In this document: piece by piece, positions 1-55,242 of the stretch
Layout of the letters: every line of letters begins with the position of its first letter
Numbering within the stretch: position 1 is the first letter of the stretch
From: Candidatus Aadella gelida
GTDB lineage: Bacteria > Omnitrophota > Gorgyraeia > Tantalellales > Tantalellaceae
DNA length: 55,242 nucleotides
Assembly (NCBI GenBank): GCA_030765205.1
Contig: JAVCDB010000017.1
Location: 1 to 55,242 of the forward strand
Direction: 5' to 3'
Program-made: the position numbers and the translations under genes
The notes under the pieces: model-generated
Database searches by the model: none
Told to the model about the DNA's origin: nothing
The model's input: only the letters and a program-made list of their open reading frames with translations

Positions 1-20
1 AAGAAGGCAGGTTAAACGAG

Positions 21-2807
21 TTGTTAGAACGCGTGTATGATATTATCGAGACCTTAAGGGAAGATATCTTGTATATTCCCGACCCACTATACTCGCTCGA
101 TATTACTTTTGGACGAAATTATCGTGAAGAAATACGAGATAAGGTGCAAAAAGCTATAGATGCCATAGCCAGGGGTAATGAGCCGCCCGCATGCACTTCC
201 CTTTGGGCTGTTTCACATCTTCTTGCGGAGGAACTATTCTTAATAGAGAAAGCAGGTAAAGGGAAACGTACTCGCAGCGTATGGGACAAGAGAAGAAAGA
301 AGATATGGGCGGTTCTTTCCGGGCAATATGTGAAACATAAAGTAGAGGGTGAAACTGAAAGAGATGTTTTTATAAAAGAAAAAAAGATAAAAAAATCGGA
401 ATTATTCTGGCAGGCAATACGTGCGCGTGACAGAGAGATAGATAGGATGCTTGATGAGCGTGACCTGATAAAAGGTAAAGTGGAAAGATTAAATGAGTTC
501 ATTGAAGCTCTTGATGAAGAGAAAAGGGACCGGGGAAAACTGACAGAACTTGGGTTGACTCAGGAAGGAGAAAAAGAATTTAGGGAGCTATTGCTAGAAA
601 TATGGGACCTTTTGCTTAGAGCTAAAGTAAAAGAAAAGGATATAGCCCTTGAAGCAATACGATCAGCAACAGAACTTTTGAAGATAGATGAGTACGGGAA
701 TATGCTGGAACTGTTAAGAGTGTCTTCAACTCTCCTTATGACACGGGTGGAATCATTGGAAGGGATGATAAACAATATCATAAAAGGGAGACTGCGGGAG
801 CTCAGGAGTAAAGGGCATGAACGTAATAGCCGTTATATATGGAAAACAGATAAAGTCATATCATTTATAGAGGAAGGTGAAAAGGAAAGAGCATTAGGTT
901 TAATATTCGGTATGCTTAACGACTGGGATACCAGAAAGGAACCCGAATTTTACAGAATGAACAATGTCCTGGGTAAAGCCAAGTCGGACCTAGAAAGAGA
1001 TGATATTGAAAGCGTCAAGAAAATGATGTCCATAATGAAGAAGAGAGTTGAGCTGATGGGGCTTCTGAACTCTTTTGTGGAGGATTTTAGGGATACTTAT
1101 GTTGATGCCCGGTTAGAAAATGAGTCAGAGAAACATATAAACTCGATTTTTGATCAGAAATTTGATCAATATTTAAAATTCGCGCAGGAGAGTAATATCG
1201 GCAGGGGATCCCCGCGTTTGGTACGCACTCTTTTTTACCTACCTATTCATGTAAGCATAAACATGCCCGATCCTGAAAAACCATCCAAAAAGATAAAGAA
1301 CCCCTTGTTCACAGCCTGCCTGGATCTGATAAGAATACTTGAGATCAATGATATTGATATTCTTGTTAGATCTCTTGACAGAGAGAAGAAAAAATTCCCG
1401 GATCTTTATGACCTGTTGAAACAATATAAAAATAAAAAGTTCAAAGATCTAGATTCTCTCTCGAGACAGGATTACAGAAGACTTTTGGCGGCACTTTCTA
1501 AAGATGCCAGGCTAGACGAGATGCAGACGGAATTATTATTTAAAACTTTAGAAAATATAGATAGCCTTGCTTCCTTTTCTCGGGAAAATGATAAAATTGG
1601 GATGGAGAGTATAGGGGAGATCCTGCCTAGGGTGATCGAGTCATTGATCACGGCAGGGCACGAGGTATCTTCCTCAGGGATTTCGGAGAAAACAGAATCA
1701 ACTGTTTTCAGTAGAGTTTATAGGGCAGCTACATCAGACACACAATTTCGAAAGAAACTTATTGATGAGTGGGAAAAAGACCTCGATCTCTTCAATTTTG
1801 ACCTGGTGAATAGTCGTAAATTATCCTCGGTAATAAGAGAGGTTTTGATAAATTCTTGTGAAAGTATAGAACGCAAACACAAAGAGCTGGATAATGATGT
1901 GCAGGAAAATCATATAGGTGAGATTAAGATTGAAGCAGACTTGTTTCATGATACTTTGAGTATTCAAATAGAGGACAACGGCGTCGGGATAGGTACGACC
2001 GATATCCCGAGATCCTCTAAGGGGAAAAACGGCGGTTCTGGTTTGGTTTATTGTCGGGAAACTCTGCATCAGGCAGGGGGCGTGATCGTTTGGAAAGATA
2101 AAGAGGATGGCGGGACAAGCGTTACTATTTCGCTTCCCATTAGTTCCATTAAAGATTATAACAGAGGCATGATCGGGAAACTCGAATTGATGAACGTAGA
2201 TGGGGAAAAGAATGTAAGAAAAAAGAGCAAAGATCAAAAAATAGGCATATTTATCGATGAAAGATTAGGCGACGGATCGGTTTCAGGAATGACGGAAATG
2301 ATGGAAAAAATGGCTTATCGAAACGATCTTTTAGGGAAACTCCTCAATAATGTTGTGATAAAAAGAGGTAATGTAGAAGATGTTTCACGCGGACTTGAAG
2401 GCTTCGTAAAGAAAAAAAATATTCGTAAAGAGGATATGGTAATAATAACTCGTGATGAGGATATTTCTGTGCTTGAAGATTATGAGGGTATATCTGTAAT
2501 AACGAAAGTGGATGACAGTAAAATGAAAGAGGATGCATATTATCCGATCTTGGAGATAATACTTTTTACCGTAGCCCGCATGAAAATTCTTGAATATACA
2601 AAAGATGATCTTGAAAAGATATATCGTTCTATACCCAATGCTGAAGAACTCAGTGCGGATGATGTTACGGATCTATGTTGGGACCAGCAGAATGGCCGCT
2701 CGAGGAGCACCATAGTCATTAGATTGGGCCTTCCTGATGCTGATACGGTTACAGCCGACACCGAACTCTACAACAAAATAGCCAACTACATAGAACAAAA
2801 CGCCTAA
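21..2807 (+). CDS. Large soluble protein with a long helical, charged N-terminal region, a histidine-kinase-type GHKL ATPase (HATPase_c) domain at about nt 1830-2150, and a C-terminal domain of about 210 aa that I do not recognise. The 5' end may lie upstream of the window.
   Basis: The ORF is 928 codons. It contains an N-box-like EVLINSCES, a G1 box DNGVGI and a G2 box GGSGLVY followed by GGTSVTISLPI, which is the typical end of an HK ATPase domain. There is no in-frame stop between nt 3 and the TTG at nt 21, so the true start may be outside the window. No transmembrane segment is obvious. Confidence 0.7.
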   Translation: MLERVYDIIETLREDILYIPDPLYSLDITFGRNYREEIRDKVQKAIDAIARGNEPPACTSLWAVSHLLAEELFLIEKAGKGKRTRSVWDKRRKKIWAVLSGQYVKHKVEGETERDVFIKEKKIKKSELFWQAIRARDREIDRMLDERDLIKGKVERLNEFIEALDEEKRDRGKLTELGLTQEGEKEFRELLLEIWDLLLRAKVKEKDIALEAIRSATELLKIDEYGNMLELLRVSSTLLMTRVESLEGMINNIIKGRLRELRSKGHERNSRYIWKTDKVISFIEEGEKERALGLIFGMLNDWDTRKEPEFYRMNNVLGKAKSDLERDDIESVKKMMSIMKKRVELMGLLNSFVEDFRDTYVDARLENESEKHINSIFDQKFDQYLKFAQESNIGRGSPRLVRTLFYLPIHVSINMPDPEKPSKKIKNPLFTACLDLIRILEINDIDILVRSLDREKKKFPDLYDLLKQYKNKKFKDLDSLSRQDYRRLLAALSKDARLDEMQTELLFKTLENIDSLASFSRENDKIGMESIGEILPRVIESLITAGHEVSSSGISEKTESTVFSRVYRAATSDTQFRKKLIDEWEKDLDLFNFDLVNSRKLSSVIREVLINSCESIERKHKELDNDVQENHIGEIKIEADLFHDTLSIQIEDNGVGIGTTDIPRSSKGKNGGSGLVYCRETLHQAGGVIVWKDKEDGGTSVTISLPISSIKDYNRGMIGKLELMNVDGEKNVRKKSKDQKIGIFIDERLGDGSVSGMTEMMEKMAYRNDLLGKLLNNVVIKRGNVEDVSRGLEGFVKKKNIRKEDMVIITRDEDISVLEDYEGISVITKVDDSKMKEDAYYPILEIILFTVARMKILEYTKDDLEKIYRSIPNAEELSADDVTDLCWDQQNGRSRSTIVIRLGLPDADTVTADTELYNKIANYIEQNA

Positions 2808-2914
2808 CCCCCACCGCCCGATTTTGTACCGTTTCTTTGCTTCAAAGCTATCGCTTTGAACAAAGGCCCCTGTAAGCGTAACAAGGTAGCATAACACGGT
2901 GTGCTAATTTGTGA

Positions 2915-2966
2915 GGCGCCGAGGACGTAATGTCCGAGGTGTGTCGAAACCTCCGTGTTTCGACGA
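2915..2966 (+). repeat. 52-nt dispersed repeat, copy 1 (GGCGCCGAGGACGTAATGTCCGAGGTG.GTCGAAA.CTCC..GTTTCGACGA).
   Basis: It is near-identical to 20902-20953, with the first 27 nt identical and about 4 mismatches overall. It contains the hairpin GTCGAAA/TTTCGAC. Confidence 0.8.
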
Positions 2967-3059
2967 AGTGTCCCCTTTTTTGTGTTTAAAGGTGTCCCTC
3001 CGTTCAATAAAATTTCAATTTTTGTATACACACAGAATATGTTGACATATAATGCATTA

Positions 3060-3530
3060 ATGGGAAAAGAGAAAAAGATAGCAGAGATACTTATCAAAAA
3101 GGGGCTGACACTTGCTGTGGCAGAATCGTGTACGGGAGGGTTCATATCCAGCAGGATTACCGATATTCCGGGATCTTCTCAATTCTTTAAAGGTGGAATT
3201 GTAGCTTATTCTAATGACGTTAAGATGTCTTCTCTAGATGTTCCGGGAATCCTTATAAAAGAATACGGGGCAGTAAGTTCTCAAGTAGCTGATGTTATGG
3301 CGGAAAAGGCGCGGAAGACATTGGGTGCGGATGTAGCGGTATCTATTACCGGGATAGCTGGACCGTTGGGAGGGACAAAGGAAAAACCTGTCGGATTAGC
3401 ATATATGACGTTTTCATCCAGAGAAAAGACCACCTCTTGTAAAGTTATGCTCAAAAAAGATTCGCGTATCAAATTGAAGGATCGGTTCGCTAATGCAGTA
3501 TTCGATCTTATTATAGACAATATGAAATGA
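3060..3530 (+). CDS. pncC: CinA C-terminal domain protein / nicotinamide-nucleotide amidohydrolase PncC.
   Basis: The motif LTLAVAESCTGGFISSRITDIPGSSQFFKGGIVAYSNDVK is typical of the CinA_C/PncC family. I prefer the ATG at 3060 (MGKEKKIAEIL) over the ORF-track start at 2955, because that extension runs through the inverted-repeat element. Confidence 0.85.
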   Translation: MGKEKKIAEILIKKGLTLAVAESCTGGFISSRITDIPGSSQFFKGGIVAYSNDVKMSSLDVPGILIKEYGAVSSQVADVMAEKARKTLGADVAVSITGIAGPLGGTKEKPVGLAYMTFSSREKTTSCKVMLKKDSRIKLKDRFANAVFDLIIDNMK

Positions 3531-3660
3531 AATAAGCACATATCCTCGCATTCTATCTTAACCAAATACCACGCACTATTTATTCTTTAAAAGTGTTCTT
3601 ACAAAGTTTTTTTGGAGAAAAATCCGAGAAAATGTGTCTATATTGTAAGGAGGTGGTACT

Positions 3661-4158
3661 ATGACAAGACCATCAAGATTTTTTATCGACAACTATTGTT
3701 ACCATTTAAGATCTCGGGGGAATGACAAACAGAATATTTTTTTATCTGATGAAGATCATCTTAGATATCTCAATATGATAAAAAGAGCAAAAGGGAAGTG
3801 TGATATACGGTTATATGCGTATTGCCTTATGCCTAACCATTTTCATTTGCTTGTTCAGGCAGATAATTCTAAAAAGATGTCAAAATTTATGCATTGGATC
3901 AATCGAGGGTATACGGCATACTTCAATGCCAAATACGATAAAGTGGGACATCTTTGGCAAGGAAGATTCAAAAGCAGCCCGATTATGAATGGGCAATATC
4001 TGGTGAATGTAGCTACATATATCGAAAATAACCCAGTAAGAAGTCTTTTGGTTAATGATCCAGCAGAATACAGGTGGAGTAGTTATGGAGAAAGATGTCT
4101 TTTAGCTAAAAAGCGTATGCTTGATCCTATAGAACTAGATCTGACCTATACCCCTTAA
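3661..4158 (+). CDS. REP-associated tyrosine transposase (RayT) / IS200-like Y1 HUH transposase family protein.
   Basis: It has the HUH motif PNHFHLLV and a catalytic-Tyr region ATYIENNPVR. A strong RBS AAGGAGG lies 6-7 nt upstream. The stop codon abuts the right inverted repeat. Confidence 0.85.
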   Translation: MTRPSRFFIDNYCYHLRSRGNDKQNIFLSDEDHLRYLNMIKRAKGKCDIRLYAYCLMPNHFHLLVQADNSKKMSKFMHWINRGYTAYFNAKYDKVGHLWQGRFKSSPIMNGQYLVNVATYIENNPVRSLLVNDPAEYRWSSYGERCLLAKKRMLDPIELDLTYTP

Positions 4159-4268
4159 AGGGACACTTTTAAACACAAAAAAGGGGACACTTGCAAGGCT
4201 AAATTTGCAAACGGTACAAAAACGGTGGAAGTAGGGAGATGTGAGTAGGGAGGTTGAGAATAAAAGAC

Positions 4269-4298
4269 TTTACAATGAATAAGGCTAGTCTGTATAAT
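4269..4298 (+). promoter_or_regulatory. Candidate sigma70-type promoter of recA: TTTACA, an 18-nt spacer, then TATAAT.
   Basis: TTTACA lies at 4269-4274 and TATAAT at 4293-4298, about 65 nt upstream of the recA ATG. Confidence 0.4.
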
Positions 4299-4364
4299 GT
4301 GTAATAATAATATTCATAAAGTATGGAGTTATAGATAATAGTGGAGACATGAACCGGGAGGCAT

Positions 4365-5399
4365 ATGATGGTGAAAAAAGTTGATAAAATAGGCGCTGAA
4401 GCAAAAAGTGAAACAAAAGGAAAAGATAAGGCGTTGGAATTGGCACTTACTAAAATAGAGAAGGATTTTGGGCAAGGCGCGATAATGAAAATGGGTGAAG
4501 GATATAAGATCGAGATCGGGACTATATCTACCGGGTCGATATCTTTGGATAGTGCTTTAGGTATAGGTGGTATGCCCAGAGGAAGAGTAGTTGAGATATT
4601 CGGACCGGAATCCAGCGGGAAAACTACTTTGGCCCTTAATATTCTGGCAAATGCCCAGAAAACTGGAGGCGAAGTAGCGTTTATAGACGCTGAACACGCT
4701 ATGGATCCGGCTTATGCTCAAAAGATCGGTGTAAATCTGGATACCCTGCTTATATCTCAACCCGATAATGGTGAGCAGGCACTTGAGATAGTTGAAACTT
4801 TGGTTAGGAGTAATGCTTTGGATGTTATTGTTATAGATTCTGTGGCGGCTCTTACTCCTAGGAAAGAAATAGAAGGGGATATGGGCGACTCACATATGGG
4901 ACTGCAGGCTAGGCTTATGAGTCAGGCTCTTAGAAAACTTACGTCAATTATCAGTAAATCCAAAACTTGCGTAATATTCATAAACCAGATAAGGATGAAG
5001 ATCGGTGTTATGTTCGGTAATCCTGAAACTACTACCGGAGGGAATGCTTTAAAGTTCTATTCTTCTGTTAGAGTTGATCTTAGGCGTATTGCGTCACTTA
5101 AAAAAGGTGATCAGATCATTGGGAATAGGGTGAGGGCAAAAGTGGTCAAGAACAAGATGGCTCCGCCGTTCAAAAAAGCTGAATTTGATATTATGTTCGA
5201 TGAAGGGATATCAAGGTCATCTAGTATAATCGATATGGCCGAAGAGATTGGGATAATTAAAAAGACCGGGACGTGGCTATCTTATGGTGAAGAAAAGATA
5301 GGGCAAGGAAAAGAGAACGCGCGTATCTATCTTAAAGAAAATAAGCAGCTTTTGAATAATATCGAGAAAGAAGTCAAGAAAGCTGTTGATATGAAATAG
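4365..5399 (+). CDS. recA: Recombinase RecA.
   Basis: It has the Walker A motif [21 protein letters not shown]-type motifs and conservation along the full length. The RBS is GGGAGG. Confidence 0.98.
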
Positions 5400-5437
5400 T
5401 CTTCTGTAGACTCGATCTAACCGTAAAAATTTATAGT

Positions 5438-5911
5438 ATGAACAAAGAAAAAGAAAAAGGTATTAGGTATTGCCTGCGCCTGTTATCAGTCAGGTCTCGA
5501 AGTGTGCATGAAGTCAGAGAAAGGTTGATAGGAAAAGAATATACTGCTGAGAATGCGGATGAGATCCTTGAAGAACTTAAAAAAGAAGATATATTGAACG
5601 ATAAGAAATTTGCGGAAGAATGGATAGATACTCGGCTTCGAACGACTCCTAGATCTGCCCGTGTATTGAGGCTGGAGTTAACTCAAAAGGGAGTGTCTTC
5701 GGATATTATTGATGAGGCCTTTTTGAAGAGAGAAGATGATCTCAAGGATTCGGTGGTAGCTGAGGAGATTGCGCGAAGAAAAATGAAAAGTATGGGGAAC
5801 CAACCCAAAAGTGATGTTAAAGTGAAACTGTTCAGGTTTCTTACGGGTAAAGGGTTTGATCCGGAAATATCAGAAGAGATAATATGTAGGGTTTTTGAAA
5901 ATGAATTCTAA
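5438..5911 (+). CDS. recX: Recombination regulator RecX.
   Basis: It has RecX-like repeats (RYCLRLLSVRSRSVHEVRERL) and lies immediately downstream of recA. Confidence 0.85.
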   Translation: MNKEKEKGIRYCLRLLSVRSRSVHEVRERLIGKEYTAENADEILEELKKEDILNDKKFAEEWIDTRLRTTPRSARVLRLELTQKGVSSDIIDEAFLKREDDLKDSVVAEEIARRKMKSMGNQPKSDVKVKLFRFLTGKGFDPEISEEIICRVFENEF

Positions 5912-8621
5912 TGAGATAAGAGAAAATTTTTTAAGATTTTTTGAAGAAAAGGGACATACCAGAGTCTCTAGTGATCTTCTTGTGCCAAGGAATGATCCTA
6001 CTCTGCTTTTTACCGGAGCGGGTATGAATCAGTTCAAGGATCAGTTCATGGGTAAGAATATCACGTATAAAAGAGCCGCGTCTTCCCAGAAATGTATAAG
6101 AACAGGGGATGTTGAGAATGTTGGAAAAACACCTCGGCATCATACTTTTTTCGAAATGCTTGGCAATTTTTCTTTTGGAGATTATTTTAAGAAAGAAGCT
6201 ATCTTTTGGGGTTGGGAATTTATGACAAAAGAGATGGGGATCCCGGAAGAGAAATTATGGATATCGGTGTATGAAGAAGATGACGAATCCTATGCGATAT
6301 GGAAGGATGAGGTTAAAATACCCGAGGAATGTATAGTGAAGCTTGGCGCGGAAGATAATTTCTGGCCTGCAGACGCTCCCAAAAACGGACCCAATGGTCC
6401 ATGCGGTCCGTGTTCTGAGATATTTTATGATTGGGGAATCTCGTATGGATGCGGGAAGAAAGGATGCAATCCGGCATGTGATTGCGGTAGATTTGTCGAG
6501 ATATGGAATCTTGTTTTCACTGAATTTGAAAGGAAAAGTGACGGATCTCTCGAGCCCCTTCCCAGTAAGAATATCGATACGGGGATGGGACTTGAAAGGA
6601 TAACCGCGGTCAAGCAGGGTGTGTACACTAATTTTGGGACAGATCTTTTTGTTCCGATATTGGACAAGATAAAAGAAGAATTAGGAGCGTTAAAGGATAG
6701 CGTAGCGGAAAACGAGACATATTTGATGGCCGATCATGTACGTGCGGCTGTTTTCGCGATATGTGACGGTGTCTCGCCGTCAAATGAGAAGCAAGGGTAT
6801 GTGATACGAAAACTCATAAGGCGCGCATATCTTAAAGGCAGAGAACTGGGAAAACCGTTCCTGTATGGCGTGGTACCGGTTATAGCTGATAAGTTCAGAG
6901 AAGAGTATCCGGATCTTTATGATAAAAGAGAACATGTAGCGGCTATAGTTAGAGAGGAAGAGCAGCGGTTTTGTGAAACTTTAAAATCGGTCATGCCCAT
7001 AATGGAAGACATGCTTTTCGAGGCAGGCAAGGTATTGACGGGTGAGAAGGTATTCAAATTGGTTGATACGTACGGTATGCCGTTTGAGATCATAGATAGT
7101 ATATGCGCGGAGAAAGGTATTAGCCCGGATGTTAAAGGCTTTGAAGTATTGATGGAAAACCGAAAAGAAGAGTCGCGCAAGGGGAGCGATATTTCCTGCG
7201 ATTTTATATTTAAGCCAGATAGTTTTAATGATGCTCCCAGACCGGAGTTCTCGGATGAAATGCCGTTTGATGCCAAGTTAGCCTTCATTTTAAAAAACGG
7301 CGCAGAAGTCAAAAAAATAGATAGCGGAGATTGTGTAGAGATAGTGACATCCCCTCAGAGTTCGATTCTGTACGCGGAGTCCGGGGGACAAATTGGAGAC
7401 TCGGGTAAGATAATCAAGTCGGGTGCGAGGATGGATATAGTCAATACGGTTATTTCGGACGGTAGGAAAATACTTCTGGTTGTTGTGAAAGAAGGGTCTT
7501 TTTCTTCGGGAGATGATGTTACTGTAGACCTTAAAGACGAAAAGAAAAATAATACCGCTAAGAATCATACGGCTACACATCTTATTCAGGCGGCTCTTAG
7601 GCAGGTTCTTGGACATGGAGTGAAACAATCCGGATCTTTTGTGAATGATAAAAGGCTTAGATTTGATTTTACGCATATGAGGAAACTTTCGCACAAAGAA
7701 ATAGTTGAAGTGCAGGATATGGTCAATGGATGGATCGAGGCAGGAATTTCTGTCAGCAAGGAGAATAAATCGATTGACGAAGCGAAAAAGGAAGGTGCTT
7801 TATCCTTTTTTGGTGAGAAATACGGGGATACGGTACGCGTGGTTACTGTAGGCGGACATTCTAAAGAATTATGCGGCGGCACACATGTGGATAATACAAA
7901 GGATATAGGCGTGATAAAGATCACCGGAGAAAGTTCGGTCGCTAGCGGGATCAGGAGGATAGAAGCTGTCACTTCCGATAATGCTGTTCAATGGATCAAG
8001 GATTCTGTGCGTAATTTATTGGATGAGTATAAAGAAATATCAGGTAGAGATAAGATGGAGTTTGATGAGAAGGAACAGAATATGATAGATGGTATCTTAG
8101 GCGGGAAGACCGTTATAGACGCAGAGGTTGTACATGATGTTGAGGAGGAGATAAGACCTTACCTTCTTAAAAAGGTAGAAGCATTGAAAAAGGAAATTAA
8201 GAAAAAGCAGAAGCAGGAAAGCGCGGATGCTTTCGGTTCAGTCAGAGAAATAACGGACGGGTTTGTTGAGTCCGCACAGACGATAGGGAATATACGTTTA
8301 ATTTCGGGAATATTAGAAAATAGCGAAGCCGCTGTCCTGCGCAAAGCTGTCGGTCATGCCGGCAGGAAGGCTGATAAGGCGGTAATGTTCTTAGGTGCCA
8401 GGAATAACGGTAAAGTGTATCTTATCTGTGCCGTAGATAAAGCTCTTACGGAGCTTGGCATAAACGCGAAAGAGATAATGGATTCAGTCTCCGAAGATAT
8501 AGACGGAGGCGGAGGAGGCAATAATGTTTTTGCGCAGGCCGGTGGTAAAAAACCCGAAGGTCTTGAAGCTGCCATGAAAAAGGTAGAAGAAATATTGATC
8601 AAGGTTAACTCAAAAAGTTAG
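5901..8621 (+). CDS. alaS: Alanine--tRNA ligase.
   Basis: The N-terminus IRENFLRFFEEKGH, the motif TGAGMNQFKD, the editing domain HTATHLIQAAL and a C-terminal DHHA1-like GGGG motif are present. I prefer the ATG at 5901 over the TTG at 5895. The gene overlaps the recX stop. Confidence 0.97.
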   Translation: MNSNEIRENFLRFFEEKGHTRVSSDLLVPRNDPTLLFTGAGMNQFKDQFMGKNITYKRAASSQKCIRTGDVENVGKTPRHHTFFEMLGNFSFGDYFKKEAIFWGWEFMTKEMGIPEEKLWISVYEEDDESYAIWKDEVKIPEECIVKLGAEDNFWPADAPKNGPNGPCGPCSEIFYDWGISYGCGKKGCNPACDCGRFVEIWNLVFTEFERKSDGSLEPLPSKNIDTGMGLERITAVKQGVYTNFGTDLFVPILDKIKEELGALKDSVAENETYLMADHVRAAVFAICDGVSPSNEKQGYVIRKLIRRAYLKGRELGKPFLYGVVPVIADKFREEYPDLYDKREHVAAIVREEEQRFCETLKSVMPIMEDMLFEAGKVLTGEKVFKLVDTYGMPFEIIDSICAEKGISPDVKGFEVLMENRKEESRKGSDISCDFIFKPDSFNDAPRPEFSDEMPFDAKLAFILKNGAEVKKIDSGDCVEIVTSPQSSILYAESGGQIGDSGKIIKSGARMDIVNTVISDGRKILLVVVKEGSFSSGDDVTVDLKDEKKNNTAKNHTATHLIQAALRQVLGHGVKQSGSFVNDKRLRFDFTHMRKLSHKEIVEVQDMVNGWIEAGISVSKENKSIDEAKKEGALSFFGEKYGDTVRVVTVGGHSKELCGGTHVDNTKDIGVIKITGESSVASGIRRIEAVTSDNAVQWIKDSVRNLLDEYKEISGRDKMEFDEKEQNMIDGILGGKTVIDAEVVHDVEEEIRPYLLKKVEALKKEIKKKQKQESADAFGSVREITDGFVESAQTIGNIRLISGILENSEAAVLRKAVGHAGRKADKAVMFLGARNNGKVYLICAVDKALTELGINAKEIMDSVSEDIDGGGGGNNVFAQAGGKKPEGLEAAMKKVEEILIKVNSKS

Positions 8622-8632
8622 TAAAGGGGCAA

Positions 8633-9859
8633 ATGATGCGAAGGGTTAAGGTGGGCAGTAAAGTTTTTAATAATCTGGTAGCAAGAGGAGACCAGGGTAA
8701 AATGAGGTTACAGAAAAAAGTTTCCGGTATATTGGAAAAAGTGCGGACAGAAGGTGATACTGCGCTTATAAGGTATACAAAGAAATTTGATAAGGTCGAA
8801 CTTAAACGTAAAGATCTTCGTGTTACCGAAGCTGAGATAAGCGGCGCTTATCAGGACATTAAACCTGAAATAGTGAGTACTTTGAAAGAGGTAATCGATA
8901 ATATAAATAAGTTCTACAAGAATCAGGTTCCAAAATCATGGAGTATGAAGCATGACTCGGGGGTAGAATTGGGAGAGAAATTCGTGCCGATAGAAAAAGT
9001 CGGTGTATATGTTCCCAGTGGTACGGTACCTTTGGTGTCGAGTGTGTATATGACAGTTCTTCCGGCGGTTATCGCCGGAGTTAAGAAAATAACTCTTGTT
9101 TCGCCACCTAATAAGTATAACAGCATAGATCCGCATATACTGGTCATGGCTAATCTTTTAAAAGTGGATGAAATATACAAGATAGGAGGGGCACAAGCCA
9201 TAGGTGCTCTTGCTTTTGGGACAAAGACTGTGCCTAAGGTTGATAAGATCGTTGGTCCGGGAAATGAATATGTTACTGAGGCTAAAAGACAGGTTTTTGG
9301 GTATTGCGATATAGACATGCTTGCAGGCCCCAGTGAAGTTCTGATAATAGCTAATCATCATGCAAACATTGATTATCTTAAACAGGATCTTATGGCACAA
9401 GCCGAACATCACAAAGGATTGGCGATACTTGTTACGCCGTCAAAGAAAGTATTTAACGCGTTACGTGACGATGCTTCAATAAAGGGGTATCTGATCAAAG
9501 TGAAGAATCTCGAAGAAGCTGCCGAAGTCTCTAACATGATAGCTCCTGAACACTTGCAGCTTATGGTGAAATCGCCTAAACGTGTAGCGAAGAATATTAC
9601 GAATGCCGGGGCGATATTTCTGGGGCAATATTCACCCGTAAGTTTGGGGGATTATGTAGCAGGACCGAGTCATGTACTTCCAACAGGCGGGACGGCTAGG
9701 TATTCTTCAGGATTGAACTTGAGAAGTTTTATGAAAAGTTCTCATATTATATCGTATTCACGTAAAGCTTTATGCAATTCGGCGGGATGGGTAAGAAATC
9801 TTACTAAACTTGAAAAGTTAGAGAAACATTGGGAATCAGTAAGCATAAGGTGTGAATAG
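8633..9859 (+). CDS. hisD: Histidinol dehydrogenase.
   Basis: HisD-like sequence is conserved throughout ([25 protein letters not shown]). Confidence 0.95.
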
Positions 9860-9906
9860 AGCAGACTGTAGAGAGGTTTTTACTAATATACAAGAAGGGG
9901 GCGAAT

Positions 9907-10554
9907 ATGTGGCCATTCGGTAATAAAAAAGCAGGCGGTAAGAATAAAGACAGAGTAACGAAATATAAAAGAGTTTCCAAGGAAACCCAGATCGAGATAT
10001 CTCATTTTAATATTGACGGTAAGGGAGACAGTAAAGTGTCTACTTCTATAGGGTTTCTCGATCATATGATAACGCTTTTTGCGTATCACGGATTCTTTGA
10101 TTTAGATCTAACAGCTAAAGGCGATACTCATGTAGATAATCATCATCTAAATGAGGATATAGGCATAGCGCTCGGAGAAACTTTTAAAAAGGCGCTCGGT
10201 GACTGCAAGGGGATAAAAAGAACAGCTTTTGCTGAAGTGCCGATGGATAAGGCTAAGGCAAAAGTATCCGTTGACCTGTCAAACCGGAGCGCATTTGATT
10301 TTCAGGAAAGACGCGGATCTTCTGCTAATGAAATAAAGGATGATGAAGGTTATTCCATGGATCTGGCAAAGGATCTTCTGGAAAGTTTTGCAAATAAAGT
10401 GTCTATGAACCTGCATGTTGAGGTCTCGGGAGAAGGGGATATGCATCATTATCTTGAAGCTGTTTTCAAAGCTTTAGGTATGGTGATGGATAAGGCAACT
10501 CAGATAGACCCGCGAAGAGCGGGTGAAGTACCGTCAAGCAAAGGAATATTGTAA
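9907..10554 (+). CDS. hisB: Imidazoleglycerol-phosphate dehydratase.
   Basis: The motifs GFLDHMITLFAYHG and DNHHLNEDIGIALG are present. The RBS is AAGGGGG. Confidence 0.95.
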   Translation: MWPFGNKKAGGKNKDRVTKYKRVSKETQIEISHFNIDGKGDSKVSTSIGFLDHMITLFAYHGFFDLDLTAKGDTHVDNHHLNEDIGIALGETFKKALGDCKGIKRTAFAEVPMDKAKAKVSVDLSNRSAFDFQERRGSSANEIKDDEGYSMDLAKDLLESFANKVSMNLHVEVSGEGDMHHYLEAVFKALGMVMDKATQIDPRRAGEVPSSKGIL

Positions 10555-10580
10555 CAGACTGCAGTTTGCAAGGAACGACA

Positions 10581-11189
10581 ATGATAGGAATAATAGATTA
10601 CGGATCAGGAAATTTAAGAAGTGTATATAATGCGTTCCGATATCTCGGAGAGGACGCTAAAATATGCGTGTCTTCTGATGAACTTAAAAATGTTGATAAA
10701 ATCATCTTACCTGGGGTAGGGTCATCTAAAGATGCTATGGAAGGTCTTTCTCAGAGGGGTTTTATCGATGTTTTGAAGAAGGATATTGCAGAAGGTAAAC
10801 CTTTCCTGGGGATATGCCTGGGGCTTCAGCTTCTTTTTGAAAAAAGTGAAGAATCCGGAGGTACCGAGGGCCTTGATCTGATAAGAGGCGAAGTAAAACT
10901 GTTCCCAAATGATACCGGCCTGAAAGTTCCGCAGATAGGATGGAACACGGTAGAGTTTAGAAAAAAAGAATGTCCTATATTCAAAGGGATTGATAGCGGG
11001 ACGTATTTTTATTTCGTGCACTCATATTACTGTGATAGCGAAGAAGCGGATTATGTCGCCGGAGTTACGGAATATAGCAGGAGGTATACTTCTGCTATCT
11101 GGAAAGATAATGTTTTTGCGGTACAGTTTCACCCTGAAAGATCTCAGAAAAGTGGTCTTAAAATTTTAAAGAACTTTATTGAATTATAA
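10581..11189 (+). CDS. hisH: Imidazole glycerol phosphate synthase, glutamine amidotransferase subunit.
   Basis: The sequence begins MIGIIDYGSGNLRSV, has the GICLGLQ catalytic Cys and the motif FHPE. I prefer the ATG at 10581, which has an AAGGA RBS, over the TTG at 10566. Confidence 0.95.
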   Translation: MIGIIDYGSGNLRSVYNAFRYLGEDAKICVSSDELKNVDKIILPGVGSSKDAMEGLSQRGFIDVLKKDIAEGKPFLGICLGLQLLFEKSEESGGTEGLDLIRGEVKLFPNDTGLKVPQIGWNTVEFRKKECPIFKGIDSGTYFYFVHSYYCDSEEADYVAGVTEYSRRYTSAIWKDNVFAVQFHPERSQKSGLKILKNFIEL

Positions 11190-11194
11190 CAACT

Positions 11195-11569
11195 GTTATC
11201 CCGAGCGAGCGTAGCGAGTCGAGGGATCTGAATGAAACAGTATTTCGTATACATCGCAAGTAGTTATAGAAAAACCCTGTATATTGGAGCTACAAGTGAT
11301 CTAGTAAAACGTATATATGAACACAAGAATGGATTAATCGATGGTTTTACTAAAAAATACAATATTAAAAACCTTGTATACTATGAAACAACAAATGATG
11401 TCAATAGCGCAATAAGCAGGGAAAAGCAATTGAAGAAATGGAAAAGAGATAAAAAGGAAAAATTGATCGCTGCAATGAATCCTGATCGGGAAGATTTGTA
11501 TGAGGCAATAATTTAGATTCCTCGGCTCCTCTGCTTCGCTAAAGCTTCGCAGAAGTCGCTCGGGATGAC
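11195..11569. mobile_element. GIY-YIG gene cassette bracketed by inverted GC-rich elements, inserted between hisH and hisA.
   Basis: The left element is 11195-11229, GTTATCCCGAGCGA...TCGAGGGATCT. The reverse complement of the right element 11515-11569 reads GTCATCCCGAGCGA...CCGAGGAATCT. There is a perfect 11-bp IR, ATCCCGAGCGA at 11198-11208 versus 11556-11566. Confidence 0.45.
11232..11516 (+). CDS. GIY-YIG nuclease superfamily protein (small URI-domain protein, COG2827-like).
   Basis: The sequence FVYIASSYRKTLYIGATSDLVKRIYEHK carries the GIY and YIG motifs. Its size of 94 aa is typical of stand-alone GIY-YIG proteins. Confidence 0.85.
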   Translation: MKQYFVYIASSYRKTLYIGATSDLVKRIYEHKNGLIDGFTKKYNIKNLVYYETTNDVNSAISREKQLKKWKRDKKEKLIAAMNPDREDLYEAII

Positions 11570-11581
11570 AAAAAGAGGGAA

Positions 11582-12340
11582 ATGAAGATAATACCTGCAA
11601 TAGACTTGATTAACGGGAAGACCGTTAGGTTAGAACAAGGGAAATATGATCGTAAATTAAGTTACGATATAGATCCTGTAGATGCCGCACGTAAATGGAA
11701 ATCTATGGGAGCGGAACTTCTGCATGTTATAGATCTGGACGGAGCCAAAGAGGGTAAACCGGTTAATCTGAATGTTGTGGAAAAGATAGTTAAAGAAGTG
11801 GGCGTACCTGTAGAAGTTGGAGGAGGGTTCCGAAATACTGGGGATATACAAAAAGCTATAGATATTGGAGCGTTCCGGGTAATTATTGGGTCCAGGGCAT
11901 TTGAAGATAGAAGTTTTGTTGGAAAGTGTATGAAAGAATTCGGTGATAAGGTTATCTTCAGCGTTGATGTTATAGATCTTAAAGCGAGTGTACATGGGTG
12001 GATGGAAACAATTGATGACGATATCTATAAAAAACTATTACCGTTTTTTCTGTCGAATGGAGTTAAAGAGATGATCTATACGGATATTAAAAGTGATGGT
12101 ATGCTTTCGGGTCCGAATATAGAAGCTCTTAAATCAATATTTGAGCATGTAGATTTAAAAATAGTATCAGCGGGTGGGATAAAGGATATAGAACACATAA
12201 GACAACTTAAAAAAATCGAAGCAAAACCCGGGCAGTCTCGTGGAGTGTCGGGTGTAATCATAGGACGAGCCCTTTATGAAGGGACAATTGACTTAAAAGA
12301 GGCGATTGATGTTAGCAAAGAGAATAATACCGTGTCTTGA
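11582..12340 (+). CDS. hisA: ProFAR isomerase HisA.
   Basis: The sequence starts [17 protein letters not shown] and has the motif DLDGA, with a TIM-barrel pattern similar to HisF. Confidence 0.95.
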
Positions 12341-13067
12341 TGTAGCCGATGGACGCGTTGTAAAAGGGATAAATTTCGTTGATCTGCGTGATGCGGGGGA
12401 TCCGGTAGAGAACGCCAAGATATATAACGATGAAGGTGCTGACGAATTGGTATTCCTTGATATTACCGCTAGTCATGAGAACCGAAAGACCATGGTGGAT
12501 GTGGTAAAGCGTGTAGCTGAAGAAGTGTTCATGCCTTTTACTGTGGGAGGAGGAATATCATCCAATGACGATATCAGGCAGCTTCTTAATGCCGGATGCG
12601 ATAAAGTTTCAATGAATACATCTGCTGTTCTGAGGCAGGATCTTATAAAAGAAGCAAGTGATAAATTCGGATCGCAATGCATAGTTGTGGCTATCGATGC
12701 TAAACGAAAAGATACAGCTTCTTGGGAAGTGTATATTAAAGGCGGCCGTGATGCTACAGGTATTGACGCAGTGGAATGGGCTCAGAAAGCGGAAAGTTTA
12801 GGTGCCGGAGAGATACTTCTGACAAGCATGGATAGAGATGGAACTAAAGATGGATTCGATATAGAACTGACTAAGGCGATAAGCGAGAGAGTTAAAATAC
12901 CCGTTATAGCTTCAGGTGGATGCGGGAGTCCGGAACATTTTGCCGAAGCTCTTATTTCAGGTAAGGCGGACGCGGCACTCGCCGCAAGTGTATTTCATTT
13001 TAAAGAATTCTCGATAGGAGAAGTAAAAGAGTATCTCAGAGAGAACGGTGTAACGGTTAGGGATTAG
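12309..13067 (+). CDS. hisF: Imidazole glycerol phosphate synthase, cyclase subunit.
   Basis: The motifs [25 protein letters not shown] and [12 protein letters not shown] are present. I prefer the ATG at 12309, which has an AGAGG RBS. Confidence 0.97.
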
Positions 13068-13185
13068 AGATATATGCGCCATACACGACAGGTTCTGAGG
13101 ACACTTTTCTCGGGGGAAGTGTAAACCTATCCTTCAAAATGTCCCCAGAATATATGTTCATTTTTATGCTGGATGAGGAGAAAAT

Positions 13186-13572
13186 ATGAAATTAATAGAC
13201 AGATTAAATTTTGACGAAAAAGGGTTAATACCGGCTATTATACAGGATGCTGCAAGTGGCAAGATGCTTACCTTGTGCTATATGAATGATGAGGCGTTGA
13301 AGAGAACCTTGGAAGAAAAGAAGATATATGTTTTCCGCAGGTCTAAAGGCAGAGTAATGATCAAGGGAGAAACTTCGGGATGTGTGCAGACCGTCAAAGA
13401 ATGTTATATTGACTGCGCGGAAAATTCCGTACTTTTCAAAGTTAATCAGGACAGAGCTGCCTGTCACGAAGGGTATTTCAGCTGTTATTTTAGAAAAATA
13501 GACGATAATGGGGATGAAGTTATCGAGGAAGAACGCGTATTTGACCCAAAAACGGTCTACAAAGATAAATAA
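13186..13572 (+). CDS. hisI: Phosphoribosyl-AMP cyclohydrolase, monofunctional with no HisE domain.
   Basis: The motifs GLIPAIIQD, ETSG and ACHEGYFSCYFR are present. At 128 aa, only the cyclohydrolase domain fits. Confidence 0.93.
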   Translation: MKLIDRLNFDEKGLIPAIIQDAASGKMLTLCYMNDEALKRTLEEKKIYVFRRSKGRVMIKGETSGCVQTVKECYIDCAENSVLFKVNQDRAACHEGYFSCYFRKIDDNGDEVIEEERVFDPKTVYKDK

Positions 13573-13575
13573 ATT

Positions 13576-15051
13576 ATGTATTATCCAAGTAAAGAAAAAT
13601 TCATAGAATTGTCCGATAAGGGGAACGTTATTCCGGTTTATAGCGAGATAATGGCAGATTTTGATACCCCGCTATCGGCATTTCTTAAAATAGATGAAAG
13701 TGATTTTTCATATCTATTAGAATCTGTTGAAGGTGGAGAGAATCTAGGCCGGTATTCCTTTTTGGGGAGCAACCCTTCTCTTGTTATCAAAAGCAGAGGG
13801 AATAAAATAAAAATAGTGCGTGACGGAAAGACCGAAGAATATTCTACGGAAACGGATCCTGTTGAAGAGGTAAAGGAACTGATGAAACAGTTCAAATTCG
13901 TCGGTACGGAATCGTTACCAAGATTTTGCGGAGGGCTTGTCGGGTATATGGGTTATGATATGGTGCGTTTTATGGAAAATATCCCTGATAATAATCCTGA
14001 CGAGTTCGTTATGCCTGACATGCATATGGTGCTCACCGACACTATACTTATCTTTGATCATGTCGATCATAAAATAAAAGTGGTTTCAAATGCCATAGTG
14101 GAAGGCTCTCCGGAAGAGGCGTACAAAACGGCTTGTTCAAAGGTAGACAGAATAATAGAAAAACTTAAAGCAGATATAAAAAAACCCGAAGCAGGGTCTA
14201 GTGCAAATACTCCGGGAGAAGTGAAATCTAATTTTTCCGAAAAAGACTTTTGTGAAAGTGTGGAAAAGGTCAAAGAATATATACGAGCCGGAGATATTAT
14301 ACAGTTGGTGCTTTCTCAAAGATTCAAGAAACATACGGAGGCGGATGCATTCTCTATATACAGAGAACTAAGGTCAATTAATCCATCGCCCTATATGTAT
14401 TATCTTAAGTTCGGGGATTATAAGATCATAGGATCTTCGCCAGAGATATTGGTAAGATGTGAGGACGGTGTAGCGGAAGTAAGGCCTATTGCAGGGACGA
14501 GGCCGCGAGGGAAAACTGAAGAGAAAGATAAAGAGCTAGAAAAGGAACTTTTAGCAGATCCAAAAGAGCGAGCCGAACACATAATGCTGGTGGATCTAGG
14601 ACGTAATGATATAGGCAGGGTATGCGATTATGCGAGTGTCGAGACAAAAGAAGTTATGCATATAGAAAAATATTCGCATGTTATGCATATTGTGAGCAAT
14701 GTTACGGGAAAACTAAGAAAAGATAAAGATATTTATGATCTCATAAGAGCGACATTTCCGGCAGGAACGGTTACTGGAGCTCCTAAAGTAAGGGCTATGG
14801 AGCTTATAGATGAACTTGAGAATTCGAGACGCGGACCTTATGCAGGATGTGTGGGGTATGTAAGTTTTTCGGGTAACATTGATATGTGCATCACGATAAG
14901 AACGATAGTTATGCGTGAAAAAAATGCGTATATCCAGGCCGGAGCAGGTATTGTTCTGGATTCTGATCCGAAAAATGAATATAAGGAGACTGTGAACAAG
15001 GCTAAAGCTATGATGAAAGCTATTGAAGCCGCGGAAAAGGGGATAGAGTGA
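13576..15051 (+). CDS. trpE: Anthranilate synthase component I.
   Basis: The motifs LLESVEGGENLGRYSF, PSPYMYY, GTRPRG and GPYAGCVGY are present. Confidence 0.95.
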   Translation: MYYPSKEKFIELSDKGNVIPVYSEIMADFDTPLSAFLKIDESDFSYLLESVEGGENLGRYSFLGSNPSLVIKSRGNKIKIVRDGKTEEYSTETDPVEEVKELMKQFKFVGTESLPRFCGGLVGYMGYDMVRFMENIPDNNPDEFVMPDMHMVLTDTILIFDHVDHKIKVVSNAIVEGSPEEAYKTACSKVDRIIEKLKADIKKPEAGSSANTPGEVKSNFSEKDFCESVEKVKEYIRAGDIIQLVLSQRFKKHTEADAFSIYRELRSINPSPYMYYLKFGDYKIIGSSPEILVRCEDGVAEVRPIAGTRPRGKTEEKDKELEKELLADPKERAEHIMLVDLGRNDIGRVCDYASVETKEVMHIEKYSHVMHIVSNVTGKLRKDKDIYDLIRATFPAGTVTGAPKVRAMELIDELENSRRGPYAGCVGYVSFSGNIDMCITIRTIVMREKNAYIQAGAGIVLDSDPKNEYKETVNKAKAMMKAIEAAEKGIE

Positions 15052-15611
15052 TCCTTGTTATAGATAATTATGATTCGTTTACATACAATCTTGTTCAGTA
15101 TCTGGGTGAATTAGGTGAAGAGATTGTTGTTCATCGGAACGATAAGGTTATGGTGGACGAGATAAGAGCTATTGCGCCAGACAGGATAGTTATTTCACCA
15201 GGGCCTGGTCGTCCTGATGACGCCGGTATATCGAAAGATGTTATCCGGACATTTGCGGGTGAAATTCCAATACTTGGTGTATGTCTAGGGCATCAATGTA
15301 TAGCCGAAGTCTATGGTTCATCGGTTGTTAGAAGCGACCTTATAATGCATGGCAAGGTAAGTGACGTTTTTCATGATGGAAAAGATATTTTTAAAGACGT
15401 GCCAACACCTTTTACAGCGACAAGGTATCATTCGCTTATAGTGGATCGGGAAAGCGTGAAGCCTCCAATCGAGGTGACTGCCTGGACCAAAGACAAAGAG
15501 ATAATGGGTATCAGACATAACAAATATCCTATATGGGGAGTACAATTCCATCCGGAATCAATTCTGACCGTTGAAGGAAAAAAGATATTGAAAAATTTCA
15601 TAAAGATGTAG
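15048..15611 (+). CDS. trpG: Anthranilate synthase component II (glutamine amidotransferase).
   Basis: The motifs ILVIDNYDSFTYNLVQYL, GVCLGHQ and QFHPES are present. The start overlaps the trpE stop. Confidence 0.93.
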   Translation: MILVIDNYDSFTYNLVQYLGELGEEIVVHRNDKVMVDEIRAIAPDRIVISPGPGRPDDAGISKDVIRTFAGEIPILGVCLGHQCIAEVYGSSVVRSDLIMHGKVSDVFHDGKDIFKDVPTPFTATRYHSLIVDRESVKPPIEVTAWTKDKEIMGIRHNKYPIWGVQFHPESILTVEGKKILKNFIKM

Positions 15612-15617
15612 GTGACT

Positions 15618-16637
15618 ATGAATATAAAAAAGGCTATTGAAAAAGTTGTTAATCTTGAGGACCTTAGCGAAGGTGAGATGAGGTCTGTATTTAGAGAGAT
15701 AATGGGAGGTAAAACGACTCCGGCGCAGATAGGTGCGTTTATTACGGCTCTCAGAATGAAAGGTGAAACGGTGGACGAGATCACCGGAGCGGCGAAAGTA
15801 ATGAGAAAAAAAGCCGCACGCGTAAAAATAAAAACTAAAAACACGGAGCTTGTTGATACTTGCGGCACCGGGGGGTCAGGCACGAAAACATTCAATATTT
15901 CCACATTGGTCGCATTTATTCTAGCGGGTGAAGGCGTTAAAGTAGCTAAACACGGGAACCGTTCTGTTTCTAGTAGTTGTGGCAGTGCTGATGTACTTGA
16001 AGAATTGGGAGTAAAAATAGATATAGCGGCTTCTAAAGCGGCTAGATGTATCGATAAAACGGGATTAGGGTTCTTGTTTGCGCCGCTTTTTCATGGAGCG
16101 ATGAAGCATGCCAGTTTGCCGCGCAGGGAGATTGGCGTAAGGACAATATTTAATATCCTCGGACCTTTGTGTAATCCTCTTGGAGTAAAGAGACAGATCA
16201 TGGGTATATACAAAGAAGAGCTTACGGAGGTCATGGCCAAGGTACTTAAAAAACTGGGTTCCAAAAGGGCTTATGTTGTCTCCGGGTGCGGAGGTTTGGA
16301 TGAAGTTACTATAGCAGGCAGAACAAAGATCAGTGAACTTAAGGGCGGAAGGATTAGGACATATTATGTCACTCCCGGCACATTCGGGTTTAAAAAGACC
16401 CCTATATCGGAAATAAGAGGAGGGAGTACTAAAAGAAACGCTAAAATATTGAAAGATGTTTTAGGCGGAGCGCGAGGTCCAAAGCGCGATGCTGCTCTCA
16501 TGAACGCTGCTGTAGCATTTATGGTATCCGGAAAAGCTAAAAATATAAAAGAAGGCGTTAAAATGGCTGAGAGGTCCATAGATTCGGGAAGGGCTCTTGA
16601 AAAAATGAAAATGCTTATCAAAGCAACCGATAAGTAA
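15618..16637 (+). CDS. trpD: Anthranilate phosphoribosyltransferase.
   Basis: The motifs DTCGTGGSGTKTFNIST and KHGNRSVSS are present. I prefer the ATG at 15618, which has an AGGTG RBS, over the GTG at 15612. Confidence 0.95.
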   Translation: MNIKKAIEKVVNLEDLSEGEMRSVFREIMGGKTTPAQIGAFITALRMKGETVDEITGAAKVMRKKAARVKIKTKNTELVDTCGTGGSGTKTFNISTLVAFILAGEGVKVAKHGNRSVSSSCGSADVLEELGVKIDIAASKAARCIDKTGLGFLFAPLFHGAMKHASLPRREIGVRTIFNILGPLCNPLGVKRQIMGIYKEELTEVMAKVLKKLGSKRAYVVSGCGGLDEVTIAGRTKISELKGGRIRTYYVTPGTFGFKKTPISEIRGGSTKRNAKILKDVLGGARGPKRDAALMNAAVAFMVSGKAKNIKEGVKMAERSIDSGRALEKMKMLIKATDK

Positions 16638-16655
16638 AACCAGGGTTAGGGATAT

Positions 16656-17432
16656 ATGATACTATCTAAGATCATAGAAGAAAAAAGACGAGAAGTGAAC
16701 AGGCTTCGCAGTAAAGTTTCCTTTAATGTTTATAAGGAACAGGCCGAAAAGTTCTATGTGAATAGTCAGTTCAAAAAGAACATTTCAAGAAAAGGGCATA
16801 TAAATCTTATTGCCGAAATAAAGAAAAGTTCTCCGTCACAAGGCGTGATACGCGTTGATTTTGATCCGCTCCGGATAGCAATGACCTATCATGGTGCAGG
16901 CGCGGGAGCGATAAGTGTTCTTACAGATGAAAGATTTTTTGATGGTAAGCTAGAATACCTCGGCATGCTGAAGAAAAGGGTTACATTACCTCTTTTACGC
17001 AAAGATTTCATAATAGATGAATATCAGATATACGAATCTGTTCTCAGCGGAGCGGATGCTATACTTCTCATAGCGAATATACTTACTCAAGAAGAGCTTA
17101 ATCGGTATCACAGTATAGCTAAAGGGTTGGGGCTGGATATTCTGGTAGAGGTGCATAATGAAGAGGAAGTAGAAAAAGCTCTGAATTGTCATGCTGCCAT
17201 AATAGGGATAAACAATCGTGATCTTACAAGTTTTAATGTAGACATATCAGTTACACAAAGACTTATAAGGCTTATACCCGAGAACAAAATTATAGTTTCA
17301 GAAAGCGGTATAAAGACATATGAACAGATAATGTTCCTGAAAAGTCTGGGAGTGAACGCAGTACTTATCGGAGAAACTTTTATGCGCTCCGAAAATATTG
17401 GCGCAAAGGTAAGAGAATTAATGAAAGAATAA
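16656..17432 (+). CDS. trpC: Indole-3-glycerol phosphate synthase.
   Basis: The motifs IAEIKKSSPS, LRKDFIIDEYQIYES and GINNRDL are present. Confidence 0.95.
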   Translation: MILSKIIEEKRREVNRLRSKVSFNVYKEQAEKFYVNSQFKKNISRKGHINLIAEIKKSSPSQGVIRVDFDPLRIAMTYHGAGAGAISVLTDERFFDGKLEYLGMLKKRVTLPLLRKDFIIDEYQIYESVLSGADAILLIANILTQEELNRYHSIAKGLGLDILVEVHNEEEVEKALNCHAAIIGINNRDLTSFNVDISVTQRLIRLIPENKIIVSESGIKTYEQIMFLKSLGVNAVLIGETFMRSENIGAKVRELMKE

Positions 17433-17435
17433 AAT

Positions 17436-17456
17436 AGTGAACAGTGAGCAGTGAAT
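17436..17456 (+). repeat. Tandem heptamers AGTGAAC AGTGAGC AGTGAAT.
   Basis: Three in-phase 7-nt units start 4 nt after the trpC stop. The complementary unit type ACTGTTC occurs at 43511-43538 and 27174-27180. Confidence 0.75.
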
Positions 17457-17566
17457 GGTAGAGATTGCATCACTTCGCTCACAATGACGTTCTGGGCAAA
17501 TAGTGTAATAGTTAAAAAGGAGAAAGGTTCGTCGAAGGGGATTAGAGTATCGGTCAATTATACGGT

Positions 17567-17594
17567 TCACGAATCACGGATCACGGATCACGAT
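17567..17594 (+). repeat. Tandem heptamers TCACGAA TCACGGA TCACGGA TCACGAT ending 4 nt before the trpF ATG.
   Basis: There are four in-phase 7-nt units. No Shine-Dalgarno sequence lies between the array and the ATG at 17599. Confidence 0.85.
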
Positions 17595-17598
17595 CATA

Positions 17599-18270
17599 AT
17601 GGTTAAGGTAAAAATTTGCGGAATAACTAATATTGAAGATGCAGAAGCTGCGTCTAGGTACGGAGCGGATCTTCTGGGGTTCATTTTCGTTGAAGGTACT
17701 CCAAGATATATTGAGAAAAGTTCCGCAGGAAAGATTATAGAGACTCTTAACAGCTCGGGATTCTCGGATATCAAAAAAGTCGGTCTTTTTATAGATGAAG
17801 AGATAGATAGTGTTGTAGATGCCGTATCGTTATGTGGGCTAGACTGTGTTCAGCTTGCAGGCAGTGAAACTCCTGCATATTGCAGCATTCTTAAAGAAAA
17901 ACTTCTTGAAAAATGCGAGAGGAATATAAATATAATAAAAGTTTTTAAGGTGGCAGAGAAAATACTGCCCAATGGATCTTATGATATAACGGAATACGAA
18001 AACGTTGATAACTATATTTTTGATACGTTTGATCCCCAAAAAGCCGGGGGGATCGGGAAACAGTTTGATTGTGAGATAATTTTACGAGAAAAAGATAAGT
18101 TGCAGAAACCATTCTTTATAGCAGGTGGACTTACCGCTGATAAAGTTCAGGATATCGTGCAGACAGTTACTCCTTATGGGGTAGATGTCTCAAGCGGAGT
18201 GGAACGCGAGCCTGGCAAAAAAGATGCTGTACTTTTAAAGGAGTTTATTCAAAATGCAAAAAGTGCCTGA
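17599..18270 (+). CDS. trpF: Phosphoribosylanthranilate isomerase.
   Basis: The sequence starts [27 protein letters not shown] and carries a TrpF C-terminal GGL motif. Confidence 0.93.
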
Positions 18271-19435
18271 CAGAAACGGATATTTCGGAGACTTTGGAGG
18301 CAGGTATGTACCGGAAACGCTTATGCCTGCGGTAAAAGAGCTTACCGAAGCATACAGTAAAATATGCGGAACAAGATCCTTTAAGGAGAAGCTGGAATAT
18401 TATCTTGAAGAATATGCCGGACGTCCAACGCCTTTGTATTATGCGGAAAAGCTTACCAGGAAATTTGGTAAGGCCAAAATATATCTTAAACGCGAAGATC
18501 TGCTGCATACAGGCGCTCATAAGATAAATAACACTATTGGTCAAGCTCTATTAGCGGTGGAGATGGGTAAAAAAAGGTTAATTGCCGAGACCGGAGCGGG
18601 ACAACACGGTGTAGCAACGGCTACTGTGGCGGCGCTTTTTGGTCTGAAATGTGATGTTTATATGGGCGAAGAGGATATTAGGAGACAAAGTCTGAATGTG
18701 TTCAGGATGAAACTTTTGGGAACTAAAGTCATTCCTGTGAGTAGCGGATCAAAAACGCTTAAGGATGCCATGAATGAGGCTATCCGGGATTGGGTTACAA
18801 ATGCCGCCGATACACATTATGTTATCGGGTCCGTTGCAGGACCGCATCCTTATCCTATGATGGTAAGAGATTTTCAGGAAGTTATAGGGATAGAGACTAA
18901 AGTGCAGCTTAAAATGGCTGGAGAGAAAGGTCCTACACATCTTTTGGCATGCGTAGGAGGGGGAAGTAATGCGATGGGTCTTTTCTATCCTTTTGCTGAA
19001 GACAAAAAAGTAAAGTTTATCGGAGTAGAGGCGGCAGGTTTCGGAGCGAATACACCTCATCACGCGATAGCATTGGGTAAAGGGAAAGTAGGCATACTTC
19101 ACGGGAGCAAGAGTTTCCTGCTTGAAGACGATGATGGCCAGATAAAACTCGCGCATTCCGTTTCAGCAGGTCTTGACTATCCGGGAGTAGGACCCGAGCA
19201 TTCTTACTATAAGATGATAAAAAGGGCCGAATATGTTTCTGTGAAGGATAAAGAAGCGCTTGAAGGAGTCAGAATGCTCTCGGAGATAGAGGGGATAATA
19301 CCGGCTTTAGAAACCGCTCATGCGATATATTATCTGAATAAACTTGCTCCTAAAACTGCTAAAAAAGATATTATCGTTGTATGTCTCTCGGGACGCGGCG
19401 ACAAAGACATAGATATAATGAAAGAACACATGTAA
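18254..19435 (+). CDS. trpB: Tryptophan synthase beta chain.
   Basis: The motifs [13 protein letters not shown], the PLP lysine region HTGAHKINN and GGGSNAMG are present. Confidence 0.97.
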
Positions 19436-19439
19436 GAGC

Positions 19440-19511
19440 AGGTGTTAGGTTCTAGGTGCTAGGTGATAGATTAGAGCCTACAACCTAAAACCTACAACCT
19501 AAAACCTAGGA
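19440..19511 (+). repeat. Inverted heptamer arrays: AGGTGTT AGGTTCT AGGTGCT AGGTGAT, a loop, then CCTACAA CCTAAAA CCTACAA CCTAAAA CCTAGGA.
   Basis: The left arm is 19440-19467 and the right arm 19477-19511. The arms are complementary (AGGT pairs with ACCT). The element fills the trpB-trpA spacer, and its last unit supplies the purine-rich pre-ATG sequence. Confidence 0.85.
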
Positions 19512-19516
19512 AAGAT

Positions 19517-20329
19517 ATGAATAGAATAGACGAGACATTCAGAAGGCTTCGTAAAGAAAAAAAGAAAGCGTTTATTGCCTATATAACGGCCGGGGATCCG
19601 ACCTTTCCGGTATCCGAAAAAATAGCGTTAACTTTAGCGGAAACTGGAACGGATATAATTGAGTTGGGGATACCTTTTTCAGATCCTTTAGCTGATGGAC
19701 CGACTATTCAAAAAGCCGTGCAGAGGTCGCTCAAGAATGGATGTACCGTTAAAAAAGTATTCACTATGGTAAAGAGCCTGCGCAGGAAAATACAAACACC
19801 ATTGGTTTTTATGACATATTACAATATTGTTTACAATTATGGATTAGAAAAATTTGTAAAAGACGCTAAAAAATCCGGTGCAGACGGAATAATAATCCCG
19901 GATCTTCCTATGGAAGAATCCGGAGAATTTAAAAGTATTGCAGATGCTGAAGATTTTTGTCTGATAATGCTGACTGCGCCTACCACACCCGCGGAAAGGT
20001 TCCGGAAGATAGCGTCTAAAAGCCGAGGATTCATATATCATGTCTCGCTCACCGGAGTAACCGGTACAAGGGACGCTGTAAACACAGGACTTGCTAAAAA
20101 TGTGCAGAAGTTAAAGAAGTTGACCAAAAAACCTATATGTGTAGGGTTTGGCGTCTCGGGAGCTGAACAGGCGAAAAAAATAAGTCGAATGTGTGACGGT
20201 GTTATAGTAGGAAGCGCGATAATCAAAATAATAGAAAAGAACTTGAACAGAAAGAAAGATATAGCGGGGAAGATAAAGGTTTTCTCCAAGACTCTCGCCA
20301 AAGCAGTTCACGGAGAAGAACGATCGTAG
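19517..20329 (+). CDS. trpA: Tryptophan synthase alpha chain.
   Basis: The motifs ELGIPFSDPLADGPTIQ and GFGVS are present. Confidence 0.95.
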   Translation: MNRIDETFRRLRKEKKKAFIAYITAGDPTFPVSEKIALTLAETGTDIIELGIPFSDPLADGPTIQKAVQRSLKNGCTVKKVFTMVKSLRRKIQTPLVFMTYYNIVYNYGLEKFVKDAKKSGADGIIIPDLPMEESGEFKSIADAEDFCLIMLTAPTTPAERFRKIASKSRGFIYHVSLTGVTGTRDAVNTGLAKNVQKLKKLTKKPICVGFGVSGAEQAKKISRMCDGVIVGSAIIKIIEKNLNRKKDIAGKIKVFSKTLAKAVHGEERS

Positions 20330-20467
20330 ACCATTGACCGTAGACAGGGAATGACTGATGTGCAAATTGAGGTGTGAATAGTAATAGCAGACAAAAGACC
20401 GTAAAACAAAACTAAAGATCTTTTCTTTTCAATATTTTTCTAAAAATATTGTTCAATAGTCAAACAG
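20327..20467 (+). repeat. Heptamer-array element: TAGACCA TTGACCG TAGACAG, the conserved core ATGACTGATGTGCAAATTGAGGTGTGAA, and a weak right arm TTCAATAGTCAAACAG.
   Basis: The trpA stop codon TAG is the first triplet of the first unit. The core at 20351-20378 matches the core at 27108-27135. Confidence 0.7.
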
Positions 20468-20478
20468 ATATTTTTATT

Positions 20479-20901
20479 ATGAGAATAATGGGACTTGATA
20501 TCGGGACAAAAAATATTGGAGTAGCTGTCAGCGATGAAACATGTACTCTGGCGCAGGGTAGGGAAGTAATAACCCGGACGTCGACGGAAAAGGTCGTATC
20601 TCGTATCAAAGAATTGGTCGAAGAGTTCAAGGTAGAAGAGATCGTAATAGGTTTGCCCGTAAATATGGATGGAACGGAAGGGCCCCGGGCAAAAGACAGC
20701 AGGATGTGGGGAGAACTTTTAGAAAAGAGATTTCCCTTTAAGTGTGTTTTGTGGGATGAAAGGTTAAGTACTAAAGAGGCGGAAGATATAATGATATCGG
20801 CCGACATATCCCGCAAGAAAAGAAAGAAAAAGATAGACCAACTTGCGGCACAGCTGATCCTGCAGGGATACTTGGATGATAGATCAAGGATAAAGGATTA
20901 A
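20479..20901 (+). CDS. ruvX: YqgF/RuvX family putative Holliday junction resolvase / pre-16S rRNA nuclease.
   Basis: The sequence starts MRIMGLDIGTKNIGVAVSD and also has DERLSTKEAE. The choice of start, 20479 or 20488, is uncertain. Confidence 0.9.
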   Translation: MRIMGLDIGTKNIGVAVSDETCTLAQGREVITRTSTEKVVSRIKELVEEFKVEEIVIGLPVNMDGTEGPRAKDSRMWGELLEKRFPFKCVLWDERLSTKEAEDIMISADISRKKRKKKIDQLAAQLILQGYLDDRSRIKD

Positions 20902-20953
20902 GGCGCCGAGGACGTAATGTCCGAGGTGCGTCGAAATCTCCCGGTTTCGACGA
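20902..20953 (+). repeat. 52-nt dispersed repeat, copy 2.
   Basis: It starts 1 nt after the ruvX stop and is near-identical to 2915-2966. Confidence 0.8.
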
Positions 20954-20983
20954 TAAAAATTAAAATATAATTGAAAGGAAAAG

Positions 20984-22255
20984 ATGTATAAAAAGACTAA
21001 ATTGAGTAATGGGTTGAACATAATAACGTCTCCTATGCCGGGAATGGCATCTGTGACGCTTGGTATCTGGATCGGAATAGGAGGGCGCTACGAATCCGAA
21101 AAACAAAGCGGTATCAGCCATTTGGTGGAACATATGCTATTCAAGGGGACGAAGGACATGTCCACAAAAGAGCTTAAACAATCCATAGAGGGTATTGGAG
21201 GCGCTTTTAACGGGTTCACTTCGGATGAAGTAACATGTTATCTGGTAAAGGTTCCCTCAAAATATGTGGAACTGGGAGTGGATGTGCTTGCGGATATGGT
21301 ACTTAATGCCAAGTGTGATGAAAAGGATCTAGCGAAAGAAAAATTTGTTGTATGTGAAGAGATAAAAATGTATCGTGATCAGCCTGCTGATCATGTTCTG
21401 GATGTATTAAGTAAAATAATGTGGCCGGGCGATCCTCTAGGCAGGTCTTTGACGGGTACTATGACCATAGTTAAAAGTTTAACCAGGAAAGAGATAGTTA
21501 AATTTAGGGACGACAATTATCACCCCGGTAATATGGCGGTTGTCGCCGCGGGCAAAGTGAATCCCGAAAAATTGACCGGGTATGTTAAAAAAAGGTTAGG
21601 TTCCGCGGCAGGAAAACGGAACCCTTCATTGAAGAGCTCATCATCCGTCCAAAAGTCTCCCCGGATAAAAATATGTTCAGGTGACACCAATCAGACGCAT
21701 ATTGCTTTTGGGTTTCATACAAAGGAAAAAAGTGTTAAAGAAAGATTTGCGATGAAATTGATGAATGTCATGTTGGGAGGCAATATGTCTTCCAGGCTTT
21801 TCGAAGAGCTTAGAGAAAAACACGGACTGTGTTATGATGTCGCTTCTGCTTATAAGAGGCATTCCGATAAAGGAGAGATGCAGATACATGCCGGTGTTGA
21901 CAATTCAAAGGCTGCCAGATCCGTTGCGGCCATACTTGATGAGGTTAGAAGAATAAGAGATCTAGGTGTTACGGAAGAGGAACTATTTCGCGCCAAAGAA
22001 TATACTAAAGGGCAGTTTTTGCTGGGGATGGAAGGAACTTCTACACGTATGATGTGGCTTGGGGACAGGTTTATGGTACATAAGAACATCCCGGAAGTTA
22101 AGAAAATCCTTGAGAATTTAGACAGTATTGGAGTAAAAGATATAGAAAAAGCCTGTGCGGATACGTTCAGTTCTTCTTCCGTTAATCTGGCTATGATAAG
22201 TAAGATATCTGATAAAGAGAAAAGCAGCATTAAAAAAGAGTTACATAAGCTTTGA
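20984..22255 (+). CDS. M16 family (pitrilysin/insulinase-like) zinc peptidase.
   Basis: The inverted zinc motif HxxEH appears as GISHLVEHMLFKGT. The protein is 423 aa. Confidence 0.9.
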   Translation: MYKKTKLSNGLNIITSPMPGMASVTLGIWIGIGGRYESEKQSGISHLVEHMLFKGTKDMSTKELKQSIEGIGGAFNGFTSDEVTCYLVKVPSKYVELGVDVLADMVLNAKCDEKDLAKEKFVVCEEIKMYRDQPADHVLDVLSKIMWPGDPLGRSLTGTMTIVKSLTRKEIVKFRDDNYHPGNMAVVAAGKVNPEKLTGYVKKRLGSAAGKRNPSLKSSSSVQKSPRIKICSGDTNQTHIAFGFHTKEKSVKERFAMKLMNVMLGGNMSSRLFEELREKHGLCYDVASAYKRHSDKGEMQIHAGVDNSKAARSVAAILDEVRRIRDLGVTEEELFRAKEYTKGQFLLGMEGTSTRMMWLGDRFMVHKNIPEVKKILENLDSIGVKDIEKACADTFSSSSVNLAMISKISDKEKSSIKKELHKL

Positions 22256-22275
22256 TGTTAGAAGGGGAGAATAAC

Positions 22276-22914
22276 ATGGATAAAAAGATAATAATCGCGC
22301 CAAGTATCCTGTCCGCTGATTTCGGTAGGCTTGCCGAAGAAATAAAGGCAGTAGAATTGGCTGGCGCTGATTGGGTACATGTGGATGTAATGGACGGTAT
22401 TTTTGTTCCGAACATAACTATAGGACCGGGTGTTATCAAATCCGTGAAGAAGGTTTCTGATATGTTTTTTGATGTTCATCTGATGATAGATAGACCGGAA
22501 AGATATATAGACGAGTTTGCCTCCGCGGGTAGTGATATGATAACTTTTCATATTGAGGCGTGCGCTTCACCGGAAGATGTTATAAAAAAGATAAGACAGG
22601 CCGAAAAAAAAGTAGGCATTTCTGTTAAACCCGGAACGGAGATATCCTTAGTAGAAAAATTGTTGGATAAGGTGGATATGGTGCTTGTTATGACGGTGGA
22701 GCCCGGATTTGGAGGGCAATCTTTCATGAGAGGGATGCTGGATAAGGTCCGGTACCTGAAGGAAAACTTTGATGGATATATACAAGTTGACGGAGGTGTG
22801 AATAAAGATACTGCCCGTGAAATTATCAAGGCGGGAGGGAACGTTCTTGTGGCGGGTACGGCGATCTTTGGTCAAAAAGATTATAGCGGGGCTATAAAAG
22901 AAATCAGAGGATAG
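22276..22914 (+). CDS. rpe: Ribulose-phosphate 3-epimerase.
   Basis: The motifs IIAPSILSADF, HVDVMDG and VDGG are present. I prefer the ATG at 22276, which has an AAGGGGAG RBS. Confidence 0.93.
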   Translation: MDKKIIIAPSILSADFGRLAEEIKAVELAGADWVHVDVMDGIFVPNITIGPGVIKSVKKVSDMFFDVHLMIDRPERYIDEFASAGSDMITFHIEACASPEDVIKKIRQAEKKVGISVKPGTEISLVEKLLDKVDMVLVMTVEPGFGGQSFMRGMLDKVRYLKENFDGYIQVDGGVNKDTAREIIKAGGNVLVAGTAIFGQKDYSGAIKEIRG

Positions 22915-22916
22915 AA

Positions 22917-23070
22917 ATGACTATAGACCATTGACAATGGACCATAGACTTAGAATGACCGATGTGTCAACTTATGGAACTATAAATCGAGGCAATTGAA
23001 TCTTAGACTTTTTAAAATTTTTCAAAGAAAAATCTTAGGCAATAGTCGATAGTCAATGGTCAATAGTCAA
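22917..23070 (+). repeat. Inverted heptamer-array element: ATGACTA TAGACCA TTGACAA TGGACCA TAGACTT, the core ATGACCGATG, a spacer, then AATAGTC GATAGTC AATGGTC AATAGTC.
   Basis: The left arm is 22917-22951, the core starts at 22955 and the right arm is 23041-23068. GTCAATGGTC is present in the right arm and in the reverse complement of the left arm. Confidence 0.85.
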
Positions 23071-23111
23071 TATTTTGACGTGATTTAGGAATTTATTAAC
23101 TGGGAGGGAAG

Positions 23112-24536
23112 ATGGGCAGGATCAAGTTTGGTACAGATGGATGGAGAGCGGTGATAAGTGAAGATTTCACTTTTGAAAATGTTGAGATCGTGGCGCAGGC
23201 TATAGCGGATTTTATAAAGGCTCAGAAAAAACCGATATACCGTAAAAAAAAGATAGTGATAGGTTATGATACACGGTTTCTGTCGGATAAATATGCGGAG
23301 ATCATGTCATCCGTACTTGCAGCTAACGGAATAAAGGTCGTACTCAGCGATAAACCAAGTCCCACTCCTTCGGTATGTGTATACATTGCCGACAAAAAGT
23401 TTTCCGGAGGTGTGATGATAACGGCAAGTCATAATCCTGCAAGCTATAACGGTATTAAATACAAAGGGTTTTTTGCCGGTTCCGCGGGGAGCAATATTAT
23501 AGACGCTATAGAGAAGAAGTTATATAAGAGTAAAGTAAAAAAAATAGACTTTAAAGATGCTGTGAAAAAGAAGAAGGTAGTGCTTGAAGATATAGTCGGA
23601 CTCCAGATCAAGTATATCAAAAAGTACGCCAATATGACCAAGCTGAAGAAAGCCAAGCTGAAAGTGCTGGTAGATTCAATGAACGGTACGGGTGGTAAGT
23701 ATTTCAGTGAAATACTTAAAGGTACCGGTATTAAACTGGATTATATGTATGCAGAAAAGAATCCCGGATTTAACAATAGGCCTCCCGAACCAAACGAAAA
23801 GCATCTTCAGGAAATTATGGGACGCATGAAAAAAGGTAAATACGATCTTGGTGTTGCCACAGACGGCGACTCCGACCGGTTGGCTATAGTGGATGAGAAA
23901 GGGAATGTCCTTTCCGGTCATAGATTAATGGCGCTTCTTGTTAAACATCTATATGAGAACAGGAAGAAAAAGGGCGGTGTTATCCAGACTATTTGCGGTA
24001 CGGGCTTGATAAATAACATGTGTAAGGATTACGGCATAAAACAGTATGAGACTCGTGTAGGATTCAAATATATTTGCGATATGATGATAAAAAAAGATAT
24101 TTTGGTCGGAGGAGAAGAGACCGGCGGTGTTGGTTTTAAGGGATACGTACCTGAACGTGACGGATTTCTTTCGGCGCTGCTTATAATGGAACTTTTGGTA
24201 TCTTCTAAAAAACCATTATCTAAAATAGTTTCAGATATGAGCAAGAAATATGGAAGTTATGTTTATGAAAGGGAAGATATGATCTTTCCAGAAGCTAAAA
24301 GAAAAAAATTAATGAATGGTCTTAAAAAGAACCCTCTCAAGAAAGTTCTAAACAAAGAGGTGGTCCAGATAAAGGATTATGATGGGACCAAATTTATCTG
24401 CAAGGACGGAAGCTGGCTCCTTATAAGATTTTCCGGGACAGAACCTAAACTCAGGATCTATTCGGAAACGAGTTCAAAAAAAGAATCTTTAAAAGTCCTC
24501 GAATTCGGCAGGAAATACGCTTTAGGACTTATGTAA
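23112..24536 (+). CDS. Phosphoglucomutase/phosphomannomutase family protein (alpha-D-phosphohexomutase).
   Basis: The motifs FGTDGWRA, the active-site loop TASHNPASYNGIK and the Mg loop ATDGDSDR are present. Confidence 0.92.
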   Translation: MGRIKFGTDGWRAVISEDFTFENVEIVAQAIADFIKAQKKPIYRKKKIVIGYDTRFLSDKYAEIMSSVLAANGIKVVLSDKPSPTPSVCVYIADKKFSGGVMITASHNPASYNGIKYKGFFAGSAGSNIIDAIEKKLYKSKVKKIDFKDAVKKKKVVLEDIVGLQIKYIKKYANMTKLKKAKLKVLVDSMNGTGGKYFSEILKGTGIKLDYMYAEKNPGFNNRPPEPNEKHLQEIMGRMKKGKYDLGVATDGDSDRLAIVDEKGNVLSGHRLMALLVKHLYENRKKKGGVIQTICGTGLINNMCKDYGIKQYETRVGFKYICDMMIKKDILVGGEETGGVGFKGYVPERDGFLSALLIMELLVSSKKPLSKIVSDMSKKYGSYVYEREDMIFPEAKRKKLMNGLKKNPLKKVLNKEVVQIKDYDGTKFICKDGSWLLIRFSGTEPKLRIYSETSSKKESLKVLEFGRKYALGLM

Positions 24537-24651
24537 AGACTGGGATAAAAGAGAAAAGGGCTGCTGCTCAAAAACTTTTATGTCAGGTTCTCGGTATGGA
24601 CAAGATATTCTAAATGTTATAGGTCGAAAGGATGGACATTAACCAGGCAAT

Positions 24652-26457
24652 ATGAAAACTAACAAACTAAAAAAAATAAGAAATTTCTGCATAATTGCGC
24701 ATATAGATCATGGGAAATCCACTCTTGCTGACAGGATAATACAGCTTACGGATACTGTTGCTATTAGAGAGTTTAGAGACCAGTTTCTTGACGCGATGGA
24801 CCTTGAAAGAGAAAGAGGGATAACTATTAAGTCCAGTGCCGTTAAGATATTGTACACTGCAAGAGACGAGGAAACCTACACACTTAATCTTATCGATACT
24901 CCGGGACATGTGGATTTTACTTACGAGGTCTCTAAAAGTATAGCGGCATGCGAGGGGGCATTGCTTTTAGTGGATGCCGTACAAGGCGTGGAAGCTCAGA
25001 CAATAGCTAACCTTTATCTTGCTACAGAACATGACCTTGAGATAATACCTATTATAAATAAGATCGATCTTAAAAACGCCAGGGTGGATGTTATTAAGGA
25101 GCAGATAAGAGATATTTTAGGCATGAAAGATGAGGAAATACTCCTGATAAGCGCAAAAGAAAATATTGGTACGGAGGATGTGCTTGAGGAAGTGATAAAG
25201 GTCATTCCTCCTCCTGAAGGCGACACCAAAAGTTCTTTAAAGGCCTTAATATTTGATTCAGCATATGATACTTACCGGGGGGTAATAGTATATGTCCGCA
25301 TAATGGAAGGTGAGATGAAAGCGGGTATGGCTATAAAGACCATGAATCAGGGCATGAGATATGAGGTCAAGGAAGTCGGGGTTTTTATGCCGCGTGAACA
25401 GATTATCGACAAACTTGAATGTGGTCAAGTGGGATATGTCGTATGTAATATAAAGGAAGCCAAGGAGATAATTGTAGGGGATACTATGACCACTGTTGAG
25501 AGTCCCGCCGAAATGCCACTTCCGGGATACAAAGAAGTTAAACCCATGGTCTATAGCGGAGTATACCCGGTTAGTAACGAGGATTACGAGGCGCTAAAAG
25601 AAGCTATGGAAAAACTTAAACTGTCTGACGCATCTTTCATTTATGAGCCGGAAACATCCGCCGCTCTGGGGTTTGGTTTCAGGTGTGGGTTCCTGGGGCT
25701 CCTGCATATGGAAATAGTGCAGGAGAGATTGGAAAGAGAATTCGATCTTGATCTGATAGCTTCTTCCCCCAGCGTTAATTATAAGGTCAAACTGGAACAC
25801 GGTGACCTTATAGAAGTTGATAATCCTACTAAATATCCTGAGAGGGATAAAATAGAATATGTAGAAGAGCCTTATGTAAAGTGTCATATATTTGTTCCCT
25901 CAGAATCCATAGGGAACATAATGAAACTTTGTGAGAGTAAGCGCGGTGAATTCATCAGCACTAAATTTCTTGATACGACCAAGGTGCAGATAATATACGA
26001 TATTCCGTTGGCAGAGATAATAATAGATTTTTATGACAAGATAAAATCGTCTACACAGGGTTATGGTTCGCTGGACTATGAGTTTATAGGGTACAGGAGG
26101 TCTTCCATAGTCAAATTGGATATTCTGATAAATGGGGTTCCCTGTGACGCGTTATCTTGTATAGTGCATAGAGATAGAGCGAGGAGAAAAGGAAAGGAAT
26201 TGGTGGAAAAATTAAAGGATACTATCCCTAAACATATGTTTAAGATAGCTCTACAGGCCTCTGTGGGCGGGGACGTTATAGCAAGAGAGACCATTTCTGC
26301 TTTCAAAAAAAATGTTACGGGAAAATGCTATGGCGGTGATATTACCAGAAAAAGAAAACTTTGGGATAAACAAAAAGAGGGAAAAAAGAAGATGCGCAGA
26401 ATAGGCAAAGTAGAGGTGCCTAAAGAAGCGTTCTTGAAAGCGATGAGGATATCATGA
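24652..26457 (+). CDS. lepA: Elongation factor 4 (LepA).
   Basis: The motifs [20 protein letters not shown] and DTPGHVDF are present, along with a LepA-specific C-terminal domain. Confidence 0.97.
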
Positions 26458-27047
26458 AGATAAGCAAAGAAAAATGGGATTATTTATGGACAGAATGGGT
26501 AAAACCCATATTGATAGCTGCGGCGCTCGCTCTATTCGTTAGGACGTTTATGGTGCAACCGTTCAAGATACCGTCGAGTTCCATGTATCCGACATTGAAG
26601 CCGGGTGACAGGATATTTGTGAACAAGTTTATTTATGGGGCAAAAATACCGTTCACAAATATTAGATTACCGAAACTGGAAACCCCAAAGGACGGAGATA
26701 TAATTGTTTTTACTTCTCCTGTAGAAAAAAACAAGTATCTAGTTAAACGGTTCATTGCAGACGGAGGAGAAGCGGTATCAATAAAAAGCGGTAGTATATT
26801 TGTAGATGAAAAAAAACTTTCGGAGGCCCCTTTTGACGATCTCTTCTATTATAATCGCGGAGAATACGGAGCGGAAGACGGAAGGGTAGAAATTCCCGAA
26901 GGTAAATTTTATGTCCTGGGTGACAATAGCGCCAATTCCATGGATTCAAGATATTGGGGATATGTCCCCGATAGGAACATAGTTGGTAAAGCTTTTGTTA
27001 TACATTGGCCGCCGGGAAGAATGCATTTGATCAAGGAAGGGGAATAG
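26454..27047 (+). CDS. lepB: Signal peptidase I.
   Basis: It has the catalytic Ser box [12 protein letters not shown], the motifs VKR and [14 protein letters not shown], and one N-terminal TM segment. Confidence 0.93.
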
Positions 27048-27069
27048 ATAGCAGTTAAAAAGTCAAAGG

Positions 27070-27166
27070 TAAACCATTGACTATAGACCATTGACCATTG
27101 ACAGGGAATGACCGATGCACAAAGTGAAAGGTGAAGGGAACGGGTCAAGTCAATAGTCTATTGTCC
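27070..27166 (+). repeat. Inverted heptamer-array element: TAAACCA TTGACTA TAGACCA TTGACCA TTGACAG, the core ATGACCGATGCACAAAGTGAAAGGTGAA, then GTCAAGTCAATAGTCTATTGTCC.
   Basis: The left arm is 27070-27104, the core 27108-27135 and the right arm 27144-27166. Confidence 0.85.
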
Positions 27167-27173
27167 AAAGATT

Positions 27174-27208
27174 ACTGTTCACGAATTACGAATCACGAAC
27201 TACGTATT
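27174..27208 (+). repeat. Tandem heptamers ACTGTTC ACGAATT ACGAATC ACGAACT ACGTATT.
   Basis: There are five in-phase 7-nt units. The unit types match those at 43511-43559. Confidence 0.8.
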
Positions 27209-27240
27209 GCGCTATATGACATGCTCTATACGTTATACAA

Positions 27241-27260
27241 AGAGAGAGAGAGAGAGAGAG
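27241..27260 (+). repeat. (AG)10 dinucleotide microsatellite directly abutting the pgsA start codon.
   Basis: The sequence AGAGAGAGAGAGAGAGAGAG at 27241-27260 is followed immediately by the ATG at 27261. Confidence 0.95.
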
Positions 27261-27794
27261 ATGAATTGGGCTAACAGGCTTACGATACTCAGAATAGTAC
27301 TTACACCTGTTTTTATTATGGCTGTTCTTTATAAGCGGCTTGATGTGGCTCTTGTTATCTTTGCACTAGCCGCAGTGACGGACGGGCTTGATGGATATAT
27401 AGCGCGTATGCGTAAAGAAAAGACTAAATTCGGTGCGATAATGGATCCCATCGCCGACAAGATGCTTATCGGAAGCGCATTTGTTAGTTTTAGTTTGGTT
27501 AAGGATCTTCCTGTATATCTAAAAATGCCCATATATGTTCCGATGATAATAATCTCAAGAGACGTTATAATTCTTCTTGGAGCCATGATAATCTATTTGC
27601 TTGCGGGTGACATAAAGATAAAACCCAGCATTTTGGGTAAGGTAACGACCTTTTTTCAAATGCTTACTATAATTATGATGCTTACGCAGTTTGTGTATTC
27701 AAGTTGGATATGGAATGTAGCAATCGTTTTAACCGTGTTTTCAGGGTTAGATTATATACGTATATTTTCAAGGCAGATAAATGAAAAATTATGA
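27261..27794 (+). CDS. pgsA: CDP-diacylglycerol--glycerol-3-phosphate 3-phosphatidyltransferase.
   Basis: The CDP-alcohol phosphatidyltransferase motif DGLDGYIAR...GAIMDPIADK and multiple TM segments are present. I prefer the ATG at 27261 (MNWANRLTILR). Confidence 0.92.
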   Translation: MNWANRLTILRIVLTPVFIMAVLYKRLDVALVIFALAAVTDGLDGYIARMRKEKTKFGAIMDPIADKMLIGSAFVSFSLVKDLPVYLKMPIYVPMIIISRDVIILLGAMIIYLLAGDIKIKPSILGKVTTFFQMLTIIMMLTQFVYSSWIWNVAIVLTVFSGLDYIRIFSRQINEKL

Positions 27795-29139
27795 TAATTT
27801 ACCGGCAGTATGCATAATGGGCCGTCCAAATGTTGGAAAGTCTTCACTTTTTAATGTGCTTATGGGTGAGCGTCGAGCAGTTGTTGTAGAGCAGTCAGGA
27901 ACCACAAGAGACCGTGTTGAGACGATAACAAAAATAGGATCACATGACGTTAAGCTTATAGATACGGGTGGATATGATTCGTGTGACTCCGATAAGATAT
28001 ACCTTGAGGTTAAGGAACAGATATACAGAGCCATGGAGGAAGCTTCAGTTGTGATCATGATGGTAGATACTAAAGCAGGAATACTCCCGTTCGATGAAGA
28101 GGTCGCGGCATTGCTCCGAAAGTTTAATAAACCTGTTATACTGGTGGCTAATAAAGCGGATAACGATAAGATGATGACTGGAACCGCGGAGTTTTATAAA
28201 CTTGGCTTCGGTGAACCGCAACCTATCTCATGTCTTCACAGAAGAGGTTTGAGGCAGCTTAAAAAGAATATATCTACTATTCTCATGGGCCTACCCGACA
28301 TTGTTCGCATCAAGAAAGCCGATAAAGTCTCCGAGAGCACAAAAATAGCTATGGTGGGTCGTCCTAATGTAGGGAAATCATCTTTAGTAAACAATCTTCT
28401 CAAGCGCAATAGAGTCATAGTAAGTGATGTCCCGGGTACGACCAGGGATTCTATAGACACATATTTTACTTATGAGGATGAGAGTTATGTTCTTATAGAT
28501 ACGGCCGGAATAAGACATAGAAGAAAGATAAAGAATGCCGTTGATGTTTATAGTATCATGAGATCCAAGGAATCTATTGCAAGGGCGGATGTTGTTATGC
28601 TTCTTTTGGATGCTACAGACGGGGTAACCAAAGACGATCTTAGTATACTTGAGTTCGTTGAGGAGAACGGAAAAGCATGTCTTATTGTTGTCAACAAATG
28701 GGACCTTTCCGAGGATATTAAAGATATTTCAGAGGAAGATTATCGTAAACATTTGGGATATGCCGCAAATCATATAAGCAAGTTTCCTATAGCGTTCGTT
28801 TCTGCGAAAACAGGAAAGAATATATTATCGAGTTTTTTGCAGGCAAAAATACTTAACACAAATCTTGATATTACTGTTTCGACAGGGTTTCTTAATAGGA
28901 TATTTGAAAAGAACGATCCCTCTGAAATCCCTATTCCTAGGAGCAAGAAGCGGCCTAATTTTCTATATATTGTTCAATCTAGCAAGCGACCTGTAGAGTT
29001 CAAGTTTTTTGTCAATGATCCGTCTAGCGTTTTACCCGTACATATGAGTTATATAGAGAACAAGTTGCGATCAGAATTGCCGCTTTCAGGAATTCCGATA
29101 AAGATCATTATAAAAAGATCAAGGAAGGAGAAGAAATAG
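27781..29139 (+). CDS. der: Ribosome-associated GTPase Der (EngA).
   Basis: Two GTPase domains (GRPNVGKSSLFN and GRPNVGKSSLVN, with DTGG/DTAG and NKAD/NKWD) are followed by a KH-like C-terminus. Confidence 0.96.
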   Translation: MKNYDNLPAVCIMGRPNVGKSSLFNVLMGERRAVVVEQSGTTRDRVETITKIGSHDVKLIDTGGYDSCDSDKIYLEVKEQIYRAMEEASVVIMMVDTKAGILPFDEEVAALLRKFNKPVILVANKADNDKMMTGTAEFYKLGFGEPQPISCLHRRGLRQLKKNISTILMGLPDIVRIKKADKVSESTKIAMVGRPNVGKSSLVNNLLKRNRVIVSDVPGTTRDSIDTYFTYEDESYVLIDTAGIRHRRKIKNAVDVYSIMRSKESIARADVVMLLLDATDGVTKDDLSILEFVEENGKACLIVVNKWDLSEDIKDISEEDYRKHLGYAANHISKFPIAFVSAKTGKNILSSFLQAKILNTNLDITVSTGFLNRIFEKNDPSEIPIPRSKKRPNFLYIVQSSKRPVEFKFFVNDPSSVLPVHMSYIENKLRSELPLSGIPIKIIIKRSRKEKK

Positions 29140-29143
29140 GCGC

Positions 29144-29236
29144 TAGGTGTTAGGTTCTAGGTTTTAGGTTATAGGTTTTGGAGTGATAGCCCCTCGTCTC
29201 CTAACACCTATAACCTAAAACCTATAACCTGTTTTT
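29144..29236 (+). terminator. Inverted heptamer arrays: TAGGTGT TAGGTTC TAGGTTT TAGGTTA TAGGTTT, a loop, then TAACACC TATAACC TAAAACC TATAACC, followed by a T5 run. Likely an intrinsic terminator or strong hairpin after der.
   Basis: The left arm is 29144-29178 and the right arm 29202-29229, and the arms are complementary. TTTTT lies at 29232-29236. The unit family is the same as at 19440-19511. Confidence 0.6.
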
Positions 29237-29277
29237 CAGTAGAGAGGCGATTTTTTTAAAATTATTTGGAGGATAAC

Positions 29278-29907
29278 ATGGTGTTTTTTTTACCGGCCCT
29301 TCTTGTGGCATATTTATTAGGTTCTTTTCCAACAGCTTTTATTTTTGGAGAAGCGATAAAGGGTATAGATATAAGGGAACACGGAAGCGGGAATGTTGGC
29401 GCAACTAATGTATATCGTACCGTAGGAAAATTTGCCGGTATAGTGGTATTCATCATTGATGTCCTAAAGGGAACCGCAGCGGTTGTTCTTCTGCCTTTGG
29501 CAATTAAGGCTATAGGAGGGGATGCTAATATTACGTTTAGTTATTATTTTTATATTTCTTTAGGCGCCTGCGTGATAGCAGGCCATATGTGGACATGTTT
29601 TCTAGGGTTCAAGGGAGGTAAAGGAGTTGCTACAACAGCCGGTGTATTAGCAGGTCTTGCGCCAGGCATTTTAGGAATATGTCTTGTAGTTTGGATCGTT
29701 GTTTTTAGTATTTGGAAATATGTATCACTCGCATCTATATGCAGTGCGGTATCAATGCCCGTTTTTGCGCTTATTTTCGGGAAAAGCCTCGAATTTATCA
29801 TCTTTACAGCCGTATTAAGTATGATCGGAGTATATGCTCATAGATCGAATATACGGCGTCTAATGCAGGGAACAGAGAACCGTTTGGTTAGTAGTTCAAA
29901 AAGCTAG
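29278..29907 (+). CDS. plsY: Glycerol-3-phosphate acyltransferase PlsY.
   Basis: The motifs GSGNVGATNVYR and FKGGKGVAT are present, with multiple TM segments. The ATG at 29278 is preceded by GGAGGA. Confidence 0.93.
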   Translation: MVFFLPALLVAYLLGSFPTAFIFGEAIKGIDIREHGSGNVGATNVYRTVGKFAGIVVFIIDVLKGTAAVVLLPLAIKAIGGDANITFSYYFYISLGACVIAGHMWTCFLGFKGGKGVATTAGVLAGLAPGILGICLVVWIVVFSIWKYVSLASICSAVSMPVFALIFGKSLEFIIFTAVLSMIGVYAHRSNIRRLMQGTENRLVSSSKS

Positions 29908-30027
29908 AGTAGTTCCCTTGTATTTTCTCCAGAATCCAGTATACTATCTATTGTTAGTTTTGGGAAAGTAAGATAACGAGATTATTTTTTTACGCATCTT
30001 AATAAATACATTTAAAAAGACAAGAAT

Positions 30028-30396
30028 ATGGACGAGATGAAAAAACTTCTTCATAAGGACATTTTAGGTAAAAACCCGAGAAAGCATGAGGTTACCGTTG
30101 AGGAAACGAGTGATCTTAAGGATTCTAAAATCTCGAAGAGGAAGACCTGCAAATATTTTATCAGAGATCATTATAGTTCTTCAGATACGGAGGAGCTTAA
30201 AGAGTGGATAGCTGAAAAACAGAAAGTATCGTGCAAAAAGGATTGTCATGTTCTCAGATTATCTAACACCCACACAGGAGAGGAAAAAGTTGTGTGTAAA
30301 GTATTAGGAGATTTTTATGTAGTGTCGGGAAATACTGCATATGAAGTGGTATACATGAATGAAATAAGATTGAGCGTTGCCGAGGAAGGGGAATAA
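30028..30396 (+). CDS. Hypothetical protein of 122 aa, Lys/Glu-rich, with four Cys including CKKDCH.
   Basis: This is the only long ORF in the plsY-gpsA insert. I recognise no motif and the RBS is weak. It is followed by two intrinsic terminators. Confidence 0.45.
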   Translation: MDEMKKLLHKDILGKNPRKHEVTVEETSDLKDSKISKRKTCKYFIRDHYSSSDTEELKEWIAEKQKVSCKKDCHVLRLSNTHTGEEKVVCKVLGDFYVVSGNTAYEVVYMNEIRLSVAEEGE

Positions 30397-30474
30397 CATG
30401 AATACACAGGAACATAAGAACGTGCATATTATGGCGCTTCCCATAGCGCTGATAAAACTGTACCTCCTTAAGGG

Positions 30475-30523
30475 CAGGCTACGATTACTAGAACTTGCAA
30501 CCAGAAGGTAGCCTGACTTTTTT
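30475..30523 (+). terminator. Candidate intrinsic terminator: stem CAGGCTAC/GTAGCCTG followed by T6.
   Basis: The stem pairs 30475-30482 with 30508-30515 and TTTTTT lies at 30518-30523. The loop is large (25 nt), which lowers confidence. Confidence 0.45.
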
Positions 30524-30531
30524 ATAATTCG

Positions 30532-30580
30532 CGGGGGAGAGTCTAACGGGTGTTCCGTTTTGATTCCCCCCGTTTTTTTT
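30532..30580 (+). terminator. Intrinsic terminator: G/C-rich stem CGGGGGA/TCCCCCCG with inner stem AACGG/CCGTT, followed by T8.
   Basis: The hairpin spans 30532-30572 and TTTTTTTT lies at 30573-30580. It is followed by GC and A8, forming a T8-GC-A8 palindrome. Confidence 0.7.
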
Positions 30581-30599
30581 GCAAAAAAAAGTCCGGTAA

Positions 30600-30780
30600 A
30601 CCTGTATAAAGTTTCCTCCCTGACAAATTTTTTAACGCTTTTTATATAGCTTTCGAAAGGGCGTTAAATAAACTCACCCTCGCATAGCTCGGGTTCAGAC
30701 ATATTTAACGCCTTCTTCTTTCAAAAGCTATATAAAAAACTAAAATTTGTGACAGGGAACCCTAGAAACTTTATACAGGT
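30600..30780. repeat. 181-nt near-perfect long inverted repeat. Candidates are a structured ncRNA or a MITE-like element.
   Basis: The ends ACCTGTATAAAGTTTC (30600-30615) and GAAACTTTATACAGGT (30765-30780) form a perfect 16-bp pairing. The arms stay complementary inward with small indels (TCCCTG-ACAAATTTT, TTTTTATATAGCTTT, GGCGTTAAATA). The central loop is about 30672-30700. Confidence 0.8.
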
Positions 30781-31024
30781 GCTAAACAGTGTTTTTGAGA
30801 TGAGAGGGGAAAAAGTAGGATGAGTACTCCGTGCCTAGGGCGAAGAGCTTGCCTCGGAATACTGCTTTCCAAGCAGTATTTTGTGTCCATTCCAATGGGA
30901 AGGAATATCCACGGCGCGGTTATTCCTGGAAAAGGGACAAAGTAGTCTCTTAATCTTTGATCAGGTGTCCTTATATGTGCTATATCATACTATTGACTAT
31001 AAATATTATATGTGTTAGACTTTT

Positions 31025-32017
31025 ATGATTATGAGCAGGATAAGTGTAATTGGTGATGGGGGATGGGGCACTGCATTAGCACTTTTATTGCACTCTAAAG
31101 GGACGGAAGTTGTTCTTTGGAGCGCATTTGATGATTATGCTGCATGCCTGAATTCAAGCAGAGAAAACACAAAATTTCTTAAAGGGATAACCTTGCCCAA
31201 AGGCCTTAAGATCACTTCGGATGATAATGAGGTCAAAAGCAGCGAATATGTTATTTTTGCTGTACCTTGCGAATATATGCGTGGGGTGCTTGATCGTTTC
31301 AAAGATGCGGATTTTAAACGTATCATAAGTGCTACCAAGGGAATAGAGAACGGGTCGTTAATGAGACCAACGGAGATATTGAAAGAGTATTTTAAAGAAG
31401 ACAGGATCAGTGTTGTATCTGGACCCAGTATATCTTTTGAGGTTGCACGAGGAGTTCCTACCACTGTAGTTGTCGCAGGATACGGGGCCGAACAAGAGGA
31501 TGTTCGGGATCTATTAATGACGGAAAGTTTTAGGGTTTATACTTCGAAAGATGTTATCGGGGTAGAGCTGGGAGGAGCCCTGAAGAATATAATAGCGATA
31601 GCAGCGGGGATATCAGACGGATTAGGTTTCGGGACTAATCCAAAGGCAGCAATACTTACTAGAGGGCTTGCCGAGATAACGCGCTTAGGCGTTAAGATGG
31701 GGGCAGATCCTTCGACTTTTCGCGGGCTTAGCGGTATAGGGGACTTAATGACGACATGTATCAGCCGGGATTCAAGGAACCGTTGTTTCGGAGAAGAGAT
31801 AGGAAAAGGGAGAAGTAAAGAAGAGGTCTTAAAGGATACAGAGATGGTTGTTGAAGGTTTAGCAACTTGTAGATCGGCATATGAAATGTCGGAAAAATAT
31901 AAAGTTGATATGCCCATAACAAATAAAGTATACGAAGTTCTTTATAAGGGGAAGGATCCTTTGTCGGCAGTTAAAGAACTGATGACACGGGAAGCTAAAG
32001 AAGAAGATTACATGTAA
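31025..32017 (+). CDS. gpsA: NAD(P)H-dependent glycerol-3-phosphate dehydrogenase.
   Basis: The motifs [14 protein letters not shown] and [22 protein letters not shown] are present. Confidence 0.95.
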
Positions 32018-32059
32018 CCGTGTCTCGGGGCTTGTGGCCCGTGTCCCGTTGTGCGGATC

Positions 32060-32087
32060 ACGAACCACGAATCACGAATCACGAAAC
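32060..32087 (+). repeat. Tandem heptamers ACGAACC ACGAATC ACGAATC ACGAAAC ending 2 nt before tRNA-Pro.
   Basis: There are four in-phase units. They are preceded by CCGTGTC-type 7-nt units at 32018-32059. Confidence 0.85.
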
Positions 32088-32089
32088 AT

Positions 32090-32166
32090 CGGGACGTGGC
32101 GCAGTCTGGTAGCGTACTTGTCTGGGGGACAAGGGGTCGCCGGTTCGAATCCGGCCGTCCCGACCA
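32090..32166 (+). tRNA. tRNA-Pro (anticodon GGG), with encoded CCA.
   Basis: I folded the cloverleaf by eye. The acceptor is CGGGACG/CGTCCCG, the anticodon stem CTTGT/ACAAG, the loop CTGGGGG with anticodon GGG and G37, and the T arm GCCGG-TTCGAAT-CCGGC. Confidence 0.9.
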
Positions 32167-32325
32167 TTCTTCTTCGCCCTTCAATAAGCGGGCTATCTGG
32201 TAGGGCTACGAAGGAACAAGTTCTAGATACGAAGCAAGCGAAGAAGAATGTCTCTACGAAGTTGTACCATTGTTTACTTTTTGAACAGCGAAGTAGGGCA
32301 AAAACAAATAGCATAAGGAGATGAT

Positions 32326-33627
32326 ATGGGATCCGTGAACATAGGAATAATAGGACTGGGAACCATAGGAAAAGGTGTTTATGACGCTATATTAAGTAAC
32401 GGTGATCTTATAAAATCAAGGTCAGGGGTCTCTTTGAACATAAAAGCGGTATGCGATAAGGATAAAAAAGTTCTCGGAGAGATAAAAGAGGCCAAAGGGC
32501 TTGTTAAAACCTCTTCCGCGGATGACGTTCTTAAGGATAAAGATATAGATATCGTCGTAGAGCTTATAGGGGGAATTGATCCCGCTAAAGATATAGTTCT
32601 TAAAGCCCTAAATTCAAAGAAACATGTTGTTACCGCGAACAAAGCATTGCTTTCATCTAACTGGAAAACCATTTTTAGTGCTGCTTCGGAGAATAATGTA
32701 ATAGTGAATTTCGAAGCCGCGGTGGGAGGAGCTATACCGGTAATACGTACTCTTAAAATGAGTTTTGTGGCGAATAAGATAAACACTATATACGGAATAC
32801 TTAACGGGACCACTAATTTTATATTGACCAAAATGTCTGAAAAAGGATGTTCCTTTCAGGAAGCATTAAGCGTTGCACAGAAAAAGGGAATAGCTGAAAG
32901 TGATCCTGAAATTGATGTGAGCGGCGCGGATAGCGCGCATAAACTCGCTATACTTTCCGTTCTTGGATTCGGAGCTGATGTTTCGGGTGATGATGTGTAT
33001 ACCGAAGGGATAGTCAAGATAGGGCCGGAAGATGTTAAGAATGCCGACAAGTTGGGATATGGAATAAAACTTCTGGCTATAGCAAAGGATACCGGTGAAG
33101 GTTTGGAACTCAGAGTGCATCCTACTCTATTGAGTTCGTCTCATCTTCTTTCCGGGGTCAGGAATGCGGACAATGCCGTGTTCGTAAAAGGTGACCTTAT
33201 AGGAGAGTCTTTGCTTTTCGGCAAAGGAGCCGGGAGTAAGCCTACTTCGAGTTCGGTTATTGCGGATATAGTTGAAATAGCTGAAAAAATAAAAGATGAC
33301 GCGTCTTGCGGGATGAAACCCTACAGGTCCGGTCAGGCATCAAAAAATGTAAAAATAAAACGTATTGAGGATCTTCTCATATCGTATTATTTAAGGTTTT
33401 CTGCCATAGATAAGCCGGGTGTTCTGGCAGGGATATCTTCTGTGTTGGCTAAAAATGACATAAGTATAGCCAATGTGTCTCAAGACGAAAGAAAAGAAGG
33501 GGAGACCGTACCGGTTGTTATTCTTACCCACAAAGCTAAAGAAGGGAATATGCGTAAGGCTATTTCTGAGATAGATAAAATGGACTGGATAAGTGATGAA
33601 ACTGTCGTGATAAGGATAGAAGAATAA
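32326..33627 (+). CDS. hom: Homoserine dehydrogenase.
   Basis: An N-terminal NAD-binding motif IGIIGLGTIGKGV, the motif TANKALL, and a C-terminal ACT domain are present. The RBS is AAGGAG. Confidence 0.95.
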   Translation: MGSVNIGIIGLGTIGKGVYDAILSNGDLIKSRSGVSLNIKAVCDKDKKVLGEIKEAKGLVKTSSADDVLKDKDIDIVVELIGGIDPAKDIVLKALNSKKHVVTANKALLSSNWKTIFSAASENNVIVNFEAAVGGAIPVIRTLKMSFVANKINTIYGILNGTTNFILTKMSEKGCSFQEALSVAQKKGIAESDPEIDVSGADSAHKLAILSVLGFGADVSGDDVYTEGIVKIGPEDVKNADKLGYGIKLLAIAKDTGEGLELRVHPTLLSSSHLLSGVRNADNAVFVKGDLIGESLLFGKGAGSKPTSSSVIADIVEIAEKIKDDASCGMKPYRSGQASKNVKIKRIEDLLISYYLRFSAIDKPGVLAGISSVLAKNDISIANVSQDERKEGETVPVVILTHKAKEGNMRKAISEIDKMDWISDETVVIRIEE

Positions 33628-33653
33628 TTTGTGAACAGATAAGAGGAGCTAGT

Positions 33654-34715
33654 ATGGGTGTTATTGAGAGATACAAAGAATATTTACCGGTAAGTGACAA
33701 GACCCCTGTCATAAGTCTAGAGGAAGGGGATACACCTCTAGTAAATGCCGAGCCTATAGCCGAAAGAATAGGTAAAGGGTACAATGTCTGGTTAAAATAC
33801 GAAGGCCTCAACCCTACCGGGAGTTTTAAGGATAGAGGCATGACGATGGCGGTATCCAAAGCGGTTGAAGAAGGATCAAAAGCAGTTGCTTGCGCTTCTA
33901 CTGGAAATACTTCAGCATCGGCAGCGGCTTTTTCGGCGCGTGCCAAAATAAAATGTATAGTTGTCATTCCCGAAGGTGCGATCGCTTTAGGTAAATTGGC
34001 ACAAACACTGATACACGGCGCAAAAGTTATAGCTATAAAGGGAAATTTTGATCAGGCATTAGATATAGTTAAGGAGCTTACTGATAAGTATCCTATAACT
34101 CTGGTAAATTCCATAAATCCGTATAGGATAGAAGGTCAGAAGACCGGTGCGTTCGAAATATGTGATAAGCTGGGCAAAGCCCCTTATTATCATGCTCTGC
34201 CCGTAGGTAATGCCGGTAATATTACTGCGTATTGGAAAGGTTATACGGAATACAAAGAAAAAGGAAAAATAGACTCTCTGCCGAAGATGCTCGGGTTCCA
34301 AGCTGCGGGTTCGGCGCCTATAGTTGAGGGAAAAGTTATCAAAGAGCCCAAAACATTGGCTACCGCTATTAAGATTGGGAATCCAGCAAGCTGGAAACAG
34401 GCCGAAGAAGCGCGTGACGCTTCCGGAGGGATGATAGCGAAGGTTACAGAGGAGGAGATCATAGAAGCTTATAAAATACTTGCTAACGAAGTCGGGATCT
34501 TTGCGGAACCTGCATCTGCGGCGAGCGTAGCTGGAATATTGAAAAAGGCAGGAGAAGGGTATTTCGAAGAATTAAAGCCAGGAGATGAACGAGACATAGT
34601 ATGTGTTCTAACGGGGCATGGACTCAAAGATCCCGACAGAGCCATAAAATGTTTAGATCATCCTCCCATTGTTGAAGCAAAACTGGAAGCTGTTTTAAAG
34701 GAAGCTGGACTATGA
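33654..34715 (+). CDS. thrC: Threonine synthase.
   Basis: The PLP lysine region NPTGSFKDRGMT and the motif STGNTSASAAAF are present. Confidence 0.95.
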   Translation: MGVIERYKEYLPVSDKTPVISLEEGDTPLVNAEPIAERIGKGYNVWLKYEGLNPTGSFKDRGMTMAVSKAVEEGSKAVACASTGNTSASAAAFSARAKIKCIVVIPEGAIALGKLAQTLIHGAKVIAIKGNFDQALDIVKELTDKYPITLVNSINPYRIEGQKTGAFEICDKLGKAPYYHALPVGNAGNITAYWKGYTEYKEKGKIDSLPKMLGFQAAGSAPIVEGKVIKEPKTLATAIKIGNPASWKQAEEARDASGGMIAKVTEEEIIEAYKILANEVGIFAEPASAASVAGILKKAGEGYFEELKPGDERDIVCVLTGHGLKDPDRAIKCLDHPPIVEAKLEAVLKEAGL

Positions 34716-35911
34716 AATACATAATACTTGTTCCTGACGGTATGGCGGGAGAACCTCTTAAAGAGCTTAATGACAGAACCTGTATGGAAGTTGCCGTAAC
34801 GCCGAATATGGATATGATAGCTCTTAAAGGAATAGTTGGCACCTCAAATAATGTGCCAAGGGGAATGACCCCGGCTAGTGACGTGGCTAATCTATCTATA
34901 CTAGGATACGATCCGAAAAAATACTATTGCGGAAGAGGGCCACTTGAGGCGGCAAACCTGGGAGTCGAAATAGGTGAGAGTGACGTAGCGTTTCGTTTTA
35001 ACGTGATTACCGAGGCTGAAGATAGGATGTTGGATTATAGCGCAGGGCATATTTCCACAGAAGAGGTCAAGGTCCTGGTACGAGATCTTGAAGATAAAAT
35101 GGGGAGTGATAAGTATACTTTTTATCCGGGGACAAGTTATCGTAACCTGCTTTTGTTTCATTGTGCGTCGCCGGGGGATGCTGAAGATCTTTCACTTGTG
35201 AAATGTTATCCGCCGCATGACATCTTGGATCAATCTATCTCAAAACATCTTCCCAAGTCACAGGAGCTGGTGGAGATTACTAATAGGTCAAAAGAAGTTT
35301 TGGAAGGGCACGATATAAATAAAGTGAGAATAGATCTTGGGCAGAATCCAGCCAATAGTATCTGGTTATGGGGGCAGGGAAGAAAGCCTGATATACCTCT
35401 TTTTAAGGATGCATACGGAATTACAGGAGGAATAATATCTGCCGTGGATCTTTTAAAAGGCATGGGTAGAGTGCTAGGTCTGGAAGTAGCCGATGTTGTC
35501 GGAGCTACGGGATACTATGATACGAACTATGAAGGGAAAGCTGAAGCGGCTTTAGAAATATTGGAAAGAAACGACATGGTATTTGTTCATGTAGAGGCTC
35601 CTGATGAAGCAGGACATAATGGTGATGTGAAAGAAAAAATAAAAGCTATCGAAAATTTTGATAGCAGGATAACGGCAAGAATAATAGAAGCATTATCGCA
35701 CAAAGAAGAACCGCATAGGATACTTATATTACCGGATCATCCAACCCCGGTAAAGAAACGTACCCATACTGCGGAACCTGTACCCTTTGCGATGGCCGGT
35801 AAGGGCATAGAACCTGATGACGTTACCGTTTTTAATGAGAGGGCTGCTAGGGCGGGTAGTGTAAAAATTGATGAAGGTTGGAAACTAATGAGGAAGTTGC
35901 TGGAAACATGA
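34712..35911 (+). CDS. Cofactor-independent phosphoglycerate mutase (ApgM)-like metalloenzyme. Its context suggests the proposed non-orthologous homoserine kinase.
   Basis: The N-terminus MKYIILVPDGMAGEP and the motifs TPNMD and HVEAPDEAGH (alkaline-phosphatase superfamily metal ligands) are present. The gene sits between thrC and lysC with overlapping stop/start codons. Confidence 0.8.
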   Translation: MKYIILVPDGMAGEPLKELNDRTCMEVAVTPNMDMIALKGIVGTSNNVPRGMTPASDVANLSILGYDPKKYYCGRGPLEAANLGVEIGESDVAFRFNVITEAEDRMLDYSAGHISTEEVKVLVRDLEDKMGSDKYTFYPGTSYRNLLLFHCASPGDAEDLSLVKCYPPHDILDQSISKHLPKSQELVEITNRSKEVLEGHDINKVRIDLGQNPANSIWLWGQGRKPDIPLFKDAYGITGGIISAVDLLKGMGRVLGLEVADVVGATGYYDTNYEGKAEAALEILERNDMVFVHVEAPDEAGHNGDVKEKIKAIENFDSRITARIIEALSHKEEPHRILILPDHPTPVKKRTHTAEPVPFAMAGKGIEPDDVTVFNERAARAGSVKIDEGWKLMRKLLET

Positions 35912-37146
35912 AAAAGATTATAGTACAGAAGTACGGCGGGACAAGTGTTGCTAACCCTGAAAAAATTAAAGGTGTAGCAAAAAGAGTTGCCGCGTGCAAG
36001 AAAAAAGGTAATCATATTGTAGTTGTGGTATCCGCGTTAGGGAATACTACTGATGAACTTGTGGAACTTGCGGGATGTATAAGTAAGAATCCTCGGGAAA
36101 GAGAGATGGATATGCTCCTTTCGACGGGGGAACAGGTGTCGGTAGCGCTTTTAGCTATGGCGCTTCATGAATTAGGTCATGAAGCCATATCATTTACCGG
36201 CGCGCAAATAGGGATAAGGACGGATTCCTCCTACACTAAAGCCAAAATAATAGATGTGGGTACGGAAAAAATAAAGAAACATCTTGCAGCAAACAGAATA
36301 GTCATCGTTGCGGGGTTTCAGGGGATGGATCTAAATCAGGAAATAACCACTCTGGGAAGAGGTGGATCAGATATGACAGCGGTCGCATTAGCCAAGGTAC
36401 TTAAGGCTAAGATGTGCGAAATATATACGGATGTTAAAGGTGTATATACAGCTGATCCTAGAATAGTCCCGGAGGCTCGTAAACTAAGTACTATAAGTTA
36501 TGAAGAAATGTTGGAGATGGCTTCTCTGGGAGCACAGGTAATGCAGGCAAGAAGCATGGAAGTCGCCAGCAAATTTAATATACCCATGCATGTAAGATCG
36601 AGTTTTTTCCAGGAGGAAGGAACTCTTATAACTAAGGAGGTTAGGGCTATGGAAGACGTATTGGTGCGCGGTGTTACCGTGAATAAAGATGAAGCTAAGG
36701 TAACGGTATGTGACGTGCCCGATAAACCAGGTGAGGCAAGCAAAATATTTGCACATTTGGCGAAATCTGACGTAAACGTAGACATGATCATACAGAACGT
36801 GTCTCGCGCAAAAGCCACTGATATATCTTTTACGGTAGATAAAAAGAATCTTAGTAAAACAAAAAAAGTGGTTAAAAAGATCGCAGACAGTATAGGCGCG
36901 GGCGAGGTTAGATATGATGAGAATATTGCCAAGGTATCGGTTGTAGGTATAGGTATGCGCAGCCATTCCGGTGTCGCCGCTAAAATGTTTAACGCACTCG
37001 CTTCTAAAAAAATAAATATAGCCATGATATCTACGAGTGAAATAAAAATATCATGTGTTGTTAGCGGTAAGGACGCTAATAAAGCCGTTAATGCTATGCA
37101 TAAATCATTTGGTTTAGGTACTAAAACAAGAAAAAAGTCTAAATAA
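35908..37146 (+). CDS. lysC: Aspartate kinase.
   Basis: The sequence starts MKKIIVQKYGGTSV, has the motif VVVVSA, and ends with two ACT domains. The ATGA overlaps the upstream stop. Confidence 0.95.
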   Translation: MKKIIVQKYGGTSVANPEKIKGVAKRVAACKKKGNHIVVVVSALGNTTDELVELAGCISKNPREREMDMLLSTGEQVSVALLAMALHELGHEAISFTGAQIGIRTDSSYTKAKIIDVGTEKIKKHLAANRIVIVAGFQGMDLNQEITTLGRGGSDMTAVALAKVLKAKMCEIYTDVKGVYTADPRIVPEARKLSTISYEEMLEMASLGAQVMQARSMEVASKFNIPMHVRSSFFQEEGTLITKEVRAMEDVLVRGVTVNKDEAKVTVCDVPDKPGEASKIFAHLAKSDVNVDMIIQNVSRAKATDISFTVDKKNLSKTKKVVKKIADSIGAGEVRYDENIAKVSVVGIGMRSHSGVAAKMFNALASKKINIAMISTSEIKISCVVSGKDANKAVNAMHKSFGLGTKTRKKSK

Positions 37147-37170
37147 GTTTTAGACGAAAAAGGAATTAAG

Positions 37171-38760
37171 ATGAAAAAAGTATATGTTTACGATACTACG
37201 TTGAGAGATGGAGCCCAGTTTGAGGGTATTTCTTTTTCCGTGACAGATAAAATGCGTATAGCTCTCAAATTAGACGAGCTAGGCGTAGATTTTATTGAAG
37301 GAGGATGGCCGGGATCCAATCCTAAAGATGACGAGTTTTTTGCTAAGGCCGCCAAGTCTCTTAAACTGAAAAAATCCAAACTCACTGCGTTTGGGAGTAC
37401 AAGGCGTGCGGGAACGAAGACGGCATCTGATATTGTCATGAAAGGTCTCTTAAAGGCCGAGACAAAGCATCTTACTATTTTCGGGAAAAGCTGGGATCTT
37501 CATGTTAAAAGTGTTCTAAAAACCACCCTTAACGAGAACCTTAAGATGATAGAGGACTCGGTGAAATATCTCACAAAAAAAGGGCGACATGTTATTTTTG
37601 ATGCGGAACATTTTTTTGACGGATACGAAGATAATCCTAAATATGCGCTGGAAACTATCAAGGCCGCTTTTAATGGCGGAGCGAAAACCCTTGTTCTGTG
37701 TGATACTAACGGAGGAGGCTTGACGAGCAGAGTGTTTGAAGTTGTGGAAGAGGTTAAGAGTGTTATAAAGGCGCCTTTGGGAATACATGTACATAATGAT
37801 GCCGATATGGCTGTAGCTAATTCTATAGCCGCAGTACAGGCCGGATGCGAACAAGTTCAGGGGACTTTTAACGGGTATGGAGAAAGATGCGGTAATGCTA
37901 ACTTGGTATCCATATTACCTACACTGAAATTTAATTTGGGAATGGATTGTTTATCTAAATTTGAGTTTAAGGATCTTACCGAAGCGTCTAGGTACATAGC
38001 CGAGATAGCTAATATTAAACAGCAAGATTCACAGCCTTATGTGGGAAGAAGCGCTTTTGCGCATAAAGCTGGGGTACATGTTAATGCTGTACTGAAGAAC
38101 AGCAGAAGTTATGAACATATTGATCCTGCGAAGGTTGGGAACAAAAGACGTATGCTTATCTCTGAACTTTCAGGAAAGTCCAGCATTGCTGAAAAGGCCG
38201 ATGATATGGGCGTTAAAATAGAAAAGTCCTCTAAAGAGGCTAGTACAATACTTACGCATGTTCAGAATCTTGAAAAGGAAGGGTATCAGTTCGAGCTTGC
38301 GGAGGCTTCTCTTTTTCTTCTTATGAAAAGGGCGTCAGATACGTTCAAGAAATATTTTGAAATGAAAGATTTCAGGGTAATCATAGAAAAACGCAAAGAC
38401 GGACCAATAGTTTCGGAAGCTACGGTGAAACTTAAGATAGGGGATAAAGTTAAACATACTGTATCTCTGGGAGACGGACCGGTACATGCATTGGATCAGG
38501 CTCTCAGAAAATCATTAGTGGAAATATATCCTAGCCTCAAGGAAATGCACTTATCGGATTTCCGTGTCAGGGTATTGGATGAAAGGTCCGCTACAGCCGC
38601 AAAAGTGAGAGTTCTTATACAATCCCAAGACAGTAAAGACTCTTGGTGGACCGTCGGCGTTTCTGAGAATATCATAGAGGCCAGCTGGATCGCTCTCAAG
38701 GATTCTATCGAGTATAAATTTGTTAAGGATAACAAGAAAAAGGGTAAGAAGAAAAAATAA
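37171..38760 (+). CDS. cimA: (R)-citramalate synthase (LeuA/CimA family, long form).
   Basis: The motifs YDTTLRDGAQ, IEGGWPGSNPKD and HVHNDADMAVANS are present, with a C-terminal regulatory domain. The subfamily assignment is from memory of CimA-type motifs. Confidence 0.8.
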   Translation: MKKVYVYDTTLRDGAQFEGISFSVTDKMRIALKLDELGVDFIEGGWPGSNPKDDEFFAKAAKSLKLKKSKLTAFGSTRRAGTKTASDIVMKGLLKAETKHLTIFGKSWDLHVKSVLKTTLNENLKMIEDSVKYLTKKGRHVIFDAEHFFDGYEDNPKYALETIKAAFNGGAKTLVLCDTNGGGLTSRVFEVVEEVKSVIKAPLGIHVHNDADMAVANSIAAVQAGCEQVQGTFNGYGERCGNANLVSILPTLKFNLGMDCLSKFEFKDLTEASRYIAEIANIKQQDSQPYVGRSAFAHKAGVHVNAVLKNSRSYEHIDPAKVGNKRRMLISELSGKSSIAEKADDMGVKIEKSSKEASTILTHVQNLEKEGYQFELAEASLFLLMKRASDTFKKYFEMKDFRVIIEKRKDGPIVSEATVKLKIGDKVKHTVSLGDGPVHALDQALRKSLVEIYPSLKEMHLSDFRVRVLDERSATAAKVRVLIQSQDSKDSWWTVGVSENIIEASWIALKDSIEYKFVKDNKKKGKKKK

Positions 38761-41456
38761 TGAAAGAACTTCCCACCAGGTATAATCCTCAGGAAAACGA
38801 AGAGAAGATATACGAGTCATGGATGGAGGAAAACCTTTTTCATGCCGATGAAAAAGGTTCCGGTAAGGCTTATTGTATAGTCATCCCACCGCCTAACATA
38901 ACAGGCGTACTTCACATGGGACATGCTTTGAATAATACGATACAGGATATCCTTGTCAGGTGGAAACGTATGCAGGGCCACGATGCCTTATGGATGCCGG
39001 GCACCGATCATGCAGGGATAGCTACTCAGAATGTTGTTGAAAGGGAACTAGCAAAGAACGGTCTTAAAAGAAGGGACGTAGGCCGGGATAATTTTCTGAA
39101 AAAAGTCTGGGATTGGAAGGAAGAATACGGGACTACCATCATACGTCAATTGAAAAGTCTAGGGTGTTCATGTGATTGGGATCGGACAAGGTTCACAATG
39201 GATGAAGGTTTGTCTAATGCGGTCAAGGAAGTTTTTGTAAGACTGTACGAAGAAGGTTTGATATACAAGGGTGATTACATAATAAACTGGTGTCCGAGAT
39301 GTTCTACAGCTCTTTCTGATGAAGAAGCCGAACATTGCGACATTGAAGGGATGCTGTATTATATTAAGTATCCCGTTAAAGGCAGTAAAAGTATCGAGAA
39401 AGAGAATGAGGATTATATAGTCGTTGCAACAACGCGTCCTGAAACTATGTTAGGCGATGTAGCTGTTGCAGCTAATCCGAAAGATAAAAGGTACTCTTTC
39501 CTTAAGGACAAAACTCTAGTGCTTCCGATAGTTGAAAGAGAGCTCAAGGTAGTATTCGACAGGGATGTAGATCCTGATTTTGGTACGGGGGCTCTTAAGG
39601 TTACTCCGGCACATGATCCCGTGGACTTTGAGTTAGGCCGAAAACATTCTTTGGACAGCATAAATGTCATGCATCCTGACGGACGTATAAACTCTTTGGG
39701 CGGGAAATACGAGGGGATGGACAGGTTTGAGTGTCGTAAAGCTATTATCAAAGATCTCAAGGACAGAAACCTTTTTATAAAGTCTGAGCAACATCTTCAT
39801 GCAGTCGGTCATTGCTACCGGTGTCATACTGTAGTGGAACCACGTCTTTCCAAACAGTGGTTCGTGAAAATGAAACCTTTGGCTAAAGAGGGCATAAAAG
39901 TTGTTAAAAATGGAGAAATAAAATTTCATCCCGAAAGATGGACCAAGGTATATCTGAACTGGATGGAAAATATAAGAGATTGGTGTATTTCGAGGCAGAT
40001 ATGGTGGGGACATCGTATACCTGTATGGTATTGCAAAGATTGTCTTAAATATAAAGATGTTAGGGATGTGAATATAACCAAACCCGGAGAAGACGGTGTT
40101 CATGTGGGCGGAGAGAAGCCTGAAAAATGTTCCGTTTGTGGCGGGGAAAATTTAGAACAGGATCCGGACGTTCTGGACACGTGGTTCAGTTCATGGTTAT
40201 GGCCGTTCTCTACCTTGGGATGGCCTGAAGAGGGACCGGAACTGGACAAATTTTATCCAACAGACGCTCTTGTTACCGCGCAGGAGATAATATTTTTCTG
40301 GGTAGCAAGAATGATAATGGCGGGTTTGAAGTTTAAAAAAGATATACCTTTCCGGGATGTTTATATACATGGGACCGTTAGAGACGCTACCGGTACTAAA
40401 ATGTCGAAGTCATTGGGTAATGTTATAGATCCCCTGGATGTTATAAAAGATGTGGGGAGCGATGCTTTGAGATTTAGCATTATTTCGATAACTTCACAGG
40501 GGCAGGACGTTTTTCTTTCGAAAGACAAATTCGATATAGGAAGAAATTTTGCTAATAAGTTATGGAATGCGTCAAGATACGTTCTTATGAACGTCGAAGA
40601 AAAGAATCTAACAGGCGATATAGATCCGGCCGACCTGACCTTAGCGGATAAGTGGATACTAGATCAATTAGGCCGTACTATCGAAAAGGTCGACAAGAAT
40701 CTCAAGGCATACAGATTCAATGATGCGGCTGCAGTTTTATATGATTTTATCTGGCACAAGTATTGTGATTGGTATCTCGAAATATCCAAGTTTTCCGGGA
40801 ATAAGGAAACTGTTCATAAAGTTTTAATAGAAGTTCTTAAGGTCTCATTGAAACTCTTGCATCCTTTTATGCCGTTCATTACTGAACAGATATGGCAGAG
40901 TCTTCCTGTGCAAAAGGAGAAATGGATAATAACTTCACCTTGGCCGATAAAACAGAAAAAATTTGATGACCAAGAATCCTCTTTAGAGATGGAAAGGGCG
41001 GTAAAGATCATTACGGCAGTACGGAACGTGAGGGCGTTTTGGAATATAGCGCATACTGCCGAAATAGAGATATCATTAGAACCTAAAGTAAAAAAATCCG
41101 GGAAATTATCGGAGGATGCTGCTGCTTACGTAAGCAAACTGTGCAAGTGCAGGATTATAGAGAATATGTCAGAACAGGATCAGGCTAAAATACGTAAGAT
41201 AGAGGTCTTGGCGGAAGGTATTAAGATTTTGGTGGGGCTATCTGAGGATATTGTCGACCTGGAAAAAGAAAAGACGCGTGTATCAAAAAAACTGGAAGAT
41301 ATAGAAAAATACCTTACAGGGATAAACAATAAGCTTAAAAATAAGAAATTTACCGAAAATGCTCCTGCCGATATTGTTGACAAGGAAAAAGGGAAGCAGG
41401 CAAAGTGGAAAGAAGAAAGAGACTTTCTTAAAGGCAACCTTGCTGCTTTAAAATAA
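38760..41456 (+). CDS. valS: Valine--tRNA ligase.
   Basis: The HIGH-type motif PPPNITGVLHMGHAL, the motif KMSKSLGN and a C-terminal coiled coil are present. Confidence 0.97.
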   Translation: MKELPTRYNPQENEEKIYESWMEENLFHADEKGSGKAYCIVIPPPNITGVLHMGHALNNTIQDILVRWKRMQGHDALWMPGTDHAGIATQNVVERELAKNGLKRRDVGRDNFLKKVWDWKEEYGTTIIRQLKSLGCSCDWDRTRFTMDEGLSNAVKEVFVRLYEEGLIYKGDYIINWCPRCSTALSDEEAEHCDIEGMLYYIKYPVKGSKSIEKENEDYIVVATTRPETMLGDVAVAANPKDKRYSFLKDKTLVLPIVERELKVVFDRDVDPDFGTGALKVTPAHDPVDFELGRKHSLDSINVMHPDGRINSLGGKYEGMDRFECRKAIIKDLKDRNLFIKSEQHLHAVGHCYRCHTVVEPRLSKQWFVKMKPLAKEGIKVVKNGEIKFHPERWTKVYLNWMENIRDWCISRQIWWGHRIPVWYCKDCLKYKDVRDVNITKPGEDGVHVGGEKPEKCSVCGGENLEQDPDVLDTWFSSWLWPFSTLGWPEEGPELDKFYPTDALVTAQEIIFFWVARMIMAGLKFKKDIPFRDVYIHGTVRDATGTKMSKSLGNVIDPLDVIKDVGSDALRFSIISITSQGQDVFLSKDKFDIGRNFANKLWNASRYVLMNVEEKNLTGDIDPADLTLADKWILDQLGRTIEKVDKNLKAYRFNDAAAVLYDFIWHKYCDWYLEISKFSGNKETVHKVLIEVLKVSLKLLHPFMPFITEQIWQSLPVQKEKWIITSPWPIKQKKFDDQESSLEMERAVKIITAVRNVRAFWNIAHTAEIEISLEPKVKKSGKLSEDAAAYVSKLCKCRIIENMSEQDQAKIRKIEVLAEGIKILVGLSEDIVDLEKEKTRVSKKLEDIEKYLTGINNKLKNKKFTENAPADIVDKEKGKQAKWKEERDFLKGNLAALK

Positions 41457-41469
41457 AGGATCGTACGCT

Positions 41470-42183
41470 ATTTCCACAAAAAAAAGGTTACAGAACATTC
41501 TGGCTCATGCCGGTATAGCTTCACGAAGACAGGGTGGTGACCTGATAGAACGTGGAGAGGTTAAGGTAGATGGCAGGGTAGTGAGGGAAAAAGGATTCAG
41601 GGTAGATCCCTCGGAACAAAAGGTATCTGTGGGCGGCAAGATAATTCAGGAGGAGAAAAAATATTATTTTCTTCTAAATAAACCAGTGGGTGTTGTGTCT
41701 ACCGTAAAAGATGCTCACGCCAAGAAGAAGATAACGGATTTTTTTTGGGATATAGATGCCCGACTTTATCCTGTAGGAAGATTAGACAAGGATACTACAG
41801 GGCTTATAATCATCACAAATGATGGAACACTTACCAATTTGCTTGCGCATCCTAGGTACGAGATAGATAAAGAGTATGAGGTACGTGCTAAGCCTCCTGT
41901 TGAGGATAAGGATCTAAAGAACTTGGAAAAAGGATTGCTTCTAGAAGATGGAAAGACTACACCATGCATTATAAAAAAAATAAGACAAACCGCTGAAGAA
42001 GGTCTATACAGCATTAATTTACATGAAGGAAGAAACCGTCAGATAAGACGAATGTTTGGAGCTTTAGGATCAAAAGTCATAGGGCTGAAAAGGGTAAAAT
42101 ATGCCGGACTTACCCTTAAAGGTCTTCCAGAGGGAGAGTATAGAGAGCTTACGGAGAAGGAAGTTGAAAAGTTAAAAGAGTAG
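41470..42183 (+). CDS. RsuA/RluB-family pseudouridine synthase with an N-terminal S4 domain. The start codon is non-canonical or unresolved.
   Basis: The catalytic motif YPVGRLDKDTTGLIIITNDG is present. The S4 motif RLQNILAHAGIASRR is encoded in-frame at 41485-41529, upstream of the first canonical start (GTG at 41581). The ATT at 41470 lies 9 nt after an AAGGA. Confidence 0.7.
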   Translation: MSTKKRLQNILAHAGIASRRQGGDLIERGEVKVDGRVVREKGFRVDPSEQKVSVGGKIIQEEKKYYFLLNKPVGVVSTVKDAHAKKKITDFFWDIDARLYPVGRLDKDTTGLIIITNDGTLTNLLAHPRYEIDKEYEVRAKPPVEDKDLKNLEKGLLLEDGKTTPCIIKKIRQTAEEGLYSINLHEGRNRQIRRMFGALGSKVIGLKRVKYAGLTLKGLPEGEYRELTEKEVEKLKE

Positions 42184-42186
42184 AGT

Positions 42187-42401
42187 TTGACTATAGACAA
42201 TTGACAATTGACTATTGACATAGAGTGACCGACAAGAGAAATTAGAGTCAAAGAGTCAGGAAGATTGGAAGGCAGAGGTCAGTGGGCAAAGGGTAGGGGG
42301 GACGAATGGCGAGGACTATGCGCTTTGCGATTAGCCGTTAAAAAGTCAATAGTCCATAGTCAATAGTCAATGGTCTATTAAGAAGGATTACGAATTACGG
42401 A
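42187..42401 (+). repeat. Inverted heptamer-array element: TTGACTA TAGACAA TTGACAA TTGACTA TTGACAT, a GTGACCGAC core and purine-rich spacer, then AGTCAAT AGTCCAT AGTCAAT AGTCAAT GGTCTAT, followed by TTACGAA TTACGGA.
   Basis: The left arm 42187-42221 starts 4 nt after the rluB stop. The right arm is 42344-42378. The TTACGAA-type units lie at 42388-42401, just before the nadC ATG at 42411. Confidence 0.9.
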
Positions 42402-42410
42402 AGAACAATT

Positions 42411-43304
42411 ATGCAAACAGACCTAGATAAAAAACGAGTTGACGCGATAATACGGTTCGCATTGAAAGAGGATATCTGGACGGGGGACGTAACGTCACAA
42501 GCGGTCTTGGATAAGTTTCTTAAGATGTGCGCGGTTATAGTTTCTCGCGATAAAGGAATTGTCTGCGGGATGGATATAGCTGAAAGAGTGTTCTCGGCGG
42601 TAGAATGCAGTCTGCAGTTCCGCCCTTTAGTTAAAGACGGGGATGAGATCGAGCCCGGTCAGGAGATAGCGTTTATCGAAGGTGAAGCTCAGGCTATACT
42701 TAGAGGCGAAAGAACAGCATTAAATTTTATGGGTTTTTTGAGCGGAGTAGCTACTAAAACAAGATATATGGTGGACGCGGTAGGCGAACATCCGGTAAAG
42801 ATATATGATACTCGTAAAACCATACCTTTGCATAGATATCTAGAAAAATATGCCGTTACCGTGGGAGGTGGCCATAATCACCGCAAAGGCTTGTGGGATA
42901 TGGTTCTCATAAAAGATAATCACTTAAGAGCGTTTGGTATGCAGATGAAATATAACGACAATAAACAGGTAATAGACGAAATATTGATACGCGCGAAAAA
43001 GAACGTTCAGAAGAACATAAAGATCGAGATAGAGGTAGAAAATATTAAAGAATGTGAATATGCTTTAGAACACGAACCTGATGTTATTATGCTGGATAAT
43101 ATGACACCCGAAGCTATTCGAAAAGCGGTAATTATAAGGAAAGAAAAAGGACTTGAAGGTAAAGTTGTTTTTGAAGTGTCAGGCGGCATAGGTCCGGATA
43201 ATATTAAGTCTTACGCAGCAACGGGTGTGGAAATAATCTCAACAGGCGCCATAACCGGAGCGATCAATCCTATAGATTTCAGCCTAGAGACAGTTATCAG
43301 ATAA
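42411..43304 (+). CDS. nadC: Nicotinate-nucleotide pyrophosphorylase (quinolinate phosphoribosyltransferase).
   Basis: The motifs GERTALNFMGFLSGVATKT, DTRKT, GGGHNHR and IKDNH are present. Confidence 0.95.
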   Translation: MQTDLDKKRVDAIIRFALKEDIWTGDVTSQAVLDKFLKMCAVIVSRDKGIVCGMDIAERVFSAVECSLQFRPLVKDGDEIEPGQEIAFIEGEAQAILRGERTALNFMGFLSGVATKTRYMVDAVGEHPVKIYDTRKTIPLHRYLEKYAVTVGGGHNHRKGLWDMVLIKDNHLRAFGMQMKYNDNKQVIDEILIRAKKNVQKNIKIEIEVENIKECEYALEHEPDVIMLDNMTPEAIRKAVIIRKEKGLEGKVVFEVSGGIGPDNIKSYAATGVEIISTGAITGAINPIDFSLETVIR

Positions 43305-43559
43305 TAGTTCGTAGTTTGTAGTTCATAGTTAGTAGTGGAGGTTTAGAAACTAGAGGCTAGAGGTCAGAAGGAAGAAAGACGAAGGACGTTAATTTTCGGG
43401 CAATAGTAGACTATAGACGATTGACCATAGACTATAGTCTGAGATTCATAAAAAGACAATAGTCAATTGTCGCATAGTCAAAGGTGTTTCAATAGGATCG
43501 GTCAATATATACTGCTCACTGTTCACTGTTTACTGTTCACAAATCACGAATTACGAAAC
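43305..43559 (+). repeat. Intergenic spacer built almost entirely of several heptamer families.
   Basis: The families are TAGTTCG-type x5 (43305-43339); CTAGAGG/GAAGAAA/GACGAAG purine-rich x6 (43350-43391); TAGACTA TAGACGA TTGACCA TAGACTA opposed to CAATAGT CAATTGT ... CATAGTCAAAGG (43407-43483); and ACTGCTC ACTGTTC ACTGTTT ACTGTTC ACAAATC ACGAATT ACGAAAC (43511-43559), which abuts the uvrB ATG. Confidence 0.9.
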
Positions 43560-43560
43560 C

Positions 43561-45531
43561 ATGGATAAATTCCAACTTGTCACTGACCTTAAACCTGCCG
43601 GTGATCAACCTAAAGCTATAGACCGTATAGTCCGTTCCATCGAGAAAAAAAATGGATTTCAGACTCTTTTGGGTGTTACGGGAAGCGGTAAGACTTTTAC
43701 AGCGGCCAATATTATCGAGCAGATCAATCGTCCGACTTTAGTGCTGTCCCATAACAAAACTTTAGCCGCACAGCTTTTTTCTGAGTTTAAGATACTTTTT
43801 CCCAACAATGCTGTTGAATATTTCGTAAGTTATTACGATTATTATCAGCCTGAGGCATATGTACCTCAAACCGATATGTATATCGAAAAAGACGCTTCGA
43901 TAAACGAGGATATCGATCGGTTAAGACTCTCCGCGACAAGTTCTATCTTTTCAAGAAAAGATGTTATTATAGTTGCAAGCGTGTCCTGTATATACGGACT
44001 AGGAAGTCCCGAAGATTATTCTAATATGCTTATTACTGCCAGAAAAGGTGAAGAGATAACAAGGGAAGATATACTTAAGAAACTTGTGGATATACAGTAT
44101 GACCGCAATGATACCGATCTTGCCAGAGGACGTTTCAGGGTAAGGGGTGATATTATAGAAGTGTTTCCGGCATATAAAGAAACAGCTGTGAGAATTGAGT
44201 TTTTCGGTGACGAGATCATGCGTATCGCGGAAGTTCATCCGGTATCGGGAGATATACTTACTGAACTTGAAAAAGTGTCAATATACCCCGCAAAACATTT
44301 TGTTACTACCGATGACAAAATAGAAAAAGCTATAGGTACTATTTCCGAGGAACTTGACACGAGACTTAAAGAACTGAAAGACCAAGGGAAACTTCTTGAA
44401 GCGCAGCGGCTGGTATCGCGTACAAGATATGATATGGATATGCTTAAAGAAGTGGGGTATTGTAGCGGGATAGAGAATTATTCAAGACATATTTCCGCAA
44501 GGCCTCCGGGCAGCCGTCCCTGGTGTCTTTTAGATTATTTTGAGGATGATTTTCTTGTTATGATAGACGAATCACATGTTGCCCTGCCGCAGCTTAGAGC
44601 TATGTATAACGGTGACCAGGCCAGGAAAGGGACACTTGTGGACTATGGGTTCCGCTTACCTTCAGCTCTCGATAACAGGCCGCTCAAGTTCGAAGAGTTT
44701 CTGGATTTGTCGGATCAAATACTGTTCATGTCGGCCACACCGGGTGAATATGAAATGCAGAAGAGTTCTGCGGTCGCCGAGCAGATAATACGTCCAACCG
44801 GTCTGGTAGATCCTCCAATAACCGTGCGCCCTACGGAAGGGCAGATCTATGATCTAATGGAGGAAGTATTGAAACGGGCTTCCAAAGGTGAGAGGACACT
44901 TGTTACTACGCTTACTAAACGTATGGCGGAAGAACTCACACGGTTTCTAAAAGAACGTAAGCTGAGAGTGAGATACCTGCATTCGGAGATAAACGTGCTT
45001 GATCGAGTGGAGATTATTAGAGATCTTCGGTTGGGAAATTTTGATTGTCTTATAGGTATAAATCTTCTTAGAGAAGGCCTTGATATACCGGAAGTTTCTC
45101 TTGTAGCTGTCTTGGATGCGGATAAAGAAGGCTTTTTGAGAAGTTGGTCCTCGCTTATTCAGGTAGCCGGCAGAGCTGCCAGGAACATTAACGGTGAAGT
45201 CATTATGTACGCAGATAAGATAACAGGATCTATGAGAAAAACTATAGATATTACCGAGACAAGGAGAAAGAAGCAGACAGAATTCAACGAAAAGAACGGG
45301 ATCGAACCTTCGACAATAATTAAAGCTATATCCGGCGGGATAGAATCATATAAGCGTGCTAAAGAGATAGTTAAAGAAGTCACAGGGGAAAATGATAAAG
45401 AATATGATCTGAATGAAGCGATAGCTCAGCTAGAACGCGATATGGAAGACGCCGCTAGGAACTTGCAGTTCGAAAAAGCTATTGTTTGTCGTGATCAGGT
45501 ATTGAAACTTAAGAAAATGACGAAAGAATAG
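43561..45531 (+). CDS. uvrB: Excinuclease ABC subunit B.
   Basis: The Walker A motif [10 protein letters not shown], the beta-hairpin region [10 protein letters not shown], helicase motifs and a C-terminal UVR domain are present. Confidence 0.97.
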
Positions 45532-45570
45532 GACGCCCCTTGCGGTCGCCTGATAAAAGAAAGGAAGAAT

Positions 45571-45848
45571 ATGGAAAGAGTTCACATAAGTATAATAGGG
45601 TTAACAGCGGGGTTTCTTACATCATTATCTTTTTTGCCTCAAGCTCTAAAGATATTGAGGACCAAACAGGTAAGGGACATCTCTCTGGGTATGTATATAG
45701 TTCTTACTGTGGGTATCTCTGTATGTGGATCGTATACGGATCTCTAATAGAAGAGTTGCCAGTGATCCTATCGAACAGTATCGCGGCTGTTCTATGCTCA
45801 CTGATAATGGCAGCTAAAATAGTATACGGGAAAAAAGGATCAGAATGA
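45571..45848 (+). pseudogene. SemiSWEET / PQ-loop sugar transporter homologue interrupted by a -1 frameshift at about 45715-45745.
   Basis: Frame 1 (45571-45747) encodes MERVHISIIGLTAGFLTSLSFLPQALKILRTKQVRDISLGMYIVLTVGIS and then stops. The remainder, WIVYGSLIEELPVILSNSIAAVLCSLIMAAKIVY, continues in the -1 frame to 45848. Joined, the two parts give a SemiSWEET of about 91 aa with the PQ motif. The RBS AAGGAAG precedes 45571. Confidence 0.7.
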
Positions 45849-46801
45849 GAGTAATTGTTACTGGTGGGACAGGATTTATTGGAAGGAATCTCGTAAAAGA
45901 GCTTAATTCCCAAGGGTATGATGTAACCTGTCTGGTGAGGGAGACCAGTAACACGGATTTATTGGAAAATTTGGATGTAGACTTTGTTGTATGTGACATT
46001 ATGGACGAGCAGGAGATTAAGAACGTTTTTAATCGTATCCGGCCTGATATAGTTATACATTGTGCAGCTTCCGTGATGGAAAAAGATAGAGAAAAATTGA
46101 TGGATGTTAACGTTACTACTACGAAGAATATTGCTCAAGCGTCTTATGAACATGATGTCGGAAGGTTTGTTTATTTAAGTTCAGTCTCGGTTATCAGTGG
46201 GAATCCGAAAGTTCCGCTTGAAGAAGATCTTCCTTATTCAGCAAGTAACGGATATGGGTTCTCTAAAATAGAAGCAGAACGCATGGTTAAAGAATATCGA
46301 AAAAAAGGGCTAAAAACAGCTATTCTAAGACCGTGTATGGTGTACGGGAACGACGAACCTCATCTTTTGGACAAGCTCTTTCGGTACGCTGAAAAAAGGT
46401 TTATCCCTGTTCTGAATGATCCCGTCATGAATTCAAAGCTGCAGCTTGTACATGTTTCCAATGTAGTAGAAGCCATTATTATGGCTATGAACAAAGAGGA
46501 AGCACTTACCGATACATTTATGGTGGCGGATAAAGAGATAATTACAATGAAACGGTTCGTTGAGATTGTCACCGAAGAGATGATCGGGAAATCTCCATTT
46601 GTTATCCCGGGGTGGATAGTAAAAATAGGTAAGATCATACCTTTTTTAAGACGAAAGATGGAACGGACTTTTAAAGATCGTGTGTATGACATATTGCGAG
46701 CCGTGGATGTTTTAGGATATGATCCTAAAATATCTACCGAAGAGGGACTCAAGATGACGGTTAGACATTGGAAGAGTAAGAGAAAAGACCATAGACTATA
46801 G
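45845..46801 (+). CDS. NAD-dependent epimerase/dehydratase family (extended SDR) protein.
   Basis: The Rossmann motif VTGGTGFIGRNL and the catalytic YGFSK (YxxxK) are present. Confidence 0.9.
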   Translation: MRVIVTGGTGFIGRNLVKELNSQGYDVTCLVRETSNTDLLENLDVDFVVCDIMDEQEIKNVFNRIRPDIVIHCAASVMEKDREKLMDVNVTTTKNIAQASYEHDVGRFVYLSSVSVISGNPKVPLEEDLPYSASNGYGFSKIEAERMVKEYRKKGLKTAILRPCMVYGNDEPHLLDKLFRYAEKRFIPVLNDPVMNSKLQLVHVSNVVEAIIMAMNKEEALTDTFMVADKEIITMKRFVEIVTEEMIGKSPFVIPGWIVKIGKIIPFLRRKMERTFKDRVYDILRAVDVLGYDPKISTEEGLKMTVRHWKSKRKDHRL

Positions 46802-46897
46802 ACAATGGACTATTGACTTGGTTTGACCGATACGCAAACTCGGGGTGAAATATTAATCTTTTCAATAGTCAATAGTTAATTGTCTAACGTGGTCTAA
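46785..46897 (+). repeat. Inverted heptamer-array element: AAGACCA TAGACTA TAGACAA TGGACTA TTGACTT, the core TTGACCGATACGCAAACTCGGGGTGAA, then CAATAGT CAATAGT TAATTGT CTAACGT GGTCTAA.
   Basis: The left arm 46785-46819 overlaps the last five codons and the stop of the SDR gene. The core is 46823-46849 and the right arm 46863-46897. Confidence 0.85.
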
Positions 46898-46912
46898 AAC
46901 TTGGATTGAATT

Positions 46913-47503
46913 ATGAATATTTTATTACATATATGCTGTGGGGTATGCGCGGCATCCGCCGCGGAACAGCTTTTATGCGACGGGCATAAGGTTACTGGAT
47001 TTTTTTATGATCCCAATATACATCCGGTAGATGAATATAAAAAGCGTCTTGATGCAGTGAAAAAAATATGTGATATATATTCTGTAGAGGTTATTGAAGG
47101 ACCATATGATAGGGAGAGATGGTTTGAGATGGTAAAAGGTGTTGAGTATGAACCGGAAGGTGGAACAAGATGTGATATTTGCTTCAAGATGAGGCTAGAA
47201 AAAACTTATGAAATGCTCAAGAAAAAAGATTTTGACGCGTTCACAACGACACTGACTGTTGGGCCCATGAAAAACGCCGTAAAGATTAATGAAATAGGTT
47301 ATAATATAGGCGGGGAAAAATTTTTGCCGTTCAATTTCAAGAAAAAAGACGGGTTCAAAAGAGCCGTTGAGATCGCGAAAGAACAAGGCCTATACCAGCA
47401 GCATTATTGCGGATGTATCTATAGTAAAGAAGAGATGCTGAAGAGAGAAGATAGAGGCGAGAAGTTAGAAGGAAGAGGGAAGAAAGACGAAGGACGACAA
47501 TAG
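46913..47503 (+). CDS. queH: Epoxyqueuosine reductase QueH (DUF208 family).
   Basis: The motifs LLHICCGVC, GGTRCDIC, the C-terminal Cys motif YQQHYCGC and FTTTLTVGP are present. Confidence 0.88.
   Translation: MNILLHICCGVCAASAAEQLLCDGHKVTGFFYDPNIHPVDEYKKRLDAVKKICDIYSVEVIEGPYDRERWFEMVKGVEYEPEGGTRCDICFKMRLEKTYEMLKKKDFDAFTTTLTVGPMKNAVKINEIGYNIGGEKFLPFNFKKKDGFKRAVEIAKEQGLYQQHYCGCIYSKEEMLKREDRGEKLEGRGKKDEGRQ
47447..47502 (+). repeat. Eight in-phase purine-rich heptamers (GAAGATA GAGGCGA GAAGTTA GAAGGAA GAGGGAA GAAAGAC GAAGGAC GACAATA) forming the 3' end of the queH ORF.
   Basis: A 7-nt periodicity lies inside a coding tail. The stretch 47478-47496 is identical over 19 nt to the intergenic 43370-43388. 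Confidence 0.85.
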
Positions 47504-47535
47504 TAGTAGCTGGGGTTTAAACCCCAGCTACTACT
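47502..47535 (+). terminator. Perfect 15-bp stem with a 4-nt loop, AGTAGTAGCTGGGGT-TTAA-ACCCCAGCTACTACT, right at the queH stop. It has no U-tract.
   Basis: The sequence is a 34-nt perfect palindrome. The absence of a T-run makes classical intrinsic termination uncertain. Confidence 0.45.
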
Positions 47536-47566
47536 GAATCAGTATTTTAAATTTAATGGGACTATT

Positions 47567-48589
47567 ATGAAGAATAAAAAAGTATCATATTCCGCGTTCT
47601 TGAAGAACGTTAAAGATACCATTAAGCAGTATGATATGCTGGAAAAAGGCGACAGAGTACTTGTCGGAGTATCCGGCGGGGCCGATTCGGTATGTCTTTT
47701 AAAAGCGCTAATAGGCATTAAAAAGACTTTGGGAATAGATATTGTTGTTGCTAATCTGGATCATTCGTTGCGGGGCGCCGAATCCGCTAAAGAGTCACTA
47801 TTCGTCGTCAAGCTTTCAAAAGAGTTGGGCGTAGAGTGTGTCTCTGAAAAGATCAATGTTAAATCGCGCGGGGTTAGAGGGATGTCTGTCGAAGAAAAGG
47901 CGCGTGATGCTAGATATAAGTTTTTTTGCAGGATAGCTAAGGAGAAAAGGTGTACGGTCATAGCTACGGGACACACTATGAACGATCAGTCGGAAACAGT
48001 GATCATGAAGATCTTGTACGGGTCATCAATATCGGGTCTTTCGGGAATACCTCCAGTAAGGAAAGAAAAACAGTTCAGGATAATCCGCCCGCTAATAAGG
48101 ACCGGACGCAAAGATATAATCGGGTTTTTGGACGGTTGCGGGTTACATCATATTGAGGACAGTTCTAATAAAGATATGCGTTTTAGACGGAATCGGATAA
48201 GGCAGGAGATTCTGCCGTATCTGGAAAAGTATAGTCCACGGATAAAAAGGTTATTGGTTAACTTGTCCGATACTTTGAGGGAAGATATTTCTTTCATTGA
48301 AGACGCGAAAAAAAATGTTAATAAAAATAAGGGCACGGGCAAATCGGGTTCGGGAGAGATGAAAGTAAAAGAGCTTTTGTCCTTGCCTGAAACTGTCAGA
48401 AAAACCGTTCTCAAAGAATTATTTATAAATTCCGGAGGGAATGTGAAAAAACTCACGTATCGGCATTGGATAGACATGAATGGTCTAATAAAGAGTTCCG
48501 GGAAGGGGAAGTCTTTAGATCTTCCGGGTAATGTCGCGATAGTTAAGAAAAAGGGCAAAATTGTTTTTATAGAAAAACAAAAGAATTGA
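47567..48589 (+). CDS. tilS: tRNA(Ile)-lysidine synthase.
   Basis: The PP-loop GVSGGADSVCLL is present, and the gene sits upstream of ftsH. Confidence 0.93.
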   Translation: MKNKKVSYSAFLKNVKDTIKQYDMLEKGDRVLVGVSGGADSVCLLKALIGIKKTLGIDIVVANLDHSLRGAESAKESLFVVKLSKELGVECVSEKINVKSRGVRGMSVEEKARDARYKFFCRIAKEKRCTVIATGHTMNDQSETVIMKILYGSSISGLSGIPPVRKEKQFRIIRPLIRTGRKDIIGFLDGCGLHHIEDSSNKDMRFRRNRIRQEILPYLEKYSPRIKRLLVNLSDTLREDISFIEDAKKNVNKNKGTGKSGSGEMKVKELLSLPETVRKTVLKELFINSGGNVKKLTYRHWIDMNGLIKSSGKGKSLDLPGNVAIVKKKGKIVFIEKQKN

Positions 48590-48594
48590 CATGT

Positions 48595-48623
48595 TTGACC
48601 CGGCATAAGCAGTGTGCTAGAAT
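48595..48623 (+). promoter_or_regulatory. Candidate promoter of ftsH: -35 TTGACC, a 17-nt spacer, and an extended -10 TGcTAGAAT.
   Basis: TTGACC lies at 48595-48600, TG at 48615-48616 and TAGAAT at 48618-48623. This is about 60 nt upstream of the ftsH ATG. Confidence 0.5.
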
Positions 48624-48685
48624 ACTGGGGCACTAATAATAGTGTTAAGCCAAAATAGCGCTACAAAAAAAAGGAAACATAATAG

Positions 48686-50611
48686 ATGAAGGATAATAAC
48701 AAACCCGGCAGTACCGGCAGGAAAAAGACACCGCAAAAAAATGGCGGCAAGAAGAATAAGAATATGCCCGATAGGTTCGCATGGATACTGGTAGTTGCCG
48801 GTGTATTTCTTATATTTCAGTGGGTATTCTCTTCGTTCGAGGAGACTACGCATGAGATGACTTATAAGGAATTTTACCAGACACTTGAGGTTAACGAGAA
48901 AACCGGAGCGATAAGTTCGGCTGTTAAAGTCGAGGATCGCATAATCGGGAAAATGAGTGATGGCAAGCCGTATATGGTCAATATCCCAGCCGAGAACGAG
49001 GCGCTCATAGATCTTATGATACGTAACGTTCCGGAGTTCGATATTAAGCCGCCGCAAACGTTCTTATCAAACCTTTTTTATTCATTGGGGCCGATGATAA
49101 TATTTATACTGTTTTTGTGGTTTTTCATATATCGAGGAGCTTCCGCGGGCGGCGGGAAGATGATGGCATTCGGGAAATCCCGGGCAAAGCTTGCGGGCAA
49201 GGACAAAATGAAATTCACGTTCGACGATGTTGCCGGAATAGAAGAAGCTAAAGAGGAGCTTAAAGAAGTGATCGAGTTTTTGCAGGATCCTAAAAAGTTT
49301 CAGAAACTTGGAGGGAAGATGCCTAAAGGAGTGCTTCTTATGGGTCCTCCGGGTACAGGTAAAACGCTTTTAGCAAAAGCTGTTGCCGGTGAAGCGGGCG
49401 TACCGTTTTTTAGTATATCAGGTTCGGATTTTGTTGAGATGTTCGTAGGTGTTGGAGCGTCACGGGTCAGAGATCTCTTCGAGCAGGCAAAAAAATCCGT
49501 TAAGATGAGCCAAAAAGGCTGCATAATTTTTATGGATGAGATAGATGCGGTGGGCAGGCAGCGTTTTTCTGGGATAGGCGGGGGTCATGACGAACGCGAA
49601 CAGACACTTAACGCACTTCTATCTGAAATGGACGGGTTTGACACAGCAACCGGAGTTATTCTCATAGCAGCTACTAATCGTCCGGATGTCCTGGATTCAG
49701 CGCTTCTAAGACCGGGCCGGTTCGACAGACAAATAGTGGTAGATAGACCCGATCTTGAAGGGAGAGTAGCGATTCTTAAAGTGCATGCACGTAATGTTAA
49801 AATGGACGAAGATATAGATTACGAGAAGATAGCTAAACAAACAATATATTTTTCCGGGGCCGATCTTGCTAATCTCATAAACGAAGGCGCTCTTTTAGGC
49901 GCGCGGCGTAACAAAAAAGCTGTTGGTATGGAAGAACTGCAGGAAGCTATGGAAAGGGTCATAGCGGGTCCGGAACGTAAATCCAGAAAAATAAATGATG
50001 AAGAGAAAAAAATCACCGCTTACCATGAATCAGGCCATGCACTTATGTCTTATCTTATTGAAGGAGCGGATCCTCTGCATAAAGTGACCATAGTCTCACG
50101 CGGTATGGCTCTGGGTTATACTATACATCTACCAACAAGTGATACTCATATAGTACGGAAAAAACAGCTTTTAGGAAAGATCACCGTAATGCTGGCAGGC
50201 CGTGCCAGTGAAGAAGTAGCGTTCAATGAAATATCCAGCGGCGCACATGACGATATTAAAAAGGCTACCGAAATTGCCCGTGATATGGTAACCCAATACG
50301 GTATGAGCGAAAAGCTAGGACAGATAACTTTCGGAAAAAGACATAATCAGGTTTTTCTGGGAAGAGATATTTCTGAAGAACGAAATTATAGTGAAGATAC
50401 CGCTAAACTTATAGATCAGGAAATCAAAGGTATAGTGGACAGATGTTATGAGAAAGCTATGACCCGGTTGACCGAGAATAAAGATAAATTGAATATACTG
50501 GCTCTTAAGCTTATAGAAAAAGAGACTTTGGAAGAGGCCGAGGTGCGTGAGATGCTCGGACTTGGTGGTAATAAAAAAGAGGATAAAACTGACCTCGGGG
50601 AAAAGAAATAA
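48686..50611 (+). CDS. ftsH: ATP-dependent zinc metalloprotease FtsH.
   Basis: The AAA Walker [19 protein letters not shown], the SRH region, the zinc motif HESGHAL and two N-terminal TM segments are present. Confidence 0.97.
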
Positions 50612-50615
50612 AATA

Positions 50616-51452
50616 GTGAAAAAAGATCTGCGTATTAAAAACAGTTTCTTGCCGGTATCCCGCAAGGTATGCATAATGGGGATACTCAATATTACCCCGG
50701 ATTCGTTCAGTGATGGAGGCAGGTATATTGATGCACGGGTAGCTAGGGATAAAGCGCTGGAGATGATATCGAACGGTGCGGATATCATAGATATAGGTGG
50801 GGAATCATCCAGGTCCGGATCACGAGAGATCACGCCGGAGGAAGAAAAGGAACGGGTTATACCGGTCATAAAAGCTTTAAAAGACGTAAAAGTGCCGCTA
50901 TCTATCGATACCTGGAAAGCGGATGTTGCTCAGGCGGCTTTGGAAGAAGGCGTAAGTGTAATAAACGATATTACCGCTCTCGGTGGTGACGCGGATATGG
51001 CAAGTATCGCCGCGAAATATGATGCGGGCCTTATACTGATGCATATGAAAGGTATGCCCCGGGATATGCAGGATGATCCCCAGTATAAAGATATAATGAA
51101 AGAGATATGTTCTTACCTTTCAGAATCGATAAAAAAGGCAGAAGATGCCGGGCTCAATCCCGATAATATAGGGGTAGACCCGGGTATAGGTTTCGGAAAA
51201 ACGCTTGAGCATAATCTTACTATACTTAACGAACTGGATAAACTTGATAAACTGGGGAAGGTAATACTTGTGGGTCCAAGCAGGAAATCGTTTATCGGGA
51301 CCGTTACAGGCAAAGACACCCGAGACAGACTTTCCGGGACTATAGCAGCATCAATGTTTGCAATAATGAAAGGTGCTGGTATAATTAGAGTGCATGATGT
51401 TGATGCCGTCAAAGACGCTGTATTGATGATACGAGCCATAACAAAAGAGTAG
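50616..51452 (+). CDS. folP: Dihydropteroate synthase.
   Basis: The motifs IMGILNITPDSFSDGG, DIGGESSRSG and DPGIGFGK are present. The start is uncertain: GTG at 50616 or ATG at 50676. The ORF-track start at 50547 lies inside ftsH. Confidence 0.9.
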   Translation: MKKDLRIKNSFLPVSRKVCIMGILNITPDSFSDGGRYIDARVARDKALEMISNGADIIDIGGESSRSGSREITPEEEKERVIPVIKALKDVKVPLSIDTWKADVAQAALEEGVSVINDITALGGDADMASIAAKYDAGLILMHMKGMPRDMQDDPQYKDIMKEICSYLSESIKKAEDAGLNPDNIGVDPGIGFGKTLEHNLTILNELDKLDKLGKVILVGPSRKSFIGTVTGKDTRDRLSGTIAASMFAIMKGAGIIRVHDVDAVKDAVLMIRAITKE

Positions 51453-51460
51453 ACAGACTC

Positions 51461-52261
51461 ATGGAATTCTTTTTAGGATATTGGGAAATTGTACTTGAGA
51501 TGGCGATCCTGTGGATAGCTTATTATATGATATACCTCTTGCTCCGAGGTACAGCCGCAGAACAGGTACTCAAAGGGATAATCATCATATCTCTAGTCAT
51601 AATGCTTACCGGCGGGATGAATCTGGTTATAATCAATTGGATTCTCACAAGACTCCTGGCTATATCCGTGATAGCCTTTCTAATAATCTTTCAACCGGAG
51701 ATACGTAGAGGCCTTGCCAGAATAGGCAGGTTTGGTATCTTTTCAGGTGAGAAAGAAATTTTAAATGAGATAGCTAAAGCCGCAACAATACTATCAAAAA
51801 AACGCATAGGGGCACTAATAGCCGCAGAAAGAGAAATAGGGTTGAGACGTTATGTTGAAAGCGGTGTTAGTATAGACAGTTCCGTGACCAGCGAATTAAT
51901 TAATACCATATTCTCCCCGAATACACCTCTTCATGACGGAGGTATAATAGTATCCGAACAGAGAGTAGAGGCCGCGGCCTGTCTTTTTCCGCTTACTCAG
52001 AACCCTAATGTATCAAAGACAATGGGTACACGGCATAGGGCTGCGTTAGGGCTCAGTGAAGAGACTGACGCGGTAATCATAGTCGTTAGCGAAGAGACCG
52101 GGCATATAGGTATGGCGGTTGGCGGGAAAATAACTGAAGACATCGATCCAAAAAATCTGGTCAAGATATTAGAAAAAGCATATGCTCCTAAAATAAAAAA
52201 ACAACCATTTCTGGTACTTCTTAGACGTATAATCGCAAAACGAAGGATAGTACAAAACTAA
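51461..52261 (+). CDS. cdaA: Diadenylate cyclase CdaA (DisA_N/DAC domain, membrane-anchored).
   Basis: Three N-terminal TM segments and the motifs TPLHDGGIIV and GTRHRAALGLSEETDAVIIVVSEETG are present. Confidence 0.95.
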   Translation: MEFFLGYWEIVLEMAILWIAYYMIYLLLRGTAAEQVLKGIIIISLVIMLTGGMNLVIINWILTRLLAISVIAFLIIFQPEIRRGLARIGRFGIFSGEKEILNEIAKAATILSKKRIGALIAAEREIGLRRYVESGVSIDSSVTSELINTIFSPNTPLHDGGIIVSEQRVEAAACLFPLTQNPNVSKTMGTRHRAALGLSEETDAVIIVVSEETGHIGMAVGGKITEDIDPKNLVKILEKAYAPKIKKQPFLVLLRRIIAKRRIVQN

Positions 52262-52262
52262 C

Positions 52263-52745
52263 ATGAACGGGTTTAAATTTATAACTAACAATTTTTTAGC
52301 AAAAATAATATCGTTGGCGCTGGCAATCGCTACGTGGTTCTATATCTTCGATCTAGTCAACACCGATTCGTTCCTTCAAAAAAATGAGACCATTGAAGAC
52401 GTTTTCTCTCGTTACCAATTTGTCATGAAAGAGGTGCCTGTTAAACCCGTGTTTTCTGGTAAATCACCCGAAGGGTACAGAGTTCTCTTTGATAAAGTCA
52501 AGATAGAACCGGAAAAAATATCGGTTTTTGGACCGGAAGAAGCCATGGATGATCTTGAGGGACTTCAGACAGATAAGATCAACCTTGGGGAGTATACCCG
52601 CAGTGTTAAATTGAGTTTAGGGCTTAATTCTGATATAAAATTTTTAAAAATACAGGATAAAGTTGTGGATCTCTATCTTCCTGTGGAACCCTTGCAAATA
52701 GACCCTCCTGTGGAATCCAAGCAAATAGATCCAAAAGTGAAATAG
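52263..52745 (+). CDS. cdaR: YbbR-domain protein (CdaR-like regulator of CdaA), short single-domain form.
   Basis: It has an N-terminal TM segment and a YbbR-like segment VPVKPVFSGKSPEGYRV...ISVFGPEE. It lies directly downstream of cdaA. Confidence 0.75.
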   Translation: MNGFKFITNNFLAKIISLALAIATWFYIFDLVNTDSFLQKNETIEDVFSRYQFVMKEVPVKPVFSGKSPEGYRVLFDKVKIEPEKISVFGPEEAMDDLEGLQTDKINLGEYTRSVKLSLGLNSDIKFLKIQDKVVDLYLPVEPLQIDPPVESKQIDPKVK

Positions 52746-52775
52746 AATGATACTCGTTAAGAATAGAGGTAGTAT

Positions 52776-53489
52776 ATGAAGTTAGGTGTTAATATTGATC
52801 ATATAGCTACTGTGCGGCAGGCGCGCAGGACTTTTGAACCCGATCCCGTGCAAGCCGCGACAGAAAGCGAAAAAGCCGGATGTGATTCTATCGTATGTCA
52901 TCTACGTAAAGACAGACGTCATATCTCGGACAAGGATCTTGAACTCCTAAAAAAAACAGTCAGGACTAAACTTAATATGGAGGTGTCTATAGACCCTGAG
53001 ATAGTTGATATCGCGGCACGGACCGTGCCCGACCAAGCTACTCTAGTCCCGGAAAAACGTATGGAACTGACCACTGAAGGCGGGTTGGATGTATGTGCCG
53101 GATTCGATAAAATAAAACATGTTGTCGGTACTCTGACCGGGAAGGGTATTGAGGTAAGTCTTTTTATCGATCCTGATCCCGACCAGATAGAAGCCTCCGG
53201 AGAAACCGGAGCCAAGATAGTAGAGTTTCATACAGGAAGGTATGCGGAAGCGTTTCATGCGGGGGAACAGTATGAAAAAGAATTAGATGTTATCGTTAAT
53301 ATGACGGAGCTAGCGCGAAACAAAGGACTGGTAGTTTGTGCGGGACACGGTTTGACTTATGCTAATGTAGCCCTTATAGCCGGGATAAAGGGAATTGAAG
53401 AACTTAATATAGGCCATTCGATAATATCCAGGGCGCTTTTCTCGGGGGTATATGAAGCGGTAAAAGAGATGTTGGAGCTGATAAAATGA
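52776..53489 (+). CDS. pdxJ: Pyridoxine 5'-phosphate synthase.
   Basis: The sequence starts MKLGVNIDHIATVRQAR and has the motifs HLRKDRRHI and ELNIGHSII. Confidence 0.96.
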   Translation: MKLGVNIDHIATVRQARRTFEPDPVQAATESEKAGCDSIVCHLRKDRRHISDKDLELLKKTVRTKLNMEVSIDPEIVDIAARTVPDQATLVPEKRMELTTEGGLDVCAGFDKIKHVVGTLTGKGIEVSLFIDPDPDQIEASGETGAKIVEFHTGRYAEAFHAGEQYEKELDVIVNMTELARNKGLVVCAGHGLTYANVALIAGIKGIEELNIGHSIISRALFSGVYEAVKEMLELIK

Positions 53490-53869
53490 GTATTACAGGG
53501 ATAGGTATAGATGTAGTTAACATACAAAGATTTGAAGAAGCCGTTAAAAAGCATGGCAAGAATTTTCTAACAAAAATGTTCACCGAACGAGAAATGGAAT
53601 ATGCCGGTGGGAAAAAAGCTTATGCTATGCATATGGCCGGTAAATTTGCCGCGAAAGAAGCTGTGAAAAAAGCTCTGCCAGATGGTGCTCGAATAGGACT
53701 TAACTGGCCGGAGATAGAAATACTTAATGATGAGGATGGTAAACCTTATACATGTCTGCATGGTACAGCTAAAGGTTTACTTAAAGAACACGGACTCGAA
53801 AGTGTGCTTGTGAGTATATCTCATACTAAAGAGGTTGCCGTGTCCAACGCAATAGGGGTGGAAAAATGA
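53486..53869 (+). CDS. acpS: Holo-[acyl-carrier-protein] synthase.
   Basis: The motifs GIGIDVVNIQRF, FAAKEA and SISHTKE are present. The ATGA overlaps pdxJ. Confidence 0.93.
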   Translation: MSITGIGIDVVNIQRFEEAVKKHGKNFLTKMFTEREMEYAGGKKAYAMHMAGKFAAKEAVKKALPDGARIGLNWPEIEILNDEDGKPYTCLHGTAKGLLKEHGLESVLVSISHTKEVAVSNAIGVEK

Positions 53870-54726
53870 CAAAAGAACATATAGACAAAATACCCGAACG
53901 CAAAAACGCTTCACATAAAGGTGATTACGGTAAAGTGTTGATCATAGGGGGGTCACGCGGCATGACCGGTGCGGCATATCTGACATCGCAGGGAGCACTT
54001 CTGGCGGGTAGCGGTCTGGTAACTTGCGGTATACCAGCATCACTCAATAGCATAATGGAAACAAAACTCACGGAAGTTATGACGCTTCCGCTTCCTGAGA
54101 CTGATCAAGGTACGTTCAGCGCGAAAGCCGAAAAAGAAATAGTATCTTTCGCCGAGACATGTGATGTTATTGCTATCGGACCTGGTTTGCGCGTGAATAA
54201 TGATACAACAAATCTTGTAGGAGCATTACTAGCTAATATAGATAAACCAATAGTACTTGATGCGGACGGAATAAATGTACTTGAGAATGATCATACCGTA
54301 CTTAAGTCAAGACAGGGCGTGACTGTTATAACGCCGCATCCCGGTGAGATGGCACGTTTTCTGGGTAGAGACATTGATGCTGTGCAGTCTGATAGGGAAG
54401 GTACAGCAAAAAGAACCGCAGAAGAAACAGGTGCGATAGTATGTCTTAAAGGCCATCAGACAGTTGTAGCTTCACCTAAAGGTGAAGTTTATGTTAACGC
54501 TACAGGAAATTCGGGGATGGCGACCGGCGGGACCGGAGACGTTTTGACCGGTATGATAACTTCGTTTATCGGGCAAGGAGTGAATGCGCATTCCGCGGCG
54601 GCATGTGCGGTATACCTGCATGGATTGGCGGGAGATATTGCGGCGGCTAAGAAAGGTATGTTTAGTATGATAGCTACTGATCTTCTGGATAATTTACCTG
54701 AAGCGTTTGAGAAGGCTGGAATATAA
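53866..54726 (+). CDS. nnrD: ADP-dependent (S)-NAD(P)H-hydrate dehydratase (YjeF C-terminal domain only).
   Basis: The motifs HKGDYGKVLIIGGS, GPGL, TPHPGE and GGTGDVLTG are present. Confidence 0.93.
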   Translation: MTKEHIDKIPERKNASHKGDYGKVLIIGGSRGMTGAAYLTSQGALLAGSGLVTCGIPASLNSIMETKLTEVMTLPLPETDQGTFSAKAEKEIVSFAETCDVIAIGPGLRVNNDTTNLVGALLANIDKPIVLDADGINVLENDHTVLKSRQGVTVITPHPGEMARFLGRDIDAVQSDREGTAKRTAEETGAIVCLKGHQTVVASPKGEVYVNATGNSGMATGGTGDVLTGMITSFIGQGVNAHSAAACAVYLHGLAGDIAAAKKGMFSMIATDLLDNLPEAFEKAGI

Positions 54727-54912
54727 TAGGCCGAAACTGCTGTCCCTGAGGAGAATTATAACTGTAACCCAGAGGCGCAAGCATTGCCCACTCAAACAGT
54801 CCTCACCCCGTCGTTTTGCTTTGCAAAACAAAGCAGCGGGGTTGCGGGAACTCGTGTACAATGCTCACACCCCTGAGTTACAAAGTTAGTGCACGGGGAC
54901 GGGATAGCCTAC
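54727..54912 (+). ncRNA. Candidate structured RNA with 6S-RNA-like architecture: a rod with a large central bubble. It may instead be a structured 3' UTR.
   Basis: The helices I paired by eye are TAGGC/GCCTA (54727-31 / 54907-11), CTGTCCC/GGGACGG (54740-46 / 54896-902), TGTAAC/GTTACA (54763-68 / 54877-82), CAGAGG/CCCCTG (54770-75 / 54870-75), AGCATTG/CAATGCT (54780-86 / 54859-65), CCCCG/CGGGG (54806-10 / 54837-41) and TGCTTTG/CAAAGCA (54817-23 / 54829-35). The bubble has 19 nt (54787-54805) opposite 17 nt (54842-54858). The region looks clearly more GC-rich than its surroundings. Confidence 0.3.
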
Positions 54913-55006
54913 ATGTATTTAAATGGGGCAATATAAAGAGTAAAGGGAATAGGAATCTTGTGAGGATTGGTCCGACTTTGTTGGACTTAATGAGTGATAT
55001 TCATAT

Positions 55007-55034
55007 TTGACAAAATTTATAGATAGGGTATAAT
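55007..55034 (+). promoter_or_regulatory. Consensus sigma70-type promoter for the tRNA-Thr/tRNA-Tyr cluster: TTGACA, a 16-nt spacer, then TATAAT.
   Basis: TTGACA lies at 55007-55012 and TATAAT at 55029-55034. tRNA-Thr starts at 55068. Confidence 0.6.
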
Positions 55035-55067
55035 ACTCAAACGTATTTTGTTATTTGAAAAATTAGT

Positions 55068-55143
55068 GCCGGCGTAGCTCAGCTGATAGAGCATCTCACT
55101 TGTAATGAGAATGTCGGGGGTTTGATTCCCTCCGCCGGCTCCA
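55068..55143 (+). tRNA. tRNA-Thr (anticodon TGT), with encoded CCA.
   Basis: The acceptor is GCCGGCG/CGCCGGC, the D arm GCTC...GAGC, the anticodon stem TCTCA/TGAGA, the loop CTTGTAA and the T loop TTTGATT. Confidence 0.9.
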
Positions 55144-55156
55144 TATGATCATATAT

Positions 55157-55241
55157 GGGGAGATAGCGAAGTGGTTAAACGCAACAGACTGTAAATCTGT
55201 CGGCTCAGCCTTCGAAGGTTCGAATCCTTCTCTCCCCACCA
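55157..55241 (+). tRNA. tRNA-Tyr (anticodon GTA), class II with a long variable arm and encoded CCA.
   Basis: The acceptor is GGGGAGA/TCTCCCC, the anticodon stem ACAGA/TCTGT, the loop CTGTAAA, the long variable arm CGGCTCAGCCTTCG and the T arm GAAGG-TTCGAAT-CCTTC. Confidence 0.9.
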
Positions 55242-55242
55242 T

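Follow-up and report, generated by a model that had tools for sequence, protein, structure and literature searches.

In a stretch of 55,242 nucleotides (the window), in which all genes are co-directional, the spacer between rluB and nadC is occupied at 42187-42378 by two sets of tandem heptanucleotides. The left set follows the rluB stop codon (42181-42183) and reads TTGACTA, TAGACAA, TTGACAA, TTGACTA, TTGACAT; after a gap of ~120 nt the right set reads AGTCAAT, AGTCCAT, AGTCAAT, AGTCAAT, GGTCTAT. This agrees with the architecture given in the preliminary description. The arrays of the window are listed below, the strand being stated where one was assigned (E1 to E6, pairs of the main family; F1 and F2, a second family).

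17436 to 17455, plus strand: AGTGAAC x2.9 array directly past the trpC stop codon
17562 to 17596, plus strand: CACGGAT/CACGAAT x5 array, start-proximal, ending 2 nt before the trpF ATG
19440 to 19508: F1, TAGGTNN x4.3, then AACCTAN x4.6, filling the trpB-trpA spacer
20327 to 20467: E1, weak member, three left units from the trpA TAG, conserved motif AGGGAATGACTGATGTGCAAATTGA, about 1.5 right units
22917 to 22952: E2 left arm, 2 nt past the rpe stop, then motif AATGACCGATG (22953-22964)
23036 to 23075: E2 right arm, TAGTCAA x5.3
27073 to 27103: E3 left arm, ACCATTG x4.3, then AGGGAATGACCGATGCACAAAGTGA
27141 to 27166: E3 right arm, short, GTCAATAGTCTATTGTC
27181 to 27208, plus strand: ACGAATT/CACGAAT x4 array, start-proximal, upstream of a CDP-alcohol phosphatidyltransferase gene
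29144 to 29230: F2, TAGGTTT x5.1 ... ACCTATA x3.6, between der and plsY
32057 to 32085, plus strand: ATCACGA x4 array ending 4 nt before a tRNA gene (32090-32163)
42187 to 42224: E4 left arm, five units of NATWGAC type, beginning 3 nt past the rluB stop
42344 to 42378: E4 right arm, five complementary units (AGTCAAT / GGTCTAT), pairing with the left arm
43305 to 43336, plus strand: TAGTTCG x4.6 array beginning right after the nadC stop, of a family that is inverted-paired in the relative L089
43407 to 43483: E5, compact inverted pair, TAGACTA x4.4 ... AATAGTCAATTGTC, within the 256-nt nadC-uvrB spacer
43511 to 43557, plus strand: ACTGTTC x4.3, then ATCACGAATTACGAA, ending 3 nt before the uvrB ATG
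46785 to 46820: E6 left arm, overlapping the last five codons and TAG of an SDR gene, then TTTGACCGATACGCAAAC
46862 to 46897: E6 right arm, TCAATAG x3.3 ...

Position, number and reality of the arrays

Convergent complementary arrays share one spacer at E2-E6, F1 and F2. The unit logo of the main family is NATWGAC, with ATWGAC as invariant core, a single W and a single free position. The predicted stems start 3-11 nt past the upstream stop in four of the six pairs and end 9-42 nt before the next start, and GAC...GTC is the favoured order of the arms, outnumbering GTC...GAC by 6:0 in the window and by 18:5 among metagenome loci. As had been read earlier, the trpA TAG (20327-20329) is itself the first triplet of a unit, and the SDR gene ends in units, which make up its last five codons and its TAG (46785-46801); the SDR protein is 4-5 residues longer than its orthologues, the extra C-terminal codons being heptamer-encoded. 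The sequence GTCAATGGTC, previously pointed out in the 22917 element, is indeed shared by its right arm and its reverse-complemented left arm. Arrays of the CACGAAT type end 2-4 nt before the trpF and uvrB starts, with a fragment of ~2 units upstream of nadC; single arrays of this type, next to start codons and a tRNA, form a positional class of their own within the same phenomenon.

In total, 21 period-7 arrays were detected in the window with TRF. The 4,447 nt of intergenic DNA hold 18 of them against 0.13 in dinucleotide shuffles, which places them among long simple-sequence repeats (unit of 5-11 nt, longer than chance), and the 50.8 kb of coding DNA hold three against 1.5. The 7-nt periodicity noticed at the outset was also recovered by autocorrelation, where the excess at lag 7 and lag 14 (0.336/0.331 vs ~0.26) is confined to the spacers. 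Several arrays fit a period of 14 better than one of 7 (100% vs 88% at 19477-19508 and 94% vs 88% at 29200-29230), a mark of slippage. The first reading had been of a single family of inverted arrays; the inverted pairs stand, but the one-family picture does not, as the window contains at least five families of heptamers, and inverted pairs account for only about half of its arrays, the remainder being unpaired. Spacers with arrays hold other dispersed repeats too. An integrase/Prim-Pol island adjoining the window has no array in ~970 nt of spacers, where ~4 would be expected.

Collapsed or chimeric assembly at the arrays, a concern raised with the first description, is excluded by eight independent contigs (JGI, Logan and ENA assemblies from several samples) which agree at 99.8-100% identity with zero gap openings across the arrays. 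Lake samples that carry the population include JGI 3300025669, 3300005916 and 3300005918 and SRR5581654. No copy-number polymorphism of the arrays was found in these eight consensus assemblies, so slippage is not a fast process on this population's timescale, as far as consensus sequences tell.

Pairing of the arms

Each element was folded with RNAfold and compared with 200 dinucleotide shuffles. Seven of the eight inverted pairs fold better than their shuffles (z from -2.3 to -8.0), the exception being E1, which folds no better than chance (z = -0.25). The whole E4 element reaches an MFE of -53.2 kcal/mol (z = -4.7), and the other members of the main family give z = -3.9 (E2), -2.3 (E3), -6.2 (E5) and -4.6 (E6). 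F1, whose AACCTAN arm is a perfect 14-nt double unit, gives -5.1, and F2 gives -8.0. It had been claimed that six spacers carry foldable complementary arms and that their transcripts would form a long imperfect stem; this holds for five of the elements (z from -2.3 to -6.2) and fails for that at 20327-20467. The arms are reverse-complementary, as was stated then, with a mean left-right duplex energy of about -30 kcal/mol against -6.6 kcal/mol for a reversed, non-complemented control.

Compensatory unit changes between the two arms of one element, which had been considered as a possible sign of function, were not found. Own arms pair no better than arms taken across elements (-29.2 vs -31.1 kcal/mol), which argues against compensatory evolution within an element, and the variable position of the unit does not covary between arms; complementarity thus exists only between families of arms, not between the particular arms of an element. 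Selection on the helix itself is thus not demonstrated. No strand bias in folding was seen, the summed energies being -245.9 kcal/mol for the sense and -242.2 kcal/mol for the antisense strand, and an RNA-level G-U signature was rejected because both strands fold equally well.

Several familiar readings were also discarded. The TTGACA-like units resemble a -35 box, but a sigma-70 promoter scan gave no match at the arrays and no excess over shuffles. A known RNA family or riboswitch was rejected, as Rfam at the gathering threshold returned three tRNAs only in the window, and no match was obtained in 42100-43600 with E up to 1. CRISPR, already dismissed in the preliminary description, has unique spacers between repeats of 23-50 nt, both of like length, whereas the units here are 7 nt long and contiguous.

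Syntenic relatives and known repeat systems

Relatives were found through NadC homologues; a UvrB-based GTDB genome search gave no close relative. The named NadC relatives are all Candidatus Omnitrophota, in agreement with the early impression that the host is not cyanobacterial, and synteny is common to the window and the Omnitrophota MAGs GCA_043813915.1 and GCA_043822885.1. Confinement of the arrays to the window, which would have spoken against the original claim, is not what is seen: two syntenic relatives at 78-80% NadC identity are array-rich, L089 with 14 arrays and L092 with 10, the families of the latter being partly different from those of the window. In the orthologous rluB-nadC spacer of L089 (80% NadC identity) the same family recurs, again as an inverted pair of 5+5 units, around an unrelated, unalignable loop. 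At nadC-uvrB, L092 has a plain GC-hairpin-plus-T-tract terminator, and at ask-leuA it carries a GACCATA array with TTGACCGATGTGCAAAC where the window has a 24-nt spacer. Three further relatives (L093, L218 and L219, 71-73% NadC identity) have overlapping genes and almost no arrays. The comparison of orthologous spacers proposed with the first description therefore reveals differences both in presence and in family.

Beyond these relatives, TWGACNA gives more than 120 matches in metagenomes with a GC content of 32-69%, in Acidobacteriota, Bacteroides, Parabacteroides, Chloroflexota and Omnitrophota. Public viral contigs contain 76 arrays of the unit against 91, 40 and 45 for composition-matched control heptamers and 29 for a period-8 version. 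Since the controls are equally frequent, this taxonomic breadth is generic to heptamer arrays and a universally conserved TWGACNA element was rejected. Inverted pairs in unrelated metagenome loci are found in nine co-directional, two convergent and no divergent gene contexts, and the count of 0 of 15 pairs in divergent spacers (P ~0.09) is a weak statistic, no more than suggestive of a 3'-end function. One TTGACAA inverted pair lies between two co-directional genes of Bacteroides thetaiotaomicron (L109/L156).

Heptanucleotide repeats in intergenic DNA became known from cyanobacteria in 1990; Xanthomonas, Burkholderia and Beggiatoaceae followed, and to our knowledge no function has been accepted for them. 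The STRR of heterocystous cyanobacteria, reportedly described by Mazel et al. in 1990, have the units CCCCAGT (STRR1), TTGGTCA (STRR2) and CAACAGT (STRR3). They had been named as the closest analogue, rightly so: both are tandem heptanucleotide units in intergenic DNA, with several families per genome and function unknown, and units one substitution away are found (GACCATT here vs GACCAAT of STRR2; GAACAGT here vs CAACAGT of STRR3). In contrast, the host is from Omnitrophota and not a cyanobacterium, and the arrays are short (3-5 units), degenerate and in many cases convergent pairs abutting stop codons. Nostoc locus L080 was inspected for this comparison. No canonical STRR dimer occurs in the window, whatever the rotation or strand, when up to one mismatch is allowed, and matches appear only with one substitution in each unit. 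Background on STRR is given in PMC4692102 and PMC5088731, and in Nostoc paired G-rich repeats are reported as few (PMC4692102).

The inverted-pair architecture is not new. In Xanthomonas, GGGAATC heptamers occur in strong excess in the intergenic DNA (Rehm et al. 2015, PMC4692102), and 70-75 spacers contain two arrays convergent on opposite strands with stem-loop potential; the single or inverted type is usually kept at orthologous sites while length and sequence vary, and the arrays are mostly transcribed (PMC4692102). Convergent complementary arrays sharing one spacer are thus common to both systems. The Xanthomonas unit is, however, G-rich, G-quadruplex-forming and a single dominant one, whereas the units here are AT-rich, without G4, and belong to at least five families; no G3 tract was found in the window units (NATWGAC, TAGGTTN and similar) and no GGGAATC dimer at up to one mismatch. 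The TAACTGA direct repeats of marine Beggiatoaceae, some Cyanobacteria and Bacteroidetes (MacGregor 2015, PMC4679880) occur in 2-6 copies a few nt upstream of starts, with one indirect repeat in 170 sets (PMC4679880). They resemble the forward start-proximal CACGAAT/ACGAATC arrays at 17562, 27181, 42388 and 43540, but differ in the unit, in being almost never inverted and in that one array here precedes a tRNA. According to the summary of Mrazek 2007 in PMC4679880, heptamers are the most abundant class of long simple-sequence repeats, which is attributed to polymerase slippage.

No TAACTGA dimer was seen in the window at up to one mismatch. REPs, which stabilise upstream mRNA, offer a looser parallel. 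Like REP/BIME/REPIN sequences (PMC3116915), the elements are palindromic, extragenic and dispersed, lie between genes that are co-directional or convergent, and could form transcript hairpins. REPs and REPINs are, however, fixed imperfect palindromes of 20-40 nt spread as doublets by RAYT transposases (PMC3116915), whereas the arms here consist of 7-nt units in tandem, which vary in number and order, and the window shows no RAYT. The heptameric phase-variation switches of Haemophilus influenzae (PMC12721329) are also intergenic heptamers upstream of genes, and their effect involves RNA structure and RNase III (PMC12721329); they vary in copy number within populations, whereas here eight assemblies are invariant and the flanking genes are housekeeping ones.

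Interpretation of the arrays

It is highly probable that the arrays are STRR-like long simple-sequence repeats of 3-5 degenerate units (here NATWGAC), and that they belong to a small set of heptamer families which colonised the spacers of one lineage of Candidatus Omnitrophota. The best explanation overall, which is offered tentatively, is that of slippage-generated STRR-like arrays forming intercistronic hairpins. Slipped-strand mispairing in 7- and 14-nt steps would grow and homogenise each array independently, so that the arms would match only at the level of the family. As all genes are co-directional, both arms are most likely transcribed together, and the RNA may fold into a stem of 25-35 bp with a mismatch about every seventh position, looping out the inserted spacer. 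Such a stem could hold up 3' exonucleases or be cut by a double-strand RNase, and would not act as a classical intrinsic terminator. The arrays found inside the trp operon by Pfam annotation, between trpC and trpF and between trpB and trpA, bear on this last point: trpB and trpA are normally co-transcribed and coupled. This location rules out a simple terminator role, and together with the missing U-tracts it argues against classical terminators. A role of the predicted stem as intercistronic punctuation is conceivable, somewhat more doubtfully than the explanation as a whole. Slippage alone does not account for the same units recurring across spacers and genomes at 80% NadC identity.

An explanation which is rather unlikely is that the arrays are neutral or selfish DNA, products of slippage and gene conversion which fill tolerant spacers and whose hairpin potential is a by-product with no cellular function. 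Turnover is rapid, as a given junction has other families or none in close relatives, and in three syntenic relatives the genes overlap and arrays are missing; the arms of one element lack specific covariation, folding has no strand bias, and the arrays extend to the edge of coding sequence and a little way into it, as though occupying all permissive space. Control heptamers are as common in viral contigs, i.e. arrays arise generically, and other dispersed repeats lie in the same spacers. Neutrality is at odds, however, with the family and 5+5 inverted layout kept at rluB-nadC at 80% NadC identity around an unalignable loop, with the preferred GAC...GTC order, with a restricted unit vocabulary common to several genomes and with the retention of insertions within the trp operon.

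It is improbable, though consistent with part of the evidence, that the heptamer is the site of a sequence-specific binder of DNA or single-stranded nucleic acid, with a cold-shock-domain or S1-like protein as candidate. A footprint of ~7 nt would be assumed, the inverted layout would provide dyad symmetry and the start-proximal CACGAAT arrays would mark a second regulon. The logo with its invariant core, one W and one free position suits such a protein, and so does the conservation of unit identity but not of pairing. Families differ in position (past stops vs before starts and a tRNA) and are common to genomes at 78-80% NadC identity, and repeat-binding proteins (Csp, S1, CsrA) have been proposed for TAACTGA arrays (PMC4679880) and Nostoc heptamers (bioRxiv 10.1101/2022.06.06.494920). 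Nevertheless, at least five unrelated families would call for several binders or for a single one of very loose specificity, the family at one junction changes between related genomes, and the CACGAAT-type array before a tRNA speaks against a translation-specific role.

A bolder version, for which the chances are clearly small, is that in one Omnitrophota lineage a small heptamer vocabulary replaced compact overlapping junctions genome-wide as a post-transcriptional punctuation code read by a dedicated binding protein of 7-nt register. Post-stop inverted pairs would then bring the stop beside the next start and set mRNA processing or stability, and the CACGAAT-type array would mark the 5' leaders of genes and tRNAs. 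If true, such a code would also explain the 35-year-old STRR puzzle in cyanobacteria.

Very little speaks for a MITE-like mobile element with heptamer terminal inverted repeats and a transposase encoded elsewhere. The presence or absence of arrays at orthologous spacers, as at ask-leuA, would fit it, as would the non-heptamer motif (A)ATGACCGATGYRCAAA beside left arms (4-5 copies in the window, also in L092), the occurrence of GACCGAT in spacers at five of its seven window positions vs ~0.5 expected, and contigs of other assemblies which break inside arrays. In an all-against-all BLAST of the spacers, however, copies are alike only in the arms and ~15-35 nt more, with unrelated interiors, by which a MITE with a conserved core was rejected; the copies vary in arm length and in the order of their units, a reading of the junctions showed no target-site duplications, no transposase is encoded in the window, and GACCGAT stands in both orientations beside unrelated heptamer families.

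Classical Rho-independent terminators marking the ends of transcription units are equally remote: stable predicted hairpins directly past stop codons, the plain GC-rich hairpin with T-tract at nadC-uvrB of L092 and T runs after two pairs only (T5 after F2, T4 after E2) are outweighed by AT-rich, regularly mismatched stems of 25-35 bp mostly without a U-tract, by an intrinsic terminator scan with no match at the arrays and no excess over shuffles, by the hairpin within trpB-trpA and by ordinary GC-stem-plus-T-run hairpins read elsewhere in the genome (~30470-30590).

Slippage-generated arrays, with intercistronic hairpins as their putative product, remain the preferred reading. Arrays of any heptamer unit are generically common in public sequence, which favours a mutational origin, and this abundance warns against taking the unit sequence as a conserved signal. 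Bacteroides thetaiotaomicron, with its own inverted pair, is a tractable model in which the hairpin hypothesis could be examined. A literature search found no report of heptamer arrays in Omnitrophota, and the present data therefore extend heptamer repeats to this uncultured phylum. Six syntenic relatives, which range from overlapping array-free genes through to array-filled junctions, some with different heptamer families in different lineages, make an unusually clean natural experiment.

Period-7 arrays in the spacers of the window

A shared architecture of inverted tandem heptamers had been proposed for six spacers (20327-20467, 22917-23070, 27070-27166, 42187-42378, 43407-43483 and 46785-46897), and on reading all six regions it was seen as claimed. 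Genes were taken as long plus-strand ORFs with identities by Pfam, and spacers as the remainder (4,447 nt intergenic). Tandem Repeats Finder located 21 period-7 arrays in the window, 18 of them intergenic versus 0.13 in dinucleotide-preserving shuffles of the same DNA; coding sequence (50.8 kb) holds the other three, a number at chance level (shuffles, 1.5). Match frequency in the spacers is 0.336 at lag 7 and 0.331 at lag 14; other lags, and coding sequence, give about 0.26. The arrays are non-random, intergenic and of several families, one of which is TWGACNA/TNGTCWA (unit logo N-A-T-W-G-A-C, in which one position is free and one is A or T). For about half of the arrays, the same spacer also holds a complementary array. 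Two further details of the proposal were confirmed in the sequence: a unit opens with the TAG of trpA, and units make up the end of the SDR gene (its final five codons and stop); the SDR protein ends in ...KSKRKDHRL, versus ...KSKR or similar in orthologues.

Heptamer arrays of the window: the 42187-42378 element and other families
42187-42378, left arm, 3 nt past the rluB stop codon: five units, TTGACTA TAGACAA TTGACAA TTGACTA TTGACAT
42187-42378, loop: about 120 nt of unrelated sequence between the arms
42187-42378, right arm: five complementary units, AGTCAAT AGTCCAT AGTCAAT AGTCAAT GGTCTAT
19440-19508 and 29144-29230: two inverted pairs, TAGGTTN...AACCTAN
43305: TAGTTCG array
17436: AGTGAAC array; complement ACTGTTC at 43511
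Directly 5' of the trpF and uvrB start codons: CACGAAT/CACGGAT arrays
Upstream of the CDP-alcohol phosphatidyltransferase gene: CACGAAT/CACGGAT array
Ending 4 nt 5' of the tRNA gene 32090-32163: CACGAAT/CACGGAT-type array, ATCACGA x4
Upstream of nadC: CACGAAT/CACGGAT fragment of about two units

The finding is real. Among JGI, Logan and ENA assemblies, which cover several samples, at least 11 contigs encode the window's NadC, and an assembly artefact is ruled out by the eight contigs fetched, which match the window at 99.8-100% identity with zero gap openings across the arrays; the few SNPs among them leave array length unaffected. Several of the matching contigs terminate within arrays, as is expected of sequence repeated elsewhere in the genome.

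Some gene calls deserve comment. The mechanically listed ORF 32034-32324 is spurious, since a tRNA gene (32090-32163, Rfam 62.5 bits) lies inside it. The "spacer" 41457-41580 before rluB codes in frame for the RluB S4-domain N-terminus (KKRLQNILAHAGIASRR..., as in the relative L089); an A8 run is present there, no ATG, GTG or TTG stands between the preceding stop and KKRLQNILAHAGIASRR, and the missing start could be explained by a start codon of unusual type, by a frameshift or by an error in the homopolymer. Past two tRNA genes at the window end (55068-55238), the contig continues into an island (11486-20861 of the extending locus L216) with a phage-type integrase, a Prim-Pol/PriCT/AAA_25 protein and many ORFs without a family, which is likely a mobile element integrated at a tRNA. 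Its roughly 970 nt of spacers hold no heptamer array, versus about four expected at chromosomal density.

Predicted hairpins and their possible role

Folding was assessed with RNAfold against 200 dinucleotide shuffles per element. The preliminary description had foreseen a long imperfect stem in all six elements; this holds for five (z -2.3 to -6.2), while 20327-20467 folds no better than chance.

Folding z-scores of the elements
20327 element: -0.25
22917 element: -3.9
27070 element: -2.3
42187 element: -4.7
43407 element: -6.2
46785 element: -4.6
19438 element (second family): -5.1
29142 element (second family): -8.0

The predicted stems comprise 25-35 bp and have an unpaired base about once in seven nucleotides. 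As classes, the left arms are complementary to the right arms (mean duplex about -30 kcal/mol versus -6.6 for reversed, non-complemented arms), and own arms pair no better than arms of different elements (mean -29.2 versus -31.1 kcal/mol), so that these energies give no evidence of compensatory evolution between arms. No RNA-specific G-U signature was found with RNAfold, the antisense folding as well as the sense. Arm complementarity thus exists at the family level; the predicted hairpins are strong, and the hairpin potential, as modelled, is real.

The identities of trpD, trpC, trpF, trpB and trpA were confirmed (Pfam). Arrays thus occur inside the trp operon, filling both the trpC-trpF and the trpB-trpA spacer, the latter (81 nt) being mostly taken up by a TAGGTNN/AACCTAN hairpin. 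As trpB and trpA normally share a transcript and are coupled in translation, a strong terminator between them is implausible. T4-5 runs follow two pairs only, consensus scans placed no promoter-like or terminator-like site at an array and showed such sites to be no more frequent than in shuffles, and Rfam returned no match to the arrays. Terminators, promoters, CRISPR, MITEs and Rfam families were all considered, and the arrays match none of them. Both arms are probably co-transcribed. The hairpins would serve as intercistronic mRNA punctuation, a reading that is put forward tentatively.

Turnover, origin and other repeats

Where relatives of the window's NadC are named, they all belong to Candidatus Omnitrophota, and the gene order hom-thrC-apgM-ask-leuA-valS-rluB-nadC-uvrB-...-SDR-queH-tilS-ftsH is kept in six relatives. 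In L089 (GCA_043813915.1, 80% NadC identity), 21 kb contain 14 period-7 arrays; the TWGACNA/TNGTCWA family is present in its rluB-nadC spacer as two inverted arms of five units each (5+5), which enclose a loop unrelated to that of the window. L092 (GCA_043822885.1, 78%) has 10 arrays of partly different families: GCGAGGG at rluB-nadC, an inverted GTCACCN/GGTGACN pair at SDR-queH, and GACCATA followed by TTGACCGATGTGCAAAC at ask-leuA, where the window's spacer is just 24 nt; its nadC-uvrB spacer holds a plain GC-rich hairpin, then a T-tract. The arrays are therefore not confined to the window, a confinement that the preliminary description had named as refuting it. In L093, L218 and L219 (71-73% NadC identity) genes overlap or almost abut, essentially without arrays. 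Presence in relatives with differences by junction shows lineage-specific expansion and fast turnover within conserved synteny.

In several arrays the match at period 14 exceeds that at period 7 (19477-19508, 100% versus 88%; 29200-29230, 94% versus 88%; 43305-43336, 88% versus 80%), the signature of duplication by whole-unit steps, and slippage is therefore their probable origin. Purely neutral accumulation, a main rival to mRNA punctuation, is judged rather unlikely.

A non-heptamer motif, (A)ATGACCGATGYRCAAA, lies 3' of the left arm in 4-5 window copies and in L092, and GACCGAT is spacer-enriched (five of seven window occurrences versus about 0.5 expected). Since the motif occurs in both orientations, also beside unrelated heptamer families, and element copies share no internal similarity beyond it, a MITE model is weak.

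Other repeats were noticed in the spacers. A dispersed repeat of about 50 nt, GGCGCCGAGGACGTAATGTCCGAGGTGYGTCGAAAYCTCC (window 2905-2954 and 20902-20950; L089 ~10998-11050 and 13456-13505), recurs in several spacers at 90-95% identity within and between these genomes. A conserved, structured-looking intergenic element, GGGGACACYTTTCC...GTGTRAACCTAKCC...GATGTCCCCAGAATATAT, stands upstream of different genes in three genomes (window 13095-13160, L089 15150-15215, L092 2357-2430; window-L089 81% over 74 nt), with no Rfam match at gathering threshold. A repeat of about 200 nt, TGTCACCCAAAGGYGCGAGTATTCC...GTCCTCACCCCGTYG..., is found at window 54727-54990 and in L089 spacers 13373-13580 and 15843-16050, and a 186-nt repeat of MITE-like appearance in two L089 spacers (5822-6006 and 13636-13818, 87% identity). 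The unusually long gene-free stretch 30397-31024 (628 nt) contains two ordinary hairpin-plus-T-run structures (~30470-30530 and ~30535-30590) and a long imperfect inverted repeat, GTTTCCTCCCTGACAAATTTTTTAACGC ... AAAATTTGTGACAGGGAACCC, and has no Rfam match at gathering threshold.

Breadth of the unit and comparison with known repeats

A metagenome scan for GACNATW x3.4 gave at least 120 stretches; among the matches listed, GC content ranges from 32 to 69% and the sources include soils, lakes, rumen and gut. A GAC-type array is followed by a GTC-type array within 400 nt at 18 of the 80 listed loci, the reverse order being found at five. Some listed loci were assigned by exact protein look-up to Acidobacteriota, Bacteroides thetaiotaomicron, Parabacteroides merdae, Chloroflexota and Omnitrophota. 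Where both flanking genes were callable at the listed loci, inverted pairs lie between co-directional genes in nine cases, convergent in two and divergent in none, and occupy nearly the entire spacer. GACNATW as a conserved element was rejected on a viral collection, in which it gave 76 stretches. Units of matched composition gave 91, 40 and 45 there, and a version with period 8 gave 29, every count exceeding the rough chance estimate (well under one match). These controls indicate that the breadth reflects a general propensity for heptamer arrays to form, as ascribed to Mrazek in the summary within PMC4679880. An unrelated MAG of an uncultured bacterium (L026, reached via UvrB; 6131-6203 and 6303-6360) has an inverted GGATGGC/GCCATCC-type pair within one spacer, and CCAGAGC and CTCAAGT arrays apparently within coding sequence close to where a valS-like gene begins.

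In Xanthomonas, 70-75 pairs were described whose two arrays converge on opposite strands and could form a stem-loop; array type is kept at orthologous sites, length and sequence vary, and most are transcribed (Rehm et al., PMC4692102). In Nostoc, GAC(C/T)AAT x8 upstream of recO is reported to have a regulatory effect (preprint 10.1101/2022.06.06.494920). TAACTGA arrays of Beggiatoaceae lie just 5' of start codons, and RNA-binding proteins were proposed for them (MacGregor, PMC4679880). That the window's arrays bind protein, the other main rival, is considered improbable. Tandem dimers of the canonical units (cyanobacterial STRR1-3, TAACTGA, GGGAATC) are absent from the window at up to one mismatch, and the literature search found no report of such heptamer repeats for Omnitrophota.

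In Bacteroides thetaiotaomicron (exact protein match), a TTGACAA x4 ... GTCAATT inverted pair (4209-4313 of locus L109, 8602-8706 of L156) fills the spacer of two co-directional genes, 8 nt past the stop and about 5 nt before the start; the host being a cultured model organism, this pair is a tractable site for a test of function. The arrays of the window are best filed with the STRR-like intergenic heptanucleotide repeats that form convergent inverted pairs, a known class in a new phylum.
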